A stretch of DNA of 60,725 nt, taken from the NCBI GenBank assembly GCA_016217555.1, contig JACRHW010000008.1, positions 1 through 60,725 on the forward strand, written 5' to 3'. The stretch is from Parcubacteria group bacterium (lineage in GTDB: Bacteria > Patescibacteriota > Minisyncoccia > UBA6257 > JACRHW01). The number at the start of each line of letters is the position of its first letter. The stretch's first letter is position 1. This document shows positions 1-60,725 of the stretch, piece by piece. The notes beneath the pieces are model-generated. The model saw only the letters and a list, made by a program, of their open reading frames with translations, had not been told where the DNA came from and ran no database searches. A program made the translations under genes and the position numbers.

Positions 1-108
1 CGTATTATTTTTGATTTACAACAGGTGGATTTCTCGTGTTTTTTGTTCATACACAAGAATTCTGCTACAAAACAGAGACTTTGACAGTGTTTACCTATTC
101 AAACGGAG

Positions 109-1674
109 ATGTCTACCAACCAAATTTCGCTGGGTAACTGGATGTATCATACCACTCCGATCGATATGGATAGTTCTTTCCTTGAAGAGAATAAACCTAT
201 TTTTTCAGAATTCGTGGCACCAAAAGAAGATACAACATTACCTATACAAAATGTGTTAGTGTTATCTTTGGGTTCGAGCACATCGTTTTCTGCATCATCT
301 AGTACGGTACCTATTGATATAGCGCCTTCATCAACACAGGATATTACTACTGGTACTCAGCCATTATCTAACAATACTCCAGTAAGTATTAGTATTCTTC
401 CTCCTTTATGCACAGGTGTTTCTAGTACGCCTGTGGGGAGCTTGTCGAATCTACCATCACGTGCAGTGCGCCTTAATGAGATTGCCTGGATGGGGACGAC
501 AGGTAGTTATACAAACGAATGGATGGAGCTTTATAATACAACCTCTTCGTCATATAGCCTTGCTCACGCCCAACTTATCGCGAGTAGTAGTAAATCGCTT
601 TTTTCGATTCGCTTTGGTGATAGTGACGTTATTCCACCTTTTGGATATTTTCTTCTTGAACGTACAAACGATACATCGGTGCCTAATATTGTTGCGGATA
701 AAATATATACGGGTGCATTAACTGATGAAGGTGAAGTAATTGAGCTTTTTGATTCTGGATGTAATAGTGTTGATCGCGTGGATTTTAAAAATGATTTCCC
801 CGTAGTTTCCAAAAACACCGATCGTCGTAGTATGGAGTTGAAACAAGATGGATTCTTTGGGCTTTACGAGGGTGATGTTGATGGAGTGAGTGGTATTTTT
901 GGGACTCCTAAACGACAGAATTCGATACCTATTCAAATTTCATTTACGACAACTTCAACGGGGTCTCTAGTCGATGTATCAAATTTTTCCGCAAGTACCT
1001 CAACATCTGATGTGGCTAGTAGTACCACAACAAGTACCAATGAGATCGTTGAGATTGTCGCTTCAAGTACCCCCTCTTCTACAAACGATGGTGTCGTTGC
1101 CACCTCGACTGTTGACACTCAAAATGCAAGTAGTAGTGATAGTATTTCTTCTTTCGCGTCCTCAACCGAGCTTGTGGCATCTTCCACTGTGGTTGTGGCA
1201 CCCCCTCTTTATTCCAACATCATAATCAGCGAAATTCTTTTTAATCCAATAGGAAGTGATAAGGGAAAGGAGTTTGTTGAGCTGTATAATCCTTTTGATA
1301 CTGAACAAAACCTCAAAGGATGGGCGTTGCGTCTTTTAAAAACGGGGGCCACCTCTACTACTTCACTTGCAACATTTGGTGATAGTTCTAGTGATACCGT
1401 GATCGTCTCTCAACATGGTTTTCTTCTCGTGGGTCTTAATAGTTATGATGCAGCGAACTTCGGTGGTGTTACTGCTAATGTACGCCGATCGAGTGTGCTA
1501 CCCAATGGTGAAGATGGAGTGTCGGTCATTTTACTCGATGCCAACAAGACAGAGGTAGATCGTGTTACCTATACCGCACAAGCTATTACCAAGGAGGGTC
1601 AGTCCCTCGAACGTAACACGCAGGGTATTTTTGTCATCCAGGAGACACCGCAACCGCAATTCCGATCTTTCTAG
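109..1674 (+). CDS. Ser/Thr-rich surface protein with two lamin-tail-domain (LTD)-like modules
   Basis: 521-aa ORF with ATG 109 after GGAG. It has LTD-type signatures LNEIAWMGT..NEWMELYN and ISEILFNPIGSDKGKEFVELYNP, separated by long S/T/V low-complexity linkers. Family call is from motif memory. Confidence 0.7.
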   Translation: MSTNQISLGNWMYHTTPIDMDSSFLEENKPIFSEFVAPKEDTTLPIQNVLVLSLGSSTSFSASSSTVPIDIAPSSTQDITTGTQPLSNNTPVSISILPPLCTGVSSTPVGSLSNLPSRAVRLNEIAWMGTTGSYTNEWMELYNTTSSSYSLAHAQLIASSSKSLFSIRFGDSDVIPPFGYFLLERTNDTSVPNIVADKIYTGALTDEGEVIELFDSGCNSVDRVDFKNDFPVVSKNTDRRSMELKQDGFFGLYEGDVDGVSGIFGTPKRQNSIPIQISFTTTSTGSLVDVSNFSASTSTSDVASSTTTSTNEIVEIVASSTPSSTNDGVVATSTVDTQNASSSDSISSFASSTELVASSTVVVAPPLYSNIIISEILFNPIGSDKGKEFVELYNPFDTEQNLKGWALRLLKTGATSTTSLATFGDSSSDTVIVSQHGFLLVGLNSYDAANFGGVTANVRRSSVLPNGEDGVSVILLDANKTEVDRVTYTAQAITKEGQSLERNTQGIFVIQETPQPQFRSF

Positions 1675-1740
1675 TTACGCCATTTTCAATTTCTTCCTTG
1701 CTATTTTTACGGAAATGACATTAGTGTGTATTCGAGGCAT

Positions 1741-1770
1741 AAAAAACCCGCATAGTTGCGGGTTGTTTTT
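1741..1770. terminator. Intrinsic terminator hairpin between convergent genes
   Basis: AAAAAACCCGC-atagtt-GCGGGTTGTTTTT. The A-run before and T-run after would allow bidirectional function. Confidence 0.7.
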
Positions 1771-1874
1771 AGTTTCTGATAAACATAATAAGTATGAAAA
1801 GAAGAGGGAGCAAAATGATCCACGAAATGGTATTGGCAATATCGCTTGTGTGTGATTCGACATGATGCATGGAG

Positions 1875-2006
1875 TTACTTCTCCTTTCCTAGGATTTCTT
1901 GAATGAGCATTACGATACCGAGTAGTATTGGTAGTCCTATGACGAAAGAGAATGTACAGGTGAGAATCAGGCGGATGAAGTGAAGCTGCATTGTTTCTGA
2001 CATCAT
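1875..2006 (-). CDS. Possible 43-aa single-pass membrane peptide
   Basis: ATGATG starts 6 nt after the M28 peptidase stop, with AAGGAG 10 nt upstream. Hydrophobic core is LILTCTFSFVIGLPILLGIVMLI. No homology evidence. Confidence 0.3.
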   Translation of the reverse strand: MMSETMQLHFIRLILTCTFSFVIGLPILLGIVMLIQEILGKEK

Positions 2007-2010
2007 TGTA

Positions 2011-3138
2011 TCATCGCTCCTTATTACAGCCATTCCAGTGTTTCGGATCGTGTTTTTCTTCGGTGATGCTTTGGTCGGTATAGATGGGGCGTTTTGGTGT
2101 TTCACTAAGCGTCCAAATCGCAGTAAGCGTCATGCGTGCAATACGCACCATTTTTGGATAATTGATTTTGTCGTAGGTGTCGGTCATTTCGTGGTAATCG
2201 GGATGGAAGCCTGCAAAGTAGAAGATAATAGGAATACGTTTGTTTGGTGGGCTTGCGTCAAAAAAAGAGGCTTGATCGCTAGCATTAAAGCCATCGTGCG
2301 TGTAGGTAAGCTGAAAACCGTATGTTTTTGCAAGTGATTGCGTAAGGGCATAAATATCGGGGCATACTTTTTCATAATTCAGCTGTTTTGGCATTACGAC
2401 ACAGAAAAGTTTACCATCTTCGTTTCTTCCCACCATATCGAGATTTACCACAGTTACAATATTGTTTAGTTGTATCTCAGGAGGAAGATGCTTTACGAAA
2501 TATTCTGATCCCACAAGACCATGTTCTTCGGCACCCCATAGAGCAAAGAGGATGTTGCGTTTTGGTTTTTGCTGGCGCGCCATTTCAGAGAGGGCTTCGG
2601 CGATTGCAAGGGTTATCGTGGTGCCCGATCCATTATCATCCGCACCATAATAAATATGAGTTCCTGGAAAATCACCACCAAGATGATCATAGTGCGCACC
2701 AAGGATGATCCATTCATTTGTTTCACCTTCGATGTAGCCAATAACATTTCTTGAGATGATATCTTTTCCTGTGATGAAGGATTCTCCGTTACAAGTTTCT
2801 AGACAACTTCGTGTTGCACCAAAAGCGAGTAGGTCTTTAGTATCGATCGCATCACCAAGTGGTTTGAGACCATAGCGTTTGAATTCACGTTCGATAAACT
2901 TACTTGGGCAATCATAGCCGCCATCAGAGGTGCCGCGTCCATTAAGATTTGGATTTGCAAGGATCTTGAGGGTATTCAAAAGCTTCGTTTCGGTGATTGT
3001 TTCTTGGGTTTGGATAATCTGTTGTTTGGTTATTCCATTCGGCTCTCGTGCATTAATAAGTCCAGGGAGAAAAGCAAAAAAAGCGAGAAGAAGCATGCAG
3101 AAAGTTAGCTGAAACTGTCCTCGTTTTGTTTTGGGCAT
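2011..3138 (-). CDS. M28-family zinc aminopeptidase, secreted
   Basis: N-terminal signal/TM segment, then GAHYDHLGG, YYGADDNGSGTT and FALWGAEEHGLVGSEYF, which are M28 metal-ligand motifs. Confidence 0.85.
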   Translation of the reverse strand: MPKTKRGQFQLTFCMLLLAFFAFLPGLINAREPNGITKQQIIQTQETITETKLLNTLKILANPNLNGRGTSDGGYDCPSKFIEREFKRYGLKPLGDAIDTKDLLAFGATRSCLETCNGESFITGKDIISRNVIGYIEGETNEWIILGAHYDHLGGDFPGTHIYYGADDNGSGTTITLAIAEALSEMARQQKPKRNILFALWGAEEHGLVGSEYFVKHLPPEIQLNNIVTVVNLDMVGRNEDGKLFCVVMPKQLNYEKVCPDIYALTQSLAKTYGFQLTYTHDGFNASDQASFFDASPPNKRIPIIFYFAGFHPDYHEMTDTYDKINYPKMVRIARMTLTAIWTLSETPKRPIYTDQSITEEKHDPKHWNGCNKER

Positions 3139-3247
3139 TTCATTACTCCTTTTGGTATTGTCAATGTACTAGTTCTAGTAATAGTATGTTTCTATGGTTT
3201 TGTAAAGAAAATGTGGTGGACGCATACATTGTATTGCTGATTTTGGT

Positions 3248-4831
3248 ATGATAGGCAATAATGGACATATGAATATATTCCCTGAAAAAATTTTAGAGCG
3301 TGTTTCATTAATTCCTGAAATAATGGAAGTTGCCGACAAGCTACGGTTGGCTGGTTTTGGTGTGTATTTAGTTGGTGGGTGTTTGCGTGATTTGTTTTTG
3401 GGTGGAGAACCATACGATTGGGATATTGCAACCGATGCTACACCCGGGGAGATTCAGCGTTTGTTTCCAGAAAGCATATATGAAAATAATTTTGGTACGG
3501 TGGGTATAAAGACCAAATCAGAAGGTCCACGTCTCAAGATTATCGAGGTAACTACATTTCGCCTCGAAGGGAAGTATACGGACAAACGTCATCCTGATGA
3601 AGTTGTTTTTGCGAAGACTATTGAAGAAGATTTAGCACGCAGGGATTTTACAGTAAATGCAATCGCAATGCCTCTTGCATCGCTCAAAATCAAAAATCAA
3701 AAATCAAAAATCAAAACTACAGTTCAAAACTTAAAACTAGAAACGGATGATACAAAATACTCTCTCATCGATCCTTTTGGTGGTCTTGAAGACTTAAAAA
3801 ATGGCATTATCTGTGCAGTAGGGAATCCTGAAGAACGATTTGGAGAGGATGCCTTGCGTCTTTTGCGTGCAGTGCGTCTTGGCGCGAAACTTGGATTTGC
3901 TATTGATCCGCCTACTCTAGAAGCTATTCATAAACAAGCAGGCTTGATCGAGTTTATAGCCAAAGAGCGTATCCGTGACGAGTTTTTAAAACTTATTATG
4001 ACCGGGCATGCCCATGAGGGTATTGAGGTGTTGCAAAAAACTGGTCTTTTAAAGCGTATTTTACCTGAGCTTGAAGAGGGGGTTGGGATGGGGCAGAATA
4101 AACACCATATTTATAGTGTATTTGAGCATAACGTCCGGGCGTTAAAATATGCTGTTGAACAAAAATTTCCACTTCATGTGCGTCTTGCGTCACTTCTCCA
4201 CGATGTGGGAAAACCACGGAGTAAACATGGTGAGGGGGCTGATTGTACTTTTTACGGACATCAGGTGGTGGGAGAACGTATGGTATTTAAGATACTTGAC
4301 CGCTTGCGTGTTGCACGAGATTTGACTGAAATTGTTGCACTTCTTGTCCGTGAGCATATGTTTGTCTACGATCCAGAGACGGTAACCTTAAAGGGTGTTC
4401 GTAGATTATTGCAACGTGTTGGTGTTGATAATATTGATGACCTCTTCGATTTGCGTGAGGCAGATCGTATTGGTTCTGGCGTGCCAAAAGCACAACCCTA
4501 TCGTTTGCGACACCTCAAGGCGATGGTGGACAAGGTAAAGATGGATCCCGTCAGTGCAAAAATGCTTAAAATAAACGGTGAGGGTATTATGCACGAACTT
4601 GGTATAGAACCAGGCCCTAAGGTGGGTGCTATACTCGCAGTATTACTTGAAGATGTAATTGAGAATCCAGAATTAAATACCGAGGAGGTGTTATTAAAAC
4701 GTGTGAAAGAGCTTGGTATATTAGAAGAGAAAGAACTTATCGAATTTGCAAAAAAAGCAAAGGCGTCTGCAATGCAGGCCCAAGAACGTATTGACGGTGA
4801 AATCTTAGAAAAACATTTTGTAAAGAAATGA
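3248..4831 (+). CDS. cca: CCA-adding tRNA nucleotidyltransferase with C-terminal HD domain
   Basis: Motifs GGCLRDLFLG..DWDIAT, RRDFTVNAIA, IDPFGG, ERFGEDALRLLRAVR and HDVGK. An alternative start is at 3269. It carries an in-frame repeat-derived insert (see repeat 3683-3744). Confidence 0.88.
   Translation: MIGNNGHMNIFPEKILERVSLIPEIMEVADKLRLAGFGVYLVGGCLRDLFLGGEPYDWDIATDATPGEIQRLFPESIYENNFGTVGIKTKSEGPRLKIIEVTTFRLEGKYTDKRHPDEVVFAKTIEEDLARRDFTVNAIAMPLASLKIKNQKSKIKTTVQNLKLETDDTKYSLIDPFGGLEDLKNGIICAVGNPEERFGEDALRLLRAVRLGAKLGFAIDPPTLEAIHKQAGLIEFIAKERIRDEFLKLIMTGHAHEGIEVLQKTGLLKRILPELEEGVGMGQNKHHIYSVFEHNVRALKYAVEQKFPLHVRLASLLHDVGKPRSKHGEGADCTFYGHQVVGERMVFKILDRLRVARDLTEIVALLVREHMFVYDPETVTLKGVRRLLQRVGVDNIDDLFDLREADRIGSGVPKAQPYRLRHLKAMVDKVKMDPVSAKMLKINGEGIMHELGIEPGPKVGAILAVLLEDVIENPELNTEEVLLKRVKELGILEEKELIEFAKKAKASAMQAQERIDGEILEKHFVKK
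3683..3744 (+). repeat. Imperfect heptamer array (TCAAAAN)n inside cca, family R1
   Basis: ctcaaaa tcaaaaa tcaaaaa tcaaaaa tcaaaac tacagt tcaaaac ttaaaac tagaaac, translated as KIKNQKSKIKTTVQNLKLE. Related to 9130-9172 and 9832-9874. Confidence 0.8.
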
Positions 4832-5649
4832 AAACTCCAGATAAGGATAAGCCTCAAATATATGATGCGACAAAACGCGAATATGATGCGATTGCAAAAA
4901 TTCGTGAGCATGGGGTAGTTTCTCCTGAGTACAGGGAGGGAGAACGGCTTTTAGAGTATTCTTATACGTTTCCTAACGGTACGGCATTTGTAGTAAAGGA
5001 AGAGGAGCCTGGTACTATAAAAATAGTATTAGAGAAAGAAGGTAAGACGTTGTTTGATTTTGCATCTTTATTGGGTTCGGGATATACATGGACTACCCCG
5101 TCGATGTCTTCAGGGAGTGTAAGTAATAGAGAGAAGAGGGGTGTTTTTTTGGTTTCACGCCCGACAAAGGAGGTGTCGCTTGGTGAATTCAAGCACCCAA
5201 GCGCTCTTCTTATGTTGCTCCATGAAATAGGACATACCCACCAGGATGAAGTGTCTAGGAAGTGGGAAAAGCAACAACAAGACGTTTTGGTGGAGAATAT
5301 ACAACGCAAGACAAATGTTCTTGAAACGATCCTATCCGCTAAGGGGGTTCGTTCCCAGGCCCAATCGTTTTTAGAACGTGATGCGTGGGCATATGCATTA
5401 CGTATGGCACGAAAATTAAAAAGGGAGTTTGATGTGGATCTTTTGGGGGACCCTCACATTTTTAGATCCAAAGAGGAGTTAGAAGATCTTATCTATGGTG
5501 CACTTCTTACTTATCGTATTGATCATGAGCGAGGTGCAAAAAAATATGGTGAAGAAACTGTTTTGGGAAAAGCGTACGTCGAGAAAGAACTCAAAAAACA
5601 TCTCGTAAAACTTTTAACATTATTTGATAAAGAGCGACTTAAAAAGTGA
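4828..5649 (+). CDS. Hypothetical protein with HExxH zinc-metallopeptidase-like motif
   Basis: 273-aa ORF whose ATG overlaps the cca stop (ATGA). Contains LLMLLHEIGHTH. No further family recognised. Confidence 0.5.
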   Translation: MKTPDKDKPQIYDATKREYDAIAKIREHGVVSPEYREGERLLEYSYTFPNGTAFVVKEEEPGTIKIVLEKEGKTLFDFASLLGSGYTWTTPSMSSGSVSNREKRGVFLVSRPTKEVSLGEFKHPSALLMLLHEIGHTHQDEVSRKWEKQQQDVLVENIQRKTNVLETILSAKGVRSQAQSFLERDAWAYALRMARKLKREFDVDLLGDPHIFRSKEELEDLIYGALLTYRIDHERGAKKYGEETVLGKAYVEKELKKHLVKLLTLFDKERLKK

Positions 5650-5704
5650 TTTTTTGAGATGGGGTAGGGTGGTGGTATGCGTGTTTTACCTCACCAAAAA
5701 GTAT

Positions 5705-5778
5705 CGGGCTGTAGTGTAGTGGTAGCACGAGTCCTTCGGGAGGATTTAGCTCCGGTTCGAATCCGGGCAGCCCGACCA
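5705..5778 (+). tRNA. tRNA-Pro (anticodon CGG), CCA encoded
   Basis: Hand-folded cloverleaf. Acceptor CGGGCTG/CAGCCCG, D arm GTGT-AGTGGTA-GCAC, anticodon arm AGTCC-TTCGGGA-GGATT, T arm TCCGG-TTCGAAT-CCGGG, discriminator A, then CCA. Confidence 0.88.
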
Positions 5779-5787
5779 TGTGAAATT

Positions 5788-7722
5788 ATGAGTAATTTTA
5801 AAGAACAACCTACGTTTGGAATTAAGTCGGTTATTGAGCAGACATCGTTTGAAAGTTCGGCGGTGCGTTCGTTTTTCTCCCAATGGTGCAAAATCAATGA
5901 TTCCATTGCGCCTAGGTTTGTTACCAGAGAAAAGTGGGAGAGCTTGGGAGAGGAGGTTCTTAAGAGGAATAAAAATGGTACAAGAACTCTCTTTATTCCA
6001 AAAGATCTTCAACTCTGGGAAATGGTAGGTGTTATGGAATGCGTTGATCATGATACTTTTTCTTCAAGACCTGAAATAGCTATTAAACATAGAGAACAAA
6101 TTCTCGCTTTGGGTAAGACTTTTCAACATGCTGGAATATATATCGCGCAGAGGTTAGAGTCTATTTCGAAGGGAAGGGGTATCGCAGAGGCGTTAGCGGA
6201 GGAATTGTATTCATACGGAAAGACTCTTGCCTCTGGCACAAAATCTCCAGAGAGTGTGGATGTGAGCACGATAGGTACTTTGTTGCTTGGAAAAGAGGAG
6301 ACAGAAGAAGTTGATCAATGGTTGGCGGGGGAGTCCTTGTATGCTTCGCGCTATGCGAGGGTAGAAAAACTTGAGGAAGTATATCCAAAAGAAGCAGAAG
6401 AATTTTCGGAACAAGTACGCCGAGAAACACTTGCGCAATTTTTTCGTGTGGCGGAAAAGGCGTTTGCATTGAAACAAAAATCAGAAGAGGGGGTGTTGTC
6501 TCAGGGGCGACGTTTACACAGTAATTCTTGGCAGAGCGATACGCCACTTCATGCAGCATTTCTCGCCAAGATTGAGGGGGGAATAAAAAAGGAGGTAGAA
6601 ACCCCAAGGAGAGAACTTGTGGCAGCGATGTTTAGGGGGGGACTGGAGCTTCTTAAGAAGAATATGGGGATTCGCATGATGCCTGAAGATATTAGGGATG
6701 AACTTTTTCATGCGTGGGAGGGCAGAGAGATAGAGCTGTACGAGGCGCTTCGCATTGATGAATTGAGAGAGAATCTCGAATGGGTGCGTGTGTGCGGAAG
6801 TACAGAATCGATTGGGGCATATGAACATGAGATTATTGATACGATAAATCAAGCAGTGAGCTTGTTTCCTCACGGCGATGAAGCCAATAATCCATCAGAA
6901 ATGGTGTTACAGCAATGCGTTAATTGTCTTGGGGGGTCGATGCTTGGGGGAGCATTTCTTTCCGAGGTTGGTATTCCTTTTCTTGCGGTTGATGCACCCG
7001 GACACTCTTTGCTATTTGTATTGCGAGATGATGGGGTTATCGAGTGGCGGGATATGATTAACAGCACAAAAGGGATACCATTGGACGATGATATGTTTGA
7101 AGGAGTAACCATTGCAGATATTATAGCATTCAGTGAACATCCAAGAGAAAAGGGAATGGTGCTTCGGCCCAAAACACGTACCTGGAAGAGTCGATTATAT
7201 TGGATTAAAAAACAAGAACAAAGAAATCTCGTTATTTTTGGTCCGGAATATGGGCAAAAAATTCAGGTTTTAAATAATATGGGTAATGCTCTTTTTGATG
7301 AAGGGTATTATGATCGTGCACGTGAGGCGTATGAAGAGTCAATTGCACACGACCCGGTTTTCTCTTACCCCTATTATGGATTAGGGAATGCGCTTGCGGC
7401 ACTTGGTCGTGATGAAGAAGCTATTGAAGCGTATCGCAAGGCAATCTCCATTGATTCGGGTGATTCAGATTTTTATCATGAGCTAGGGAACACTTTTCTT
7501 AAGATTGATCGCAACGAAGAGGCGATAGAAGTATATCGCAAGGCTATTGCGCTTGCACCGCAAGAAAGTGACTCCTATGGTGGCCTAGGAGATGCTTTAG
7601 CGAACCTTCATCGCAACGAAGAGGCTATAAAGGCGTATCGTAAATATATAACCCTTGTTGATAGGGATTATGATGCAGATTCGATGGAGAATATCAGGGG
7701 AAAAATAAGGGATTTACAATAG
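5788..7722 (+). CDS. TPR-repeat protein with a possible transglutaminase-like Cys/His core
   Basis: Start moved to ATG 5788 because the longer ORF from 5677 runs through tRNA-Pro. The C-terminus has 4 or more TPR units (YYGLGNALAALGRDEEAIEAYRKAI etc.). The central VNCLGGSML..GIPFLAVDAPGHSLLFVLRDDG resembles a transglutaminase-fold C...H...D pattern; this is tentative. Confidence 0.65.
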   Translation: MSNFKEQPTFGIKSVIEQTSFESSAVRSFFSQWCKINDSIAPRFVTREKWESLGEEVLKRNKNGTRTLFIPKDLQLWEMVGVMECVDHDTFSSRPEIAIKHREQILALGKTFQHAGIYIAQRLESISKGRGIAEALAEELYSYGKTLASGTKSPESVDVSTIGTLLLGKEETEEVDQWLAGESLYASRYARVEKLEEVYPKEAEEFSEQVRRETLAQFFRVAEKAFALKQKSEEGVLSQGRRLHSNSWQSDTPLHAAFLAKIEGGIKKEVETPRRELVAAMFRGGLELLKKNMGIRMMPEDIRDELFHAWEGREIELYEALRIDELRENLEWVRVCGSTESIGAYEHEIIDTINQAVSLFPHGDEANNPSEMVLQQCVNCLGGSMLGGAFLSEVGIPFLAVDAPGHSLLFVLRDDGVIEWRDMINSTKGIPLDDDMFEGVTIADIIAFSEHPREKGMVLRPKTRTWKSRLYWIKKQEQRNLVIFGPEYGQKIQVLNNMGNALFDEGYYDRAREAYEESIAHDPVFSYPYYGLGNALAALGRDEEAIEAYRKAISIDSGDSDFYHELGNTFLKIDRNEEAIEVYRKAIALAPQESDSYGGLGDALANLHRNEEAIKAYRKYITLVDRDYDADSMENIRGKIRDLQ

Positions 7723-7991
7723 CATATATAAATAGATCTTGCGCAGCCTCGTTATAGGCCATTGAAAATGTTACCGAGACTCTATTGGATAGGCCATAAT
7801 TCGGTTACCGTAGTCGTATATGACTATGGCAACAAAAAACGAGGTATTCAAAGATCGTTACCCCCCACTCTTTTATAGGTATTTATTTTTACAACAATGT
7901 TTTGATCAGTCAATCATTTGACGGAAATTGATATGTATGATAACGTAATAACTAGTCCATCGAAAACGGGAGAAATAAGGAGGAATAGAAC

Positions 7992-9173
7992 ATGGCACAA
8001 GTTGAAATGTATCGGGTTGCGGAGCTTCCTCACGAGGAGATACATGAGCGTTTTACAAGCCATATCGCACAGGGCGTAAAGACCGAAGAGGGGAACCTCC
8101 AGGAGATCAAGGAGCGTTCGAAAGAGCTTAAATTGAATGGACAGGTTACGCTCGTAGGTCACAGGATCGATAGGGCAAAGAAAGATCTTGTCTTGGAACA
8201 CTCTCTTTATCCGGAACGATACTATCCCAAAATTTCTCCAGATGAGATGAAGTTGTGGGAGATGTGGCTTCCTGAACTGTGTGAACTAGAGGACTATGGG
8301 GAACGACCCAATCACTATTTTATCCCAGAATCGGTACTTGACGAGTATGAAGCGTTGAAGAAGCTTAAGCTATTCGTAAGGTATGTTGTAAGGGCTTGTC
8401 ATCACAAGAAGGGATACGAGCTTCTTCTTATGGGGTTGGGAGAGAATGGCGCCTTTTTCCGTATTGCGCGTTGGGGTGAACGACTTGTTGGTGGAAAAAA
8501 GGTCTCTTCTCTTGTAGGTAAGGTATCTCGTAGACAGAAGTTGCGGGAACTTCTTTTTGGGTCTCCGAATGATATCCAATTTGTGTCGGGATCTCTGGTT
8601 ACCGTAACTCTTATCTCTATGTTGGCTTTTGTTTTTTGGATTGATTTTGTTACAATATCGTTCATGCAAGTAATTTTGGATAATATTCGGAGTGTCCATA
8701 ATGTGGGGTCTATTTTTAGAACTTCTGATGCGGTGGGAGTTGAGAAGGTGTATTTGTGTGGCATTACGCCAACACCTGTCGATCGATTTGGAAATCTTTT
8801 GAATGACTTTGCAAAGACGGCACTTGGCGCAGAAAAGTCAGTGCCTTACGAGAAGGTGTCTTCGACATGGCGATGTATCGAAAAACTCAAAAAAGAGGGA
8901 TTTTTTGTGATTGCACTCGAGCAGACTTCTGGCGCACAAAATCTTTTTACTACCAAACGAATGAGGTTGAACCTCACTCATTTGGTAGTTGTGATAGGGA
9001 ACGAGGTGAAGGGGGTTAGTAAAAGCGCACTAGAACGTGCTGATGCAGTTATAGAAATTCCTATGGTTGGCAAAAAGGAGTCACTTAACGTTGCGGTGGC
9101 ATTTGGGATTGCGGCGTATCAACTTACATTCAAAAATCAAAAGTCAAAACGCAAAACTTCAACTCAAAACTAG
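7992..9173 (+). CDS. SpoU/TrmH-family RNA 2'-O-methyltransferase fused in frame to an unknown 224-aa N-terminal region
   Basis: The C-terminal 169 aa carry LDNIRSVHNVGSIFRTSDAVGV, VVIGNEVKGVS and IEIPMVGKKESLNVAVAFGIAAY (SpoU motifs). The N-terminal part is unrecognised and ends in a hydrophobic segment. Internal ATG 8664 would give a stand-alone methyltransferase. Confidence 0.7.
   Translation: MAQVEMYRVAELPHEEIHERFTSHIAQGVKTEEGNLQEIKERSKELKLNGQVTLVGHRIDRAKKDLVLEHSLYPERYYPKISPDEMKLWEMWLPELCELEDYGERPNHYFIPESVLDEYEALKKLKLFVRYVVRACHHKKGYELLLMGLGENGAFFRIARWGERLVGGKKVSSLVGKVSRRQKLRELLFGSPNDIQFVSGSLVTVTLISMLAFVFWIDFVTISFMQVILDNIRSVHNVGSIFRTSDAVGVEKVYLCGITPTPVDRFGNLLNDFAKTALGAEKSVPYEKVSSTWRCIEKLKKEGFFVIALEQTSGAQNLFTTKRMRLNLTHLVVVIGNEVKGVSKSALERADAVIEIPMVGKKESLNVAVAFGIAAYQLTFKNQKSKRKTSTQN
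9130..9172 (+). repeat. R1 heptamer element, copy forming the 3' end of the SpoU gene
   Basis: tcaaaaatcaaaagtcaaaacgcaaaacttcaactcaaaacta is identical over 43 nt to 9832-9874. It encodes the tail FKNQKSKRKTSTQN and contributes the TAG stop. Confidence 0.9.
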
Positions 9174-9198
9174 AAACAACGCACAATAGTTTTTATTT

Positions 9199-9786
9199 TT
9201 ACGTTGTAGTTTTGGGTTTTGAGTTTTGGGTTTTGAGTTCTTGAAGAAGTGAGTCTAACGCGTTGTCGATTGCCTGGTCAAGAATGGTTTGCTTTTCCTC
9301 TCCTATATGTTGGAGCACGAGTCGTTCTGCCTTGAGGCGTATAGGGCTTTCACTCTCTTCGGGGCGGATACCAATCTTGAGATGCCAAAAATCTTGAGTA
9401 CCTGTGGTCTGTATGATGGATTCTATACCACGATGCCCTCCAGAGCTACCTCCAAACTTGAGTTTGAAATTGCCAAGTATGATGTCAGAATCGTCGTGGA
9501 CGACGACGAGGTGATCTGGGGGCACACTATAGTGTTTAAGGAGGGGGGCAACAACAGTACCCGACTCGTTCATGTAGCAGGAGGGTTTTGCTAGTATGAG
9601 TTCTTCTGAAGAGAATATGGTGCTTGTTATCTTCCGAAAGTTCCATCGGATAGGGATTTTGAGGATTTTTGGAGTCAGAGAAAGCTTTTGGGCGAGGTGG
9701 TCAATAGCCAAAGAACCTACATTATGATAGGTTTTTTCATACTTTTCGCCTGTATTACCAAGGCCTATAATGAGAAATTTGGACAT
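9199..9786 (-). CDS. pth: Peptidyl-tRNA hydrolase
   Basis: FLIIGLGNTGEKYEKTYHNVG at the N-terminus and HDDSD..GGHRG motifs. The C-terminal tail LKTQNSKPKTTT is encoded by an inverted R1-like repeat. Confidence 0.9.
   Translation of the reverse strand: MSKFLIIGLGNTGEKYEKTYHNVGSLAIDHLAQKLSLTPKILKIPIRWNFRKITSTIFSSEELILAKPSCYMNESGTVVAPLLKHYSVPPDHLVVVHDDSDIILGNFKLKFGGSSGGHRGIESIIQTTGTQDFWHLKIGIRPEESESPIRLKAERLVLQHIGEEKQTILDQAIDNALDSLLQELKTQNSKPKTTT
9202..9240 (-). repeat. R1-like heptamer element in inverted orientation (3' end of pth)
   Basis: The reverse complement reads gaactcaaaacccaaaactcaaaacccaaaactacaacg. It faces the 9130-9172 copy across a 29-nt gap. Confidence 0.7.
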
Positions 9787-9831
9787 TTGTGTATTCTAAA
9801 ATGTATGGTACAATTATGCCACATCGTAACG

Positions 9832-9874
9832 TCAAAAATCAAAAGTCAAAACGCAAAACTTCAACTCAAAACTA
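9832..9874 (+). repeat. R1 heptamer element, intergenic copy between pth and lepB
   Basis: Exact 43-nt copy of 9130-9172. AACTCAAAAC (9863-9872) can pair with GTTTTGAGTT (9889-9898). Confidence 0.9.
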
Positions 9875-9919
9875 AAAAATATATAATGGTTTTGAGTTTT
9901 ACATCTTTATTTTATTATT

Positions 9920-10483
9920 ATGCGTCATATTTTTCTTTTTATACTTGAGTTAGCAGAGGTGCTTGTTGTTTCACTTCTTGCTGTGTTTTTGGTGCGTTAT
10001 TTCATTGCTCAGCCCTTTTTGGTGCGTGGATCGAGCATGGAACCAACATTTTTGAATGGAAATTACCTTATTATTGATGAAATTGCCTATCGGTTTAGGC
10101 AGCCACAACGTGGGGAGGTGATTGTCTTTCGTTATCCTAAGGATTATGCTACGTTCTATATCAAGCGTATTATAGGGCTTCCTGGAGAGACGGTGGAGAT
10201 TAAAAATAATCAAGTTGTGGTGACTGAGGTGAATGGGACCGTAGGTACGTTAAGTGAGGGGTATCTTCCTCAGACCGAAAAGACAAATGGAGATATCATT
10301 CAGAAACTTCAGCCGGGGCAATATTTTGTAATGGGAGATAATAGGGAATTTAGTTACGACTCTCGTATGTGGGGGGCGGTGCCAACCAATAATATTATAG
10401 GGCTCGTGCGATTTAGACTTTGGCCTTTTGGGGCATTAAAGGTGTTTGCGTCAAGTGACTATGCAGTAGGAACTAGCAAGTAA
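9920..10483 (+). CDS. lepB: Signal peptidase I
   Basis: N-terminal TM, then GSSMEPTF, GEVIVFRYP, YIKRIIGLPGETVEI and VMGDNREFSYDSRMWG (S26 boxes). Confidence 0.9.
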   Translation: MRHIFLFILELAEVLVVSLLAVFLVRYFIAQPFLVRGSSMEPTFLNGNYLIIDEIAYRFRQPQRGEVIVFRYPKDYATFYIKRIIGLPGETVEIKNNQVVVTEVNGTVGTLSEGYLPQTEKTNGDIIQKLQPGQYFVMGDNREFSYDSRMWGAVPTNNIIGLVRFRLWPFGALKVFASSDYAVGTSK

Positions 10484-10603
10484 GGCTTACGCATTCGGCA
10501 CATTACTTCGTCAAATGCTGTGGTACTCGACGCAGTACTTCTTGTGTACAGCTTACTTCGTTCCTCGCGTTTTCCTCGTACTGCACTCGAATGCATAAGC
10601 CTT
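10482..10603 (+). repeat. R2 long-hairpin element, copy 1, directly after the lepB stop
   Basis: Outer stem AAGGCTTACGCATTCG / CGAATGCATAAGCCTT and inner hairpin GCAGTAC-N7-GTACAGC (10532-10552). Conserved blocks are shared with 12719-12836. Followed by T8 (10607-10614). Confidence 0.8.
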
Positions 10604-10642
10604 AAATTTTTTTTATAATCCTAATTCTAGATATTAAAACAT

Positions 10643-12052
10643 ATGGCTAAAAAACAAGGAGCAACAGCAGCAAAAAAGGCAGTAGCGCCTAAGGGAAAAT
10701 GGATTCCAAAAGCACCTCGCGGAATGAGGGATGTTTTGTTTGAAGAGGCGCTTGTCCGGGAAAAGATTCAGAATATCGCCTTTGAGCAGGCGCGTTATTA
10801 TTTGTACGATCGTATTGAGACGCCTATTCTTGAAGATACGGAGCTTTTTTTGCGTTCAGTTGGAGATACTACAGATATCATAGAAAAGCAGATGTATAAC
10901 CTGAAGACTGAGGGGGGTACCCAGCTTACTATGCGTCCTGAAGGGACGGCGGGTGTTGTGCGGTCTTTTATAGAGCAAGGAATGCAGAATTTACCACAAC
11001 CCGTGAAGCTTTTTTATTATGGTCCCATGTTTCGGCACGAAAATCCTCAGCGAGGGAGGTTGCGTCAGCTTTCCCAGTTTGGCGTTGAGGTGTTGGGGGA
11101 CATAAGCTCTTCTTACGATGCAGAGGTTATTTTGATATTTTTTAACATATTAAAGCAACTTAAAATAAAAGATTTGGTGGTGGAGATCAATAGTATTGGA
11201 GATAAATCATGTCGAAGTATATGGCGTACAAAGCTTAGGGATTACTACAGGAATAAACTACCTAAGGTGTGTAAAGATTGTCGTAATCGTTTTCAACGCA
11301 ATCCATTTCGTCTCCTTGATTGTAAAGAAAAGGAATGTGTCGAATATCGTGCTGGTGCGCCAACCATGCTTGATAATCTTTGTCACGACTGCAACTCGCA
11401 TTTTAAGGGGGTATTAGAATTTCTCGATGAATTGGAGATTCCTTATGCACTTTCCCCCTATCTTGTACGTGGGTTGGACTACTATACACGTACGGTTTTT
11501 GAGATTTTCTCTAATCCTGCATTTTTTGAAAAACAGGCAAAGGAACAGAAGAAAGAAGAGGAGGTAAAGAAGGGAGAAGGGGGGGGTACCGAGGGACAGG
11601 AGGTTGCTTCTTCAACTCCGCTTGCGCTTGCGGGGGGTGGTCGCTACGATGATCTTGTAAAAATGTTGGGGGGTAAGGATACTCCCGCAATGGGAGGAGC
11701 AATTGGAATAGATCGTGTGGCCGATCTCGTCGGTAAAAGCATGAACCTCAGCGAGGAGCACAACGTGCGTGTTTTTCTTGTTCAGCTTGGTATGATTGCA
11801 AAACGAAAACTCATGAAATTGAGAGAGGTGTTTAGAAAGGAGAAAATTAGTGTTGCAGAGTCATTTGGAAGAGATTCTATCAAGGCTCAGCTTAAGATTG
11901 CCGATCGTTTGCAGGCTGATTTTGTGCTTATTCTTGGACAACGTGAGGCACTCGATGATACTATTATTTTACGTGACATGAAGACGGGCTCACAGGAAAT
12001 CATCCCACTTCCAAAAATATTCGACGAGATCAAGAAGCGTCTCAAGAAGTAA
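10643..12052 (+). CDS. hisS: Histidine--tRNA ligase
   Basis: Motifs PRGMRDVL, MRPEGTAGVVRS, YYGPMFRHENPQRGRLRQLSQFGVEVLG and GGGRYD, plus a C-terminal anticodon-binding region. Confidence 0.92.
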   Translation: MAKKQGATAAKKAVAPKGKWIPKAPRGMRDVLFEEALVREKIQNIAFEQARYYLYDRIETPILEDTELFLRSVGDTTDIIEKQMYNLKTEGGTQLTMRPEGTAGVVRSFIEQGMQNLPQPVKLFYYGPMFRHENPQRGRLRQLSQFGVEVLGDISSSYDAEVILIFFNILKQLKIKDLVVEINSIGDKSCRSIWRTKLRDYYRNKLPKVCKDCRNRFQRNPFRLLDCKEKECVEYRAGAPTMLDNLCHDCNSHFKGVLEFLDELEIPYALSPYLVRGLDYYTRTVFEIFSNPAFFEKQAKEQKKEEEVKKGEGGGTEGQEVASSTPLALAGGGRYDDLVKMLGGKDTPAMGGAIGIDRVADLVGKSMNLSEEHNVRVFLVQLGMIAKRKLMKLREVFRKEKISVAESFGRDSIKAQLKIADRLQADFVLILGQREALDDTIILRDMKTGSQEIIPLPKIFDEIKKRLKK

Positions 12053-12065
12053 TGTTGCAGAAAGC

Positions 12066-12395
12066 ATGACAGAAGGTATTGGTAAAATTGAAAATAAAGG
12101 ACTGCCTGTATTTGAGGATTTAACGTTGGCAAAAAAGCTCGAATTAATTTTGGCTGTAGTAAGAGAACCCGTGAGTCGCGAACTTGCCTTTAAGTTTGCG
12201 GGTATTACTTTCGAAAGGCTTGATAACATTCGGCAGGGAGAGATTGAGGCGGTTTTTAAAAATACTGATGTAATTCAAGAGGGTGGAAAATATATTTTAA
12301 GTAATAAGGGGAAGTCAGAACTTGGTGGCAATGTCGATTTGAAATCTGGTATTAAAAGAGTCGCCGAAGTCCTTTCAAGTGATCTTGGTTTTTGA
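12066..12395 (+). CDS. Hypothetical protein (109 aa)
   Basis: ORF starting 14 nt after hisS. No recognisable motif. Confidence 0.4.
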   Translation: MTEGIGKIENKGLPVFEDLTLAKKLELILAVVREPVSRELAFKFAGITFERLDNIRQGEIEAVFKNTDVIQEGGKYILSNKGKSELGGNVDLKSGIKRVAEVLSSDLGF

Positions 12396-12481
12396 TTTTT
12401 TCTTGCCTTGACTAAATTTCTGAAAAAAGTTAAAAATAAATCCTAATACCTAATAAGCTAAAAGCTAATTACTAACATACA

Positions 12482-12718
12482 ATGGCTATTGCAATGAAAC
12501 GGAAGGGGGGGGAATCCTCCGAAGGGTTTGTGGGTCGCTTTAGAAAAGCTATACAAAAGAGTGGTGTTTTGCTTGAAGCGCGACATAGGCGTTATACCAA
12601 GCGTGTGGTGACTAAGACAAAACGACATCGTTCTGCGATGTATCGTGCAGTAAAGGTGGAGGAGTTTGCGCGACTTAAGAAACTCGGTCTTCTCGTCAAG
12701 AAGCCGGGAGCACGCTAA
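12482..12718 (+). CDS. rpsU: 30S ribosomal protein S21
   Basis: 78-aa basic protein. FVGRFRKAIQKSGVLLEARHRRYTKRVVTKTKRHRSAMYR matches the S21 pattern (RRFKR..K.G.L.E.R.R..Y.KP...RK). Confidence 0.7.
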   Translation: MAIAMKRKGGESSEGFVGRFRKAIQKSGVLLEARHRRYTKRVVTKTKRHRSAMYRAVKVEEFARLKKLGLLVKKPGAR

Positions 12719-12836
12719 AATTTACGTATTTGGCGTATTTCTTCGTCAAGAGCTCTGGTGCTCGACGCGATAGTATCTGACTATCGCTTACTCCGCTCCT
12801 CGCTTTTTCCTCGAACTCCATCCAAATACATAAATT
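12719..12836 (+). repeat. R2 long-hairpin element, copy 2, directly after the rpsU stop
   Basis: Outer stem AATTTACGTATTTGG / CCAAATACATAAATT and inner hairpin GCGATAGT-N5-ACTATCGC (12767-12787). Shares the blocks CTTCGTCAA..GCT.TGGT.CTCGACGC and GCTTACT.CG.TCCTCGC.TTTTCCTCG with copy 1. Confidence 0.8.
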
Positions 12837-12846
12837 CTAAATAATA

Positions 12847-13275
12847 ATGGGTGTAAGAGTTTTTGGTACTGTATTACAACAAAAAAAGACGGCAGCACTT
12901 GTTGCGCGTCTTTTTAGTATCTTAGAGATTCCTACGGCGAGTGTAGATATTTATTATGTAAGCGATATACGCATGCGGGAGCTCTATAAACGTTCTGGAG
13001 GAAAAGATAAGGTAACGAATGTGCTTTCGTTTCCAGAACCAAAGGGCTTTGTGGATCCTGAAATAGGTAAGGAGTTTTTGGGAGAAATCTACTTAGCTCA
13101 GAGCCATATTGCAAAGGAGGCAAAAGAGCTTAGAATTCCACGCGACGAGTGGGAGAAAAAGCTTCTTGTGCATGGCGTACTACACTTATTAGGCTTTGAT
13201 CACGAAAAGGAGTTTGATGCACTAAAAATGGAGACAAAAGAGGAATCCATTTTGAACGATTTGACAAATATATAA
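12847..13275 (+). CDS. ybeY: rRNA maturation endoribonuclease YbeY
   Basis: HGVLHLLGFDHE zinc motif. 142 aa, which is the typical size. Confidence 0.88.
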   Translation: MGVRVFGTVLQQKKTAALVARLFSILEIPTASVDIYYVSDIRMRELYKRSGGKDKVTNVLSFPEPKGFVDPEIGKEFLGEIYLAQSHIAKEAKELRIPRDEWEKKLLVHGVLHLLGFDHEKEFDALKMETKEESILNDLTNI

Positions 13276-13322
13276 ATGGTGTGGGATATTTAGGCAGATC
13301 AGAACTCGAGAGGTGGTATAGT

Positions 13323-13754
13323 ATGATGGGTGAAAATTTGGGAGATGATTTGATAAATATTGTTGACCTTGATGCTGCTCCTGTGGTGCCCGTTGGTTGG
13401 TCGGTTGTGAAACATATCAAAGGCGGACACTTTTCCTTGGACTCGACTAGGGTAAGGCTATATGTATGTCAGATCTCTCGGGGCATGAGAAATGATGATA
13501 TGTATAGGGAGATTGAGGAGGAGAATCCCTTCAATGCTAATCTTCTCGATTATTTACTTGTTCACAGGTGGCTTATTCCAAAAAAGTGGAAGGGTAAGTC
13601 TATACACTTTAGGGGTACGATTTATCGTGACCTCGATGGTGAACAGTGCGTTCGGTATTTATATTGTTGTGAAGACGAATGGCATGAAGGATATAATTAC
13701 CTTGAAGGTGATTGGGGCATCAGTGTGTCTTGTGGATCCACTGTCTCCAAGTAG
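13323..13754 (+). CDS. Hypothetical protein, paralog of 17203-17640
   Basis: ATG 13323 after GAGAGGTGG; the track ORF starts earlier at a GTG. It shares D.DA.P.VP.GWSVV.H.KGG, NAN.LD.L, IP..WK, F.GTIYRD.DG..VRYL and DW with the 17203 ORF. Confidence 0.55.
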   Translation: MMGENLGDDLINIVDLDAAPVVPVGWSVVKHIKGGHFSLDSTRVRLYVCQISRGMRNDDMYREIEEENPFNANLLDYLLVHRWLIPKKWKGKSIHFRGTIYRDLDGEQCVRYLYCCEDEWHEGYNYLEGDWGISVSCGSTVSK

Positions 13755-13766
13755 ATAATTTTAGAA

Positions 13767-13790
13767 CTCACATAAGGTGTGGGTTTTTTT
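13767..13790 (+). terminator. Intrinsic terminator
   Basis: CTCACA-taagg-TGTGGG followed by T7. Confidence 0.65.
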
Positions 13791-13890
13791 CTAACCCTCT
13801 AAAAGCTAATAGCTAGAAGCTCATCCACTATTGTCTCTATGGTGTGGATTGAAGTAGAATAAGGACAAGAGTTAACTTTTTGTTTTTGTA

Positions 13891-15105
13891 ATGATGAAAA
13901 ATTGTTTTACTGGGTTAGATATTGGTACCTCTACTATTCGTGCAGTATGGGGGCACTTGGATCGTGGAAATCTTCGTATTCTTGGCGCAAAGCGTAGGGA
14001 TTCGCAGGGGATGCGTAATGGCATGATTGTAGACATGGACGAGGCACGAAAGGCTATTGTGGAGTTTTGCTCTGAGGTTGATGCCTCTGCGCGTGATGCC
14101 TTTAAAGATACCTATGTAAACGTGGGGGGGTATCAAAGTATGGCGCGTGCATCTCGTGGTGTTGTTGCTGTCGCTCGCGCTGATGGAGAGATTTCATATG
14201 AGGATATTGATCGTGTTATTCAGGCTTCTCAGGCGATTAATCTTCCTTTGAACCGCTCTATTCTTCACGTCATTCCTCGAGAGTATTTTGTTGATGGAGT
14301 AGGGATTAAGGATCCTCTTGGAATGAATGGTATTCGTCTTGAGGTAGATAGCCTCGTTGTTGATACATTTTCTCCCGTCGTTAAAAATATCACTAAGTGT
14401 CTTGAGCCCAATGTGCGTATTGGAGGAATGATTTTTTCACCTCTTGCTTCGAGTCGTTCTGTAGTTACAAAAAATGAACGTGAAATTGGCGTAGTAGTGC
14501 TTGATATTGGGGCTGGTACAACAGGTATGGCTGTATTTGAGGAGGGGAAGCTTTTGCATGCCTCTATTTTCCCTGTTGGTTCTACGCGTATTACGAATGA
14601 TATTGCAATTGGTCTCAAAATCCCCGTTGATGCAGCAGAGAAGGTGAAACTCCTTTATGCAGGAACTTCGGATGAGGTCTCTAAAAAAGAAGTACTAGAA
14701 CTCTCAAGGATTGATCCAATCCTTGAAGGGAAGGTGTCAAAGAAGTTTATTGCCGAAATTGTTGAGGCGCGGCTTGCAGAAATTTTTGATTTTGTTAAAA
14801 CAGAGCTAAAGACCTTGGGGGACAAGCGTCTCCCTGGCGGCATTGTTCTTATTGGGGGCGGGTCACGTCTAACTGGTCTTCCAGACCTTGTAAGAAGTGA
14901 ATTAAAAATGGTAGTAAGAGTTGGTGAACCTTCTAAGATCGAATGTGAGGATAGCTCTGTCGAAGAGATGGTGCGTAGACCTGAGTTTTCAACGGCCATG
15001 GGTTTGCTTTTTTGGGGCGCTGATGAGAAGATAAGCGGTGCCACAGAATCCGAGAAGGGGTTTCTTAACAAAGTCAAAAAGATCTTCCGTATTTTCATCC
15101 CCTAA
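13891..15105 (+). CDS. ftsA: Cell division protein FtsA
   Basis: Actin-fold motifs GLDIGTSTIRAV, VLDIGAGTTGMAVFEEG and GIVLIGGGSRLTGL. Lies immediately upstream of ftsZ. Confidence 0.9.
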   Translation: MMKNCFTGLDIGTSTIRAVWGHLDRGNLRILGAKRRDSQGMRNGMIVDMDEARKAIVEFCSEVDASARDAFKDTYVNVGGYQSMARASRGVVAVARADGEISYEDIDRVIQASQAINLPLNRSILHVIPREYFVDGVGIKDPLGMNGIRLEVDSLVVDTFSPVVKNITKCLEPNVRIGGMIFSPLASSRSVVTKNEREIGVVVLDIGAGTTGMAVFEEGKLLHASIFPVGSTRITNDIAIGLKIPVDAAEKVKLLYAGTSDEVSKKEVLELSRIDPILEGKVSKKFIAEIVEARLAEIFDFVKTELKTLGDKRLPGGIVLIGGGSRLTGLPDLVRSELKMVVRVGEPSKIECEDSSVEEMVRRPEFSTAMGLLFWGADEKISGATESEKGFLNKVKKIFRIFIP

Positions 15106-15212
15106 TACGAACAAAGGATACTAATATACGAATCCATGCGAATGATACGAATGGTTACGAATACGAGTTGAGACTATTCGTATTGATTTGTATCATTAGT
15201 ATAATTCGTATA
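15100..15212 (+). repeat. R3 TACGAAT-array element upstream of ftsZ
   Basis: TACGAA(T/C) or near variants start at 15106, 15127, 15137, 15146, 15156 and 15162. Inverted ATTCGTA is at 15176 and 15204. 15126-15165 matches the reverse complement of 20853-20892 at 38/40. Confidence 0.8.
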
Positions 15213-15228
15213 TTTGTATGTTAATCTT

Positions 15229-16407
15229 ATGCCACACGTAAAACCCGATTTTCAGTCATTTGTAAAGATAAAAGTAGTTGGCGTGGGTGGCGGCGGTGGT
15301 AATGCAGTCTCTCGCATGAATAGACTCCAGATAAAAGGGGTTGATTTTGTTGCGATTAATACAGATTCTCAGGATCTTCATCAGTCAGTAGCAAAAGAGA
15401 AGATTCATATTGGAAAAAATCTTACACGCGGTCTGGGAACGGGTATGAACCCAGAGCTTGGTCGCCAGGCAGCAGAGGAGACGCGTGAGGAGATTCATGA
15501 AGTGCTTAAGGGTGCTGACATGGTATTTATTACGGCTGGACTTGGAGGAGGTACTGGTTCTGGTGCGGCCCCTGTAGTGGCTGAGATCGCCCAGGAACTT
15601 GGAGCACTTACTATCGCCGTTGTTACTAAGCCTTTTTTCTTTGAGGGCATTCAGCGCATGAGGGTGGCAGAAGCAGCCGCACAACGACTCGCAGAGCGCG
15701 TAGATACGCTTATTTTTGTTCCCAACGATCGCATTTTTAATATTATTGACAAGGATACTCCGCTGCACAAAGCATTTGAGGCAATTGACGATGTGCTCCA
15801 TCAGGCAACGCGAGGAATTGCAGAGCTTGTGAGTTTGCCGGGTATTATTAACGTGGATTTTGCAGACGTGAAAGCAATTATGCAAAACGCAGGAACTGCT
15901 ATTATCGGTATAGGAACAGCTTCGGGCGAGGATCGTGCTATTGCTGCTGCGCGTCAGGCAATTAATTCTCCGCTCCTCGAAGTTTCTATGAGTGGGGCAA
16001 AGGGTGTTCTCTTTAGCGTTGCGGGCAATGATGATCTGAAACTTTCTGAGGTTAACGAAGCCGCCAAGATAATTACCGAACCAATCGATCAGGCCGCACG
16101 TGTTATCTTTGGAGCATATCACGATGAGCGTATGAAAAAGGGGGATATTAAGGTAATTGTTATTGCAACGGGGTTCGATGGATATAAAAAAGCAGAGATG
16201 GGGTCTGACGCTAACGCAGCCAAGAAGGAGAAGGAAGAGGCCGTACACGAAACACTTGATATTGCTCTCGATACTGATATCGAAGATGAAATAGAAAAAA
16301 AGGAGGAGGAACCAGTAAAACAACAGTCATCAGGGAAGAAGGAGAAACCAGAGGATCCTATGAAGGATCATTGGGATATACCCGCATTTTTAAGAAAGAA
16401 GAGGTAG
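15229..16407 (+). CDS. ftsZ: Cell division GTPase FtsZ
   Basis: Motifs [33 protein letters not shown] and NVDFADV. The track ORF starts at TTG 15214; ATG 15229 is preferred. Acidic C-terminal linker and a DIPAFLRKK tail. Confidence 0.95.
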
Positions 16408-16615
16408 CCTTTCTGAGCGATGAATTAGCACTGTTATGTTTGAATTCTCTGAGCAATAATTTACAGAGGTAAAAGAAAAAGGGGAGGGGCTTTATAAAAC
16501 ACTTGGTGAGGTATATTGTCCATATTTCAAGGAGAAAATTTCTTTCGGGGCGCAGGGCCTCGAACATCTTAAGTTCAAACGTAGAGAAAAAGCTCGTTTA
16601 GAACAAGATCAGTAC

Positions 16616-16912
16616 ATGAGGTTTAGGCTTTTACATTTAGCGCCCGAGATATTAAAATCATCTCACACGCTTCAGGGGATACTTGAGACAAAGAAGTTTG
16701 AGCGAACACGAGTGCACGGCCGAACAGACACTTTGTTAAAAGGAGTAATTTATTATGAATTTATTGCTGTTTTAAAAAGAAATCGAGTGAGGATTATCAT
16801 TAAGCAGGTAGAAGGTGGGCAAAAGTTCTTTTGGAGTATTGTTCCTTTCTGGGGAATGAATACGAAAACAATGATTAGGGTACTCCATGATGGCATACCG
16901 GAGGAGGATTAG
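16616..16912 (+). CDS. Hypothetical protein, possibly the remnant of a longer gene
   Basis: 98-aa ORF from ATG 16616. The same frame stays open back to a stop at 16457 and reads ...LGEVYCPYFKEKISFGAQGLEHLKFKRREK..., with no ATG/GTG/TTG in that stretch. Confidence 0.35.
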   Translation: MRFRLLHLAPEILKSSHTLQGILETKKFERTRVHGRTDTLLKGVIYYEFIAVLKRNRVRIIIKQVEGGQKFFWSIVPFWGMNTKTMIRVLHDGIPEED

Positions 16913-16914
16913 AA

Positions 16915-16944
16915 ATAAAAAATCCGCCAAGTGGCGGGTTTTTA
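16915..16944 (+). terminator. Intrinsic terminator
   Basis: AAAAAATCCGCC-aagt-GGCGGGTTTTT. Confidence 0.75.
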
Positions 16945-17129
16945 TGGGTGTTTGGCTACAGCTTGAAAGCCGTGAGAGGGCGAACCCTCCAAACACCTAT
17001 CTAGAGTATAGTCGGACTTGAGGAAAAGTCAAGGTAATTTGTATTACGCAACAAGTCCCCGTCATGCGATCTTGACAAATCCACGAAATCGGGTATATTC
17101 AAATCAGTACATGATGCGTACTCCTGCAA

Positions 17130-17162
17130 GTCCCGTTAGAGGCTGTGTGCCTCTAACGGGAC
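17130..17162. other. Perfect 14-bp hairpin with no U-tract, upstream of 17203
   Basis: GTCCCGTTAGAGGC-tgtgt-GCCTCTAACGGGAC. Neither strand has a flanking T-run. Confidence 0.6.
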
Positions 17163-17202
17163 AAGGGAAAAAGCATCAAAAAAACGAAAAGGAGAACCAA
17201 CA

Positions 17203-17640
17203 ATGAGTATCGAACATCTCATCGATTTCGACGCCAACCCCCATGTTCCCAATGGTTGGAGCGTGGTGGAGCACAAGAAGGGTGGAATTCTGAAATGGGA
17301 TCCTGCTAAGGTGAAGTTCCACCTTTCGAGGAATCAACGGGGTAACAAGAGTATCGTGGGCAATGAGCTTCGCAAGGAGCTTGAGAAACAGCCAGTCTAC
17401 AACGCCAACATGCTTGACTTCTTGTACGCCAAGCAAGAGCTGATCCCCGAGGAATGGAAGAAAGACGAGAACGGAAACATCCGTTTCATCTACTTCTGGG
17501 GAACCATCTACCGCGACTCCGATGGCTTTCTCTATGTGCGGTATCTCTGCTTCCGTGGTGGTCAGTGGGACTGGCGCTACCGCTGGCTTGATGACGACTG
17601 GCGCAGTCGCTTCCCCGCCCTCGTTTCCGCAAGTCAGTAG
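17203..17640 (+). CDS. Hypothetical protein, GC-rich paralog of 13323-13754
   Basis: ATG after AAAAGGAGA. Shares conserved blocks with the 13323 ORF. Composition is clearly richer in G+C than the neighbours (34/60 in line 17521-17580). Confidence 0.6.
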   Translation: MSIEHLIDFDANPHVPNGWSVVEHKKGGILKWDPAKVKFHLSRNQRGNKSIVGNELRKELEKQPVYNANMLDFLYAKQELIPEEWKKDENGNIRFIYFWGTIYRDSDGFLYVRYLCFRGGQWDWRYRWLDDDWRSRFPALVSASQ

Positions 17641-17834
17641 CCCTTAGGACTTTGAACTTTAGGTCTTCATGATCTTTGGTCCTTAGTCCTTAGAACGTCG
17701 CGAAAAAATAAGACAGGGAGTGTAATGCTCCCGACCTCGTACATCCGTGCGGGTTTTTTATTACTCCTTAAAATCTGTAGGCGTAAGCCCATGGAGATTC
17801 TTTTTTGTATTGGAAAACAGTTTTTATTGGTATT

Positions 17835-17893
17835 TTTTGACGATTTGGGGGTTGTATGCCCCTCGAAACCCGCTCCTGTGAGCGGTTTTTTGT
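17835..17893 (+). repeat. R4 59-bp direct repeat containing a terminator hairpin (left copy)
   Basis: ttttgacgatttgggggttgtatgcccctcgaaacccgctcctgtgagcggttttttgt matches 20679-20737 at 57/59. It contains CCGCTC-ctgt-GAGCGG plus T6. Confidence 0.9.
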
Positions 17894-18002
17894 GTACATC
17901 TTATGTTTCATACAAACAAAAAGATTTATAGTTTACATGAATTTTTTTTGACACGCGCGTGAGGGGGGGGGGTATACTAATGTCATATTTGTGTGAAAGA
18001 CT

Positions 18003-19820
18003 ATGGATAAAACAAAAGAAATAGTTTCTAATCTCTTACAAAACATTGTTCGTGTTTTTAAATTATCTTGGGAGATTGATTCTAGATTGGTTTTTCTCTA
18101 TTTCTTCACATCTGCGTTGGGGGCTATTTTTCCGATCATTGCCGCATATCTTTTTAAGATTATGCTTGACAACGTTGTAAGCAACACCTCTATTGCGAAT
18201 TTACAAAACTCAATTTCTTCAATCATTGTTCTTATTTTGGCGGGTTATTTTTTCATGAAATTGTTGGGGGCTGCGTTGTATTGGGGTTTGAATGTAAACT
18301 ATTTAGATAAACTGTTGAATAATAGGTTGCTTCTCGGCTTGGATCGCCGTTATATTAAAAAGATGTCGAGTTTAGATATTGGCCATTTAGAAAATTCTGA
18401 AATTCAAAATTTGATCACTCGAGTGAAGTTTACCTACATGGAACATGTGCCGCAATTTTTGAAAAAATGGAATAATATTTTTCGTGATTTAATTGGTATT
18501 ATTTCAATTTTTATTGCTCTTAGCGCTTATAATATTTGGATTCCTATTGCTATACTTCTAGTTTCGCTTCCAAGGTTCTACTTTAAATTTAAACTGGGCA
18601 AAAGTGTTTACTCTGTTTATGCGGCCTCCAATCCGGAAACTAGGAAAATGTGGTATATAACGGATTTGCTAACAGAGGAAAAATCAATTGTTGAAACCAG
18701 GATTTTTCAATCTCAAAGTGCTTTATTTGGTCGTTTGACTAAACTTCAAGATTCGATTTTGAATACAACCCAAAAGCCACTTGCCCAATATAGTCGTACT
18801 TTGGTTTTGTCGCCTATTTTTGAAAATTGCTTAGCTTTTTTATTAATCTATTGGATGTTGCCGAATGCGTTGACCGGAGCATTGACGGTTGGGGCCATTA
18901 CTTTCATTGTTAGCGCCATGGAACAGTTAAGAAGTAATATTATTTCTGGTACTTCAAACTGTGGTGATTTGTATGGACATAATCTATTTATCAATCCATT
19001 TTTTGAATTGATGGCGTTGCCCAAATTAATTAAAGAGGTGGAAAACCCACAATTTCTTCAAGAGTTAAAACCGCCAAAAATTGAATTTAAAAATGTGCAT
19101 TTTTCCTATCCTAACAGCAGTAAAAAAGTTTTAAATGGAGTTTCGTTTGTTATTGAACCAGGGCAGAGTCTTGCCCTTGTTGGGGTTAATGGCGCCGGCA
19201 AGACTACGATAATTAAACTGCTTTGTCGTTTTTATGACGCTGATAGTGGAGAAATTATAATAAACGGTATTAATATAAAAGATTTAAGTCTTGCCAACTG
19301 GTACAGTCATCTCGGAACCCTTTTTCAGGACTTTGTGAAATACAAATTTACTTTTAGGGATAATATAATGCTGGGGGCTCCGCAAATTCAGGATGAAAAT
19401 AGAATGAAAGAAGCGGCATTACAGTCTGGCGCTTACGAGTTTATTAATAAATATGATCGAAATTTTGACCAGATGTTGAGTAAGGATTTTGAAGAGGGTG
19501 AAGAGCTGTCCGGTGGACAGTGGCAAAAGTTGGCGATTGCTAGAGCATTTTACCAACAAGCTCCAGTTTTGATTTTAGATGAGCCAACCAGTGCTATTGA
19601 TGCGGAATCTGAGTATGAGATTTTCCAAAACTTAGAAAAAGTCTATAAAAACAAAACTTTAATTATGGTATCTCATCGTTTTTCCACCGTGCGCAATGCT
19701 AGTAAGATTGTAGTTATTGAAGATGGCAAAATAATTGAGTCAGGAACGCATCGGGAACTGTTAAAAGATGATGGTAAGTATGCTCAAATGTTTAAAATTC
19801 AAGCCAAGGGTTATACATAA
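18003..19820 (+). CDS. ABC exporter, fused permease/ATPase (MsbA/bacteriocin-exporter type)
   Basis: Six predicted N-terminal TM helices, Walker A GVNGAGKTT, signature LSGGQWQKLAIARA, Walker B VLILDEPTSAID and an H-loop SHR. Confidence 0.9.
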   Translation: MDKTKEIVSNLLQNIVRVFKLSWEIDSRLVFLYFFTSALGAIFPIIAAYLFKIMLDNVVSNTSIANLQNSISSIIVLILAGYFFMKLLGAALYWGLNVNYLDKLLNNRLLLGLDRRYIKKMSSLDIGHLENSEIQNLITRVKFTYMEHVPQFLKKWNNIFRDLIGIISIFIALSAYNIWIPIAILLVSLPRFYFKFKLGKSVYSVYAASNPETRKMWYITDLLTEEKSIVETRIFQSQSALFGRLTKLQDSILNTTQKPLAQYSRTLVLSPIFENCLAFLLIYWMLPNALTGALTVGAITFIVSAMEQLRSNIISGTSNCGDLYGHNLFINPFFELMALPKLIKEVENPQFLQELKPPKIEFKNVHFSYPNSSKKVLNGVSFVIEPGQSLALVGVNGAGKTTIIKLLCRFYDADSGEIIINGINIKDLSLANWYSHLGTLFQDFVKYKFTFRDNIMLGAPQIQDENRMKEAALQSGAYEFINKYDRNFDQMLSKDFEEGEELSGGQWQKLAIARAFYQQAPVLILDEPTSAIDAESEYEIFQNLEKVYKNKTLIMVSHRFSTVRNASKIVVIEDGKIIESGTHRELLKDDGKYAQMFKIQAKGYT

Positions 19821-19880
19821 TAGTGGTTTGATGGGGTATTCTTGCGATAGGATTTACTAAAATAATTAACTTTAAAAATT

Positions 19881-20657
19881 ATGCTTAATCTAAAAAATGT
19901 TACGTTATTGGGTCTCGATTGCGTTGATCTTGATAGGCTTAAGGTTGCAAGGGATATTTGTGTCAAAGATATTGAATTTGGTGCGGTCAAGCTTTTATCC
20001 TCAATAGAGTCCAGTGATAATAATGTAATCAAAATCGACAAAGTAGATTCAATCGAAAACTATTCGGAATTTATGATTAAAAAACTGAATGATTATATTC
20101 AGACTGAGTTTGTTTTAATTTTTCAACACGATGGTTTTGTTTTAAGCGCAGATAACTGGCAAGGAGAGTTTCTGAATTATGATTATATAGGGTGTCCTTG
20201 GATCGGATATTTTAAAGAAAATCCTGATCATAATGTCGGTAATGGAGGGTTTAGTTTGCGCAGTAAAAAGCTTTTGGAAATTTTAGCCAATGACGAACAA
20301 ATTGAGCTGGGCCAACCCGTGGATGGTCTTATTTGTCGCCAATATCGAGATTATTTGGAAAAGAAAGGCGTAAAATTTGCTCCAGAAGAAATTGCAGGCA
20401 TATTCGCAATTCCTGACATTATGAGGCAAAAAGATATAGAATTTACTAATCAGCAATACCGGGAATATCTGAAAAAACAAGGAATTATAATTGACTCTAA
20501 AGAAAAAGAACTAGCATATCAAATACCAGAAGCTTATGAAAATGGTGACTTGAATTGGACTAATCAATTTGGTTTTCATTATTTAACCAAAGGACATTTG
20601 ACCAAGTGGTTAGAACAAAATCCCAAATATAATGGTTTAATCAAGGCAGAAGACTAG
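19881..20657 (+). CDS. DUF5672-like (glycosyltransferase-like) protein
   Basis: FVLIFQHDGFVL....W...FL.YDYIGCPW......VGNGGFSLRSKKLLEIL resembles the DUF5672 signature as I remember it. AT-rich. Confidence 0.55.
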   Translation: MLNLKNVTLLGLDCVDLDRLKVARDICVKDIEFGAVKLLSSIESSDNNVIKIDKVDSIENYSEFMIKKLNDYIQTEFVLIFQHDGFVLSADNWQGEFLNYDYIGCPWIGYFKENPDHNVGNGGFSLRSKKLLEILANDEQIELGQPVDGLICRQYRDYLEKKGVKFAPEEIAGIFAIPDIMRQKDIEFTNQQYREYLKKQGIIIDSKEKELAYQIPEAYENGDLNWTNQFGFHYLTKGHLTKWLEQNPKYNGLIKAED

Positions 20658-20678
20658 TAAACGGCTTTGCATTTATTC

Positions 20679-20737
20679 TTTTGACGATTTGGGGGTTGTA
20701 TGATCCTCGAAACCCGCTCCTGTGAGCGGTTTTTTGT
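20679..20737 (+). repeat. R4 59-bp direct repeat (right copy)
   Basis: Matches 17835-17893 at 57/59. Begins 21 nt after the stop of 19881-20657. Confidence 0.9.
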
Positions 20738-20805
20738 TGGGAAGTTATCCACATTTACTCCACAGGTGAACGGGGCGATAGTAGAAGTGTCGAACACAAA
20801 CCATA

Positions 20806-20897
20806 CCAATATACGAATGATACTAATACTACAAATCAATACGAATATCGTACGTATTCGTAACCATTCGTATCATTTGTATGGATTCGTATATTAG
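20806..20897 (-). repeat. R3 TACGAAT-array element upstream of nrdJ (inverted relative to 15100-15212)
   Basis: TACGAAT at 20812 and 20840; ATTCGTA at 20856, 20866 and 20885. Both arms match the reverse complement of the ftsZ-proximal copy with 2-3 mismatches per roughly 40 nt. Confidence 0.8.
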
Positions 20898-20923
20898 TAT
20901 TTTATATTTACCTAACGTTATAT

Positions 20924-23218
20924 ATGACAAAACAAACTTCAAAAATGCAGTTTACACAGATTAGAAAGCGCGATGGGCGTATTGTACCCTGGGATCAGAC
21001 ACGCGTTACGAATGCAGTGAAAAAGGCGATGACTATTGCAGAAGAGGGCGATATTATGAAAGACCCACAGAGGGTTTCTAATGAAGTTGTACGTATTTTA
21101 TCTAAAAAGTTTCCGGCTGATCATATTCCGCAGGTAGAGGAGATCCAAGACGTTGTTGAGGAGACGCTTATTATGATGGATTTTCCAAAAACGGCGAAGT
21201 CATATATTTTGTATCGTGAAGAGCGGTCAAGACTTCGTTCGGAAAATAAAGTAGTTCCTGATCGTGTAAAAAAATTAGTTGAGGAGAGCCGTAAATACTT
21301 TAGAAACAATCTCTCCGAGTTTGTCTATTACCAGACGTATGCACGATGGGTTGAGGAGGAGAATCGTCGTGAAACATGGGTTGAGACGGTTGATAGATAT
21401 ATATCTTTTATGAAGGAGAATCTTGGATCGAAGCTCAAGGAGGGGGAGTATGAAGAAATACGTGAGTATGTTTTAGACATGAAGGCTCTCGGGTCTATGC
21501 GACTTTTGCAGTTTGCAGGAAAGGCGACCCGTGCTACGAACGTTGCCGCATATAACTGTTCTTTTACTGCTCCAAAGGAGTGGCAGGATTTTGGGGAGAT
21601 TGTATATATCCTCATGTGTGGAACGGGGGTTGGATTTTCTGTTGAGGAGCAGACTGTAGGACTTCTTCCTATAATCAAGCGTCAGATTGTGGGGAAGGTT
21701 ACGACGTATGTAATTTCTGATAGTCGTGAGGGTTGGGCAGATGCGCTCGTGCATGGGCTTAAGACGTGGGCATCTGGAAAGGATGTGGAGTTTGATTATT
21801 CAAAACTTCGTCCTCGTGGCGCGCGTCTCAAGACTATGGGGGGGCGATCTTCGGGGCCAGAGCCATTGAAAAATTTGTTGAATTTTACGCGTGAGCGTAT
21901 GCTGGCGTGTCAGGGAAGGAGGTTAAAATCGATAGATGCACACGATATTATTTGTAAGATTGGAGAAACTGTCGTTGCGGGAGGTGTACGACGTTCGGCA
22001 CTGCTTTCGCTTTCTGATCTTGATGACACAGGTATGCGAGAGGCAAAGAATGGTCAGTTCTATCTTACGCACCCAGAGCGATCTATGGCTAATAATTCCG
22101 TTGCCTATAACGAAAAGCCTACTATGCCACAGTTTCTTGACGAATGGATAAATCTCGCAAAGGCAGGTTCGGGGGAGCGCGGAATTTTCAATAGAGGAAG
22201 TCTAAAAGAGCAATTTCCTACACGAAGATGGAAACTTTTTGAACCAGATGCGCAAACATCAGGAACGAATCCTTGTGGCGAAATTATCTTGAAATCAAAA
22301 GAGTTCTGCAATCTTTCTGAAGTTGTCGCACGAGTTGATGATACTGTTGATACCCTCATGGATAAGGTTCGTATTGCTGCTATTCTTGGTACCTACCAGG
22401 CCACGCTTACTAATTTTCCATACCTTTCAGAAGAATGGAAGAAAAATTGTGAGGAGGAGGCGTTGCTTGGTGTTTCCATTACAGGACAATGGGATTGCCC
22501 TGTACTTAGGAACGCCTCTGTTTTTAGAAAGTTAAAGGAGGTCGCAGTGGATACAAACAGGAAATATGCCGAGCGTTTTGGTATTAATCGTTCGGCTGCG
22601 GTGACGTGTGTAAAGCCTTCTGGAAATGGTTCGCAGTTATTTGATTCTTCCTCCGGAATGCATCCACGCCATGCACGTTATTATATCCGTCGTGTTCGTA
22701 TCGAGAGCCATAACCCCATTTTTAAGATGCTGCGTGATACCGCAGTGCCCTACGAACCGGAAGTGGGCCAATCTAAGGAAACGGCGACAACATACGTCGT
22801 TGAGTTCCCTGTTAAGGCACCCTCAGCAAAAGGTACTGTGTATAAGGATGATCTTACTGCACTCGAACAGTTAAATTTCTGGAAGACAGTGAAGGAGAAT
22901 TTTACGGAGCATAACCCATCTACAACGATTTCCGTAGGAGAAGATGAATGGCTTCGTGTGGGGAGCTGGGTATACGAGAATTGGGATATGATTGGAGGAC
23001 TTTCGTTTTTGCCACGAAGCCAACATATCTATCGTCTTGCGCCCTATGAGGAGATTACACAGGAAAAATATAATGAACTTAACGCGAAGTTTCCTGAGAT
23101 TGATTTTGCAAAACTTGTTCTTTATGAAGATGAAGACATGACAGAGGTGAAAAAGGAACTTGCTTGCGTAAGTGGGGTGTGTGAGATAGATTATCAGCCA
23201 AGTATTCTTCCTGCATAG
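20924..23218 (+). CDS. nrdJ: Class II (adenosylcobalamin-dependent) ribonucleotide reductase with N-terminal ATP-cone
   Basis: ATP-cone IRKRDGRIVPWDQTRVTNAVKKAM, active-site NPCGEI and a C-terminal Cys pair CVSGVC. 764 aa. Confidence 0.88.
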   Translation: MTKQTSKMQFTQIRKRDGRIVPWDQTRVTNAVKKAMTIAEEGDIMKDPQRVSNEVVRILSKKFPADHIPQVEEIQDVVEETLIMMDFPKTAKSYILYREERSRLRSENKVVPDRVKKLVEESRKYFRNNLSEFVYYQTYARWVEEENRRETWVETVDRYISFMKENLGSKLKEGEYEEIREYVLDMKALGSMRLLQFAGKATRATNVAAYNCSFTAPKEWQDFGEIVYILMCGTGVGFSVEEQTVGLLPIIKRQIVGKVTTYVISDSREGWADALVHGLKTWASGKDVEFDYSKLRPRGARLKTMGGRSSGPEPLKNLLNFTRERMLACQGRRLKSIDAHDIICKIGETVVAGGVRRSALLSLSDLDDTGMREAKNGQFYLTHPERSMANNSVAYNEKPTMPQFLDEWINLAKAGSGERGIFNRGSLKEQFPTRRWKLFEPDAQTSGTNPCGEIILKSKEFCNLSEVVARVDDTVDTLMDKVRIAAILGTYQATLTNFPYLSEEWKKNCEEEALLGVSITGQWDCPVLRNASVFRKLKEVAVDTNRKYAERFGINRSAAVTCVKPSGNGSQLFDSSSGMHPRHARYYIRRVRIESHNPIFKMLRDTAVPYEPEVGQSKETATTYVVEFPVKAPSAKGTVYKDDLTALEQLNFWKTVKENFTEHNPSTTISVGEDEWLRVGSWVYENWDMIGGLSFLPRSQHIYRLAPYEEITQEKYNELNAKFPEIDFAKLVLYEDEDMTEVKKELACVSGVCEIDYQPSILPA

Positions 23219-23338
23219 TTTCAAAAATTAGTACCGATTTCTTTGATAGACGCCCTCTGGGGTGTCTATTGACATTCGGGGGGTAGTTACTAAGCTATAG
23301 GTAGCTCATCGACAACTAAAATAAGGAGAACGAATATC

Positions 23339-25198
23339 ATGAGATGTCGTAATGCCTTGATTTCTTTTTTCATTTTTCTTTTGGTGAGTGTTCCTTGTTT
23401 TGCGTTTACAGAACGTGAAGATTTTGATGCATGGCTAAAGAAGACACACGGGCAGACGTCTACATTCGTTGAGTGGAAGCAGCTTAAGGTTGGAACGACT
23501 GGATATTGTATTACGGTATTGAAGGGCGTTGAGCTGAGCGTTAATGAGCTTGAGTACGTTGCGGTTGCTCCGCACCCTCTTACTGACATCGAAAAAGTAT
23601 TGCTTTTTAAGATCGGAAAGCCACTTGCGAATATTAGCGCGGTTGCTGGAATGAGTGGTTCTCCTGTATACGTAAAACACATGGGTGAGTGGAAGTTGGT
23701 GGGAGCGTATGCGTATGGATTTAATGCACTTGCTCCGCAGGGTGAGTATCTTGCCGGGGTTACTCCTATTAAGGCAATGCTGAATAAAAACGATGCACTT
23801 CGTAGTACCACTCTTCGAGAACGAAATAACGACAACGATAGTTTATTTGCCGTAAAGACACACAATGAGTATGTTTCTGGTCTTGGTATGTGTTTTGTAA
23901 AGTCGCTTATTACTTTTACAAAGGTAGCGAGTGGAAATGTGGATGTTTCTACGGAAGCTGTATTTATGAATCTTGAGCGTGAACCACAACCGGGCGACGC
24001 CGTGTCGGTACTTCTTTCTCAGGGAGATTTTACCTACTACGCCACAGGGACGGTTACTTATGTGGATCCGCTCAAGAAGACATTTTATGCTTTTGGGCAT
24101 CCTTTTTTGAGTGAGCTTGGCATTGGTAAAATTGAAATGCCTGCACGCCGTGCCGAAATTGCGACAACTGTTAAGAGTCAGGTTGATTCACATAAGCTTC
24201 CTGCTCGTTTGCTTGAACATTTTGGTACGATTGAAAAGGATGGGATCTTTGCTATTGAGGGGAGTATCGGTCCAAAACCAGGTGTGCTCCTTCCTCTTTC
24301 TTGTCAAGTTACTGTTGGCGGTATTACTACCTCATATTCATTCAGTGTCGTAAGGCAGAAGGTTCTTGCACCTATTCTTTCATCGATGGGAATGAAGACT
24401 CTTGTTGATAATGTGTACTCATTGGAGACGCTCACATTAGGTACAATGAAGACTATGATTACTTTTGGAGACAGTACTTCGCTTTCTTTCAATGATTCAA
24501 GGATTTTTGAACCAAGGCAAACGCTTTCTCGTAACGTCTTGGAGCCAGAAGAGGATCTGTTTAGCGATTTTGTACGCAAGGTTTCTCTCATACTTGGTAG
24601 TGAATGGAATTTTGATGTGCGTAGTATTCAAACGTCCTTTTCTTTCACACCTGGAGTACAACGTCTTTTCCTTGACTCTAGCGCTGTCGTAAATGCAGAT
24701 GGTCTCCCTATTACATCAGTTAAGCGCGGTGAGACATTTTATGTCATTCTTGGGCTTCGTACTCTCGATAACTCTGCACGCTTCACTATTCGTACTCCTT
24801 ATACAGTTCCCAACGATATTTATATCTCAGGATCTACTTCGTTCAGAATGACTATTCAATCCGGCAATAATTATGAGAATCAGTCTTTTGTTGCGTCTAA
24901 GCATGCTCCAGACAGTGCTCGTGAGTTTTTGGATCTTGTAAGATCGTTTTTTGCAGGGATTAAGAACCCCATGCAACTATATGTTCAGATCATTCTTCCA
25001 CAAGATGCCGAAGAAGAAACAGATCAACACATTCACTATCAGGGTGAAAATGGTGTTTGGGTTTCTCCGCCTTCGCTTGGTAATTTGCGTAACAAGGTAG
25101 CTAATCCACCTCGCGTAGTGCAGAGTATTATTGATGGTCCATCACAAAAATATGTTCTTGATGTGAATGCAGGTGTTCGACTTAGGATCGAGAAATAG
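23339..25198 (+). CDS. Secreted protein with SpoIVB/S55-like serine peptidase motif
   Basis: Signal peptide, then AGMSGSPVYVKHMGEWKLVGAYAYGF....AGVTPIKAML, which resembles the S55 catalytic-Ser region. The remaining roughly 450 aa are unrecognised. Confidence 0.55.
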   Translation: MRCRNALISFFIFLLVSVPCFAFTEREDFDAWLKKTHGQTSTFVEWKQLKVGTTGYCITVLKGVELSVNELEYVAVAPHPLTDIEKVLLFKIGKPLANISAVAGMSGSPVYVKHMGEWKLVGAYAYGFNALAPQGEYLAGVTPIKAMLNKNDALRSTTLRERNNDNDSLFAVKTHNEYVSGLGMCFVKSLITFTKVASGNVDVSTEAVFMNLEREPQPGDAVSVLLSQGDFTYYATGTVTYVDPLKKTFYAFGHPFLSELGIGKIEMPARRAEIATTVKSQVDSHKLPARLLEHFGTIEKDGIFAIEGSIGPKPGVLLPLSCQVTVGGITTSYSFSVVRQKVLAPILSSMGMKTLVDNVYSLETLTLGTMKTMITFGDSTSLSFNDSRIFEPRQTLSRNVLEPEEDLFSDFVRKVSLILGSEWNFDVRSIQTSFSFTPGVQRLFLDSSAVVNADGLPITSVKRGETFYVILGLRTLDNSARFTIRTPYTVPNDIYISGSTSFRMTIQSGNNYENQSFVASKHAPDSAREFLDLVRSFFAGIKNPMQLYVQIILPQDAEEETDQHIHYQGENGVWVSPPSLGNLRNKVANPPRVVQSIIDGPSQKYVLDVNAGVRLRIEK

Positions 25199-25277
25199 GT
25201 TAATTATAAATCCTAGGCCCCTAAAGAGGGGTCTTTTTGTTGCAATAAAAAATATTGCACGCTACAATAGCAGTATT

Positions 25278-25610
25278 ATGGTTTCTATGGATACGCATTC
25301 TTTTTTTGAACAGGAAATTATCACCCGATTTAGGTTATTCCAAGATCGTCGCCCCCGTGAGGAAGATGAAAAAATTCTTTCCTTAGTCTCTGATGAGGTG
25401 TGGGGCGAGGCACTTCGATTTTTAGAGGAGTTGATTCCTTTTGAGGAGCAAGGACTTGTCCAGGCTGCACTCGAGGAGAACCCATCAGAGGAGACGATGC
25501 TGATGATTTTTAAGAAATACGTTGATGGTGAGGTTACGGCGTGGAGGTTGCGTACCCGTTTAAATACATTTTTAGATAATCTTTTGATTCAGAGTTTTAC
25601 AAAATTATGA
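25278..25610 (+). CDS. Small acidic hypothetical protein (110 aa)
   Basis: Start moved to ATG 25278, downstream of a GGCCCCT-aaaga-GGGGTCT hairpin plus T-run. Its stop overlaps the next ATG (ATGA). Confidence 0.45.
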   Translation: MVSMDTHSFFEQEIITRFRLFQDRRPREEDEKILSLVSDEVWGEALRFLEELIPFEEQGLVQAALEENPSEETMLMIFKKYVDGEVTAWRLRTRLNTFLDNLLIQSFTKL

Positions 25611-28600
25611 GTAGAGAAGGGATAAACAATAAGGAGAGCATTTTTTCTTTCGAAGACCCTGCTTTTTATGAGAAGAGAGATCTTGGAGGTGTTGAGGTAT
25701 CTTTTCCAAAAGGGGAGGCACTTAGCCATTTATTTGCAGGTAGGGGGTTTTCGCCCGAAGGAAAGGCTTTTGCTGATAAGTTTTTTAAGGAAGTAACACA
25801 CGAGGCACCAAAAGAAGACCAAGCCTCCCTCTTTGAGGTTGTGCATAGTTTGCTCTCTGATGAGGGGGAAGAGGGGGCATTAAAAAAACTCTTACAGCAG
25901 TCGGCAAAACTTCGTTTTAAGCCGTTGGAATCTTATAGAGTACCAGCAGAAGAAAAAAGGGAGGCCTCTTTTGATGATCCCGCTTCTTATGAAAAGAAAA
26001 ATCTAGGTGGTGTTGAGGTAACTCTTCCCAAAGAGGGTGCGCTCGAACAACTATTTTCGGGAAAAAGGTTTTCTGCAGAAGGACGCCAGTTTGCGAAGCA
26101 TTTTTTTGGTGAGGTGATGCGTGAAATTCCTGAGGGATTTGATATTCAGGATATTCAAGGTTTTTTTGAAACAGTATGTGACCAACTTCCACAAGGGGGT
26201 AAGGAGGGGTTGCTGCGAAAATTTCTCTATCAATCAGCAAAATTTCGTCTTGAACACGTTGAGAAGACAAAGTGTATTGAAGAGCTTCAGGCTTCAAATT
26301 CTCCCCTCGCTGGTCTTCTCGGCACTCTACAAACTCGCTATGAAAAAATTCCTGCGCAGTTTTCTCGTAATTTTATTGCCTCTTCGGTAGCAAACTCAAA
26401 GAAACTTCTCAATAAACTCACTAGTGAAATGGTGAGAGAGGATGGAACTGTACTTTCTGGGGGGATAGGAAAGGGGGTGTTGTCTGCATTTCTTGAGAAT
26501 AAATTTTCGCAAGCCTTAAAGAAGGAATTAGAATCTTCACTTACCGCGTCTCTTAAAGAGGTAATGTCGAAGACGATGGCGTCTTTTGATACATCTTCTC
26601 TTCGTGAGGAGTTCCGTGGACAAATAGCTAGTGTTTCGAACCTAAGAAGTGTTGAAGATGCTATCGTTTCTTCTCGAGCACTTTCTAATAACCGTACAAC
26701 CATCGTATTCGAAGAGCCTATTGTGGTTGTTGAACACGAAGAGGTGTTGGAGGAACAAGGGGATACTGAGGTTATTGCGAGAGACACCGAAGAAGTTGTG
26801 GATTTAGCACCCAATCCGTCTAAGGAGGAGGCCGGTAGTGAAAAAGCTGAAGAAAAAAAGGATGAGCCTGAAGTGCTTGATGAGGTTGCTCATCAAGAGC
26901 AGGTACCTCTGTCTCAGATTATTTTAGATAGTAATGGCATTCCTGGTGTACGCCAAGAGACGATAGTACTTCCCCCTCCTGTGTTTGGAGAGGATTTAGG
27001 GAAGATTCGTATGCTGCGTACGTTAGGTACAGAATATTATCGCAGGGCACTTCATGCTCTTCGTCGATTGGTTTCTGGAAGTAACGATGAAAGCGACCGC
27101 AGGGATTTGGACAAGGATGTGGCATGGGAATCTAATAACCTTAGGTGGAAACAAGAATACTTGGAACAGTTACTGAGGGAGACACTCAAGAATGATTTTG
27201 ATGAGGATTTAGTATCTCTTCGAGATATGCGTGGTAGGGATAGAAAAGAGTACGAGAGGGCATTAGAAATGTATGGGAGGGCGATGGAGGATAATAGCGT
27301 GAGAGACGTGGTGTGCACCGAGTGGCAAACAGAAGATATACAGAGATTTCTACAAATCTTAAAATCCGAGGATGAGGCGATTGGCCAGGAAGAGCAAAGA
27401 AATGAAAATGTTTCAGGGATTTTAAACCACGAAGAAGTAGATGCATCTTCACTGTTAGAAGGGGCTGTCTCTGAGAGACGGCCTGAGGTGTTACCTAAAA
27501 AGGGTTGGCTTGGTAAATTTAGAACAAAAGCAGCTTTGGCGGGTCTTTCTGCGCTTCTTGTGTTGGGTTCATATGTGCCTGGTTTTCAAAAACCTCAAGG
27601 AAATCCAATGCCTGTCGGCGACCGAACGGTTGTTACGGAAACGCTTACCCCGAGAGTAGAAGCTGCTGTTGACCCAAGGCAAATATTGAAGGGTATCGAG
27701 GCGCCTATTGAGAATGAAGTAGTTATATCCAAAGATCAGCTTTTGCGCCTAGAGCACGAAGGATTGCTTACGTTAAAAAGTGGAACTATTTTATATACTG
27801 AGGATATTGTGCGTTATCTCGATCAACTTACTCGGCAGCTTTCTTCAAAACAATTGACGCCCGAGACAACACAGAGGTTTGTAGACACCTACCGCCTACT
27901 AAAAAGTGGAAAGATTCTTAATCCCCAAGCGGTTAAATTTCAAATCGTCGAAGAGAATAACCAGATAAGTTTAAGACCTGTAGATTTTGTCGGCCCATTG
28001 GCAGTTAAAGAAAAGCTTAGTACCGATGTTTTGGTGGTGGGGGGGGAGTTAGAGTCTGTCGAAATAGCTGTAGCCTCTGCAAAAAAAGGAAAGAACGTGA
28101 CCGTTCTCTATTCAGGGGCTTTGGGGGGATTAAGTTCAGAGGAGGGTGGCAATATGCGTTACTTTGATCGTGTGGATCAGGCTACTGTTACACCTGCTAT
28201 GCAAGAAATCTTTGATGTTCTTGGTATGAAGGGAGACGCTCGTTTTATGATTCCCGACAATGTATCGGGCCGTCTTACTGAGCTTATGCATCGTTACCCA
28301 AATATTCATATTGTTTCCACAGAAACACTTGCAAGTATGTATGTTGTTAAGGAGGATGATCGTATAAAAACGGTAACTACAGGGGAAGGTGTTGAGATCA
28401 CTCCTGGGGCTGTCGTGGAATCTTCTCCGGATGGGGTTTTTGCTGAGAAGGCGGGAGTTCCTTTTACTGTGGACACACTAAATATTTCTTATGGTGCAAT
28501 ATTTGATGCAGATGGCATACGTCAGGAGGATTTAAAAAAATTGTCTCAGATGTCTCCATCGTCTGTTCTTGGATTAGCTGGTGTGACCGAACAGGAACTT

Positions 28601-29584
28601 GCCGCCCATCCAGAACTTTTGAAGGAGTATCAGGAGTTATTAAAGATACCTTCCGGAGCTAACACTGTTGGTACTCATGCAAGTTGGGGGTATCGTTCGT
28701 TTGGAAATTGCTTTAATTTTTATCTTAAAGTACTTGCATTAAAAAATCCGGGTGATACTTTACTCCAAGAAGGCAATGCAAGACGTATTGTTGATGGTTT
28801 TAATGTCGCCACCCGTGAAAGCGGTAATGGATGGAAGGCGACTTTTAATAGTCTTAGCTACAATTCTGATAAGTCATATCATCAGGGTGATCATAATTTG
28901 AGGGAAGATAATGATCTTTTATCTCAGATTGCACGATCTGATCTCGCCCGTATGCAAGAGTTTTTGAGGAATGTGACGGGAAATTCTGGAATAAACGTTG
29001 TTGTCCCAAAAGAAGTTTATGTGAGACAGGCGGGAAAGAATTTTCAAACTCCAGAGATGCTTACGGTTGAAAAACGAACAGTTTCTTCAGGTACTTCCCA
29101 GTTTCGTTACCCAGATGATGCGCGTGGTATCGGGGAAAGGTTTCCAAATGACGTGGTTTCGGGATCTCATTTCGGGGTCTTGGATGAGTTGCATGGTGAT
29201 AAGCCAATCAATTGGCATGTTTCTGCACAGCACACAAGAGCAGGAACGAATTTTTATATTGTAAGTAAGGGGGGTGGGGTGGAACCAATTCTCACACCAA
29301 TGTATCGAATTGTACATAATCTAATGCTTGTAGGAGATGAAGTTGTTGCGCATATTGACGATGAAGGATATTGGAAGACATCAATAAAAGGAGGACAGTT
29401 GCCTAGTGAGCATAAGTCTATTGATACAGCAAGGAATGCTATTTCGTATGGTGATCCAACATCGCCATCGCGTGTCTATATGTCCGTAGTTCCCAATAGA
29501 GATAATGTGGGGAATAAGGAGATGGGGGCACGTATCGTGATTGTTGATACAAACAATTTTGATGCCGTAGTGTATCAAGCCTAA
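25607..29584 (+). CDS. 1325-aa membrane protein with tandem N-terminal repeats, a central TM helix and a C-terminal FAD-oxidoreductase-like domain with a degenerate dinucleotide motif
   Basis: Two units of roughly 108 aa (SFEDPAFYEKRDLGGVEV.. and SFDDPASYEKKNLGGVEV..). TM helix AALAGLSALLVLGSYVPGF. DVLVVGGELESVEIAVASAKKGKNVTVLYSGALGGL resembles FAD_oxidored-type Rossmann starts, but GGGxxG is replaced by GGELES. Confidence 0.65.
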   Translation: MSREGINNKESIFSFEDPAFYEKRDLGGVEVSFPKGEALSHLFAGRGFSPEGKAFADKFFKEVTHEAPKEDQASLFEVVHSLLSDEGEEGALKKLLQQSAKLRFKPLESYRVPAEEKREASFDDPASYEKKNLGGVEVTLPKEGALEQLFSGKRFSAEGRQFAKHFFGEVMREIPEGFDIQDIQGFFETVCDQLPQGGKEGLLRKFLYQSAKFRLEHVEKTKCIEELQASNSPLAGLLGTLQTRYEKIPAQFSRNFIASSVANSKKLLNKLTSEMVREDGTVLSGGIGKGVLSAFLENKFSQALKKELESSLTASLKEVMSKTMASFDTSSLREEFRGQIASVSNLRSVEDAIVSSRALSNNRTTIVFEEPIVVVEHEEVLEEQGDTEVIARDTEEVVDLAPNPSKEEAGSEKAEEKKDEPEVLDEVAHQEQVPLSQIILDSNGIPGVRQETIVLPPPVFGEDLGKIRMLRTLGTEYYRRALHALRRLVSGSNDESDRRDLDKDVAWESNNLRWKQEYLEQLLRETLKNDFDEDLVSLRDMRGRDRKEYERALEMYGRAMEDNSVRDVVCTEWQTEDIQRFLQILKSEDEAIGQEEQRNENVSGILNHEEVDASSLLEGAVSERRPEVLPKKGWLGKFRTKAALAGLSALLVLGSYVPGFQKPQGNPMPVGDRTVVTETLTPRVEAAVDPRQILKGIEAPIENEVVISKDQLLRLEHEGLLTLKSGTILYTEDIVRYLDQLTRQLSSKQLTPETTQRFVDTYRLLKSGKILNPQAVKFQIVEENNQISLRPVDFVGPLAVKEKLSTDVLVVGGELESVEIAVASAKKGKNVTVLYSGALGGLSSEEGGNMRYFDRVDQATVTPAMQEIFDVLGMKGDARFMIPDNVSGRLTELMHRYPNIHIVSTETLASMYVVKEDDRIKTVTTGEGVEITPGAVVESSPDGVFAEKAGVPFTVDTLNISYGAIFDADGIRQEDLKKLSQMSPSSVLGLAGVTEQELAAHPELLKEYQELLKIPSGANTVGTHASWGYRSFGNCFNFYLKVLALKNPGDTLLQEGNARRIVDGFNVATRESGNGWKATFNSLSYNSDKSYHQGDHNLREDNDLLSQIARSDLARMQEFLRNVTGNSGINVVVPKEVYVRQAGKNFQTPEMLTVEKRTVSSGTSQFRYPDDARGIGERFPNDVVSGSHFGVLDELHGDKPINWHVSAQHTRAGTNFYIVSKGGGVEPILTPMYRIVHNLMLVGDEVVAHIDDEGYWKTSIKGGQLPSEHKSIDTARNAISYGDPTSPSRVYMSVVPNRDNVGNKEMGARIVIVDTNNFDAVVYQA
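25637..26282 (+). repeat. Tandem duplication (2 units of about 320 nt) inside the 1325-aa ORF
   Basis: The protein-level repeat is visible by eye. Units are diverged, not identical. Confidence 0.7.
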
Positions 29585-29717
29585 ATTTTTTTAAGGTTGA
29601 ATTATCAAGACAAAGTGTGATACAGTAGGTTTAGTTTATCTAGGTTCCGGCATAGCTTAGTGATGGAGATGAAAAGCGAATTGTTTCATTCTTCATCGCT
29701 GTCAAAAACTTCAGTGC

Positions 29718-29789
29718 TCCGGCGTAGCTCAGCGGTAGAGCTGCTCGCTGTTAACGAGAGGGTCGCAGGTTCGAATCCTGCCGCCGGAG
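29718..29789 (+). tRNA. tRNA-Asn (anticodon GTT), no encoded CCA
   Basis: Acceptor TCCGGCG/CGCCGGA, D arm GCTC-AGCGGTA-GAGC, anticodon loop CTGTTAA, T arm GCAGG-TTCGAAT-CCTGC, discriminator G. Flanked by a 13-nt complementary leader and trailer. Confidence 0.88.
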
Positions 29790-30151
29790 CACTGAAGTTT
29801 TCGCTAAAAAAAGTTCGGATTTCGTTCAGCGTTTGGAGCAAAAACAAAAAGATCACCCTTGCGGTGGTGTTTTTGTTTTTTAAATAAAACGATAAGGTAA
29901 GGTACTTTATGGCACTGTTTTTTATTGGTCGATAAGAGGGTAGATGGAGTAGGGAAAAAAGGCGATGTGTTTATGGTTTCGAAATATTGAAACACAGTTT
30001 AGTATTATTGAAAATATTTATCCACTTTGATTTTTGTGTTGTAGTTTTATACTATAAGAGATAATGGTCGACATGTGTTTGTTGTAGAGACGATATAAAA
30101 ATTTTTTTTCGACATCGAATGTCGATTTATTTATTAATAATGTAATAGATA

Positions 30152-31696
30152 ATGATTAAAATGAAATCGTTTAAGTTTTTGGCTTTGTTTTCAATTGCAG
30201 GTATGTTACTCGGTGGTTTTCCTGTGTTTGCGCAGACCGCAACGGTTGCGCCATCTTCTTCGCAGGCATTAATCCAGTCGCTCCAAAATCAAATCAGTGT
30301 TTTACAGGCACAACTTGACGCGTTAAGAAAGGCTCAGTCGCAAGTTGTGGGAACAGTAAATGATATTCAAGGAACTCTTAGGCTCATCAATCAACTTCGA
30401 GAGGGAAGTTCTGGCGAAGAGGTAAGGTTGCTTCAAGCCATTCTTGCTTCAAATCCTGAAATTTATCCCGAAGGTCTTATTAGTGGATTTTATGGAAAAC
30501 TTACTTCGAAGGCAATAAAAAGATTTCAAAAGTTATATGGTCTTGACCAGGTAGGGAGGGTTGGCAAAAAAACTCTTGAAAAACTTAATGATGAACTTAG
30601 AAAAAATCCTCTTATTAAGGAGGTTGGAGAGGGTCATGAGGATAGAATTTGTGCCATTGTTCCACCGGGACACCTTATTGCTCCTGGGTGGTTGCGTAAA
30701 CACGATGGTGTTCGTTCCATTGTTCCTCAGTGCCAGAAACTTCCTCCTGGAATTAAGGAATTACTTGAAGGCAAAAAAGCTACAACTACACCACCTATTG
30801 TGGATGTTACTCCACCCACGCTTTCAAATCTTGCGGTAAGTGTTACTAATACGAGTGTACTCGTCATGTGGAGAACGGATGAAAAGTCTACTAGTAAGGT
30901 GTGGTATAGCACAATAAGTCCTGTCGTTGCGACAAGTACTACACCGATGGTAAGCTCTGCTTCTTTTATGAGAGAGCACGCGCTTGTAATAAGTGGTTTG
31001 CTTAGCGGCACAACTTATTATTATGTGGTTGAATCCGTTGATATGTCTGGTAATAAAAGTGTGTCGGCACAGCAATCTTTTATAACATTGCAGACACCAG
31101 ATGTTTCAGTCCCTCTTATTTCTGGAGTAACTGCTACGAGTACGAATGCAACTACTACCCGTATTATTTGGAATACTAATGAGGTGGCAAATAGTAAGGT
31201 TTGGTACAGTACAAGTACTTCTGTTATGGCCACTGGTACTACACCGGTGGTAAGCGATTCGAGTTTTGTTACAAGCCATAATATGGCTCTTGTGGGTCTT
31301 GTGGCGAGTACTACGTATTATTATCGAGTCGAATCAGCTGATGGGGTGGGGAACGTGAGTGTGTCGGATCAACAATCCTTCGTGACACAACAACCTTCTG
31401 ATGTAACGCCCCCAACAATTTCTGGGATAGTAGCAACAAGTACAATGGCTACTTCGACACGCATCGTGTGGTCTACTAATGAGGTGGCCACAAGTAAAGT
31501 ATCATATAGTACTTCATCCCCTGTAGTAGTGAGTACTGCTTCTACGGTGAGTGATGCGGCGTTTCTTCTCAATCATGACATAACGCTTCAGAACCTTATG
31601 GCAAGCAGTACTTATTATTATGTCGCTATTTCTTCTGATGTTGCAGGCAACAGCGCTACTTCAGCAGAAGCTTCTTTTGTCACCCTCGGACAATAA
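30152..31696 (+). CDS. Secreted protein with a peptidoglycan-binding (PG_binding_1-like) domain and three FN3-like repeats
   Basis: Signal peptide. GEEVRLLQAILA...GFYGKLTSKAIKRFQKLYGLDQVGRVGKKTLEKL, then three units of about 100 aa (..W.T.E...SKVWYST......TTYYY.VES.D..GN). Confidence 0.72.
   Translation: MIKMKSFKFLALFSIAGMLLGGFPVFAQTATVAPSSSQALIQSLQNQISVLQAQLDALRKAQSQVVGTVNDIQGTLRLINQLREGSSGEEVRLLQAILASNPEIYPEGLISGFYGKLTSKAIKRFQKLYGLDQVGRVGKKTLEKLNDELRKNPLIKEVGEGHEDRICAIVPPGHLIAPGWLRKHDGVRSIVPQCQKLPPGIKELLEGKKATTTPPIVDVTPPTLSNLAVSVTNTSVLVMWRTDEKSTSKVWYSTISPVVATSTTPMVSSASFMREHALVISGLLSGTTYYYVVESVDMSGNKSVSAQQSFITLQTPDVSVPLISGVTATSTNATTTRIIWNTNEVANSKVWYSTSTSVMATGTTPVVSDSSFVTSHNMALVGLVASTTYYYRVESADGVGNVSVSDQQSFVTQQPSDVTPPTISGIVATSTMATSTRIVWSTNEVATSKVSYSTSSPVVVSTASTVSDAAFLLNHDITLQNLMASSTYYYVAISSDVAGNSATSAEASFVTLGQ
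30800..31690 (+). repeat. Three tandem units of about 300 nt encoding the FN3-like modules
   Basis: Protein repeats are visible by eye. DNA identity is partial. Confidence 0.7.
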
Positions 31697-31724
31697 GACG
31701 TAAGGTAAACAAGGTAAAGAAAAA

Positions 31725-31749
31725 GAACCCCCTCTCGTGGGGTTCTTTT
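31725..31749 (+). terminator. Intrinsic terminator
   Basis: GAACCCC-ctctcgt-GGGGTTC followed by TTTT. Confidence 0.75.
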
Positions 31750-31852
31750 GCGGGCGAATATATAAATGGTTTTTATTTCTGTTGTGGGGCGGATTTAGCG
31801 TATATTGATAGATGATAGGCCATGGATTAGAATGTGAGTATTAAAAATAATC

Positions 31853-32341
31853 ATGAAACGAGGTTTATTAATATTTTTAAAGCTAGTAATTATACTTATC
31901 GGCATTGTGGCGCTTTTGGTTATGGTCCGTTTTCCCTTGACCGAGGGGAGGGCCATAAACTTAGATTTGTTTAGTATTTACTCCGATCCGTTTATCCTGT
32001 ACGGGTACGCAGCATCTCTCCCATTTTTTATTGTGCTATATCAAGCATCTAAACTGCTCGGATATATTGAGCAAAATAAGTTTTCACTAGGTTCTGTGAA
32101 AGCCTTGAGGGCTATAAAGCACAGCGCAATCATACAAAGTCTCCTAATTATAATGGCGGTACTGTACATAATGACATCTCACAATAAAGACGACGATCCG
32201 GCTGGCTTTATTGTCATAGGTACTTTGGCTACTTTTATTTTCGTTGTAATCGCAACCGCAGCCTCTGTTTTTGAAAAATTTTCAAAAAGTGCCGTAGATA
32301 CAAAGCCCGAGAACGATTCAACGCCAAAGAAGCTAGTATGA
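31853..32341 (+). CDS. Integral membrane protein (about 4 TM), unknown function
   Basis: 162-aa ORF with four hydrophobic segments. No motif recognised. Confidence 0.5.
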   Translation: MKRGLLIFLKLVIILIGIVALLVMVRFPLTEGRAINLDLFSIYSDPFILYGYAASLPFFIVLYQASKLLGYIEQNKFSLGSVKALRAIKHSAIIQSLLIIMAVLYIMTSHNKDDDPAGFIVIGTLATFIFVVIATAASVFEKFSKSAVDTKPENDSTPKKLV

Positions 32342-32768
32342 CAATGCAGGCACTAGAGTGGGCGATTTCTGAAGTGTATATGTGGATGTAGATAGAATTT
32401 TCAGTCTGAAAGTTCTAGGTTGAATTTACGCTGCCAATTGAGACGGCTTTAATTTCGTTTGATGTCTGAAAAAGTATTGACAGGTTATATAATGTGTGTA
32501 CACTTAAAATAATGAATAAGTTACAAATAATAGTTTGCCAGCGGGGAAGGAGAACTCAAATTTACTTTGAGGTCGCCTTTTATTGCTTAAATAGTAACTT
32601 TTAATAGCTATAAACAATAAAATCTTGAACACTAAAAAGCGATCTTAAGGTAAGGTCGCTTTTTTCGTACTTGTACCTTGAAAACAAAATAGAAAGGAGG
32701 ATATGTGGTGCCGCAAGAGGTTGGACACGTTCATGTGGTATCTATTCTGCGGAGGGAGGAGAATCGTC

Positions 32769-33263
32769 ATGATCTACAAAGAAATAACCACTGAAATGCT
32801 TAAGGAGTTGGAACGTAAAATGCAAAGCGAAAAATCATTGCTTGGTGGACAGTTAGGGTTTGAGTCGTTGCAAAAGGCATTGCAAGAAAATCGCGCGGTC
32901 TGCATCGCAAAAGGCGCTGAAATAATTGCCTTTGGTGCGCTTTGGCCTCGCGAAAATTGTATTGAACTTGGCTCATTGTGGGTAGCGACTAATCATCGGA
33001 ATCAAAAACTTGGTTCGCAAACATTCAATTCTCTTGTTGGTATGGTCCCCGTCGGTTCTGTGTTTTTTCTCATTACACATGAACCTGCTGTTGTGCATCT
33101 TGCTACTAAGCACGGGATGATAGAGGCTTCAGCGGGGAACTGGACGGAAGTGGTTCCGTGGTCAGCAAGTTGTGGGCCGTGCGATCGACTCTGTGAAAAT
33201 CAAAAAATAACGTGTCCATTTCGAGCGGTGAGTCTTGAGTGCCGCATGTTCCTCAAAAAATAG
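32769..33263 (+). CDS. GNAT-family N-acetyltransferase (probable)
   Basis: Start at ATG 32769 after GGAGGGAGGAG. IELGSLWVATNHRNQKLGSQTFNSLV resembles GNAT motif A (R/Q-x-x-G-x-G/A). Confidence 0.55.
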   Translation: MIYKEITTEMLKELERKMQSEKSLLGGQLGFESLQKALQENRAVCIAKGAEIIAFGALWPRENCIELGSLWVATNHRNQKLGSQTFNSLVGMVPVGSVFFLITHEPAVVHLATKHGMIEASAGNWTEVVPWSASCGPCDRLCENQKITCPFRAVSLECRMFLKK

Positions 33264-33331
33264 AGGTAGGGTGCCGACATGTATGTGTCGGCGCCCCGCC
33301 TTCTCTTTAGTAATTTAAAATTTTAAATCTT

Positions 33332-34318
33332 ATGAAATATCAAAAAAAGAGCATGGCGATACAGCAGCTCGCAAATGGTGAAATAGTGAAAATTTATGCG
33401 CATATTTTTACGAGTAGCAAACCGGGACCTACGATATATGTTCAAGGGAATCTGCACGGACCAGAGGTTTTCGGTACTGCATTGCTTATTGAGTTAGTAC
33501 AAGAAATGAAGAAGAATAAAGATTTCAAGGGGAAAATCGTTATTGTTCCATGCGCGAACCCAATGGGCGTAAATAATGTCGTCTATAATGGTATAACCGG
33601 CAGATGGAATCAACAGAGCGGGACTAATTGGAACAGAATATTTTCGATTTCTCCTCTTAAGAATCGCCAAGAAGAAATTGTATTCTATGACAATCTACTA
33701 AAGATAGAAAAGCTATCTATTGAATCAAAATTGGCCGCAATGTTGCGTTCTTTGTCCGCGGGCGCTGATTACGTACTCGATATTCACACAACAGGAATCT
33801 TTAACACGGATCATTTGTTTACCTACTCATGGATGAGTGAAGATTTTTCGGCACTGCAGGCTCCTGTCCATCTTTTACTTGATCCAAAGACGACAGTATG
33901 TGCTTTTGACGAGTCACATGTAATTCCTTTCCTAAAATCGTTGACAAAGAAAGAGGTACCTAAGGTAGCAACGTGGGAGGCACACAGCCATGGGTATTTT
34001 GACAACTTAATACTAAAGCAGCGACTGTCTCAGTTGTTAAATTGGTTAAGAAATACGTGGGGAAACGAAAGCAAACAAAATAATAAACCGGCCATATTTA
34101 AACAATATGCTCATTTAACCGCTCCTGTCGCGGGCTATTATTGTTGGACTAAAAAAGTTGGAGAAAGAGTTTGCGCGGGAGAATCGTATGCAAGGGTCTA
34201 TCAACCCAACAGTGGCGATTTTGTATTCGCAAAGGCCGAAAACGATTTTGTATTACTTGGAATATATGGTGTTGTCGCAACGGCTTCCGGTGAACAAATT
34301 GGTTGGGTGGCTAAATAA
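33332..34318 (+). CDS. Succinylglutamate desuccinylase/aspartoacylase (AstE/AspA, M14-like) family protein
   Basis: IYVQGNLHGPEVFG (H-x-x-E zinc ligands), VIVPCANPMG and LDIHTTG. Confidence 0.7.
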   Translation: MKYQKKSMAIQQLANGEIVKIYAHIFTSSKPGPTIYVQGNLHGPEVFGTALLIELVQEMKKNKDFKGKIVIVPCANPMGVNNVVYNGITGRWNQQSGTNWNRIFSISPLKNRQEEIVFYDNLLKIEKLSIESKLAAMLRSLSAGADYVLDIHTTGIFNTDHLFTYSWMSEDFSALQAPVHLLLDPKTTVCAFDESHVIPFLKSLTKKEVPKVATWEAHSHGYFDNLILKQRLSQLLNWLRNTWGNESKQNNKPAIFKQYAHLTAPVAGYYCWTKKVGERVCAGESYARVYQPNSGDFVFAKAENDFVLLGIYGVVATASGEQIGWVAK

Positions 34319-34389
34319 AATATCGTCCCCGTGGCGGTTTTTATTATCCCATAAAATCTACAGGCGGAGGCTCGTGGAGATTTGAGGAT

Positions 34390-34427
34390 TGTACAAATGG
34401 CACTATGCGTGTTATTTTTTGTTTAGT
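34390..34427 (+). promoter_or_regulatory. R5 palindromic promoter/hairpin module, copy a
   Basis: TGTACA-N17-TATTTT overlapping the hairpin AAATGGCAC-tatgc-GTGTTATTT (two G-T pairs), followed by TTTGTTTAG and AAAGGAGG. Confidence 0.6.
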
Positions 34428-34461
34428 CTTATTAAAAATCAGAGAAAGGAGGAGATATCTA

Positions 34462-34773
34462 ATGAGTTTATACCCACATAGTAGAGAAAGGATCAAAGAG
34501 GTTATTGTAAACAAATATCAAAATGCGGTAGTTCCAAAGAGACTTGATTGTATCGATCTCGTCTCTGCTGCAAAATCAACAGCGATACGAAGAAGTGTGG
34601 CTGGACACATTCTTTGGATGCTTGAAGAAGTTGGTACTATGCCAGAGGAGAAATCTGGAAAGGCGGGAAGATGGATGGGATGGATTTATGCCTGTTTGGA
34701 GACATGGGGGTTTATAACCAATATCGATTCTCGTGATATGGCAAGAGTTGATGCCCATAACCACAACGATTAG
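34462..34773 (+). CDS. Hypothetical protein (103 aa)
   Basis: ATG 34462 lies 8 nt after AAAGGAGGAG; the longer track ORF begins inside the R5 element. No family recognised. Confidence 0.45.
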   Translation: MSLYPHSRERIKEVIVNKYQNAVVPKRLDCIDLVSAAKSTAIRRSVAGHILWMLEEVGTMPEEKSGKAGRWMGWIYACLETWGFITNIDSRDMARVDAHNHND

Positions 34774-34787
34774 GGTGGAAGTGGATA

Positions 34788-34826
34788 TTTACAAATAGCA
34801 CGCGCAGTGTTATTTTTTGTTTAGGT
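34788..34826 (+). promoter_or_regulatory. R5 module, copy b
   Basis: TTTACA-N17-TATTTT with hairpin AAATAGCAC-gcgca-GTGTTATTT, then TTTGTTTAGGTTGTTGAAAAGGAGG. Confidence 0.6.
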
Positions 34827-34847
34827 TGTTGAAAAGGAGGAAAGAAG

Positions 34848-35132
34848 ATGGATATGGAAGATTGTCTCAAAGCATGTGAAGAAATTGCGAAGAAAAGAGG
34901 AATCACCGTAGAAGAACTTGATAGAGAGTTTGAAGAAAGTTTAGAAAAAGTTAGACGAGAGGAATCAGAACGAACGATGGACTGTCTAGGCTATGCACAC
35001 CATGATTATCTTCAGGCAACTGGTACGTTATCAACAGAATCTTGGATACATATTCTCGATTGCAAATATTGTGAGCGACGGGTGAGAACATTGTTGGGTT
35101 TGCCTGGGACCGAAAAAGATAAAAACAATTAA
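34848..35132 (+). CDS. Hypothetical acidic protein (94 aa) with a C-terminal CxxC
   Basis: ORF directly after R5 copy b and an SD. No family recognised. Confidence 0.45.
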   Translation: MDMEDCLKACEEIAKKRGITVEELDREFEESLEKVRREESERTMDCLGYAHHDYLQATGTLSTESWIHILDCKYCERRVRTLLGLPGTEKDKNN

Positions 35133-35162
35133 TGCGCACACCTTCCAGATGGAGTAGCGCCG

Positions 35163-35182
35163 GCCGAGATTCTCGGCTTTTT
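35163..35182 (+). terminator. Intrinsic terminator of the CGAGAT-ATCTCG type
   Basis: GCCGAG-att-CTCGGC followed by TTTTT. Confidence 0.75.
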
Positions 35183-35259
35183 ATTTTATCAAACATATCA
35201 ATTTTTCTTTGCTACTTTTTACCAAAGCGCAGATTTCAAAAAGTTCGGAAAAGAGGGTA

Positions 35260-35514
35260 TTAGGTTTTGTATTTTATTATCAATACAACGATGATGAGAT
35301 TAAAGACAAGGTTTAATAGTTGTACTAATATAAAAACGGCATCATGTATTGATAGTGCATAGGCCAAAATCATTACAGTACTTACCAACCAGGTGGTCCA
35401 CGTTATTATGTTTACTCCTTTTGAGTTTTTATTTTTTAATAAGGAGATAACCTGAGGTATGTAAGCGATGGTGCCAATAATAGTACCAGCGAATCCAATA
35501 GTTTGTAGAATCAT
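35260..35514 (-). CDS. SemiSWEET / PQ-loop sugar transporter (3 TM)
   Basis: 84 aa with three hydrophobic helices. IAYIPQVISLLKNKNSKGV is a PQ-loop motif. One of the three minus-strand genes called in the window. Confidence 0.72.
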   Translation of the reverse strand: MILQTIGFAGTIIGTIAYIPQVISLLKNKNSKGVNIITWTTWLVSTVMILAYALSIHDAVFILVQLLNLVFNLIIVVLIIKYKT

Positions 35515-35643
35515 ATGTGTTGTTTCTTGTATTATAGCAAATCGGCGCTGTTTATGGAGACGTACACGGATGGCCAGGCGGACTTGACTTTTGTATGAAA
35601 TTAGTGTTATAACATAAACATACCTGGAAGGAGGTATAACGAA

Positions 35644-36066
35644 ATGAAGAGAATGCTAGTATTGGTGGGTCTTTTTTTGTTCCTGGGCGTACAGAGTTCC
35701 TACGCCGAGATGACTGTGACTCCGGAGGCCCGCGCGTTCGCGAGGGCGCACGGGATGGAGATCACGGTCGTGAACCACGTCGTGAAGATTGGGCCTTTTT
35801 GGCAGAAGGGTCCGACTGGGAAGTTCACGGTGGCGGATCTCACCTGCCCGGAGAGCGATTCGACGTTTTCTGTGGTGCTCTGTGAGGGGCAGATCAAGGT
35901 CATTCAGAAGGTGATCGATGCGCCGGGGCAAAAGGTCGGCCTGTCGGTCATCGGTGAGAAGTCGCATAAAAATACTTTCTTCCTCTCTCCATTAGGGGAT
36001 CACATGGTCCTCGACCACTGCGTCATGGGGACGCAGTCAATCACAAAGGAGCTCCCCAAAAGGTAG
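35644..36066 (+). CDS. Small secreted protein with a GC-rich mature region
   Basis: Promoter-like TTGACT-N17-TTATAA (35584-35612), then an SD. Signal peptide MKRMLVLVGLFLFLGVQSSYA. The body has 42/60 G+C in line 35701-35760. Confidence 0.55.
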   Translation: MKRMLVLVGLFLFLGVQSSYAEMTVTPEARAFARAHGMEITVVNHVVKIGPFWQKGPTGKFTVADLTCPESDSTFSVVLCEGQIKVIQKVIDAPGQKVGLSVIGEKSHKNTFFLSPLGDHMVLDHCVMGTQSITKELPKR

Positions 36067-36085
36067 CTCCGAGACAAAAGGAGAG

Positions 36086-36106
36086 GCGCTCATCGAGCGC
36101 TTTTTT
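36086..36106 (+). terminator. Intrinsic terminator
   Basis: GCGCTC-atc-GAGCGC followed by T6. Confidence 0.8.
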
Positions 36107-36151
36107 GTTATCCTTTGAACGTCGTGAGCGGAAGCTTATGGATAGATGGAT

Positions 36152-36200
36152 GTCATTATGCCATGTCATAATGACAAAGCGCAGCTTGTGTTGGTATAAT
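36152..36200 (+). promoter_or_regulatory. Strong sigma70-like promoter overlapped by a perfect 9-bp inverted repeat
   Basis: TGACAA (36172-36177), N17, TATAAT (36195-36200, preceded by TGG). GTCATTATG (36152-36160) and CATAATGAC (36167-36175) overlap the -35. Confidence 0.55.
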
Positions 36201-36294
36201 GCCGTGGGTGGAAAAGCTTGCGAAGATTCACTTCTTCTTTTTGGGTTTATCTAAAAACTTTCTTCTTGGTGTGGTATTTGATAGCATAGAATAT

Positions 36295-36594
36295 ATGAAT
36301 AATGGACAATTTTTTATTGATATAGCTAGGGCAGGTATCGGACTTTCTATAGGAGGTCGTCCAGAGCATGTAGTAAGGTTACTTGTTGTTCTTCTCGATC
36401 TCGAAGTTGCGTTAGATAAGGGGCGAGGGCTTGTTTTTGATTCTCCGGAATTTAGGACAGAGATAAACACACTCATGGATGCATTAAGGAAAAGAATTCG
36501 TGACATATTAGATACTATGGATGGCAATGAGGTGGCACGCATCTTGGAGGAGCGAGGGGAGAGTCTTAAAAGACAATTTTCAATTTCTCGTTAG
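36295..36594 (+). CDS. Hypothetical protein (99 aa)
   Basis: ATG 36295 was chosen because ATG 36199 overlaps the predicted -10. An antisense ORF (36228-36542) is also open, so the assignment is weak. Confidence 0.35.
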   Translation: MNNGQFFIDIARAGIGLSIGGRPEHVVRLLVVLLDLEVALDKGRGLVFDSPEFRTEINTLMDALRKRIRDILDTMDGNEVARILEERGESLKRQFSISR

Positions 36595-36673
36595 ACTTTT
36601 ACGCAACAGTTGGTTGTCGCTATAATACAACAAAGGTTGAAAACCATTACTAATAAACAAAAAAGTAATTTTT

Positions 36674-36877
36674 ATGAAAAAAGGTGATATCGTAAGGGCT
36701 ATTCTGGAGGCGGGGATTTGGTACGTTTTTACATGGTATTTGCTTTATGTTTTAAAGAATCCTGTGGAACTTTGGTTTGCGGCTCTGGTTCTTTTGGTTT
36801 TAATGTATGCTGGGGTTTTGATTTGTCCATGGGTCCGTTATACAAGTAGCTGGCGCAGAATGGTTGGTAAAGAATAG
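36674..36877 (+). CDS. Small two-TM membrane protein (67 aa)
   Basis: Hydrophobic segments GIWYVFTWYLLYVL and FAALVLLVLMYAGVLICPW. TATAAT at 36631-36636 lies upstream. Confidence 0.4.
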   Translation: MKKGDIVRAILEAGIWYVFTWYLLYVLKNPVELWFAALVLLVLMYAGVLICPWVRYTSSWRRMVGKE

Positions 36878-36905
36878 ATGTTTGGAAAAGATAGTATCGT
36901 AGACC

Positions 36906-36945
36906 TATACAAATAGCACTGCGTGTGCTATTTTTTGTTTAGGTC
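36906..36945 (+). promoter_or_regulatory. R5 module, copy f
   Basis: TATACA-N17-TATTTT with a perfect hairpin AAATAGCAC-tgcgt-GTGCTATTT, then TTTGTTTAGGTCGTTGA. Confidence 0.6.
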
Positions 36946-36980
36946 GTTGATTTTTGAAAGAAGGAAAGGGGTGGCTTTTT

Positions 36981-37256
36981 GTGACTGAGGGTGATAACGA
37001 GGCAAAACGAGCGTTGTGGGCAAGAAGTGTGAGGAAGAAGGCAAATAAAGTTATTGTGAAAGAACTTCTTAAGCGTTTTTTGCCTGGGTGGACTCTTGTT
37101 GATGATACTCAGATTCCTGAGGATAGAATAGTGAATCTTGGAGACGAGGTTACAGTAGGTATTAAGAATGCGAGTCTCTCAAAAACCACCACCGTGATGA
37201 TTGCCAATGGAGACATTTTTTATTACGAGGAGGGTGTGGGAGGATGTTCGTGGTGA
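36981..37256 (+). CDS. Hypothetical protein (about 91 aa)
   Basis: GTG 36981 lies 9 nt after AAGGAAAGGGG. The track ORF starts at TTG 36954. No family recognised. Confidence 0.4.
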   Translation: MTEGDNEAKRALWARSVRKKANKVIVKELLKRFLPGWTLVDDTQIPEDRIVNLGDEVTVGIKNASLSKTTTVMIANGDIFYYEEGVGGCSW

Positions 37257-37272
37257 TCCTTAGATAAAAAAG

Positions 37273-37298
37273 AAAAGTCGAGATATCTCGACTTTTTT
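37273..37298 (+). terminator. Intrinsic terminator of the CGAGAT-ATCTCG type
   Basis: AAAAGTCGAGAT/ATCTCGACTTTTTT. Confidence 0.8.
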
Positions 37299-37358
37299 CT
37301 ATACAACAGATGCATGATTCGTAGACATTAGAGCAGTTTATTATATAATGAACGTATT

Positions 37359-37763
37359 ATGGAATTATATTTGGTTTTATTGCTTGTGTTTTCAGGGATT
37401 GGAATTGCAAATACATCTTATTTGGCGTATCACGCTATTACAAAAACAGATGTGGCGTGCATCTTTTTTCCGAAGGAGTGGTGCCGGAAGGTTCAATATA
37501 GCAAACAAAGCAAAACATTTGGGATTTCTAACTCCTATCTTGGATTAGTGATGTATCTTTCCATTTTTGGATTAACTATTGGATATGTGTATGGTTTCGC
37601 CATTCCTTTTTGGTGGATCCAGTGTGTTGTTGGGTTTGGGTTCCTTTTTTCAATGTATTTCACCTTCGTGCAAGCGTTTGTTTTGAGAGCGTTTTGTACA
37701 TGGTGTGTGGTCTCTGCAATTAATTTTGTGGTGATGGCGATTGCATCTTTTGTTCTCTATTAA
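37359..37763 (+). CDS. Vitamin K epoxide reductase (VKOR) family membrane protein
   Basis: Four TM segments, loop cysteines (..VACIFFPKEWC..) and a CxxC within a TM helix (FCTWCVVSAINF). Confidence 0.68.
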   Translation: MELYLVLLLVFSGIGIANTSYLAYHAITKTDVACIFFPKEWCRKVQYSKQSKTFGISNSYLGLVMYLSIFGLTIGYVYGFAIPFWWIQCVVGFGFLFSMYFTFVQAFVLRAFCTWCVVSAINFVVMAIASFVLY

Positions 37764-37796
37764 AGAGGAGATAAAGCGTTGTTTTCACACATAGTC

Positions 37797-37836
37797 TGTA
37801 CAAATGATACATGGTGTGCTATTTTGGCTTTGTTCC
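37797..37836 (+). promoter_or_regulatory. R5 module, copy h (most diverged)
   Basis: TGTACA-N17-TATTTT with a weakened hairpin AAATGATAC-atggt-GTGCTATTT, then ..CCTTGAAAAGG...AAAAAGGAGG. Confidence 0.5.
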
Positions 37837-37872
37837 TTGAAAAGGAAAATAGGAAAAAGGAGGAGTATTCCC

Positions 37873-38319
37873 ATGTTTGGACTTGTTCTTGCTGTTTTGT
37901 ATGCTGCCTACCTTTATGCAATAACAAAGGCCCCACAGGAGGTTGCTTATCTAAATAGTAGCAATTTTCTTTTTTGGTGGTACGTCGTGTGGGCTGTTGT
38001 TACGGGAGCGTTTTTGGTTGTAATGATTCTTGGTTTTCTCTTTGTGGGAGGAGTTGGTGGAGCCATGAGTGGAGGACCGTTGGGAGCTTTTCTTGGTCTT
38101 GGGGCGGGAGGAGCGATTTCTGGGCTTCTTGTGCTCGGTGGTGTTATTAACAATGTTCTTTTTGTTGGGGGTGCATATTTGCTTCATTCTGCACTTGTCC
38201 ATCAGGCTACAGGATATACATGGGATATGGGGCGTTTGGTTATTGGAGGGCTTCTTCTCCTTATTGGTATCTTATCCACGCGAAGCAGTTCGGGTAGTAG
38301 TTTAAATAATTCAGATTAG
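37873..38319 (+). CDS. Glycine-rich integral membrane protein (148 aa)
   Basis: ATG 37873 after AAAAAGGAGGAG; the track ORF begins inside the R5 element. Four hydrophobic, Gly-rich segments. Confidence 0.5.
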   Translation: MFGLVLAVLYAAYLYAITKAPQEVAYLNSSNFLFWWYVVWAVVTGAFLVVMILGFLFVGGVGGAMSGGPLGAFLGLGAGGAISGLLVLGGVINNVLFVGGAYLLHSALVHQATGYTWDMGRLVIGGLLLLIGILSTRSSSGSSLNNSD

Positions 38320-38450
38320 TTTTTGTATCAAAAATAAATCCGTCACATCGTGGCGGTTTTTTTATGGACAAAATATGTGTTTCATGATACGGTTCACTTA
38401 GAAAACGTGGTGGGAGTAATCTCACCATCATTGAAAAAAGGAGGTGTTGT

Positions 38451-38648
38451 ATGGGTGAAATGTTAATTGGTGAACCCATGAAATGTGGTATCGGGCAGGG
38501 TGAGAAGTGTTGTGTATTTCTTGTTTCTTCTCCAAACGGATTCGAGTGTGTAAGGGATACTCTTATGGGAAAAGCCTGTTTTTTCCGCAATAATATGAAG
38601 GCAAAGAGAGCCCCTATCCAGCCGTTTCCCGAGTGTCAGTTGAAATAA
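38451..38648 (+). CDS. Small Cys-rich protein (65 aa)
   Basis: AAAAGGAGG SD. Seven Cys, including KCGIGQGEKCCVFL..GFEC. Confidence 0.4.
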   Translation: MGEMLIGEPMKCGIGQGEKCCVFLVSSPNGFECVRDTLMGKACFFRNNMKAKRAPIQPFPECQLK

Positions 38649-38730
38649 TTGTTGTACAAGCCGTATGGGAATACCCAGCGGTTTTTATTTTTTTGTGTTA
38701 TGTAGAAATTAATTATATACTGGAATTATC

Positions 38731-39090
38731 ATGAACAGCTCTGTGCATACTACCAATAAAAATCTAAGGTTTGGGATATATTTTTTCCCCATTTTTATTA
38801 TTGGACTACTTATTATTCTCAATATTCCGCTTAATTTACCTGTACCCGGGATTGATGGCGAGGATTTTGATCTTATTCTTAGCCAGTCAACCACTGCTCT
38901 AAATTCAGATAGACATTCAAATTATCTTAGTATTTGGGGGAAGACCTTTTTTGGTACTTCTGTGGTGGGGGAAGATAGCATAACTTTTTTGTTTGCAGTA
39001 TTTAGTTTCGTACTTGGGTTTTCAATATATCGCTTAATAGACAACGTATCGTTGCGTGCCCCCCCGTTGATTATGGGTTTCTCTGATTAA
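38731..39090 (+). CDS. Membrane protein (119 aa)
   Basis: Two hydrophobic helices. No family recognised. Confidence 0.4.
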   Translation: MNSSVHTTNKNLRFGIYFFPIFIIGLLIILNIPLNLPVPGIDGEDFDLILSQSTTALNSDRHSNYLSIWGKTFFGTSVVGEDSITFLFAVFSFVLGFSIYRLIDNVSLRAPPLIMGFSD

Positions 39091-39119
39091 TAATAATTTA
39101 ATTTTTTTTATTGAAATAT

Positions 39120-39530
39120 ATGACTAAAAAAATGATAACAGCAACATCAATTCTTGCGATGTTGTTAGCAAATTCAGTGGCGTTTGCCCAAACATCAACG
39201 GTAACGACCTCGATAGCGACATCGACGGTTTCAGTTGGAACCGCACCAACATGTACACAAACTGCCACCGCTACGTATAAAACAGCTCAGAGTGCAGCAA
39301 AGTATGCTCATATTGCTGCCATAGCGGCAGCCAATGATGCGCACAAAGCCGCCGTCGCCTCTGCAAATGGCCTTATTGATAAAAAGGCAAAAAAGGCTGC
39401 TCTTGGTACAGCAAAAAAGGCACTGCAGGATGCTAAGAAAAAAGCAGACAAAGATTTACAGGTTGCCAACCGTGCTGCGAGTGCAAAGTATGCAGTAGAT
39501 AAGAAGGCGTGTCCCAAGAAACATAAGTAA
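39120..39530 (+). CDS. Secreted Ala/Lys-rich protein
   Basis: ATG 39120 (the track starts at TTG 39111). Signal peptide ITATSILAMLLANSVAFAQ and an A/K-rich helical body. Confidence 0.5.
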   Translation: MTKKMITATSILAMLLANSVAFAQTSTVTTSIATSTVSVGTAPTCTQTATATYKTAQSAAKYAHIAAIAAANDAHKAAVASANGLIDKKAKKAALGTAKKALQDAKKKADKDLQVANRAASAKYAVDKKACPKKHK

Positions 39531-39549
39531 TTACACGGTTTTTAGGATT

Positions 39550-39594
39550 CTCGACAAACTAGCACCATGTGTGCTAGTTTTGTTTTAGGTCATT
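39550..39594 (+). promoter_or_regulatory. R5 module, copy l
   Basis: 45 nt identical to 40588-40632. TCGACA-N18-TAGTTT with a 12-bp hairpin ACAAACTAGCAC-catgt-GTGCTAGTTTTGT (one bulged T). Confidence 0.65.
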
Positions 39595-39614
39595 GAAAAG
39601 GGGGGAAGATAGGA

Positions 39615-40199
39615 ATGTGTACCAAAAAACTTTCATCAGATAAACTTTTGGTTGCTGTTTTTGAAGAAATTAAGAAAAGATTTTTAAAAAGGGCCATTAA
39701 TATTCATGGAGAAAATTATGTACACAAGTTTCACACCAATCAGTGTCCTCTTGCGCTTATCGGTGATGATTCTGATGACCATAGAATTAGGGCTGGTTTC
39801 ATGCGTTATGAAGAAATGGCGGTGGTAAGGATTAATAATACGTGTTGGGCAATCGCGCTAGGTTCAGCATGTGGTGACTATCCTGCCGACCCATACAGCA
39901 AAGATATTACCGCTGTACAGATGGATGAAATACCCGTACCCGAGTTGCTTAAGAGGAGTTGTTATTTTTTGAATTCGTTGATTGCGAGTAAACGATTTGG
40001 CGGAGAGCTCTTCTTTATGAGATATGTTGGTTCTCGATTAAACCCATTTGGAACACAAATGGTTGAATTTTTAGAGAAAAATTGGGAAGGTAATTTCCAA
40101 CGAGTAGGTTCACACGAGCAAGAATTTGTGAATGTTGTTGTGGATGGCATTATTCATACTCTCTCAAATTTTGTAGAATTTGACATGAAAGATGAATAG
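39615..40199 (+). CDS. Hypothetical protein (194 aa)
   Basis: ORF directly downstream of R5 copy l. No family recognised. Confidence 0.5.
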   Translation: MCTKKLSSDKLLVAVFEEIKKRFLKRAINIHGENYVHKFHTNQCPLALIGDDSDDHRIRAGFMRYEEMAVVRINNTCWAIALGSACGDYPADPYSKDITAVQMDEIPVPELLKRSCYFLNSLIASKRFGGELFFMRYVGSRLNPFGTQMVEFLEKNWEGNFQRVGSHEQEFVNVVVDGIIHTLSNFVEFDMKDE

Positions 40200-40255
40200 T
40201 GGTATACAATATATGGTTCTTTGAGCCTAAATTCAAGGAATAGGAGGTGGGCCAC

Positions 40256-40546
40256 GTGAAGATGTATGCATTACGCGATGTGAAGCTTGAGAGAGGAAAA
40301 ATAACAGAACATCGTTCCGACGGAAACGTTATTGGGGTTGTCCAGTATGCGGGTGTAAATGGAGATGGGTCTCTTGGGGTTGGTTGGTATACGGGCTCCA
40401 ATCGTACCACTTGTTTTTCTCCAGATTCTTGGGAATTTGAGATAAATGGCGATGTTATTGTTCTCACACGCATAGGTTTTGATGTGGGAACGTGTGATCT
40501 GCCGTATTATGGTTCTAACAAATACACCATCGTTTTGGGAAAATAA
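40256..40546 (+). CDS. Hypothetical protein (about 96 aa)
   Basis: GTG 40256 lies 8 nt after AGGAGG; alternatives are GTG 40247 and ATG 40262. Confidence 0.4.
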   Translation: MKMYALRDVKLERGKITEHRSDGNVIGVVQYAGVNGDGSLGVGWYTGSNRTTCFSPDSWEFEINGDVIVLTRIGFDVGTCDLPYYGSNKYTIVLGK

Positions 40547-40553
40547 ATGTATT

Positions 40554-40576
40554 GCCGAGATATCTCGGCTTTTTTA
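40554..40576 (+). terminator. Intrinsic terminator of the CGAGAT-ATCTCG type
   Basis: GCCGAGAT/ATCTCGGC followed by T6. It lies 12 nt upstream of R5 copy n. Confidence 0.85.
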
Positions 40577-40587
40577 TTCCACGATAC

Positions 40588-40632
40588 CTCGACAAACTAG
40601 CACCATGTGTGCTAGTTTTGTTTTAGGTCATT
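40588..40632 (+). promoter_or_regulatory. R5 module, copy n
   Basis: Identical 45 nt to copy l, followed by CTTAAAAGGAGG and ATG 40653. Confidence 0.65.
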
Positions 40633-40652
40633 CTTAAAAGGAGGACACGATT

Positions 40653-40955
40653 ATGCTGTTCTATGTTTGCCTTCGTGATTTGAACAAACCACGCTCGCCA
40701 TTCATTCCTATTTTGCAGGTGGTAAAACAGGATTATTGGGAAAATGTGGAGGATTATGTCGTTGATAACCCAGAGAGGGAGGCGTTAGAAGAGTTTACTA
40801 AGAAAATCTGTGAAATGGAATCAATTCCTGTTAACACCGATATATTCATCACGTGGTTTGGGGTTGAGGGGGAGAGGAGTTTCGAGTTTCCCCAAGAGTT
40901 TTTGCAGCTTGTTTCTGAAAAGGGGCTAAGGGTTATTCTTAGTCTTGAGTTCTAA
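40653..40955 (+). CDS. Hypothetical acidic protein (100 aa)
   Basis: ORF directly downstream of R5 copy n. Followed by the hairpin ATTCCACAT-gatg-TGTGGGAT plus T-run. Confidence 0.45.
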   Translation: MLFYVCLRDLNKPRSPFIPILQVVKQDYWENVEDYVVDNPEREALEEFTKKICEMESIPVNTDIFITWFGVEGERSFEFPQEFLQLVSEKGLRVILSLEF

Positions 40956-41072
40956 GAGGAAAATGGTGTTTAGTTTTAATTCCACATGATGTGTGGGATT
41001 TTTATTTGGATCTGTGGATAACGTGGTGTAAAAAGTTTGTTATACTACAGGTAAACTAAAAGTAACAAAATT

Positions 41073-41444
41073 ATGAATAATGATAGAAAAATGGAGTGGT
41101 TGCTACGCATTGGCGTAGCGGGCGAATTTATCGGGCATGGAATGCTTGCCATAGAGGGGAAAAAAGATTGGCTGGGGTGGATCAGCCAGATGATACACGT
41201 AGATACTCCCACCGCTACGACATTATTGCTCCTTATTGGTATTGCGGACGTCATTATGGCATTGATTGTTTTGGTGAGACCAATTAAACCACTTTTGCTT
41301 TGGATGGCTTTTTGGGGGTTTTGGACAGCCTTAGTGAGACCTTTGGTTGGGATAGGGTGGTTAGACTTTATTGAGCGTTCTGCAAACTGGGCGGCACCTC
41401 TTGCACTTTATTATTTTTACCGGGGAAGAAAATCTGGTAAATAA
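41073..41444 (+). CDS. Integral membrane protein (4 TM)
   Basis: 123 aa and hydrophobic. No confident family. Confidence 0.5.
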   Translation: MNNDRKMEWLLRIGVAGEFIGHGMLAIEGKKDWLGWISQMIHVDTPTATTLLLLIGIADVIMALIVLVRPIKPLLLWMAFWGFWTALVRPLVGIGWLDFIERSANWAAPLALYYFYRGRKSGK

Positions 41445-41653
41445 TTACTAATTTTTTACCATTCCAGCGAATCCGCCAGCCGGCGGAGGGAACGGCGGGG
41501 AGACAAAAAATGAATTAATTTGATGTTGGTATCGTTTGAATAAGTCTATATAAAAAACCAGCCGTGAATAGCTGGTTTTTCTTGACGCCTTTTTTCATTA
41601 TTGTATAAAGAGAAAGGTTCTTTGAAAACGATCGAAATCAGAGGTGACCTCCC

Positions 41654-42067
41654 ATGCCTATATGGATAATTTCTAACATTCTGTTAATTTTCATTTTGTT
41701 GTTTTATCTATTCTATTCATGGAAAAAAGATTCCATTCTTGCTCTCGGCATTTTTCTTCTTATGGTCGGCGCGGGTTTAAACATGTCGGTGGTGTGTGCA
41801 AATGGATACAAGATGCCTGTGTTCGGTATTGCTAATTATGATGTAACCGATGCAAGGCATTGTTTGCTTGATGCTACTACAAAGTTTGCTCTTCTCTCTG
41901 ATCATATCCAGGTTTCTGATCCGCTTCTTGCACCCAATGTTATTCTTATGGTAAGCATTGGTGATATTTTGATATATGTAGGATACAGTATCGTGTTTCC
42001 TCTTTTGTGCATTAGCATGCTTTGTGCCAGTGCTTCTTTCATTAGGTCAAAATTTCGTAAGAAGTAA
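41654..42067 (+). CDS. Integral membrane protein (possibly DUF5317-like)
   Basis: 137 aa. ANGYKMPV resembles the NGG.MPV motif I associate with DUF5317; this is tentative. A terminator follows at about 42073-42100. Confidence 0.45.
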   Translation: MPIWIISNILLIFILLFYLFYSWKKDSILALGIFLLMVGAGLNMSVVCANGYKMPVFGIANYDVTDARHCLLDATTKFALLSDHIQVSDPLLAPNVILMVSIGDILIYVGYSIVFPLLCISMLCASASFIRSKFRKK

Positions 42068-42208
42068 AAACCAAACCGTTGGAAATGTCCAGCGGTTTTT
42101 TGATTCATCCAATGCGCAATGCGAATCTGATGTTAGCAAGATTGCATATAGAGATATCTCTGCTATTCTTGATCTAGGAACTTAACAATTCGAGGACGGG
42201 AGTGTGTA

Positions 42209-42703
42209 ATGATACAACACAACTGGAAAGATCTCCTCCGTATCGCTTATATAATCGCTAAGCAGAGTCATGACCCTTCGACGCAGAATGGTGCGTTGTT
42301 AATTAATGTTGATGGTTCTATTCTTGGCGACGCGTGCAATCAGTTTCCTCGTGGAGTAAAAGAAACTCCAGAGCGTTGGGAACGACCATTGAAGTATAAA
42401 ATCATCGAACATGCAGAACGTAATGTCATTTTTCATTTTGCAAAACTTGGTATTCCTACCGATGGTCTTACGATGGTGTGTCCGTGGGCAGCGTGTGCGG
42501 ATTGCGCTAGGGCTATTATTCAGGCTGGTATCGTGAGGCTTGTGATTCACAGACAAGCAGGCGATCGTTCTCCAGAATTTTGGCAAAAGGAAATTGATGT
42601 AGCATTTGAAATGCTTAAGGAGACGGGCGTGGAAATTGTTGCCTATGATGGAGAGGTTGGTGTGAAGGGTCTTTTGCACAGTGACCAGCTTTGGAATCCA
42701 TAA
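42209..42703 (+). CDS. dCMP (deoxycytidylate) deaminase family zinc enzyme
   Basis: HAERNVIF (H-A-E) and CPWAACADCARAIIQAGI (PC..C). Confidence 0.8.
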   Translation: MIQHNWKDLLRIAYIIAKQSHDPSTQNGALLINVDGSILGDACNQFPRGVKETPERWERPLKYKIIEHAERNVIFHFAKLGIPTDGLTMVCPWAACADCARAIIQAGIVRLVIHRQAGDRSPEFWQKEIDVAFEMLKETGVEIVAYDGEVGVKGLLHSDQLWNP

Positions 42704-42801
42704 ATTCGTAACCCCTAGATAATTCTAGGGAGTTTTTATTTTTGACAGGCATGTTATAATAAAATAAAGATAAGGGGTTAAAATTAAAAAATATAAATAC
42801 T

Positions 42802-43071
42802 ATGCATCGAGTAAATACACATAAATTGGGTCTTGTTGTGGGTAGTTTCGCTGGGCTGGTTCATCTTGTTTGGTCATTGTTCGTGGCATTGGGATGGGCG
42901 GGGTCACTTGTTGGTTTTATCCTTAGGCTTCATTTTATGAGTCATCCTTATATGGTTTTACCATTTAATCTTGTTACTGCAGGGGAGCTTGTTGCGGTGG
43001 TCTTTCTTGTGGGGTATATTGGCGCTACTATTGCAGGAACTATTTGGAACAAGGTTTACATAGGTAAATAG
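42802..43071 (+). CDS. Small membrane protein (89 aa)
   Basis: Three hydrophobic segments. Weakly resembles 54725-54991. Confidence 0.4.
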   Translation: MHRVNTHKLGLVVGSFAGLVHLVWSLFVALGWAGSLVGFILRLHFMSHPYMVLPFNLVTAGELVAVVFLVGYIGATIAGTIWNKVYIGK

Positions 43072-43143
43072 GGCCGCCCTTTACAGCATAATTGTTCTGT
43101 GCTATCATTTTATTAGTTCATTAGGAAATGGAGGTAATACTAA

Positions 43144-43410
43144 ATGGATCCCGAACATCATCACTGGTTCTGGCGGATTTTGGATGGTTTCGTATCAAAT
43201 CCTGATAAGTCCAGTTTTGTTGCCAAGAAGGGTATATTTGATCTCGAGATCATGATTCGTGTTGCGCGTGAGGATAAGGTCCTTTTTACGCCAGAGGTAT
43301 TGGGGGCGCTTAAGGTCATTTTGACCGCCAAGACAGGGGTCTCGAATCTTATGATTTATCTGGAGGATAGTGAGTTCGCTAGGATGAAAGAGGCGCAATC
43401 GTACATGTAG
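43144..43410 (+). CDS. Hypothetical protein (88 aa)
   Basis: ORF after GGAGG. Followed by the terminator GCTCCGA-ggatt-CGGGGC plus T-run. Confidence 0.4.
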   Translation: MDPEHHHWFWRILDGFVSNPDKSSFVAKKGIFDLEIMIRVAREDKVLFTPEVLGALKVILTAKTGVSNLMIYLEDSEFARMKEAQSYM

Positions 43411-43548
43411 TATGGGTTGGATGGTGCTCCGAGGATTCGGGGCTTTTTAATTTTTTGTTTGATTCCACCAGAAATAGCAACTATGGTAGTCGAACTACCA
43501 TAGTTGTGCTACGTGCCTTCGTGGGTCCTAATGCGGTTAGCGGTCGGT

Positions 43549-43577
43549 TTGACTTATTAACTCGGATGTGCTATGAT
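43549..43577 (+). promoter_or_regulatory. csp promoter
   Basis: TTGACT-N17-TATGAT. This leaves a leader of about 40 nt before ATG 43622. Confidence 0.6.
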
Positions 43578-43621
43578 GGACACAATAAAGAGATGTCGTC
43601 GAGTTTCTTAATAAAAAAACA

Positions 43622-43825
43622 ATGAGTATGCAAGGAGTTATTAAAACTCTTACCGATAGAGGATTTGGATTCATTTCTCGCGAAGGCGAGACAAAGGATC
43701 TCTTTTTCCACTCTAATGAACTCAAGGGTGTTGCATTTAACGAACTTAAGGTTGGTGATGCAGTTACTTTCGAAGTTGTAAACGGTGAGAAAGGGCCTAG
43801 CGCAGTGAACGTTTCACGCGCCTAA
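43622..43825 (+). CDS. csp: Cold-shock protein (CspA family)
   Basis: GVIKTLTDRGFGFISREG..DLFFHSNEL with RNP1/RNP2 motifs. 67 aa. Confidence 0.93.
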   Translation: MSMQGVIKTLTDRGFGFISREGETKDLFFHSNELKGVAFNELKVGDAVTFEVVNGEKGPSAVNVSRA

Positions 43826-43840
43826 GCACTAAAAAAATAA

Positions 43841-43876
43841 AAAACCACCCAAGCTTTGGTCAAGGTGGTTTTTTAT
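43841..43876 (+). terminator. Intrinsic terminator
   Basis: AAAACCACC-N14-GGTGGTTTTTT. Confidence 0.75.
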
Positions 43877-43934
43877 TTTGTGGAAGAATGTACAAACACA
43901 ATGGAGTGTGTTATTCTTATGGTCATTACTTATC

Positions 43935-45401
43935 ATGGCAAACGATAACATTATATTACGGTTCAATAAGGTTTTTTTTGAATTTGGCCATACAAAGCCC
44001 ATTTTGAATGAGGTGGATTTTTCATTGCGCCGAGGAATGAAGGTGGCGCTTATGGGACAAAATGGTGCTGGGAAAAGTACCATTTTTAATCTTATTACAG
44101 GAGTAAAGACTCCTGACGAGGGAATGATCTCGATGGAGGATGGTATGAGTATTGCAATTGGCAAGCAGGTGATCCCTGTCGACAAAATGGATGGCACCGT
44201 GAAGGAGTTTTTTGAGAGTTGTTTTTCAAAGAAGGTGTACGATATTGATCCGCGTATCGAAAAGATACTTGAAGTAGTGCACCTCGTGATTGCACCAGAG
44301 AGAATTGTGAGAACCTTGTCCGGTGGCCAGCAGGCACGACTTTTGCTTGCTTCGGCACTTATTCAGGAGCCCGATCTTCTTTTACTCGATGAGCCGACCA
44401 ATAATCTTGATAAGGAGGGGCTTCTCCATCTTACCCAGTTTCTTGTTGAGTATAAAAAGACATGCATTGTTATTTCACATGATGCGGACTTCTTAAACGC
44501 TTTTACGAGCGGGGTGTTGTATCTCGATGTCTTTACTTATAAAGTTGAACAGTATGCAGGGAACTATCTTAACGTGGTGGCAGAAATTACTGCGCGTATC
44601 GAGCGTGAACGAAGAAAAAATATGCGTCTTGAGAAGGAGATTCAGCATCGTAAGGAGCAGGCGGGTTTTTTTGGACAAAAAGGGGGGCATATGCGTGATG
44701 TGGCGCGTAAAATGAGAGAGAAGATAGAAACACTCGAGGAGGATAGGGTTGATATGCGTGAGGAGGATAAGATGATTCGACGTTTTGTAATTCCACCACA
44801 AGAACATCTTTCGGGGAAAATAATTACAATTACTTCAGTGCCCATAATGGAGAAGGGGAAGCTTGCAAAGAAAAAGATAGCACTTACTTTGAAACCAAAA
44901 AACCATCTTCTTGTTACGGGTCCGAATGGTATTGGGAAAACAACCGTATTGCATAACATCGCTATGGGTACGGCATCTGGGGTAGAGATCGAGAAGGGGA
45001 TACGAGTCGGATACTATCAACAGGATTTTTCTACGCTTGATCCAGAGAGGACGGCATATCATTCGCTTGAGGTTGCCATAGGAAATGAAGGACGTGAGGA
45101 GACTATTCGATCAGTGGCGGCTGGATTTTTGTTGGGGCCTGCTGTGCTAAAAAGTCTTGTAGGTAATCTCTCTGAGGGGCAAAAGGGGCTTCTTGTTTTT
45201 GCAGGGCTTGTTTTACAGCGCCCAGGGCTTCTTATCCTCGATGAGCCAACTAACCACATTAACTTTAGACATTTGCCGGTTATTGCCGAGGCGCTTAATA
45301 AATATGATGGTGCAATGATTTTGGTGAGCCACATCCCAGAATTCGTAAAACAAATCCGCATCGATGAGACTCTCGACCTCGAAGCGTTGATTAAAAAGTA
45401 A
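43935..45401 (+). CDS. ABC-F family ATPase (two ABC domains, no TM)
   Basis: Start at ATG 43935. GQNGAGKST/LSGGQQARL/LLLDEPTNNLD and GPNGIGKTT/LSEGQKGLL/LILDEPTNHI are separated by a basic, charged linker. Confidence 0.88.
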   Translation: MANDNIILRFNKVFFEFGHTKPILNEVDFSLRRGMKVALMGQNGAGKSTIFNLITGVKTPDEGMISMEDGMSIAIGKQVIPVDKMDGTVKEFFESCFSKKVYDIDPRIEKILEVVHLVIAPERIVRTLSGGQQARLLLASALIQEPDLLLLDEPTNNLDKEGLLHLTQFLVEYKKTCIVISHDADFLNAFTSGVLYLDVFTYKVEQYAGNYLNVVAEITARIERERRKNMRLEKEIQHRKEQAGFFGQKGGHMRDVARKMREKIETLEEDRVDMREEDKMIRRFVIPPQEHLSGKIITITSVPIMEKGKLAKKKIALTLKPKNHLLVTGPNGIGKTTVLHNIAMGTASGVEIEKGIRVGYYQQDFSTLDPERTAYHSLEVAIGNEGREETIRSVAAGFLLGPAVLKSLVGNLSEGQKGLLVFAGLVLQRPGLLILDEPTNHINFRHLPVIAEALNKYDGAMILVSHIPEFVKQIRIDETLDLEALIKK

Positions 45402-45408
45402 AACCGTC

Positions 45409-45571
45409 TTTGATCTGTAAGACAGATGTTTCTCACCCGTTCGGATACCCAGCGGTATCCTCACTCTGTCCTCCGGCGCTTCGTTGTCAATCCAATTCGT
45501 TTCACTCAGGATTGACAACACCCTGCTCCGCGCCTGCGGAATGGTTCGAAACACCTATCTTACAGATCAAA
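45409..45571 (+). repeat. R6 element, copy A: 122-nt core inside its own 14-bp palindrome
   Basis: Core 45432-45553. Flanking arms are TTTGATCTGTAAGA (45409-45422) and TCTTACAGATCAAA (45558-45571). Confidence 0.9.
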
Positions 45572-45641
45572 AACATGCTAATTTTAACTAAGGTCAAAAG
45601 CAGGTTTCTTTGAATAAAATTGAGGATTTATTGAAATAACC

Positions 45642-46742
45642 ATGGCATATCTAATAATTGCACTTATCGTAATTGGTTATATTATTTATGGCATTTTTAG
45701 TCTTTTTAAAAAGGGCGGTGAGGTGGTAAAAGAGGTGTCGGTTCGTATGGCGCTGGATAAAAACAAAACTTTGATCGAACGTAATCAGGGCATCATCGAT
45801 AGGTGTCTCAGTGAGCTCTACGCGGGCGATCGATCATATTATATTGATAATGAGACAAAAGATTGTATTAGTGAAATTGCTAAAGTGGAAGGTCGGTCAG
45901 ATTTAATTCCGAAATATCGAGAGTGGTTATCACAATGGCAAACAAGATCAGATGTTTCCAGGGACTGGCTTGAATTAAAAGACTATATAAAAGAAAAATT
46001 TCAAAAACACCATAAAGAACTTTTACAAAAACAAAAGGTACAAGAAGAACAATTGGGACGGGAAGAAAAGGAGCGACAGGATAAAGAGGGTCAAAAGTTT
46101 TTTGAGAAGAATAAAGATTTGATTAACAAGTTTTTAGAAATTACGGAGAGAAAAGTATCTATAATCGATGATTATGGTGATGAGAATTGGAATGCTCTCT
46201 CGGAAGAAATCAACGCTTGTGTAACCAAAATAGCAAAGCGCAGTGGTGTTAGTGATGGGGATATTAAAGACTTTTTTAAAAAAGATTATACATGGAAATT
46301 GGGTGAAGAATATGGATGGCTTAGAGAAAAATTAGATAAGGTTTTTAGAGAATATCATAAGGTACAAAAAGAAAAACCTGCCAACAGTACAGAGTTAAAA
46401 AATCTATCGGGTGTTGAATTTGAGGTCTGGATCTCGAAACTTTTAAAAGAGAATGGTTTTGATGATGTTCGTGGTACACCTGCAACTGGGGATCAGGGAG
46501 CTGATTTGATTGCAAAGAAAGATGGAAAAATCATTATTATTCAGGCGAAAAGATATCAAGGCAGTGTTGGAAATAAGGCAGTGCAGGAAGTTATTGGCGC
46601 AGTTCAATTTTATCGTGGCGATGAGGGTTGGGTAATTACCAACTCTACATTTACACCCTCGGCGAAAGCTCTTGCTCAGAGAAGTGATGTTAAATTGATT
46701 GATGGGAAAATGTTAGAAAGTCCAGAAAAGTATCTCCATTAA
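45642..46742 (+). CDS. Membrane-anchored coiled-coil protein with a C-terminal Mrr-type restriction endonuclease domain
   Basis: TM helix AYLIIALIVIGYIIYGIFSLF and a K/E/Q-rich middle region. C-terminus reads GDQGADLIAKKDGKIIIIQAKRYQGSVGNKAVQEVIGA..GWVITNSTFTPSAKALA..KLIDG (D...QxK core of Mrr_cat). Confidence 0.75.
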   Translation: MAYLIIALIVIGYIIYGIFSLFKKGGEVVKEVSVRMALDKNKTLIERNQGIIDRCLSELYAGDRSYYIDNETKDCISEIAKVEGRSDLIPKYREWLSQWQTRSDVSRDWLELKDYIKEKFQKHHKELLQKQKVQEEQLGREEKERQDKEGQKFFEKNKDLINKFLEITERKVSIIDDYGDENWNALSEEINACVTKIAKRSGVSDGDIKDFFKKDYTWKLGEEYGWLREKLDKVFREYHKVQKEKPANSTELKNLSGVEFEVWISKLLKENGFDDVRGTPATGDQGADLIAKKDGKIIIIQAKRYQGSVGNKAVQEVIGAVQFYRGDEGWVITNSTFTPSAKALAQRSDVKLIDGKMLESPEKYLH

Positions 46743-46744
46743 AA

Positions 46745-47449
46745 ATGGATATATCTACTTTGCGATTAGCCACAGATGGTGATGATTTTGAACGAACTTA
46801 TTGGGATTTGTTCATAAAAGATCAATTTCCAAGTTATGAAACTTTTTGGTTAAAATTTGTTGTGCCAATAACAAACCGGTCTAAAAATGTTCATTTTAAA
46901 GATAATTTAGAACTAGCTAAGATTGGGAAATCAGAATCTGATGTTTGTATTGGACAATTTAACTATTCAATATTGAGGCATCTGATACGTTGTTTTGAAA
47001 TCAGAAAGGTAATTGATGATAGCTCATGGATAGATCAATTCGATTTAACACTAGAAGGAATGACTAGACTTGCGAGCTGTCATGATATAGCGTGTGAGTT
47101 GCTTGAAAGATTAAAGAACCCAACAGTTTATGAGGCATTTACTATTGAAAGTGGAAAAAAGGTAAAAGCAAAATTGCGAAAAGACGATAAGAATCCACTC
47201 AAATTAATAAAAGACTATCGTAATAATCTTGTTCATGGTAGGTTGCCGCCATCAATAGTAGATGGGAGTAGATTGTGTCTTCCTGATATTGGAAAAGAAT
47301 TTCTATATTTGGATTGGAGAAAAACAACTGATTTTCACAATCTCAAATTGGAGGAATATAAAGAAAATTTCTTTCACGCTTCAAGTGTATTAGAAAGAGC
47401 GTGGAATGAAACGGCGGGTTACCTAGAAAACAATTGGAAAAATTTATAA
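46745..47449 (+). CDS. Orphan protein with an Rx4H (HEPN-like) motif
   Basis: 234-aa ORF starting 2 nt after the previous stop. KDYRNNLVHGRLPP fits R-x4-H. Very AT-rich (17/60 G+C in line 46861-46920). No other motif recognised. Confidence 0.5.
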   Translation: MDISTLRLATDGDDFERTYWDLFIKDQFPSYETFWLKFVVPITNRSKNVHFKDNLELAKIGKSESDVCIGQFNYSILRHLIRCFEIRKVIDDSSWIDQFDLTLEGMTRLASCHDIACELLERLKNPTVYEAFTIESGKKVKAKLRKDDKNPLKLIKDYRNNLVHGRLPPSIVDGSRLCLPDIGKEFLYLDWRKTTDFHNLKLEEYKENFFHASSVLERAWNETAGYLENNWKNL

Positions 47450-47474
47450 AAGATGATTATGGCTAACGTTTTTT

Positions 47475-47631
47475 GAATTACAAAATGTCTGTTCCGAACC
47501 ATTCCGCAGGCGCGAAGCTGGGTGTTGTCAATCCTGAGTGAAACGAATTGGATTGACAACGAAGCGCCGGAGGACAGAGTGAGGATACCGCTGGGTATCC
47601 GAACGGGTGAGGAATATATGTTTTGTAATTC
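47475..47631 (-). repeat. R6 element, copy B (inverted): same core inside a different 11-bp palindrome
   Basis: Core 47490-47611 is the reverse complement of 45432-45553 at 119/122. Flanking arms are GAATTACAAAA (47475-47485) and TTTTGTAATTC (47621-47631). Confidence 0.9.
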
Positions 47632-47650
47632 GAAATTGTAAAATTAAAAT

Positions 47651-48625
47651 ATGTTTATTGATGAAGTTACTATTAATGTGAAGGCGGGGAAGGGCGGCAA
47701 GGGTGCCGTTGCTTTTAATAAGATTAAGATGGCGCTTGGACCAACGGGTGGGAATGGGGGGAATGGAGGAAATGTTTATTTGGAGGCTATTGGTGATCTT
47801 GGCGCTCTTCGGCAGTTTCGCATGAAGAAGGATTTTAATGCAGAGGACGGACGTGATGGACGCGATGCGTTTCGTGATGGGCACGATGGAGAGGATCTTA
47901 TCCTTTTGGTCCCACGCGGGACGGTAGTACACAATCTCACCACGGAGACAGAACATGAGCTTACTAAGATTGGCGAACGCCTTCTTATTATAAAAGGAGG
48001 CTATGGTGGTAAAGGTAATTTTCTCTATCGTTCATCGACGAACACCTCTCCTACTCAATTTCAACCAGGGTTGCCGGGAAGAGAGTGTACGTTACGACTC
48101 GAATTGAAGCTTATTGCTGATATTGGTCTTGTTGGATTACCAAATGTAGGGAAGTCGAGTTTTATCAATGAAATGACAAACGCGCAAAGCCCTGTGGCTG
48201 ATTACGCTTTTACTACACTCGAACCACATCTCGGGGCGTATTATGGCCTTATTCTCGCTGATATTCCTGGGCTTATCGAAGGTGCCTCATTGGGAAAGGG
48301 GTTGGGGATTAAGTTTCTTCGTCATGTAGAACGTACGGGGATTCTCTTTCACTTCATCGATGTAAACAGCGAAGATCCTGTAAGGGACTACAAAGTAATT
48401 CGAAAAGAGCTAGGCGCCTATAACCCACTTCTTTTAGAAAAAAAAGAGTATATTTTTGTGACCAAAACCGATACCGTAGATGAGAAACGTGTTAAAGAAG
48501 TTGTTAAGAAACTTAAGACGCACTGCAAAGACAGAGAAGTAGAGGCTATCTCTATTCACGATCCGGAGAAAATGGGAATAATGAAAGAATTACTCAACCG
48601 TATTAAAGGTGATCTTAATATATAG
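47651..48625 (+). CDS. obg: GTPase Obg/CgtA
   Basis: MFIDEVTINVKAGKGGKGAVAF, GGNGGNGGNVYL and the G1 motif GLVGLPNVGKSSF. Confidence 0.93.
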   Translation: MFIDEVTINVKAGKGGKGAVAFNKIKMALGPTGGNGGNGGNVYLEAIGDLGALRQFRMKKDFNAEDGRDGRDAFRDGHDGEDLILLVPRGTVVHNLTTETEHELTKIGERLLIIKGGYGGKGNFLYRSSTNTSPTQFQPGLPGRECTLRLELKLIADIGLVGLPNVGKSSFINEMTNAQSPVADYAFTTLEPHLGAYYGLILADIPGLIEGASLGKGLGIKFLRHVERTGILFHFIDVNSEDPVRDYKVIRKELGAYNPLLLEKKEYIFVTKTDTVDEKRVKEVVKKLKTHCKDREVEAISIHDPEKMGIMKELLNRIKGDLNI

Positions 48626-48654
48626 TAGTTAAATAGAATTTTTATGTATTAGGG

Positions 48655-48686
48655 CTCTGTATTTTTGTGGTACAGAGTTTTTATTT
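48655..48686 (+). terminator. Intrinsic terminator after obg
   Basis: CTCTGTA-N9-TACAGAG followed by TTTTTATTT. Confidence 0.7.
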
Positions 48687-48689
48687 GGT

Positions 48690-48718
48690 TTGACATATAC
48701 CCCTAGGGGGTATAGACT
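48690..48718 (+). promoter_or_regulatory. csoR promoter with a CsoR-type operator
   Basis: TTGACA (48690-48695), palindrome TATACCCC-TA-GGGGGTATA (48696-48714) and TAGACT (48713-48718). ATG 48727 follows within 9 nt. Confidence 0.7.
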
Positions 48719-48726
48719 ATCGTTAT

Positions 48727-48993
48727 ATGCATGGAGTATATAAACCAAAACTGATGCGACGTCTTAAGATTATTGAGGGACAGGTGCGTGGATTGCAGGA
48801 GATGATTGAGAAGGATACATATTGTATCGATGTCATTACACAGACGTCTGCGGTTAAGCAGGCGTTGTCGGGTGTGGAGGATGTTCTTATGAAAAATCAT
48901 TTGAGTACGTGTGTGGTGCATCAAATTCAAAAAGACCAAGAAAAAAAGGCAATTCATGAGATACTTAAGGTGTATCGTCTTAAACGAAAATAA
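48727..48993 (+). CDS. csoR: CsoR/RcnR-family metal-sensing repressor
   Basis: RLKIIEGQVRGLQEMIEKDTYCIDVITQTSAVKQAL...HLSTCV, giving the C-H-C ligand pattern. Confidence 0.85.
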   Translation: MHGVYKPKLMRRLKIIEGQVRGLQEMIEKDTYCIDVITQTSAVKQALSGVEDVLMKNHLSTCVVHQIQKDQEKKAIHEILKVYRLKRK

Positions 48994-48995
48994 TC

Positions 48996-49394
48996 ATGTT
49001 GGTATTTAAAAAAATTAGCACATTCTTTGTTCTTGTTTCGTTTTTAGCGATTGCACTTTTTAGTTTCGCCATTATGATGCATGAGGCAGACGGATCTATG
49101 CCTGGAGATTGTCCTTTCTCGGTGCTTGGTGGCACATCATTCTGTCCACAGGACGTGTTGGCCGTTATTAGGCATCACATTTCTACTTACTATGCATTTC
49201 TCAATATTTCGCTACATTCCGATATTGCTATTTCGATAATTGCTTTTTTGCTTGTTGCTTGTAGTATTCTTGTTGCTTTTATATCTCGACATGTTGTTGT
49301 ACCTTCTTTTGTTTTTAAAGAATATTATCATGTTCTCCATAGTGTTTCATCCTTTGGTAGGAAAGTAGCACGGTGGCTTTCTTTATTAACATAA
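48996..49394 (+). CDS. Membrane protein (132 aa), part of the copper island
   Basis: Two to three TM segments. Starts 2 nt after csoR. Confidence 0.45.
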   Translation: MLVFKKISTFFVLVSFLAIALFSFAIMMHEADGSMPGDCPFSVLGGTSFCPQDVLAVIRHHISTYYAFLNISLHSDIAISIIAFLLVACSILVAFISRHVVVPSFVFKEYYHVLHSVSSFGRKVARWLSLLT

Positions 49395-49410
49395 TTTAAT
49401 TTATTACTCT

Positions 49411-51162
49411 ATGCATCAAAAAATTATTACTTTTATTTCGTATCTTCGTACAAAAATGACCGTAACGGCATTTATCGTATTGGCAGTGCTTGCCACTGGC
49501 TCGGTATATGCCATACGAGGTGTCAATAATAGGACACAATTGGTTTCTCTTTTGGCAGCATCAGAGGGGACAACGAACACAGAAGAAAGTGCTATTGCGG
49601 TTGCTGGTAGTGAATTGCCTATTGATTCGGTGCAGTTGGGCAATTCGTGGCCGGGCGAGGTGGTTTCTTATGGCAGTGTTCCTATTCAACCACAACGTGG
49701 TGGAACAATTGTTGAATGGCGTGTAAAGATCGGTGAACGTGTGGGGGCTGGTGAGGTGCTCGCGCTTTTATCTGCCCCTCCTGCAATGCCAGAGCTTGTG
49801 AAGATGCTCGCTGAACAAGCTGAGGGGCGTGCGCGAATGCGAGCTCAGGCAGTGGCGACAAAACGATTTACCGAATTAAATAACGAGCAACTCGGTGTTC
49901 TTTTGCAAACCGTGGAAACAACGACCAATAGATCTCAGTCCGCTATTTCTGGTAAGGATGATGCCTCCGGTACTGCACGAGTTGCGGTTGAACAGGCAAA
50001 GGGTGCGGTGACTGCTATGCGTAAAAATCTCTCCACAACGCTTGAGCAAACACTTGCGAGACATATGGGTATTGTGAGCAGCGTGAATCCTATCACTACT
50101 TTTCGGCTTGGAAGCCTTAACCGTGGGTATGGAGTCGGAGACCAGCAAAATCAGAACACATATGAGCAACGGTTTATGCAATTGGTTCAGGGTCTTAGAA
50201 ATGCAGAGGTTTTTCCTGCTGATCTTGCTACAAATTATTTTTTTTCATTTATTCGTCTTGCAAATACTACCTTCGATGGAAATCTTGTTGAAATAAGGGG
50301 AATTGCCACTGAAGATCAAGAAAAGTTTTTTGATATGTTGGCTAAATATCGTGATGCGGAGGCGGCAGTTACCATGAAGGAGGCTGAATATACACTAGGA
50401 TACGCAGAACAAAAAAAAGAAATTCAGGAAAAAATTTCTGAAAATGAAAAAATGCTTGCAATGGCTGAAGCCGAAGCTGTCGCAGCCGATGCTTCTTACA
50501 CTACTGTTGAGCGAAGTATTACTGGTGGTCTTGCTGTTATTGCTTCTCGATCGGGTATTGTTTCCGCAATCAATAAAAAGGTAGGGGATTTTGTTGAACC
50601 TGGCATGCCTGTTGCTTCTATAGATACAGAGGGTGTGTCAGAGCATTTTGTGCGATTTCAGATTCCAAACAATGTGCGTACACCAAAGGCGGGAGATGTT
50701 CTCTCTGTGGTACGTCCCGGTTTTTCACAGGACGTGCAAAAGGTGAAACTTACTGGGGTAGGTACCTCGCTCGATACAACAGGAGCGTATATGGCTGATG
50801 CAAGTTTTCTTACTCTTGTTGATTGGCCAGTGGCGGCATCTGTTCGTGTTCTTGTTCCACAAAACGGGACGACTCCGATTATTAAACTCTCCTCTGTGTG
50901 GTGGAATGCAGATGGTAAGCCGCATGTGTGGGGTATATCGGACGCCGGAAGAATCTTTGCAAGAAAGATAACTATTGGGCGTACGCTAGGTGCGTCAGTA
51001 GAGGTGTATGAGGGACTAAAGAATGGCGATCGTTACGTCATCGTTCCCACACCTGATATGCATGAAGATATGTTGTTTGATACTACGAAGAATACAAACA
51101 ATACGGGGGGTGCTCCTGCCAAGTCGGGTGGTGAGAAGCCTATGGGGGGGATGGAAATGTAA
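49411..51162 (+). CDS. Efflux RND periplasmic adaptor (membrane fusion protein), unusually long
   Basis: N-terminal TM and lipoyl-like hairpins GERVGAGEVLALLSAP / SGIVSAINKKVGDFVEPGMPVASID around a long coiled coil. Lies directly upstream of the RND pump. Confidence 0.72.
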   Translation: MHQKIITFISYLRTKMTVTAFIVLAVLATGSVYAIRGVNNRTQLVSLLAASEGTTNTEESAIAVAGSELPIDSVQLGNSWPGEVVSYGSVPIQPQRGGTIVEWRVKIGERVGAGEVLALLSAPPAMPELVKMLAEQAEGRARMRAQAVATKRFTELNNEQLGVLLQTVETTTNRSQSAISGKDDASGTARVAVEQAKGAVTAMRKNLSTTLEQTLARHMGIVSSVNPITTFRLGSLNRGYGVGDQQNQNTYEQRFMQLVQGLRNAEVFPADLATNYFFSFIRLANTTFDGNLVEIRGIATEDQEKFFDMLAKYRDAEAAVTMKEAEYTLGYAEQKKEIQEKISENEKMLAMAEAEAVAADASYTTVERSITGGLAVIASRSGIVSAINKKVGDFVEPGMPVASIDTEGVSEHFVRFQIPNNVRTPKAGDVLSVVRPGFSQDVQKVKLTGVGTSLDTTGAYMADASFLTLVDWPVAASVRVLVPQNGTTPIIKLSSVWWNADGKPHVWGISDAGRIFARKITIGRTLGASVEVYEGLKNGDRYVIVPTPDMHEDMLFDTTKNTNNTGGAPAKSGGEKPMGGMEM

Positions 51163-51173
51163 TAGGTATCGTT

Positions 51174-54100
51174 ATGTTTAATACAATCATTTTATGGTCG
51201 CTTGGTAATAAAATTACAGTACTTGTCCTTGCTGGGCTTATGACCATTGCGGGTATTTGGAGTATCGCTACGATGAAGGTCGATATCCTACCTGATATTA
51301 ATAAACCTACGGTAACTGTATTTGCAGAAAGTCCTGGCATGGCGGCTGAAGAGGTTGAGCGTCTTATTCTCAATCCGATTGAATCGGCACTTGCGGGGGC
51401 TCCGGGAGTTGATCGCATACGAAGTACGGCATCATTTGCACAAGCAACGGTTAATATGGAATTCGCTTGGGGAAGTGATACGTTACGTAATAGACAGATA
51501 GTGCAGGAACGTTTGGCACAGGTTATCTTGCCACAGGGGGTAAAGCCAACCCTTGGTCCATCGACGTCGCTTCTTGGTGAGATTGCATGGATTGGAATAA
51601 CATCATCGGACTCGAAGATTTCTCCCATGGAGCTTCGAACACTTGCAGATTGGACGATTCGTCCCGCGTTGCTTAAAACACCAGGAGTTGCAAATGTGCT
51701 TGTAATGGGAGGCGATGTTCGCGAATGGCAGATTAATATTGATGCCGAACGTATGCGTCGGTCTGGGGTGATGATTGATGACGTTCGTAAAAATATAGAA
51801 AACACACTTACGAACAAAAGCGGTGGTTTGCTCACCGAGAATGAAAAAGAATATGTCATTCGTATCATTACTGCGCCAACAGAGGCCTCTGAATTGCAGG
51901 ATATTTCCATAGGGCGTAATAGTATGAGTGGGCGACCTCTTCGTCTTGGTGATATTGCATCGGTTGTGGAGGGGGCAAGTATTGTGCGTGGAAGTGGAGC
52001 TATCGATGGTAAGGCTGGCGTTATTTTACGAATTATTCGTCAGCCAGATGCACAGACACTTTCTGTTACTGATGCGGTTAATACTACATTCAATTCACTT
52101 TCAGCGAGTCTTCCTCGTGGAGTAGAGCTTCATTCGAATCTTTTTCGCCAAGAAAATTTTATTCGCGCAGGGTTGGAAAATGTTGAGCGGGCGCTTTTTG
52201 ATGGTACTGTCCTTGTTGTTTTGGTGCTTATTGTTTTTTTGATGAATACGAGGACGACCGTCATTACGCTTACGGCAATTCCCTTGTCTATCCTCGCAAC
52301 GGCTATTGTATTTAATGCGTTTGGTCTTTCCGTAAACGTGATGACGTTGGGAGGTATCGCTGTTGCGGTGGGAGAGCTTGTTGATGATGCGATTGTTGGC
52401 GTGGAAAACGTTTTTCGTCGCTTACGTTTGTGGATGGTTGGTGGCAAAAAAGAGGATCGCGAAGGTGTTGTGTTATCCGCTTCGACGGAGGTTCGTAATT
52501 CAATTGTGTATGCAACGATACTTGTTGCGGTAGTATTTCTTCCCATATTCTTCATGCCGGGCATTGAAGGGCGTTTGCTTATTGCCCTTGGATCCGCATA
52601 CCTTGTATCTCTCTTTGCCTCTATGGTGGTATCGCTTACGGTAACACCCGTTTTGTCTGCATTGCTGCTCGACGACAAGTCGTTGGCGGGGCATGAAAAG
52701 GAAACAAAGATCGTGCAAAACATTAAAGAGCGCATTACGCCATGGATTTATTGGTGTATTACTAATGTGAAAAAGATTGGTAGTATTACTGTAATCGCAC
52801 TTTTTCTTACAATAGGAATGTATTTGTTCGCGGGTAAAGAGGGAATCCCACCATTTAATGAGGGGTCCATGGTGGCTATGGTGTTCTTGCCGCCCGGTAC
52901 AGCGCTCTCTACAACGAATGAATATATGATAAGGCTTGAAAATGCTATTCGTGAGGTGAAGGGGGTACGACAGGTAAGTAATATCGCTGGGCGCGCATTG
53001 GCCGATCCTCATGGAGGGAGTGCAAACTCAAGCGAGCTTCAAATTGCACTTAAGCCGGGGTTTGAAGGTGAGCGTAATCGAATTTTTAAAGACATTCAGG
53101 CGGTGCTTGATCGTTTCGGTGGCGCAGATTTTAGTTTGGGACAGCCGATTACTCATCGTGTAGAGATGTTACTTTCTGGGGTGCGTTCACCTATTGTGGT
53201 TAAGGTATTTGGCGATGATCCGGATAAGATGGACAGTGCGGCTAAACAAGTACTTTCCGAGCTCGGAAAGCAAAAAGGAATATCAAATGCGCGTATACAA
53301 CAGAACACGGTTGTTCCGGAATTTCGTATCTACGTTGATAGAAATCGTCTCGCTGAATATGGGTTGTCTCCGGGTGAGGTTGCTAATGATCTTGAGATGG
53401 GGATTATGGGAGATAATTTGGGGCAAGTTCGTCTTGGTTCTGCTTCGGTTAATGTTATTGCGCGCTATGATGCGGAGTCGAAGGGGAGTATGGCATCTTT
53501 GCGTGACTTAGCTCTCCCATTTATGGGAGCAGCATCGGTGGGAAGTGTGGGTGATATTCGTCTTGAGGGGGGGCGTAATAGTCTTGATCATGAAGGAGGG
53601 AAGCGAGTTCTTGTCGTCTCTGCAAATTATCAGGGTACTGATGTTGTGGGAGCGGTTGGTGGGGCAAAAACAGCACTTGAGGCACAAAAACTTCCTACGG
53701 GGGTAACGCTTTCCTTTGAGGGAAATTATAAAAGTCAAAAAGAGAATTCACAGCGCTTGGCAATAGTGTTTATCGTTGGAGTATTGATGGTTTTTGGTGT
53801 ACTATATTATGCCTTTAAATCTATTCCAATTGTTCTTTTGGTGATGACTAATATCCCCACTGTTCTTATTGGTGGCATGGTCGGTGTGTGGCTTACGGGT
53901 GGATCGGTAAATCTTGCACATCTCGTTGGGTTTATTTCACTTGCGGGGATTGTGTCTCGAAATGGAATTATGTTAATCGGTCGTAGTCTGACGCTTGTGC
54001 AAAAAGAGAAACTACCTTTTGTGCCCGAGACGATTGTAAAGGCAACGCTTGATCGTGTGGTGCCGGTGCTAATGACTTCGCTTGTGGCAGCACTTGCGCT

Positions 54101-54284
54101 TATTCCGCTTATCCTTTCAGGAGGTGATCCGGGCAAAGAGATGCTTAATCCATTGGCGGTGGTAATATTCGGAGGTCTTATTTCTTCAACAATTATTTCA
54201 CTATTTCTGACTCCGGCATTATTCTTTCGCTTTGGAAAGAAGGCGGCGTTAAGTGTTGAGGAGGTAACATCGTCAGGATTCTAA
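51174..54284 (+). CDS. CusA/CzcA-family heavy-metal efflux RND permease
   Basis: 1036 aa and 12 TM. N-terminus resembles CusA (VDILPDINKPTVTVF..PGMAAEEVERLILNPIE). TM4 reads LGGIAVAVGELVDDAIVGVENVFRRL. Confidence 0.88.
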   Translation: MFNTIILWSLGNKITVLVLAGLMTIAGIWSIATMKVDILPDINKPTVTVFAESPGMAAEEVERLILNPIESALAGAPGVDRIRSTASFAQATVNMEFAWGSDTLRNRQIVQERLAQVILPQGVKPTLGPSTSLLGEIAWIGITSSDSKISPMELRTLADWTIRPALLKTPGVANVLVMGGDVREWQINIDAERMRRSGVMIDDVRKNIENTLTNKSGGLLTENEKEYVIRIITAPTEASELQDISIGRNSMSGRPLRLGDIASVVEGASIVRGSGAIDGKAGVILRIIRQPDAQTLSVTDAVNTTFNSLSASLPRGVELHSNLFRQENFIRAGLENVERALFDGTVLVVLVLIVFLMNTRTTVITLTAIPLSILATAIVFNAFGLSVNVMTLGGIAVAVGELVDDAIVGVENVFRRLRLWMVGGKKEDREGVVLSASTEVRNSIVYATILVAVVFLPIFFMPGIEGRLLIALGSAYLVSLFASMVVSLTVTPVLSALLLDDKSLAGHEKETKIVQNIKERITPWIYWCITNVKKIGSITVIALFLTIGMYLFAGKEGIPPFNEGSMVAMVFLPPGTALSTTNEYMIRLENAIREVKGVRQVSNIAGRALADPHGGSANSSELQIALKPGFEGERNRIFKDIQAVLDRFGGADFSLGQPITHRVEMLLSGVRSPIVVKVFGDDPDKMDSAAKQVLSELGKQKGISNARIQQNTVVPEFRIYVDRNRLAEYGLSPGEVANDLEMGIMGDNLGQVRLGSASVNVIARYDAESKGSMASLRDLALPFMGAASVGSVGDIRLEGGRNSLDHEGGKRVLVVSANYQGTDVVGAVGGAKTALEAQKLPTGVTLSFEGNYKSQKENSQRLAIVFIVGVLMVFGVLYYAFKSIPIVLLVMTNIPTVLIGGMVGVWLTGGSVNLAHLVGFISLAGIVSRNGIMLIGRSLTLVQKEKLPFVPETIVKATLDRVVPVLMTSLVAALALIPLILSGGDPGKEMLNPLAVVIFGGLISSTIISLFLTPALFFRFGKKAALSVEEVTSSGF

Positions 54285-54381
54285 TAGTATGCATCACAAC
54301 AATCATGGTCGCGAACCACCAAACAAAGAGTAGACTCATTGTAGTATGGGTATAAAAAATTATTTAATTATTTAAAAAATC

Positions 54382-54717
54382 ATGAACAACAATACAATAA
54401 TCGCAATAGTAGCAACACTTGTTATCGCCGGTGGCATTGGTTATACGGTTGGGAAAAATTCTGTTAATGTTGGCGCGCTTACCAAGGAGAAGCAGGATTC
54501 AATCGTTATGATGAAGAAGCAAGCGTCAGACATTAAACAGATGAGTGAAATGATGAAGTCTGGTGGTCTTGCTATGCAAGAGTTGGGAGAGAAGTATAAG
54601 GATGATATGATGATGAGTAAGGGGAAGGATCTCGAAATGGTTGGACAAAAATACATGAACGAGGATAAGGAGGCAACACGTAGTAATGGTGCAATGAATC
54701 AATTAATGGGTAACTAA
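54382..54717 (+). CDS. Met-rich membrane-anchored protein, possible Cu(I) binder
   Basis: N-terminal TM, then 17 Met in about 85 aa (MMKKQ..MSEMMKSG..DDMMMSKG..). Confidence 0.45.
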   Translation: MNNNTIIAIVATLVIAGGIGYTVGKNSVNVGALTKEKQDSIVMMKKQASDIKQMSEMMKSGGLAMQELGEKYKDDMMMSKGKDLEMVGQKYMNEDKEATRSNGAMNQLMGN

Positions 54718-54724
54718 TATTGTT

Positions 54725-54991
54725 ATGGGAACATTATCTTTAAAATTATATGGATGGAGGTGTGTCCTTGGCGGAGAGGTTGTTTATGTGCTTTGTCTTT
54801 TGGGTGGATTATTACCACTAAGGAGTGTTCAGGCGACAGAGTTACATCACATGCTTTTTGAAACATTGCCAGGTTTTACTTGGTTGAATGTTAATAGTTT
54901 TGTTCTCGGAGCAGCATATGTTTTTGTTGGTTCTTGGGTTATTGCTTGGTATTATGTCTGGATGCATAATTCAAGTCTTGAAAGCAAATAG
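54725..54991 (+). CDS. Small membrane protein (88 aa)
   Basis: Hydrophobic ORF in the copper island. Confidence 0.4.
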   Translation: MGTLSLKLYGWRCVLGGEVVYVLCLLGGLLPLRSVQATELHHMLFETLPGFTWLNVNSFVLGAAYVFVGSWVIAWYYVWMHNSSLESK

Positions 54992-54999
54992 GAGCTGTT

Positions 55000-56484
55000 A
55001 TGTCGTATCAGCAGAGCAGAAAGATAAAACTTAAGATTCGTGGCATGCATTGTGCAAGCTGTGAGGTTTTGATTGAGCGAAAGTTTAGGAAGATTGGGGG
55101 GGTCGAAAAGGTGCACGTGAATCACGCCAATGGCAAGGCTGACATTATTTCTAGAGAGGAGGTGCCCCTTTCGGTATTTGAAGAGGCAATCTTGGGTGAT
55201 GGGTACCATGTTTCGTTATGGTCTGATACTGCAAAACCTTACTTGGATCAGAGCAGCAATACTCAAAAAGATTATATGCAGATGGGGATAATTTTTTTAG
55301 GTGTGGTAGGTGTATATTTTGTTCTAAAGCAGTTCAATATCCTTCCTCGTCTTAGTATTTCGGATGGGATGAGTTATGGATTTGTTTTTCTTATTGGGCT
55401 TGTTGCGGCTATGTCTACGTGTTTGGCGGTAACCGGAGGATTACTTCTCGCTACCGCTGCAAAATATAATGAACGATTTCCTGATTTGAGCGGTCTAGAG
55501 AAACTAAAACCAACATTGTATTTTAATGCGGGTCGTGTTGTTTCCTATACTATCCTTGGTGGTGTTGTGGGAGCCTTGGGTTCTGTTCTCACTTTTTCTC
55601 AAAGGGCGACGGGCACTATAACGATTGTTGCTAGTTTTGTAATGATCGTCCTAGGGTTCCAGCTTTTAAAGTTGTTTCCTTGGATGAAGAGATTTCAGGT
55701 TAAAATGCCAAAGTTTTTAGCGCATAAAATTCATGCTGTGTCCTCCGAAGCCTTGGCGAAGGAGGATTTTGGAGTTAGGGATTGTACTCTCGGATCTTTT
55801 TTGTTAGGTGGATCTACGTTTTTTCTTCCCTGCGGTTTTACGCAGGCGCTACAGCTCTATGTTCTTTCTAAGGGGGACGTGTGGGTGGGGGCTTTCACTA
55901 TGTTTGCGTTTTCTCTGGGGACGCTCCCTGCCCTCATATCGCTTTCTGCAATTTCAAGTTTTGTTAAAGGGTCTTTTCAAACTTATTTTCTTAAGTTCGC
56001 GGGAATAGTAGTGGTGGTCTTAGGGGTAGTAAGTATGAATAGTGGATTTGCACTTACGGGATTGAATATAGATATGCGCCCCATTTTTAATGGAATAAAT
56101 AGTGGGAGAGTTGTGACCACCATAGGTGATCAAGTTGCGCCAATAGTTAATGGCAAACAAATTATCGAAATGCGTGTCCGTGGTTTGAGGTATACTCCTT
56201 ATCAATTTACTGTCGTACAGGGAATACCTATTGAATGGCGTGTTGATGGGAGCCTTGCCGAAGGATGTGCTCAGATTATCTCCATTCCAAAGCTTAGGAA
56301 GACTGAATTTCTTCTGGCCGATAGACCAACCATTATTACGTTTACCCCAAATGAAATAGGCACCCTTCCTTTTAATTGTCCCATGGGCATGACAACACGT
56401 GGAGCGGCATTTAGGGTGATACCGAATATTCCAGTATGTGATCCAAAAATCGCAAACTGTGTTGTCTCCAAAAAATCAAAATAA
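55000..56484 (+). CDS. HMA-domain protein fused to a multi-TM (TauE/DsbD-like) domain and a C-terminal cupredoxin-like domain
   Basis: N-terminal IRGMHCASCEVLIERKF (GMxCxxC), at least 6 TM segments, and a C-terminal ..FTPNEIGTLPFNCPMGM. Confidence 0.68.
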   Translation: MSYQQSRKIKLKIRGMHCASCEVLIERKFRKIGGVEKVHVNHANGKADIISREEVPLSVFEEAILGDGYHVSLWSDTAKPYLDQSSNTQKDYMQMGIIFLGVVGVYFVLKQFNILPRLSISDGMSYGFVFLIGLVAAMSTCLAVTGGLLLATAAKYNERFPDLSGLEKLKPTLYFNAGRVVSYTILGGVVGALGSVLTFSQRATGTITIVASFVMIVLGFQLLKLFPWMKRFQVKMPKFLAHKIHAVSSEALAKEDFGVRDCTLGSFLLGGSTFFLPCGFTQALQLYVLSKGDVWVGAFTMFAFSLGTLPALISLSAISSFVKGSFQTYFLKFAGIVVVVLGVVSMNSGFALTGLNIDMRPIFNGINSGRVVTTIGDQVAPIVNGKQIIEMRVRGLRYTPYQFTVVQGIPIEWRVDGSLAEGCAQIISIPKLRKTEFLLADRPTIITFTPNEIGTLPFNCPMGMTTRGAAFRVIPNIPVCDPKIANCVVSKKSK

Positions 56485-56489
56485 TAACT

Positions 56490-56798
56490 ATGAGAAATAT
56501 TTTAAAAGCGTGTATGAATTGGAAAGTCTTGCTGGGGATTGGAGTGGTTATACTCCTTGCATATTTGTTTGTGCCGAATATTGCGCGCTATTCGTGGATT
56601 CTATTTGTGCTTGTATGTCCGCTCTCCATAATGTTAATGATGGCTGGTATGGACCATGGGAAATCTAAAAAGGTGTTTGTGTGCCTTGAATGTGGCCTTG
56701 GATATAAGGATGAGGAGTGGGCTAAAAAGTGTGCGGCGTGGTGCAAGGAGCATCAGAGTTGTAACCTAGAAATAATCGAACATGCGATTAAACAATAG
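56490..56798 (+). CDS. Small membrane protein with a Cys-rich C-terminus
   Basis: TM segments ending in VCPLSIMLMMAGMDHG, then CLECG...CAAWC...C. Confidence 0.45.
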   Translation: MRNILKACMNWKVLLGIGVVILLAYLFVPNIARYSWILFVLVCPLSIMLMMAGMDHGKSKKVFVCLECGLGYKDEEWAKKCAAWCKEHQSCNLEIIEHAIKQ

Positions 56799-56799
56799 T

Positions 56800-57216
56800 A
56801 TGCATACACGATTGAGCATCGTAGTATTGGCATTTGTGCTAAATCTCGTTTGGGAAAACGCGCAGGCCCCATTATTTAATGGATATCAGAATTTTGTGCA
56901 GCATTTTATGCCCTGTCTCTGGGCAACGATAGGGGATGCGGTTATTATACTTTTGTTTTATGAGGCGTATGCTTTTTGGTGCAAAGATAGGTATTGGATA
57001 GCACACATGAAAGGAGGGCACATCGTAACGCTTATGATTATGGGAGTGATACTTGCGATATTTATGGAGTGGGGCGCGCTTGTTTCAGGGAGATGGAGTT
57101 ATGCTGAAAGTATGCCCACCATTCCTCTGTTGGGCGTTGGGTTATTGCCCGTACTTCAAATGATGTTTCTCCCTCTAATGACGTTTTGTGGAATAGCAAA
57201 ATTTAATAAAAATTAA
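56800..57216 (+). CDS. Integral membrane protein (138 aa)
   Basis: ATG 56800 lies just after the previous stop. Four TM segments. Confidence 0.45.
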   Translation: MHTRLSIVVLAFVLNLVWENAQAPLFNGYQNFVQHFMPCLWATIGDAVIILLFYEAYAFWCKDRYWIAHMKGGHIVTLMIMGVILAIFMEWGALVSGRWSYAESMPTIPLLGVGLLPVLQMMFLPLMTFCGIAKFNKN

Positions 57217-57223
57217 AAATAAT

Positions 57224-57583
57224 ATGTCTCCTGATAAAATAGTGGTTACAATGGTTGGTTTGTCGGGTATGGCGTTTGTATTTTGGTTTTTTCTTATGAA
57301 GAAGGAGAAAGAGGTTCAGGTTTCTGGTTCGGTGGATATTGTCGTAGAGGGAGGGTATTCTCCAGAGGTGATATCTATAGCTAAGGGAAAAACTACAAAA
57401 ATCAATTTTATTCGTAAGGATCCTAGTGGTTGTCTCGAAGAGGTTGTTCTGGGTGATTTCAAAATTCGTAAAACGTTACCCCTTAATCAAAAAGTAATCA
57501 TAGAACTTACCCCTCAGCGAAGTGGTGAGTTTGTATATTCCTGTGGGATGGGGATGTATCACGGCAAAATCGTAGTTAAATAA
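57224..57583 (+). CDS. Membrane-anchored cupredoxin-like protein
   Basis: TM, then a beta-rich domain ending SGEFVYSCGMGMYHGKIVV. It shares the C-x-MGM motif with the C-terminus of 55000-56484. Confidence 0.6.
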   Translation: MSPDKIVVTMVGLSGMAFVFWFFLMKKEKEVQVSGSVDIVVEGGYSPEVISIAKGKTTKINFIRKDPSGCLEEVVLGDFKIRKTLPLNQKVIIELTPQRSGEFVYSCGMGMYHGKIVVK

Positions 57584-57589
57584 TTATTT

Positions 57590-59887
57590 ATGGAAACCAA
57601 AAAAACGTTTTCTATTAAGGGAATGCACTGCGCTTCTTGTGTTGCGGTGCTTGAAGGATCGCTCAAGCAGGTGGAGGGCGTAGTAGAAGCGACTGTTAAT
57701 CTTGCAACTGAAAAAGCGACGGTAGTATACGATTCGACAAAAGTTACTGATGAGAAATTGAGTTCTGCTGTTTCAAACGTTGGTTATCGGGCGCTTATTG
57801 GTGAGGAGATACGAACAGAAGACGAGGAGAAGAAGGAAAAAGAACGGGAACTTCGTGATTTACGCAATAAGGTTTTTGTTAGTCTCTTTTTGGGTGGTTT
57901 GATTTTATGGGGAAGCTTTCCGGGGCTTATAAAAACAGCCCCATTATTTCTGCAGAATTTTTGGGTGCAACTCCTTTTAGCAACACCCGTGCAGTTTTGG
58001 GCAGGATTCGGTTTTTATCGTGCCACTATTTCGGCGCTTAAGCATAGGACGGCAAATATGGATACGCTGGTTACTATTGGCACGACGGTGGCATATATAT
58101 ATTCTGCTTTTGTGACGCTATTGCCACAATTCGTGGTGAGCATTGGTATTGAACCTATGCCTTATTTTGATACCGCGGCAATTATCATTGGACTTATTCT
58201 TTTGGGTCGTTATTTTGAGGCTAAGGCAAAAGCGGGGACATCTGAGGCTATTAAGAAACTTATTGGATTACAGGCGAAAACTGCTCGTGTTGTGCGTGAT
58301 GGAAAAGAAATAGATATATTAATAAGTGAAGTAATAATTGGTGATAGTATTCGTGTTCGTCCTGGTGAAAAAATCCCTGTTGATGGAATCATCGTTGAAG
58401 GAGAATCTTCAATTGATGAATCTATGATTACTGGTGAGAGCATGCCAACAGATAAGACTGTGGGTGATATGGTAGTTGGTGCAACAATGAATAAGACAGG
58501 AAGTTTTATTTTTAAGACTACGAAGGTTGGGCAGGAAACGATGCTCGCTCAAATTATTAAGTTAGTACAAGAGGCGCAGGGGAGCAAGGCACCTATTCAG
58601 CGATTAGCAGACTTAGTATCATCGTATTTTGTCCCCGTTGTTTTGATGCTCGCGATTGGTACGTTTGTTGTATGGTATGATTTTGGGTCGACACAGGCAC
58701 TGACTTATGCAATTCTTAATATGGTTGCTGTGCTCATAATTGCTTGTCCTTGTGCGATGGGATTAGCTACTCCTACCGCAATCATGGTGGGAACTGGTAA
58801 GGGGGCAGAGCATGGCATTCTTATTAAGGATGCAGAGAGCTTAGAAACTGCTCACAAAATCAACACTATTATTTTCGACAAGACCGGTACGTTAACCAAA
58901 GGAGAACCATCGGTTACTAACGTTGTTGCTTTTGGGGGTGAAGATAAGGATTCAATTTTGCATTATGCGGCAGCTTTGGAAAAGAGTTCGGAGCATCCAG
59001 TGGCAAGGGCAATAGTTGCTTTTGCGGCCAGCTTGGGTAAATTGTCGTCTCATCCCTTGGATAAGGCGATTAGAGACAAAGCTCAAGCTGATAATATTGA
59101 GCTACTTAACGTTAAAGGGTTTAACGTAATTCCTGGTAAGGGTCTTGAGGGAGAAATTGAGGTTGATGGAAATCTTAAAAAATATTTCTTTGGCAATAGA
59201 GCATTGATGACAGAAAAACACATCGTGTTTGATACCTACGAAGCTGATATTCAAAAATTAGAAGCAGAAGGTAAAACGGTAATGATTTTGGTTTCAGAAA
59301 CAGGAGTATTGGGGCTTATTGCGGTGGCCGATACGGTAAAAGAGAGTTCAAAAGGCGGAATTGAGGCGCTTGAACGAATGGGTATAGAAACAGTGATGAT
59401 TACCGGTGACAATACAAGAACCGCTATGGCTATAGCTCAAGAAATTGGAATTAAAAGAGTCTTGGCAGAAGTGTTGCCTGACCAAAAAGAAGCAGAGGTG
59501 CGAAAAATTCAGGCTGAGGGAAGGGTGGTTGCCATGGTAGGGGATGGTATTAACGATGCTCCTGCGCTTGCGGCAGCTGATGTGGGGATTGCGATGGGGA
59601 GTGGAACTGATGTTGCTATCGAGGCCGCGGATATTACACTTATCAATAAAGATTTGAAATCGGTAGCAGCGGCAATTGTATTGTCGAAAAAGACCATGAG
59701 AACCATTCGCCTTAATCTTTTTTGGGCATTCGGGTATAACATCATTCTTATTCCCGTGGCGATGGGGGTTTTGTATCCTTTCTTCGGAATCCTTTTGAAC
59801 CCAATATTTGCATCAGTAGCCATGGCAACAAGTTCTATCTCGGTCGTCGCCAACTCACTTCTCCTCAAAAGAAAAAAAATTATATAG
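57590..59887 (+). CDS. copA: Copper-translocating P1B-type ATPase
   Basis: HMA GMHCASC, TGES, CPC, DKTGTLT and GDGINDAP. Confidence 0.94.
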
Positions 59888-59898
59888 GAGAAGTTTCA

Positions 59899-60008
59899 CC
59901 CCACCCTAGACTAAAGCTCATCTCCAAGGGGGAGACTTTTACAACCCCCCTAGCGTAGCGATAACACCTGACTCCCCCTTGAGGATGATCGTTTAATCTT
60001 GGGTGGGG
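59899..60008. repeat. Long imperfect inverted repeat downstream of copA
   Basis: CCCCACCCTAGACTAAAGCTCATCTCCAAGGGGGA (59899-59933) pairs with TCCCCCTTGAGGATGATCGTTTAATCTTGGGTGGGG (59973-60008) across a 39-nt loop. Confidence 0.7.
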
Positions 60009-60135
60009 CTACTCAACAGCCTCATTGAAGGAAAGGCCTACTATATATTAAAATACTATGCGGTCGCATAGTGGCGTAGATTTTTTTAGTGTGTTATTTT
60101 GTATTCAGGACTTTGTAAAAAGGAGAAATAACAAG

Positions 60136-60513
60136 ATGGAAGCTCGGGGTGAATCTTCTGAATTTAATGGAACTGTGCGTTCATTTTTTGAAACAGGATG
60201 TGAAGGTGTCATGTGGGTATTTATTGAAGATGGTAAACATGGTTATGCCGCTATACATGATATTGAGGATGGGGACATGCTCTCGATTTACAACGAAGAT
60301 GGTTCGGTTGCTTTTGAAGGAAAAATTGTTTCTGATTGGGAGATTGGATATGCGGAGTATCCAATGAATCCAGGTCATGGACAACCTACCGCACTTGGGT
60401 ATTGGATTCACTGGACGCAAAAAGGATGGACGCCTGATGATTGGGCGCGTCTCTTTATTCGGGAAGACGGAAAACAATTGCGCGCAAGGTACACAAGAAA
60501 GAAACTAAGGTAA
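60136..60513 (+). CDS. Hypothetical protein (125 aa)
   Basis: ATG 60136 after AAAAGGAGA. No family recognised. Confidence 0.45.
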   Translation: MEARGESSEFNGTVRSFFETGCEGVMWVFIEDGKHGYAAIHDIEDGDMLSIYNEDGSVAFEGKIVSDWEIGYAEYPMNPGHGQPTALGYWIHWTQKGWTPDDWARLFIREDGKQLRARYTRKKLR

Positions 60514-60524
60514 TCATAAACAAC

Positions 60525-60547
60525 ACGTCTCATCTCGAGACGTTTTT
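60525..60547 (+). terminator. Intrinsic terminator
   Basis: CGTCTC-atctc-GAGACG followed by TTTTT. Confidence 0.8.
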
Positions 60548-60725
60548 GATTCTTGAAGTTTTAAATAATGCCATTATGACATGACGGGTTACCCCCCGTT
60601 ATTTGGTTGGTAAAACCCATTGCAAGTAATTTTCTTTTTAAATTTGAGAAGTGCCATAACCCACTGTTTAAATGATGTAATGGTAGGAAACCCTCTCAAT
60701 CTATGTTTAAGGTCTGCAATAGAGC

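Follow-up and report, generated by a model that had tools for sequence, protein, structure and literature searches.

The DNA analysed here (the window, 60.7 kb) contains six copies of a module of ∼45 nt, all on the + strand within positions 34390-40632 and all where an earlier note on this DNA had placed them. Each of the six stands 25-41 nt before a same-strand ORF with a Shine-Dalgarno sequence (Table 1). A degenerate pattern with up to three mismatches finds four copies in the window compared with none in 100 shuffles, and a profile derived from relatives, run on the 60.7-kb window, recovers five copies with E-values of 3e-8 to 1e-6, module h being the top match to the Patescibacteria profile (E = 2.6e-8). 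Copy j scores weakly with the relatives' profile (E = 0.5), and this profile has no match beyond the six copies anywhere in the 60.7 kb. The copies l and n are 100% identical across 45 nt (39550-39594 and 40588-40632), as had been noted before. The start codons are the first positions of the ORFs in Table 1. These ORFs have no Pfam match and, in agreement with the earlier description of them as unrelated, no similarity to each other (blastp E > 2).

Table 1. Module copies, with their predicted promoter and hairpin parts, and the ORFs downstream of them.
Feature	Coordinates	Strand	Details
Module a	34390..34425	+	-35 TGTACA 34390-34395; 17-nt spacer; extended -10 TGT+TATTTT 34410-34418
Module a hairpin			left arm 34395-34403; loop 34404-34408; right arm 34409-34417; U-tract to 34424; predicted +1 A34425
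ORF a	34462..34773	+	103 aa, orphan
Module b	34788..34823	+	-35 TTTACA 34788-34793; 17-nt spacer; TGT+TATTTT, end 34816; hairpin 34793-34815; predicted +1 A34823
ORF b	34848..35132	+	94 aa, orphan; canonical terminator 35162-35178 at end
Module h	36906..36941	+	-35 TATACA 36906-36911; 17-nt spacer; TGC+TATTTT 36926-36934; hairpin 36911-36933; predicted +1 A36941
ORF h	36981..37256	+	91 aa, GTG start, orphan; canonical terminator 37273-37296 at end
Module j, decayed copy	37797..37832	+	-35 TGTACA 37797-37802; 17-nt spacer; TGC+TATTTT 37817-37825
ORF j	37873..38319	+	148 aa, Gly-rich membrane protein, orphan
Module l	39551..39587	+	-35 TCGACA 39551-39556; 18-nt spacer; TGC+TAGTTT 39572-39580; 10-bp hairpin 39556-39580; predicted +1 A39587
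ORF l	39615..40199	+	194 aa, no homologue in 5.8 billion proteins
Module n	40589..40625	+	-35 40589-40594; -10 TAGTTT 40613-40618; hairpin 40594-40618; predicted +1 A40625
ORF n	40653..40955	+	100 aa, orphan; terminator 40978-41000 at end

The database search pattern fixed only ACAAA and the palindrome, and yielded 79 matches. The three unconstrained bases before ACAAA are TTG in 45 of these, TAG in 13 and TTT in 7 (65 of the 79 together), and the resulting putative -35 hexamer, TTGACA, TAGACA or TTTACA, stands exactly 17-18 bp from TATTTT; the base 7 nt past the hexamer is A in 49 matches. Many non-CPR bacteria (∼85 of 120 metagenome matches) also carry TTGACA-N13/14-GTGCTATTTTTG with a spacer that is not palindromic, and in five independent contigs this arrangement precedes the 5' end of a tRNA-Pro gene by 7-8 nt. 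Because non-CPR bacteria use it with such spacers, for example, at tRNA-Pro, the right arm of the palindrome, GTGnTAtttT, is by its sequence an ordinary extended -10 element. The extended -10 ('TGn', Gram-positive -16 'TRTG') defines a class of sigma70/SigA promoters, and the module resembles these in having (G)TGn immediately before TAnnnT, a -35 at 17-18 bp and a predicted purine +1 ∼7 nt downstream, but differs from the usual ones in carrying TATTTT or TAGTTT instead of TATAAT and in having a spacer constrained to complement the -10 region. The -35 hexamers in the window are weak, with 4-5 of the six consensus positions matched.

The left arm, in turn, is simply the complement of the -10 region. 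When the -10 hexamer changes to TATGTT, TATATT or TATACT, the left arm covaries, and the alternative stems that covary with the hexamer include AACATACC/GGTATGTT, AATATACT/GGTATATT, AGTATACC/GGTATACT and ATACCA/TGGTAT. There are 14 such cases in 567 kb, compared with 0-2 in dinucleotide shuffles, and the stems vary inside single genomes, even inside one 8-kb array (L016). Among 32 distinct left arms, from a search that fixed the right arm, transitions that keep a + strand G·U pair outnumber those giving A·C by 18:1 (binomial p = 0.014, for sequences that are not phylogenetically independent). The G·U wobbles that the earlier note had observed in the window are borne out as well: of the one-sided changes, five leave a G·U or U·G pair and one breaks the pairing, in addition to one compensatory pair. 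This pair is an A-U to C-G substitution, seen in modules l and n; for these copies, an extra C compensated by an extra G had been proposed, of which the compensation stands and the extra bases do not, the 1-nt insertion lying further upstream, where it makes the spacer 18 rather than 17 nt. The predicted folding energy is -7.0 kcal/mol for the top strand of copy a versus -2.6 for the bottom strand, -8.3 versus -3.6 kcal/mol for copy b, and -10.5 and -13.7 kcal/mol for the hairpins of h and l, respectively. In copy j (-1.8 kcal/mol), the left arm is mutated to AAATGATAC, with one A·C break and two wobbles, so that the hairpin is nearly gone and the -35 and -10 are retained; a promoter without the hairpin is likewise found at position ∼590 of L016. 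The wobble asymmetry, strand-specific folding and stem covariation support selection of the hairpin on the + strand.

The hairpins of a, b, h, l and n are followed by a U-tract, and their energies, -7.0 to -13.7 kcal/mol, are comparable to those of the canonical terminators of the island (-4.9 to -14.7). A promoter/terminator scan calls h (9 pairs), l (10 pairs) and n terminator-like, and b promoter-like with TG. Directly before each of four modules is an ORF with no other terminator: b, which begins 15 nt past the stop codon of ORF a, is the sole terminator-like element at that place, h comes after the ORF 36674-36877, l after the ORF 39120-39530, and j after a VKOR-family ORF (37359-37763), which is left without any terminator given that j has no usable hairpin. 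The remaining ORFs of the island end in GC-rich terminators. The module shares with Rho-independent terminators a 9-10 bp stem, a 5-nt loop, a U-rich tail and a location 15-35 nt past stop codons, but its stem is AT-rich, with 3-4 G-C pairs, and is conserved in sequence, whereas each of the neighbouring terminators has a GC-rich sequence of its own. Also unlike ordinary terminators, two copies are located right behind another one, a ∼45 nt past the canonical terminator 34322-34345 and n 12 nt past the T-run of a canonical terminator with the stem 40554-40569, and at these copies a second terminator is redundant. More broadly, a separate terminator is present within 100 nt upstream of 4 of 52 hairpin-bearing promoters versus 12 of 53 hairpin-less promoter-like sites (p = 0.055), a signal that is modest, as is that of the wobble asymmetry, and that likewise comes from sequences lacking phylogenetic independence.

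The element is a widespread motif of the Patescibacteria (CPR) and is not specific to the locus in the window. The core TTGACA-AA(A)TAGCAC-N5-GTGCTATTTTT is present in at least 60 Patescibacteria contigs, before miscellaneous accessory genes, and across genomes the genes downstream of the module are functionally diverse and form no regulon. In 8 of 72 CPR copies, the preceding gene is in the opposite orientation, so that there is no co-directional upstream transcript to terminate. The stem ATAGCAC/GTGCTAT, with a loop that is free to vary, far outnumbers the other versions across many CPR classes. This dominance exceeds the uniformity that would be needed if any complementary stem sufficed, and could be due to a further, sequence-specific reader or simply to one module having spread or been inherited from a common ancestor.

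The module is probably a promoter for the downstream gene and, at the same time, a hairpin terminator for the upstream gene, that is, an extended -10 promoter of the sigma70 type with a terminator nested inside. We infer both initiation and termination from the anatomy, conservation, covariation, strand asymmetry and genomic placement of the copies. The -35, T(T/G/A/C)(T/G)ACA, and the extended -10, (G)TGn+TA(T/G)TTT, 17-18 bp on, would direct transcription of the downstream orphan gene from the conserved A 7 nt past the hexamer, giving a leader of 25-41 nt that carries the Shine-Dalgarno sequence. In RNA arriving from the upstream gene, the 5' half of the spacer, AAATAGCAC, would pair with GTGCTATTT, which covers the extended -10 and the -10, and TATTTTTTGTTT would serve as the U-tract. 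Because the same stretch would fold in the incoming RNA, upstream transcripts should end a few nucleotides from the next start, and because the hairpin and U-tract end at the predicted +1, the terminator would lie within the promoter. The use of TAtttT instead of TATAAT may then be a compromise in which A-11 and T-7 are kept for sigma and the U residues for termination. The earlier note had offered a sigma70-type promoter with a palindromic spacer and an RNA hairpin with a U-tract as two alternatives; each part holds, and the evidence fits a single overlapping element rather than a choice between the two. An attenuator, also suggested there, is not supported because the hairpin is upstream of the predicted +1, directly past the preceding ORF, where there is no leader to sense anything.

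Promoter-terminator coupling was first described in a 2026 preprint, with the elements mapped experimentally in A. baumannii, E. coli and B. subtilis (Fletcher, Forrest, ... Grainger; bioRxiv 10.64898/2026.08.19.745784). As in those promoter-coupled terminators, a stretch of DNA on one strand belongs both to an intrinsic terminator and to the promoter of the following tandem gene, with termination and start sites no more than ∼10 bp apart in short intergenic regions between co-directional genes. In the preprint elements, however, the stem-loop is on or upstream of the -35, the T-tract is in the spacer and a separate -10 follows, whereas in the module the whole hairpin is in the spacer, the right arm comprises the extended -10 and the -10 hexamer, and the -10 together with the discriminator forms the U-tract, so that the left arm covaries with the -10 and the predicted termination and start sites almost coincide. 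The module further differs in that one sequence version is found across a whole superphylum, repeated before unrelated genes, and in being known from sequence alone. We regard it as a putative variant of the promoter-coupled terminators. The best explanation for the near-identical copies before unrelated orphans in a variable island is not a shared regulator but the reuse or propagation of a promoter along with newly acquired genes. Putative mobile promoters, highly similar upstream regulatory sequences before non-homologous genes within and between genomes, have been described (Nijveen, Matus-Garcia, van Passel 2012, PMC3575422); the module resembles these, although that study is a sequence-similarity census, with embedded terminators outside its subject.

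Among the alternatives, a plain Rho-independent terminator or 3'-end stabiliser, with coincidental '-35/-10' matches and downstream genes expressed by read-through or from other promoters, is very improbable. It would account for the hairpin and U-tract, for the A-tract upstream, as in bidirectional terminators, for the scan calls of h, l and n, and for non-CPR matches without TTG (for example, L032, L054 and L064) that look like plain terminators, but not for the retention of TTG, TAG or TTT outside the stem and of A at the predicted +1, for stem-less sites (copy j and L016) that keep the -35 and -10, for copies immediately after another terminator, for a stem far more conserved than is normal for terminators, or for the same-strand ORF after every copy. 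An operator for one dimeric, Patescibacteria-wide regulator that binds ATAGCAC-N5-GTGCTAT and co-controls the module genes, alone or beside the hairpin role, is somewhat less improbable but still unlikely. The palindrome occupies the spacer and overlaps the -10, as is classic for a repressor site, one stem dominates many CPR classes, a palindromic-spacer promoter without a U-tract is present at 48689 in the window, and a terminator stem can double as a protein site, with LexA as the precedent (bioRxiv 10.64898/2026.08.19.745784). Yet the extended -10 alone explains the right arm, a double-stranded operator does not predict an asymmetry favouring G·U, and the 'half-site' of l and n has one pair inserted or changed. 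The common operator proposed in the earlier note is unsupported, since one genome can carry several stems, which covary with the -10, and no function is common to the downstream genes; nor does any HTH gene lie nearby or in the island. The half-site also resembles that of CIRCE (TTAGCAC), the HrcA operator TTAGCACTC-N9-GAGTGCTAA. Both have the core TAGCAC/GTGCTA in an inverted repeat that overlaps the promoter, but the cores are 5 nt apart in the module versus 13 in CIRCE, the genes are orphans rather than groES/dnaK/dnaJ, and a genuine CIRCE with N9 spacing, upstream of dnaJ, coexists with the module on a CPR contig.

It is also rather unlikely that the element is a recombination site or the end of a mobile element (integron-attC-like, the att-proximal end of tRNA-targeting elements or a MITE/REP-like repeat), with the palindrome bound by a recombinase or transposase. 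Such a site would fit the unrelated orphans behind the module, in an island that differs in a relative with 80% identity, and the identity of l and n, and a single-stranded DNA hairpin substrate would produce the G·U asymmetry too. Nevertheless, there is no integrase, transposase or RAYT-like gene in 30-44 kb, no tRNA remnant precedes any window copy, integron R''/R' core sites are not evident, the loop or 'crossover' differs between copies, which would make them poor substrates for one another, and the promoter features fully suffice for the conservation. The locus had been called cassette-like and modularly assembled, with no integrase in view; no integrase is present and the island varies between relatives, and the assembly itself is unproven for the window, where the island has no att-like remnant and no integron features. 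It lies 4.6 kb downstream of a tRNA-Asn. In this location and variability, it resembles tRNA-seeded islands with partial-tRNA repeats, such as the Prochlorococcus tycheposons (bioRxiv 10.1101/2020.12.28.424599), although, unlike in those, the window copies lack a partial tRNA and no integrase is seen. The likeness extends to other CPR genomes, where the module is found 4-5 nt past tRNA genes and, in serial arrays of accessory genes, directly after tRNA-Gln/Asn/Arg genes or their 15-30 nt 3'-end remnants. Because the hairpin stems differ between the cassettes of these arrays and the repeated, att-like part is the tRNA remnant, the hairpin is not a conserved recombination site. The cassettes themselves are very small, with 1-3 genes each.

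The module that precedes six small orphan ORFs of the window is probably an extended -10 promoter that has a terminator embedded in it, and transcription presumably both ends and begins at such modules. The earlier note offered two alternatives, a sigma70-like promoter with an operator palindrome or an RNA hairpin with a U-tract; the promoter and the hairpin (terminator) appear to hold jointly, and the operator does not. The HisRS encoded in the window shares 92% identity with a protein from a 'Parcubacteria group bacterium', and the segment is a piece of a Patescibacteria (Parcubacteria-type) chromosome with a GC content of 41.6%, in which the housekeeping genes include those for the CCA-adding enzyme, RNR and AcrB. 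All six reported copies are indeed present on the + strand, and the identity of copies l and n over 45 nt is confirmed. A degenerate pattern matches four copies, compared with none in shuffled sequences, and a profile made from relatives, run over the whole 60.7 kb, recovers copy j weakly and the other five with E-values between 3e-8 and 1e-6, and nothing beyond the six. Each copy is followed by a Shine-Dalgarno sequence and a start codon, and the downstream ORFs are mutually dissimilar in all six cases, as originally claimed. None of these six ORFs has a match in Pfam, ORF l has no homologues among 5.8 billion proteins, and a Pfam search of the six together with 14 neighbours detects no regulator, integrase or common domain. 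In Rfam 15, only two tRNAs reach the gathering score in the window, and no family overlaps any module (34300-40700) at E up to 5.

Coordinates and promoter elements of the module copies, variant modules and other features (module anatomy: -35, palindromic spacer, extended -10, U-tract)
Feature	Location	Strand	-35	Spacer (nt)	-10
Six module copies, ~45 nt each	window 34390-40632	+			
Copy a		+	TGTACA	17	TATTTT
Copy b		+	TTTACA	17	TATTTT
Copy h		+	TATACA	17	TATTTT
Copy j		+	TGTACA	17	TATTTT
Copies l, n		+	TCGACA	18	TAGTTT
Variant module TTGACA-AAAAACATACC-TTGT-GGTATGTTTTTT	CPR loci		TTGACA		TATGTT
Variant module ...AAAAATATACT-AATGA-GGTATATTTTTT	CPR loci				TATATT
Variant module ...AAAAGTATACC-TTAT-GGTATACTTTTT	CPR loci				TATACT
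Variant module ...AAAATACCA-...-TGGTATTTT	CPR loci				TATTTT
Variant module ...AAAGTGTAGCA-TTA-TGCTACGCTTTT	CPR loci				TACGCT
Arrays of accessory-gene units behind tRNA genes	L016:400-7000; also L009, L003, L005, L007, L026, L042, L046, L057, L067, L146, L184				
True CIRCE, TTAGCACTC-N9-GATTGCTAA	L189:1172-1198				
Module-like sequence TACAAATAG-TGCTATCTTTATTT	L199:2700-2760				
tRNA-Asn(GTT) with flanking 8-nt inverted repeat	window 29710-29798				
Canonical terminator, then TTGACA-TATACCCC-TAG-GGGGTATAGACT	window 48655-48685, to 48717				
59-nt repeat	window 17835-17893, 20679-20737				
47-nt CAAAA-rich repeat (TCAAAAATCAAAAGTCAAAACGCAAAAC...)	window 3690-3736, 9130-9176, 9832-9878				
90-nt direct repeat	window 30866-30955, 31166-31255				

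In all six copies, a -35-like hexamer precedes a TAnnnT hexamer by 17 or 18 bp, within the 16-18 bp of a sigma70-type promoter, and TG is present at -15/-14 (GTGT or GTGC followed by TATTTT or TAGTTT); an A lies 7 nt past the hexamer in five of the six (G in copy j), and the predicted leaders are 25-41 nt long. The pattern used for the database scan left the three bases before ACAAA free, and these are TTG in 45, TAG in 13 and TTT in 7 of the 79 matches, so that the completed -35 is TTGACA, TAGACA or TTTACA in 65/79, exactly 17-18 bp from TATTTT. The predicted +1, 7 nt after the hexamer, is an A in 49/79 matches. The right arm of the palindrome, GTGCTATTTT, reads as (R)TGn + TAtttT, that is, as an extended -10. 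A metagenome scan for TTGACA-N13/14-GTGCTATTTTTG, with the left arm unconstrained, returned at least 120 loci; in ~85 of the 120 matches listed, from unrelated bacteria, the spacer is non-palindromic, and in five contigs with such spacers, likewise from unrelated bacteria, the GTGCTATTTT element is located 7-8 nt before the 5' end of tRNA-Pro. Because it is used with non-palindromic spacers and before tRNA-Pro, the right arm is an ordinary promoter element. Copy j has a decayed hairpin and retained promoter features, and in L016, a Patescibacteria (hereinafter CPR) locus, a promoter that shares lineage and leader lacks the palindromic left arm, the upstream tRNA there having its own terminator. 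The -35 sequence kept at unconstrained positions and the TG present in every copy agree with the sigma70-like reading of the earlier note, and the promoter component of the module is well supported by sequence conservation.

Folding energies of the palindromes range from -7.0 to -13.7 kcal/mol in copies a, b, h, l and n, where U-rich tails follow; copy j, at -1.8 kcal/mol, lacks a comparable hairpin. The folds are more stable on the top strand than on the bottom strand in copy a (-7.0 vs -2.6 kcal/mol) and copy b (-8.3 vs -3.6 kcal/mol). RNAalifold finds nine pairs in the window copies, and among the substitutions five are one-sided and retained as G·U or U·G; a compensatory change from A-U to C-G is found in copies l and n, and the only break is in copy j. 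In a wider sample, for which the search pattern fixed the right arm and the left arms were picked solely by a Hamming distance of <=2 from the consensus, 32 distinct left arms include 18 transitions that retain a + strand G·U, one that yields A·C, and 8 transversions, an 18:1 asymmetry with a binomial p of 0.014 when pairing opportunities are taken as 5:2. The same architecture is found with other stems at CPR loci, where the left arm always complements the local -10 region (see the variants in the table), and non-canonical modules with stems of at least 9 bp number 14 in 567 kb, compared with 0-2 (mean 0.5) in ten dinucleotide shuffles. The selection on a + strand helix that the earlier note suspected is consistent with the G·U asymmetry, with the compensatory pair in l and n, and with the stems covarying with the -10; together, covariation and wobble asymmetry support a sense-strand hairpin.

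Lying upstream of the module's own +1, the hairpin is transcribable only from the upstream gene. It has an A-tract before it and a U-tract after it, and the hairpins of copies a, b, h, l and n match the GC-rich canonical terminators (-4.9 to -14.7 kcal/mol) of the island, the variable stretch that holds all six copies. The ORFs preceding modules b, h, j and l have no other terminator, and the island ORFs with no module behind them end in canonical terminators. In relatives, the upstream ORF is co-directional for 64 of the 72 copies, and in other genomes the module starts 4-5 nt past tRNA genes, where a terminator is expected. The stable folds with U-tracts in five copies argue for a terminator, as one of the original alternatives had it, and the occurrence of TAtttT in place of TATAAT would be expected if the hexamer doubles as a U-tract. 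However, copies a and n are located directly behind canonical terminators, copy j is stemless, and the remaining 8/72 copies in relatives lie behind a divergent gene. Among CPR loci, a separate terminator is found <=100 nt upstream of 4/52 hairpin-bearing promoters and of 12/53 hairpin-less promoter-like sites (p = 0.055), a weak difference in the expected direction.

The module is not particular to the window locus. A scan of 185,579 species genomes with the pattern ACAAA-N1-2-RGCAC-N5-GTGYTA-N-TTTT returned 75 loci, mostly from Patescibacteria of many classes (Falkowbacteria, Moranbacteria, Sungiibacteriota, Saccharibacteria, Paceibacterota, Yanofskybacteria, Peribacteria), with 2-4 matches each in several genomes; viral contigs gave just 2 matches, so the motif is not phage-specific. 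The genes behind the modules of relatives are miscellaneous (GNAT, MazG, NUDIX, methyltransferases, a SOUL protein, ProRS, and many without a Pfam match) and do not make up a functional regulon. Searches of the literature turned up no relevant work on the motif sequence or on TSS mapping in Patescibacteria.

These observations bear on whether the palindrome is a common operator of one regulator, for which there is a precedent of sorts in that one stem palindrome among the recently described promoter-coupled terminators is also a LexA site (10.64898/2026.08.19.745784). The stems differ and covary, there is no regulon, and no HTH gene is found between 30 and 44 kb of the window; a 7-kb stretch of L016 has a module at every one of six consecutive gene junctions, and the stems are of four kinds, for which one sequence-specific regulator cannot account. 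CIRCE, the operator of HrcA, consists of 9-bp arms TTAGCACTC / GAGTGCTAA placed 9 bp apart and is located upstream of chaperone operons (groESL, hrcA-grpE-dnaK-dnaJ). The module is not a CIRCE: its TAGCAC cores are 5 nt apart, compared with 13, its arms lack TC/GA, no chaperone genes follow the modules of the window or of relatives, and a search of the window for CIRCE with up to 3 mismatches found none. A true CIRCE is present upstream of a dnaJ-like ORF in L189, a CPR-type metagenome contig that also bears a canonical module at ~132, so that these bacteria do have HrcA-type control, separate from the module. Nor is the module an integron attC, whose imperfect palindrome has the core sites R''(RYYYAAC)...R'(GTTRRRY) and marks the 3' end of cassettes that lack a promoter, in arrays that have the IntI integrase and the attI platform alongside. 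The window copies have no IntI and, by inspection, no RYYYAAC/GTTRRRY pair (GTTTAGG misfits GTTRRRY), and since the module, which carries its own promoter, lies 5' of each ORF, the palindrome is on the wrong side.

A terminator nested in a promoter has its closest counterpart in the promoter-coupled terminators mapped in A. baumannii, E. coli and B. subtilis (Fletcher et al., August 2026 preprint, 10.64898/2026.08.19.745784), in which termination sites lie ~10 bp upstream of start sites, DNA is common to both signals, and the coupled promoter raises termination efficiency. By predicted positions only, the module likewise has <=35 bp from the TTS to a same-strand TSS between tandem genes: the predicted +1 of five copies comes 8 nt after the end of the hairpin, and the neighbouring genes are all tandem. 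The geometries differ, however. In the preprint, the stem is at the -35, the T-tract in the spacer and a separate -10 downstream of the T-tract (10.64898/2026.08.19.745784), whereas the stem of the module takes up both spacer and -10, with a T-tract that extends over the -10 and the discriminator. This arrangement places the predicted TTS almost at the predicted TSS and makes the -10 covary with the spacer. The preprint's promoter geometry does not fit the window copies, which have no acceptable -10 past the T-tract and a poor matching -35. Relative to these systems, the module is a new variant.

The recurrence of near-identical modules before unrelated genes corresponds to 'promoter reuse' or putative mobile promoters (PMC3575422). 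The island itself is variable: a relative with an 80%-identical AstE-like protein has other genes downstream, without the module. In that relative (L199), one sequence resembles the module with the inner stem and loop (CAC-N5-G) deleted, a hint that a sibling genome with different island content once had a copy that has since decayed. In other Patescibacteria, small accessory-gene units form arrays downstream of tRNA-Gln (also tRNA-Asn or tRNA-Arg), usually with ftsE/ftsX upstream of the array tRNA, and every unit opens with 15-30 nt left over from the tRNA 3' end (GTTCSAATC...CCCCGAGCA), directly behind which lies a TTGACA-hairpin-U-tract module. The L016 and L009 arrays run from tRNA-Gln through genes, remnant and module, and again genes, repeating, and T-loop-like and acceptor-like segments are found together just upstream of 16/84 modules, compared with 21/11,119 background positions. 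This pattern suggests serial site-specific capture at the tRNA, each unit with its own terminator/promoter; no integrase is among the 25 families listed in a Pfam search of 107 ORFs of the tRNA-Gln arrays. Tycheposon islands also grow by serial integration at tRNA genes (10.1101/2020.12.28.424599), which the CPR arrays resemble, but unlike tycheposons, each CPR unit has a terminator/promoter beside its att remnant.

It is conceivable, albeit unlikely, that the module is the leading end of tiny integrase-less cassettes (1-3 genes) serially captured at tRNA 3' ends (Gln, Asn, Arg), with the window island as an old example. The incoming hairpin, beside a tRNA-like att segment, would re-terminate the tRNA or the previous cassette, the incoming promoter would express the cassette's own cargo, and the att remnants of the window island, 4.6 kb downstream of tRNA-Asn, would have decayed. 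If true, this would be an integron-like gene-capture system with self-contained expression signals. In the window, the ORFs between 30 and 44 kb encode no recombinase or integrase domain, in agreement with the earlier note, and when tRNA-Asn and tRNA-Pro are locally aligned to the 70 nt that precede each copy, the scores fall below the 95th percentile of shuffles. A tRNA-targeted integrative island does not fit the window copies, which have no partial-tRNA remnant upstream, a feature present at other Patescibacteria loci. The inverted repeat that flanks tRNA-Asn(GTT) of the window (cttcagtg ... cactgaag) would lengthen the acceptor stem in the precursor; there is no module behind this gene, unlike the tRNA-Asn genes of L015 and L019.

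Patescibacteria account for a large share of bacterial diversity and are mostly uncultivated, and to our knowledge, no promoters or terminators have been mapped in them. As a promoter with a nested terminator, the module would provide a concrete, testable transcription signal for this group and an unusually clean natural case of promoter-terminator coupling, where promoter sequence and RNA structure covary because the -10 hexamer belongs to the terminator stem and U-tract. Gene punctuation in these streamlined genomes would be compressed into about 35 bp, the recurring TATTTT-type -10 elements with palindromic spacers would be accounted for, the prediction of operons and gene boundaries in CPR MAGs should improve, and synthetic biology could gain a compact insulating part. 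The link to accessory orphan genes and tRNA-remnant arrays points to new genes arriving expression-ready.

The window contains several other signals and repeats. Behind a canonical terminator and upstream of ORF 48727-48993, there is a promoter-like site in which the 17-nt spacer is a GC-rich perfect palindrome with no U-tract, a candidate for a true operator-in-spacer or for another hairpin promoter. The two copies of the 59-nt repeat, 97% identical, contain TTGACG, a small G/C hairpin and a terminator-like CCGCTCCTGTGAGCGGTTTTTT, and are located upstream of an ABC-transporter ATPase-domain gene (18003) and a ribonucleotide reductase gene (20924), so that the repeat could be a shared leader, an attenuator or a small RNA. 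Among the three copies of the 47-nt repeat, two that are 98% identical flank the - strand ORF 9199-9786. The 90-nt repeat (72% identical), within ORF 30152-31696, reflects the purple-acid-phosphatase-N / fn3-like domains that are repeated in the encoded secreted protein, which also has a peptidoglycan-binding domain.

Follow-up and report, generated by a model that had tools for sequence, protein, structure and literature searches.

The two genes that lie between abcF and obg constitute an accessory-gene islet in a repeat-rich spacer, and represent neither a conserved two-gene system nor a transposon. At this intergenic hot spot of a Parcubacteria/Paceibacteria-like genome, three things have probably met independently of one another, namely: a dispersed, structured repeat element that is present in two copies, an insertion, and two genes that are not a dedicated pair, one for a membrane-anchored Mrr-type nuclease (ORF1) and one of an RNxxxH family (ORF2). 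Of these parts, the repeat family has the greater novelty.

In the 60.7-kb window (the whole stretch of DNA analysed), 45432-45553 and the reverse complement of 47490-47611 are identical at 119 of 122 positions, with mismatches at 45524, 45528 and 45549. Ungapped extension of these arms yields 45419-45573 and 47470-47624, i.e. 155 nt that are 90% complementary, and the longest uninterrupted identity between the two arms is 92 nt. A 40-nt core probe has only two matches in the window, one in each arm, vs. 0 expected from 100 shuffles. The arms enclose exactly two + strand ORFs, separated by 2 nt (Table 1). The 119/122 identity and the two enclosed ORFs agree with the first-pass annotation, as does the identity of the flanking genes, which Pfam assigns to an ABC-F type ATPase and Obg. 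A point absent from that annotation is that each arm folds by itself and has a separate closing stem.

Table 1. Coordinates of the features at the abcF-obg locus (positions within the window).
Feature	Position	Strand	Evidence
abcF, ABC-F type ATPase, left flank	43878..45401	+	Pfam ABC_tran x2 (5.4e-43) and ABC_tran_Xtn
Element copy A, complete	45406..45574	+	cmsearch 191.5 bits, model positions 1-170
Segment missing from syntenic relative L012	45575..47638	.	blastn homology breaks
ORF1, 366 aa	45642..46742	+	Mrr_cat match, homologue alignment, AF2, Foldseek
ORF2, 234 aa	46745..47449	+	Homologue alignments, AF2; YRNxLxHG motif
Element copy B, complete, opposite orientation	47469..47637	-	cmsearch 183.7 bits, model positions 1-170
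obg, GTPase, right flank	47651..48625	+	GTP1_OBG 8e-44, MMR_HSR1 1.7e-21

The abcF stop codon lies 4 nt ahead of copy A, whose core (45432-45553) is enclosed by the closing stem GATCTGTAAGA.../...TCTTACAGATC and whose fold z-scores are -8.9 on the + strand and -10.4 on the - strand. Copy B is situated 20 nt past the ORF2 stop codon and 13 nt ahead of the obg start; its closing stem, GAATTACAAAA.../...TTTTGTAATTC, is unlike that of copy A, and the outer 11 bp of the stem has five compensatory differences between the two copies. As had been noted, ORF2 is atypical in composition: its G+C content of 0.326 (z -2.2) is the lowest among the 46 long + strand ORFs of the window, while that of ORF1 (0.361, z -1.3) is the fourth lowest. 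Promoter and terminator scans of 45000-48000 gave counts no higher than those of shuffles, neither element copy acts like an intrinsic terminator on the + strand in the terminator scan, and a tRNA/tmRNA scan gave no match near the locus.

The order in which these parts came together is indicated by the syntenic relative L012, which aligns with window positions 42155-45574 and 47639-48633 at 75-89% identity. L012 has the order abcF, element, 152-nt unit, obg, without ORF1 or ORF2, and its abcF-obg gap is 334 nt. The abcF gene has about 82% nucleotide identity to L012 2089-3602 in a single alignment that runs on through the element, and obg has 82.5% nucleotide identity to L012 3925-4919. Homology in blastn ends at 45574 and restarts at 47639, which are element boundaries on both sides. 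In place of the intervening segment (67 nt of spacer, followed by ORF1, ORF2 and copy B), L012 carries an unrelated 152-nt hairpin unit, ‘Z’. Copy A is the positional orthologue of L012 3603-3772 and has the same outer closing stem as that copy (L012b). Since L012 has abcF, an orthologous left copy and obg, and lacks ORF1 and ORF2, the cassette together with copy B is an indel, and copy A is older than the cassette. The original proposal that a block was inserted between abcF and obg thus stands as an insertion or an indel; the polarity of the indel (insertion here vs. loss in L012) is based on one relative and on composition. The proposal that the repeats are part of the cassette is not supported: they are members of a dispersed family, the left copy has its orthologue in a cassette-free locus, and elsewhere two copies bracket ordinary housekeeping genes, namely abcF in L012, and in L015 one ORF of 362 aa together with a GTPase-like one of 594 aa.

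The element is about 170 nt long and consists of a sequence-conserved core with three inner hairpins and a closing stem of about 23 bp. The interior is the conserved part (85-97%), and the core is nearly identical between copies, even across genomes. The sequence of the closing stem varies among copies, yet its pairing is kept: 92.7% of the cells are paired, vs. 76% in shuffles and 36-43% with slid partners, and both-sided (compensatory) changes occur in 35 of 53 pairs (264 cells). Compensatory stem changes are also seen in orthologous pairs such as L015b/L024. About half of the copies have a TTTGAATCACAAAACAT-type stem, the remaining stems are unrelated, and no duplication is evident. The stem consensus, which was looked for as an IS end, does not occur outside the elements in 391 kb of fetched loci. 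The sense strand of the element is C-rich and the worse-folding of the two, and the evidence for the strand of action (G-U vs. A-C counts, and folding of both strands) conflicts with the orientation bias relative to genes. Neither copy has a match in Rfam 15 at the gathering threshold or at E<=10; Rfam searches across the whole window at gathering thresholds and of the locus at E<=10 returned two tRNAs and noise only. No description of such repeats was found in the literature on CPR/Patescibacteria.

A covariance model detects 32 copies, mostly as full-length matches of 97-191 bits, of which the 30 beyond the window's two are in Patescibacteria MAGs and metagenomes. The core 23-mer matched 9 loci in two GTDB MAGs, where blastn counts 11 copies; among the fetched loci, JACRHX01 has at least 6 copies and CAYIOQ01 at least 5. 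An independent pattern matched 25 metagenome loci, and phage contigs gave 0 matches to one core pattern of the element. All examined copies are intergenic. The closing stem usually begins 0-12 nt past the stop codon of a same-strand gene, and at 11 independent sites in the ORF-gap table the element starts no more than 6 nt from a sense-strand stop codon. The element also shows presence/absence polymorphism, with a copy between csp and abcF that is present in L012 and absent from the window. A public contig, L033, is chimeric within the element, where its 5′ closing arm and its 3′ half derive from different copies. The genomes with the scattered element belong to tiny groundwater bacteria, and at least three hairpin-closed intergenic repeat families were seen in the window.

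REP/BIME, ERIC, Correia (NEMIS), BOX/RUP and MITEs are dispersed intergenic hairpin repeats. Like them, the element is short (about 100-200 nt), non-coding, multi-copy and intergenic, has long hairpin potential, lies often just past stop codons and in either orientation, is polymorphic between relatives and sometimes clustered with other repeat families, and is prone to recombination or assembly chimeras. It differs from them in its ends, which are a varying, compensating stem and not conserved terminal inverted repeats, and in its interior conservation. No target-site duplication is seen, and no cognate RAYT or other transposase was identified in the fetched loci.

Judged by its sequence and modelled fold, ORF1 is a true PD-(D/E)xK nuclease of the Mrr/MspJI type, anchored by a TM helix. 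Residues 252-358 match Mrr_cat (PF04471) with an E-value of 1.2e-31 (109.6 bits vs. a cut-off of 21). In an alignment of 17 homologues, D288, Q301 and K303 are invariant, and Foldseek with the AF2 model (pLDDT 86.9) returns MspJI (4f0p_B, E 3e-4, prob 1.00) and AF1548 (1y88, E 8e-4, rmsd 2.4 over 100 columns); the D...QxK core is thus intact. Ahead of it are a single, N-terminal hydrophobic segment (Kyte-Doolittle 19-residue maximum of 2.65 at residues 4-22), a region at residues 106-160 that is 58% K/E/R/Q and is given by AlphaFold as a single helix (107-156), and a conserved middle domain with the motif ERKVSxIDDYGDENW. These findings agree with the N-terminal TM helix, K/E-rich stretch and Mrr-type core that were initially noted. 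Residues 1-250 contain no Pfam or NCBIfam domain, and no Mrr_N, SRA or similar reader domain; a PDB sequence search with ORF1 gave no match. There are more than 1000 homologues, mostly in Patescibacteria. The nuclease domain resembles those of ZorD, PDC-S02, type IV REases, Avs4 and Cdn1, and the PADLOC matches of ORF1 (ZorD, PDC-S02 and mREase_IV) are confined to it. Mrr_cat domains are common on viral contigs, where only one ORF1 match (L051) reaches past the nuclease domain. ORF1 is thus like the Mrr/MspJI type IV restriction endonucleases in its C-terminal PD-(D/E)xK domain with D...QxK (GDQGADL...IIIQAKRY). It is unlike them in having a TM helix, a charged helix of about 50 residues, a family-specific middle domain and no recognised reader, and in belonging to a large family concentrated in Patescibacteria.

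ORF2 is a weakly supported candidate for a HEPN-like protein of an unannotated all-alpha family. The HEPN superfamily of RNases reportedly includes HepT, AbiU2, RiboL-PSP, Apea and MAE_28990-like proteins. The HEPN motif is Rx4-6H, usually R-[NHQD]-x-x-x-H. In ORF2, the YRNNLVHG pointed out earlier is found at residues 158-165, and in an alignment of 75 sequences (19% mean column identity) R159 is invariant while N160 and H164 are at least 90% conserved. The family comprises 32 close homologues and 660 cluster representatives at E<=1e-3. The AF2 model (pLDDT 92.7) is all-alpha, with long helices at 64-92 and 95-124 and the motif in helix 153-163. ORF2 has no match above threshold in Pfam, NCBIfam, PADLOC or PDB and no usable match in PHROGs; 64 family members have no precomputed Pfam domains, and PDB sequence searches with narrow and broad ORF2 profiles gave no match. 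Below threshold, Pfam matches were obtained to HepT-like (0.048), HEPN_Apea (0.048), AbiU2 (0.039) and RiboL-PSP (0.046), and one of the 75 family members matches MAE_28990 at 4.2e-4, which is also below the Pfam threshold. Foldseek of the ORF2 model vs. PDB and BFVD gave no match below E 0.4; the best PDB match has E 0.48, and the HEPN entries 1jog, 3o10, 7bxo and 6qzt appear at E 1.5-4, amid noise. No relatives of the ORF2 family are found on viral contigs. The earlier assignment of ORF2 to the HEPN RNases is supported weakly, by the conserved Rx4H motif, and not by the profile matches, which are sub-threshold, or by Foldseek, which gives no significant match. ORF2 resembles the HEPN RNases in its all-alpha model with long paired helices, in its conserved R-N-x-x-x-H, and in the scattered weak matches of its family to five HEPN Pfam models. 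It is unlike them in having no adjoining MNT antitoxin or other typical partner, an N-terminal extension of about 60 residues in which Y31 and W35 are invariant, and a beta-hairpin that is inserted past the motif.

The three parts of the locus are not linked in the other loci examined. Homologues of ORF2 occur in 6 different contexts and those of ORF1 in 3, with unrelated downstream genes, and ORF1 and ORF2 are found together in 0 of 98 other loci (707 kb). None of the element loci carries ORF1 or ORF2, and by the covariance model the element is missing from the loci of ORF1 and ORF2 homologues. These results do not support the first-pass interpretation of the pair as a DNase-plus-RNase module. 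A PADLOC check (PADLOC-DB 2.0) for one described system likewise returned only the nuclease-domain matches of ORF1, and none for ORF2. Two ORFs of 223 aa and 168 aa, located downstream of ORF1 homologues, were considered as ORF2 relatives and rejected (hhalign probability <1%); they contain no Rx4-6H pattern of note. A link between ORF2 and bacA (L001 vs. L049) was also rejected, the downstream proteins being unrelated.

We regard it as unlikely that, along the lines of the first-pass interpretation, ORF1 and ORF2 form a dedicated DNase and HEPN RNase defence or abortive-infection system, with repeats that are regulatory, i.e. an invertible switch or a source of silencing or insulating complementary RNAs. 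The spacing of 2 nt suggests co-expression, both proteins have nuclease-type motifs, the nuclease domain of ORF1 is like those of defence proteins, and an abcF-to-obg transcript would hold the two copies, complementary over 155 nt. However, the neighbours of both families vary and the pair does not recur in the 98 loci, ORF2 is without a PADLOC match and its HEPN membership is unproven, no recombinase gene is adjacent, and the element, which also brackets housekeeping genes in other places, is present at about 30 loci that have neither ORF1 nor ORF2. Slightly less credible still is a mobile unit in which the two copies and two genes, like a composite transposon or a MITE-flanked cassette, were moved by a transposase encoded elsewhere. 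As in composite transposons and invertons, two near-identical inverted sequences surround a gene block of about 1.9 kb, and the inverted cores flank exactly the foreign-looking block; furthermore, the element varies in presence between related genomes, so the family is or was mobile. GTAAAA hexamers lie outside both ends (45397-45402 and 47639-47644), but at unequal offsets in AT-rich DNA, and one of them includes the abcF stop codon; no convincing target duplication is seen. Copy A, with the same outer stem, is at the same place in the cassette-free L012 and hence did not arrive together with the cassette. At the true ends, the outermost stems are unrelated between the copies (GATCTGTAAGA vs. 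GAATTACAAAA), and terminal inverted repeats are therefore not shared. No homologue of ORF1 or ORF2 in the other loci examined is flanked by the element, and no transposase gene adjoins the block. Unlike in composite transposons and invertons, one repeat is older than the block, the repeats belong to a genome-wide family, and a neighbouring transposase or invertase is lacking.

It is very improbable that the arrangement is a metagenome assembly artefact, in which the contig would be misjoined through the 122-nt cores and the cassette would not truly lie between abcF and obg. The core does exceed common assembly k-mers and is nearly identical between copies and genomes, and L033 is visibly chimeric inside the element. 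In each of the window's two copies, however, the 5′ closing arm is complementary to the 3′ closing arm (model positions 1-170, 184-192 bits), therefore no switch has occurred inside either copy; the junctions between copies and cassette are unique sequence, and homology with L012 stops exactly at the element boundaries on both sides. Two other analogies were discarded: integron attC sites, as the copies do not follow each ORF in direct orientation and lack the R-box consensus, and a retron msr/msd, as there is no reverse transcriptase.

Under the preferred reading of an accessory-gene islet, copy A would already have been downstream of abcF before the cassette, and ORF1, ORF2 and copy B would have taken the place of the short spacer that separates copy A from obg, or have been inserted there. 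The islet was probably gained by horizontal transfer. ORF1 may act as a solitary nuclease, most likely cytoplasmic-faced, that cuts incoming, possibly modified, DNA at the membrane, and in ORF2, likewise solitary, the RNxxxH motif is probably a HEPN-like RNase centre. The 97.5% core identity of copies with unrelated closing stems would be best explained by gene conversion or by recent spread of a core subfamily; duplication of a terminal repeat would not explain the near identity of the cores. The repeats probably work in hairpin form, either in mRNA or in single-stranded DNA. As a side effect, the paired copies might allow RecA-dependent inversion, or double-stranded RNA might form when transcripts read through both.

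More tentatively, and with the odds against it, the element may be an undescribed class of structured nucleic acid in the Candidate Phyla Radiation, with a constrained three-hairpin core and a co-varying stem, that acts just past stop codons. It could then be a 3′-end RNA module, for translation termination coupling or for transcript protection or processing, or a mobile element of single-stranded DNA that depends on its hairpins and inserts by a new mechanism. The shared cores might in that case serve as portable homology for accessory-gene swaps, by which genes like ORF1 and ORF2 would be exchanged into housekeeping spacers.

In the annotation of Patescibacteria genomes, a transposon or an invertible switch should not be assumed wherever long inverted repeats surround foreign-looking genes. 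The small genomes of this group carry several hairpin-closed intergenic repeat families, whose copies can lie on both sides of any gene and can lead assembly programs astray. The element is unusual in combining a conserved interior, drifting but paired ends and stop-codon adjacency, with strong covariation and no Rfam entry, and its family is a good target for transcriptomics in cultivated Patescibacteria. ORF1 adds a member to a large, uncharacterised family of membrane-anchored Mrr-type proteins that is very common in Patescibacteria, whose candidate roles in these episymbionts are defence vs. DNA uptake or salvage, and ORF2 adds a member to an unannotated RNxxxH family of about 660 cluster representatives.

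Some observations serve as a counterpoint to the islet reading. As the 60.7 kb contain just two copies, a second copy placed at random would have a probability of a few per cent of lying exactly beyond the one block that is clearly foreign, and the indel boundary falls exactly at the outer end of copy B. Hence, the cassette may have brought copy B along, or insertions may be drawn to the elements. In addition, the tight gap of 2 nt between ORF1 and ORF2 would be in keeping with their being co-translated, in this genome, as a functional pair.

The 122-bp inverted repeat proposed in the first-pass annotation is present, with 119 of 122 positions matching, and ungapped extension lengthens its arms to 155 nt at 90% complementarity. 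A 40-nt core probe occurs at two places only in the window, one in each arm, and not at all in 100 shuffles. As annotated, the arms enclose two co-oriented ORFs 2 nt apart, ORF1 and ORF2 (together, the cassette), and the flanking genes encode an ABC-F type ATPase and Obg. The unusual composition ascribed to ORF2 is also borne out (G+C 0.326, z -2.2, the lowest among the 46 long ORFs of the window); ORF1 ranks fourth lowest in the same set.

Coordinates of the cassette, the repeat units and related features (window positions unless a locus is named)
Feature	Position	Strand	Remark
164-aa ORF	42209-42703		
abcF	43878-45401	+	left flank
Copy A	45406-45574	+	hairpin element
Copy B	47469-47637	-	hairpin element
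Arm cores	45432-45553; 47490-47611		mismatches at 45524, 45528, 45549
Extended arms	45419-45573; 47470-47624		
ORF1	45642-46742	+	366 aa
N-terminal part of ORF1	45642-45749	+	up to Met36, where the source gene call starts
ORF2	46745-47449	+	234 aa
obg	47651-48625	+	right flank
ORF crossing copy A	45213-45554	-	113 aa
ORF crossing copy A	45410-45613	+	67 aa
Spurious ORF over element	L010 2581-2871		
Collinear with L012	42155-48633		
ORF1-like match	L051 4001-4849		predicted viral contig
Chimeric element	L033 ~1299-1468		
Further hairpin repeats	59890-60015	-	
Further hairpin repeats	10487-10598; 12719-12839; L012 1964-2088, 560-681, 3785-3925		
TACGAAT-rich units	15118-15220; 20802-20900		
ABC ATPase ORF	18003-19820		low G+C
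DUF5672 ORF	19881-20657		low G+C
59-nt direct repeat	17835-17893; 20679-20737		
Terminator-like hairpins	34383-34434; 34781-34832; 36899-36950; 37796-37825; 39550-39594; 40588-40632		

Internal inverted symmetry is found within each arm separately, and the fold of either arm consists of three inner hairpins enclosed by a long closing stem (z -8.9 and -10.4 vs. dinucleotide shuffles). The cores of these two copies, A and B, are 97.5% identical. Across the 11 outermost bp of the closing stems, five positions per arm differ between the copies (GATCTGTAAGA/TCTTACAGATC vs. GAATTACAAAA/TTTTGTAATTC), and all five changes are compensatory; thus, the arms are not one duplicated terminal repeat. An Rfam search of both arms gave no match at any threshold. 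Two ORFs cross copy A and are non-coding, as is shown by indels among element copies that break the frame; comparable spurious ORFs lie over copies at other loci, such as L010.

The arms belong to a dispersed repeat family, the most novel feature here. A 23-nt core word retrieved 9 loci, holding 11 copies, in two species-representative MAGs: JACRHX01, a Parcubacteria groundwater MAG, and CAYIOQ01, which is labelled Saccharibacteria. An independent second pattern retrieved 25 metagenome contigs from Hainich groundwater and JGI samples (Ga0172368-71, Ga0194131), and a covariance model trained on 13 copies recovered 32, mostly full-length, at 97-191 bits. In a 33-row alignment, 92.7% of cells are standard pairs, vs. 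76% when shuffled and 36-43% with slid partners; both sides change in 35 of 53 pairs, and none of 500 shuffles matches any of these measures. Most of the covariation lies in the closing stem (30 pairs). The P2 hairpin covaries too, while the P3 hairpin (GTTGTCAATCC/GGATTGACAAC) is near-invariant with a loop of variable length. Compensatory stem changes also separate orthologous copies of related genomes (L015b/L024 and L010/L035), so that hairpin formation is under selection; Watson-Crick covariation fits RNA or single-stranded DNA alike. The C-rich strand is the 'sense' strand at most sites, its complement folds better in 32/32 copies (by a mean of 13.4 kcal/mol), and A-C mismatches outnumber G-U pairs.

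With orthologous or duplicate contigs merged into independent sites, the element at 11 sites has its start no more than 6 nt from the stop codon ending an upstream gene on its own strand (from the ORF-gap table); the closing stem begins 0-12 nt past the stop there, and the gap to the following gene is typically ~100 nt. At 6 other sites it lies farther from an upstream gene on the same strand, and 2 sites are divergent spacers. At 5 sites it runs antisense between co-directional genes, its 5′ end 10-25 nt away from the start of the following gene, which is also the position of copy B relative to obg. Pairs of copies bracket abcF in L012, a syntenic relative that has neither ORF1 nor ORF2, and a 362-aa ORF with a 594-aa GTPase-like ORF in L015; bracketing of genes is therefore not peculiar to mobile cassettes.

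The comparison with L012 (CAYIOQ010000055) locates the indel. The two are collinear at 75-89% nucleotide identity and have in common the order 164-aa ORF, small ORF, csp, abcF, obg. A single alignment spans abcF and the entire element up to window position 45574, and homology restarts at 47639, 12 nt upstream of the obg start. The stretch between these ends is 2064 nt long in the window, made up of the spacer, both ORFs and copy B, vs. a 152-nt unrelated hairpin unit in L012. On the obg side the indel boundary falls at the outer end of copy B, which may therefore have come in with the cassette. Copy A and the L012 abcF-obg copy have the same outer closing stem (TTTGATCTGTA.../...TACAGATCAAAAAC); the L012 core is of another subfamily and merely 80% identical to that of copy A. 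The copy A core is 95-97% identical to non-orthologous CAYIOQ01 copies, whose genome has abcF and obg at just ~82%. This pattern suggests that element copies have undergone gene conversion or core replacement, which would explain why A and B share identity in the core only. In L012 the csp-abcF interval also contains a copy, missing from the window, and the family is thus insertion-polymorphic.

The first-pass annotation treated the repeats as belonging to the cassette and took the two genes for an acquired DNase-plus-RNase defence or abortive-infection-like module. A transposon with terminal inverted repeats is rejected because the outer stems of A and B differ and L012 has the left copy without the cassette; the family is moreover dispersed elsewhere. 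A conserved two-gene system fares no better: by tblastn, none of the 98 fetched loci (707 kb) holds homologues of both ORFs, and the element-bearing loci among them hold neither. The covariance model likewise finds 0 copies at loci with ORF1 or ORF2 homologues. ORF2 homologues occur in six distinct neighbourhoods, beside GIY-YIG, HTH_17, DUF1905, tyrosyl-tRNA synthetase, an ABM-domain gene or an efflux operon, and downstream of ORF1 homologues lie small ORFs of no common kinship or a DpnI-like gene. We favour an accessory-gene islet that would have inserted beside a pre-existing copy A, with copy B lying beyond it in the less common orientation.

In the ftsH ... recG ... pilM neighbourhood of two related genomes, the accessory genes differ: L001 has a GIY-YIG gene and an ORF2 homologue, L021 an ORF1 homologue and an unrelated 223-aa ORF. 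The interval from recG to pilM seems to be a further variable hot spot for exchange of these genes.

ORF1 is an Mrr-type endonuclease, as annotated (Pfam Mrr_cat, 1.2e-31), with D288, Q301 and K303 invariant in 17 homologues. A search at E<=1e-5 yields >1000 homologues, from sources named Yanofskybacteria, Nomurabacteria, Patescibacteria and Omnitrophica. Family members share the TM helix at the N-terminus as well as the motifs ERKVSxIDDYGDENW, in the middle of the protein, and GDQGADL...IIIQAKRY. The source's gene call (P0033, 331 aa) starts at Met36 and omits this helix; its conservation makes the 366-aa start more likely. In the AF2 model (pLDDT 86.9), residues 2-37 form a helix and residues 107-156 a long one; the C-terminal domain is alpha/beta and best matches the MspJI and AF1548 nuclease domains, then Cdn1, Hjc and AspBHI. 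PADLOC matches are restricted to the nuclease domain. The catalytic domain is like that of canonical Mrr, whereas a recognisable reader domain is absent from ORF1, which is therefore Mrr-like in catalysis, not canonical Mrr. The TM helix is immediately followed by lysines, which, under the positive-inside rule, suggest a cytoplasmic nuclease domain. One predicted viral contig, L051 (IMGVR_UViG_3300037258_001212), encodes a relative that matches ORF1 residues 68-355 at 41%, a stretch extending past the nuclease domain, and so phages or prophages may carry ORF1-type nucleases.

The ORF2 family comprises 32 close members, and at E<=1e-3 it extends to 660 cluster representatives; among 64 members there is no Pfam domain or name besides 'hypothetical protein'. 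Across an alignment of 75 members with a mean column identity of 19%, Y31, W35, D114, Y158 and R159 are invariant and N160 and H164 conserved at >=90%. The RNxxxH residues behind the proposed HEPN RNase are thus conserved, although no above-threshold Pfam or Foldseek match supports the fold: a Foldseek search with the confident, mostly helical AF2 model (pLDDT 92.7) gives no PDB or BFVD match with E below 0.4, HEPN structures appearing in noise only, and several HEPN Pfam models give isolated sub-threshold matches in the family. We lean towards ORF2 as a plausible candidate for HEPN-like catalysis.

In L033 (Hainich contig ERZ1292623.79208) the element is chimeric: its 5′ closing arm comes from a different copy, while its 3′ half and beyond are 99% identical to the L012 abcF-obg spacer and obg. 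Either the copies recombined or the contig was misjoined at the repeat during assembly. In both window copies the closing arms are mutually complementary, which speaks against a misassembly in the window.

Several hairpin-closed repeat families per genome cluster side by side. At least two further intergenic ones are common to the window and L012, which has in addition 'Z', a GC-rich unit at the cassette position. A second pair in the window consists of palindromic units of ~100 nt rich in TACGAAT (91-96% complementary), one immediately upstream of ftsZ and the other upstream of a class II ribonucleotide reductase, with two of the lowest-G+C ORFs between them. The 59-nt direct repeat (97%) ends in a GC hairpin and T-run; it is a terminator-like module present in duplicate, each unit following a different gene. 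Finally, terminator-like hairpins with conserved flanks (CAAATAGCAC...GTGCTATTTTTTGTTTAGG) recur after consecutive short genes, two copies being 100% identical across 45 nt.
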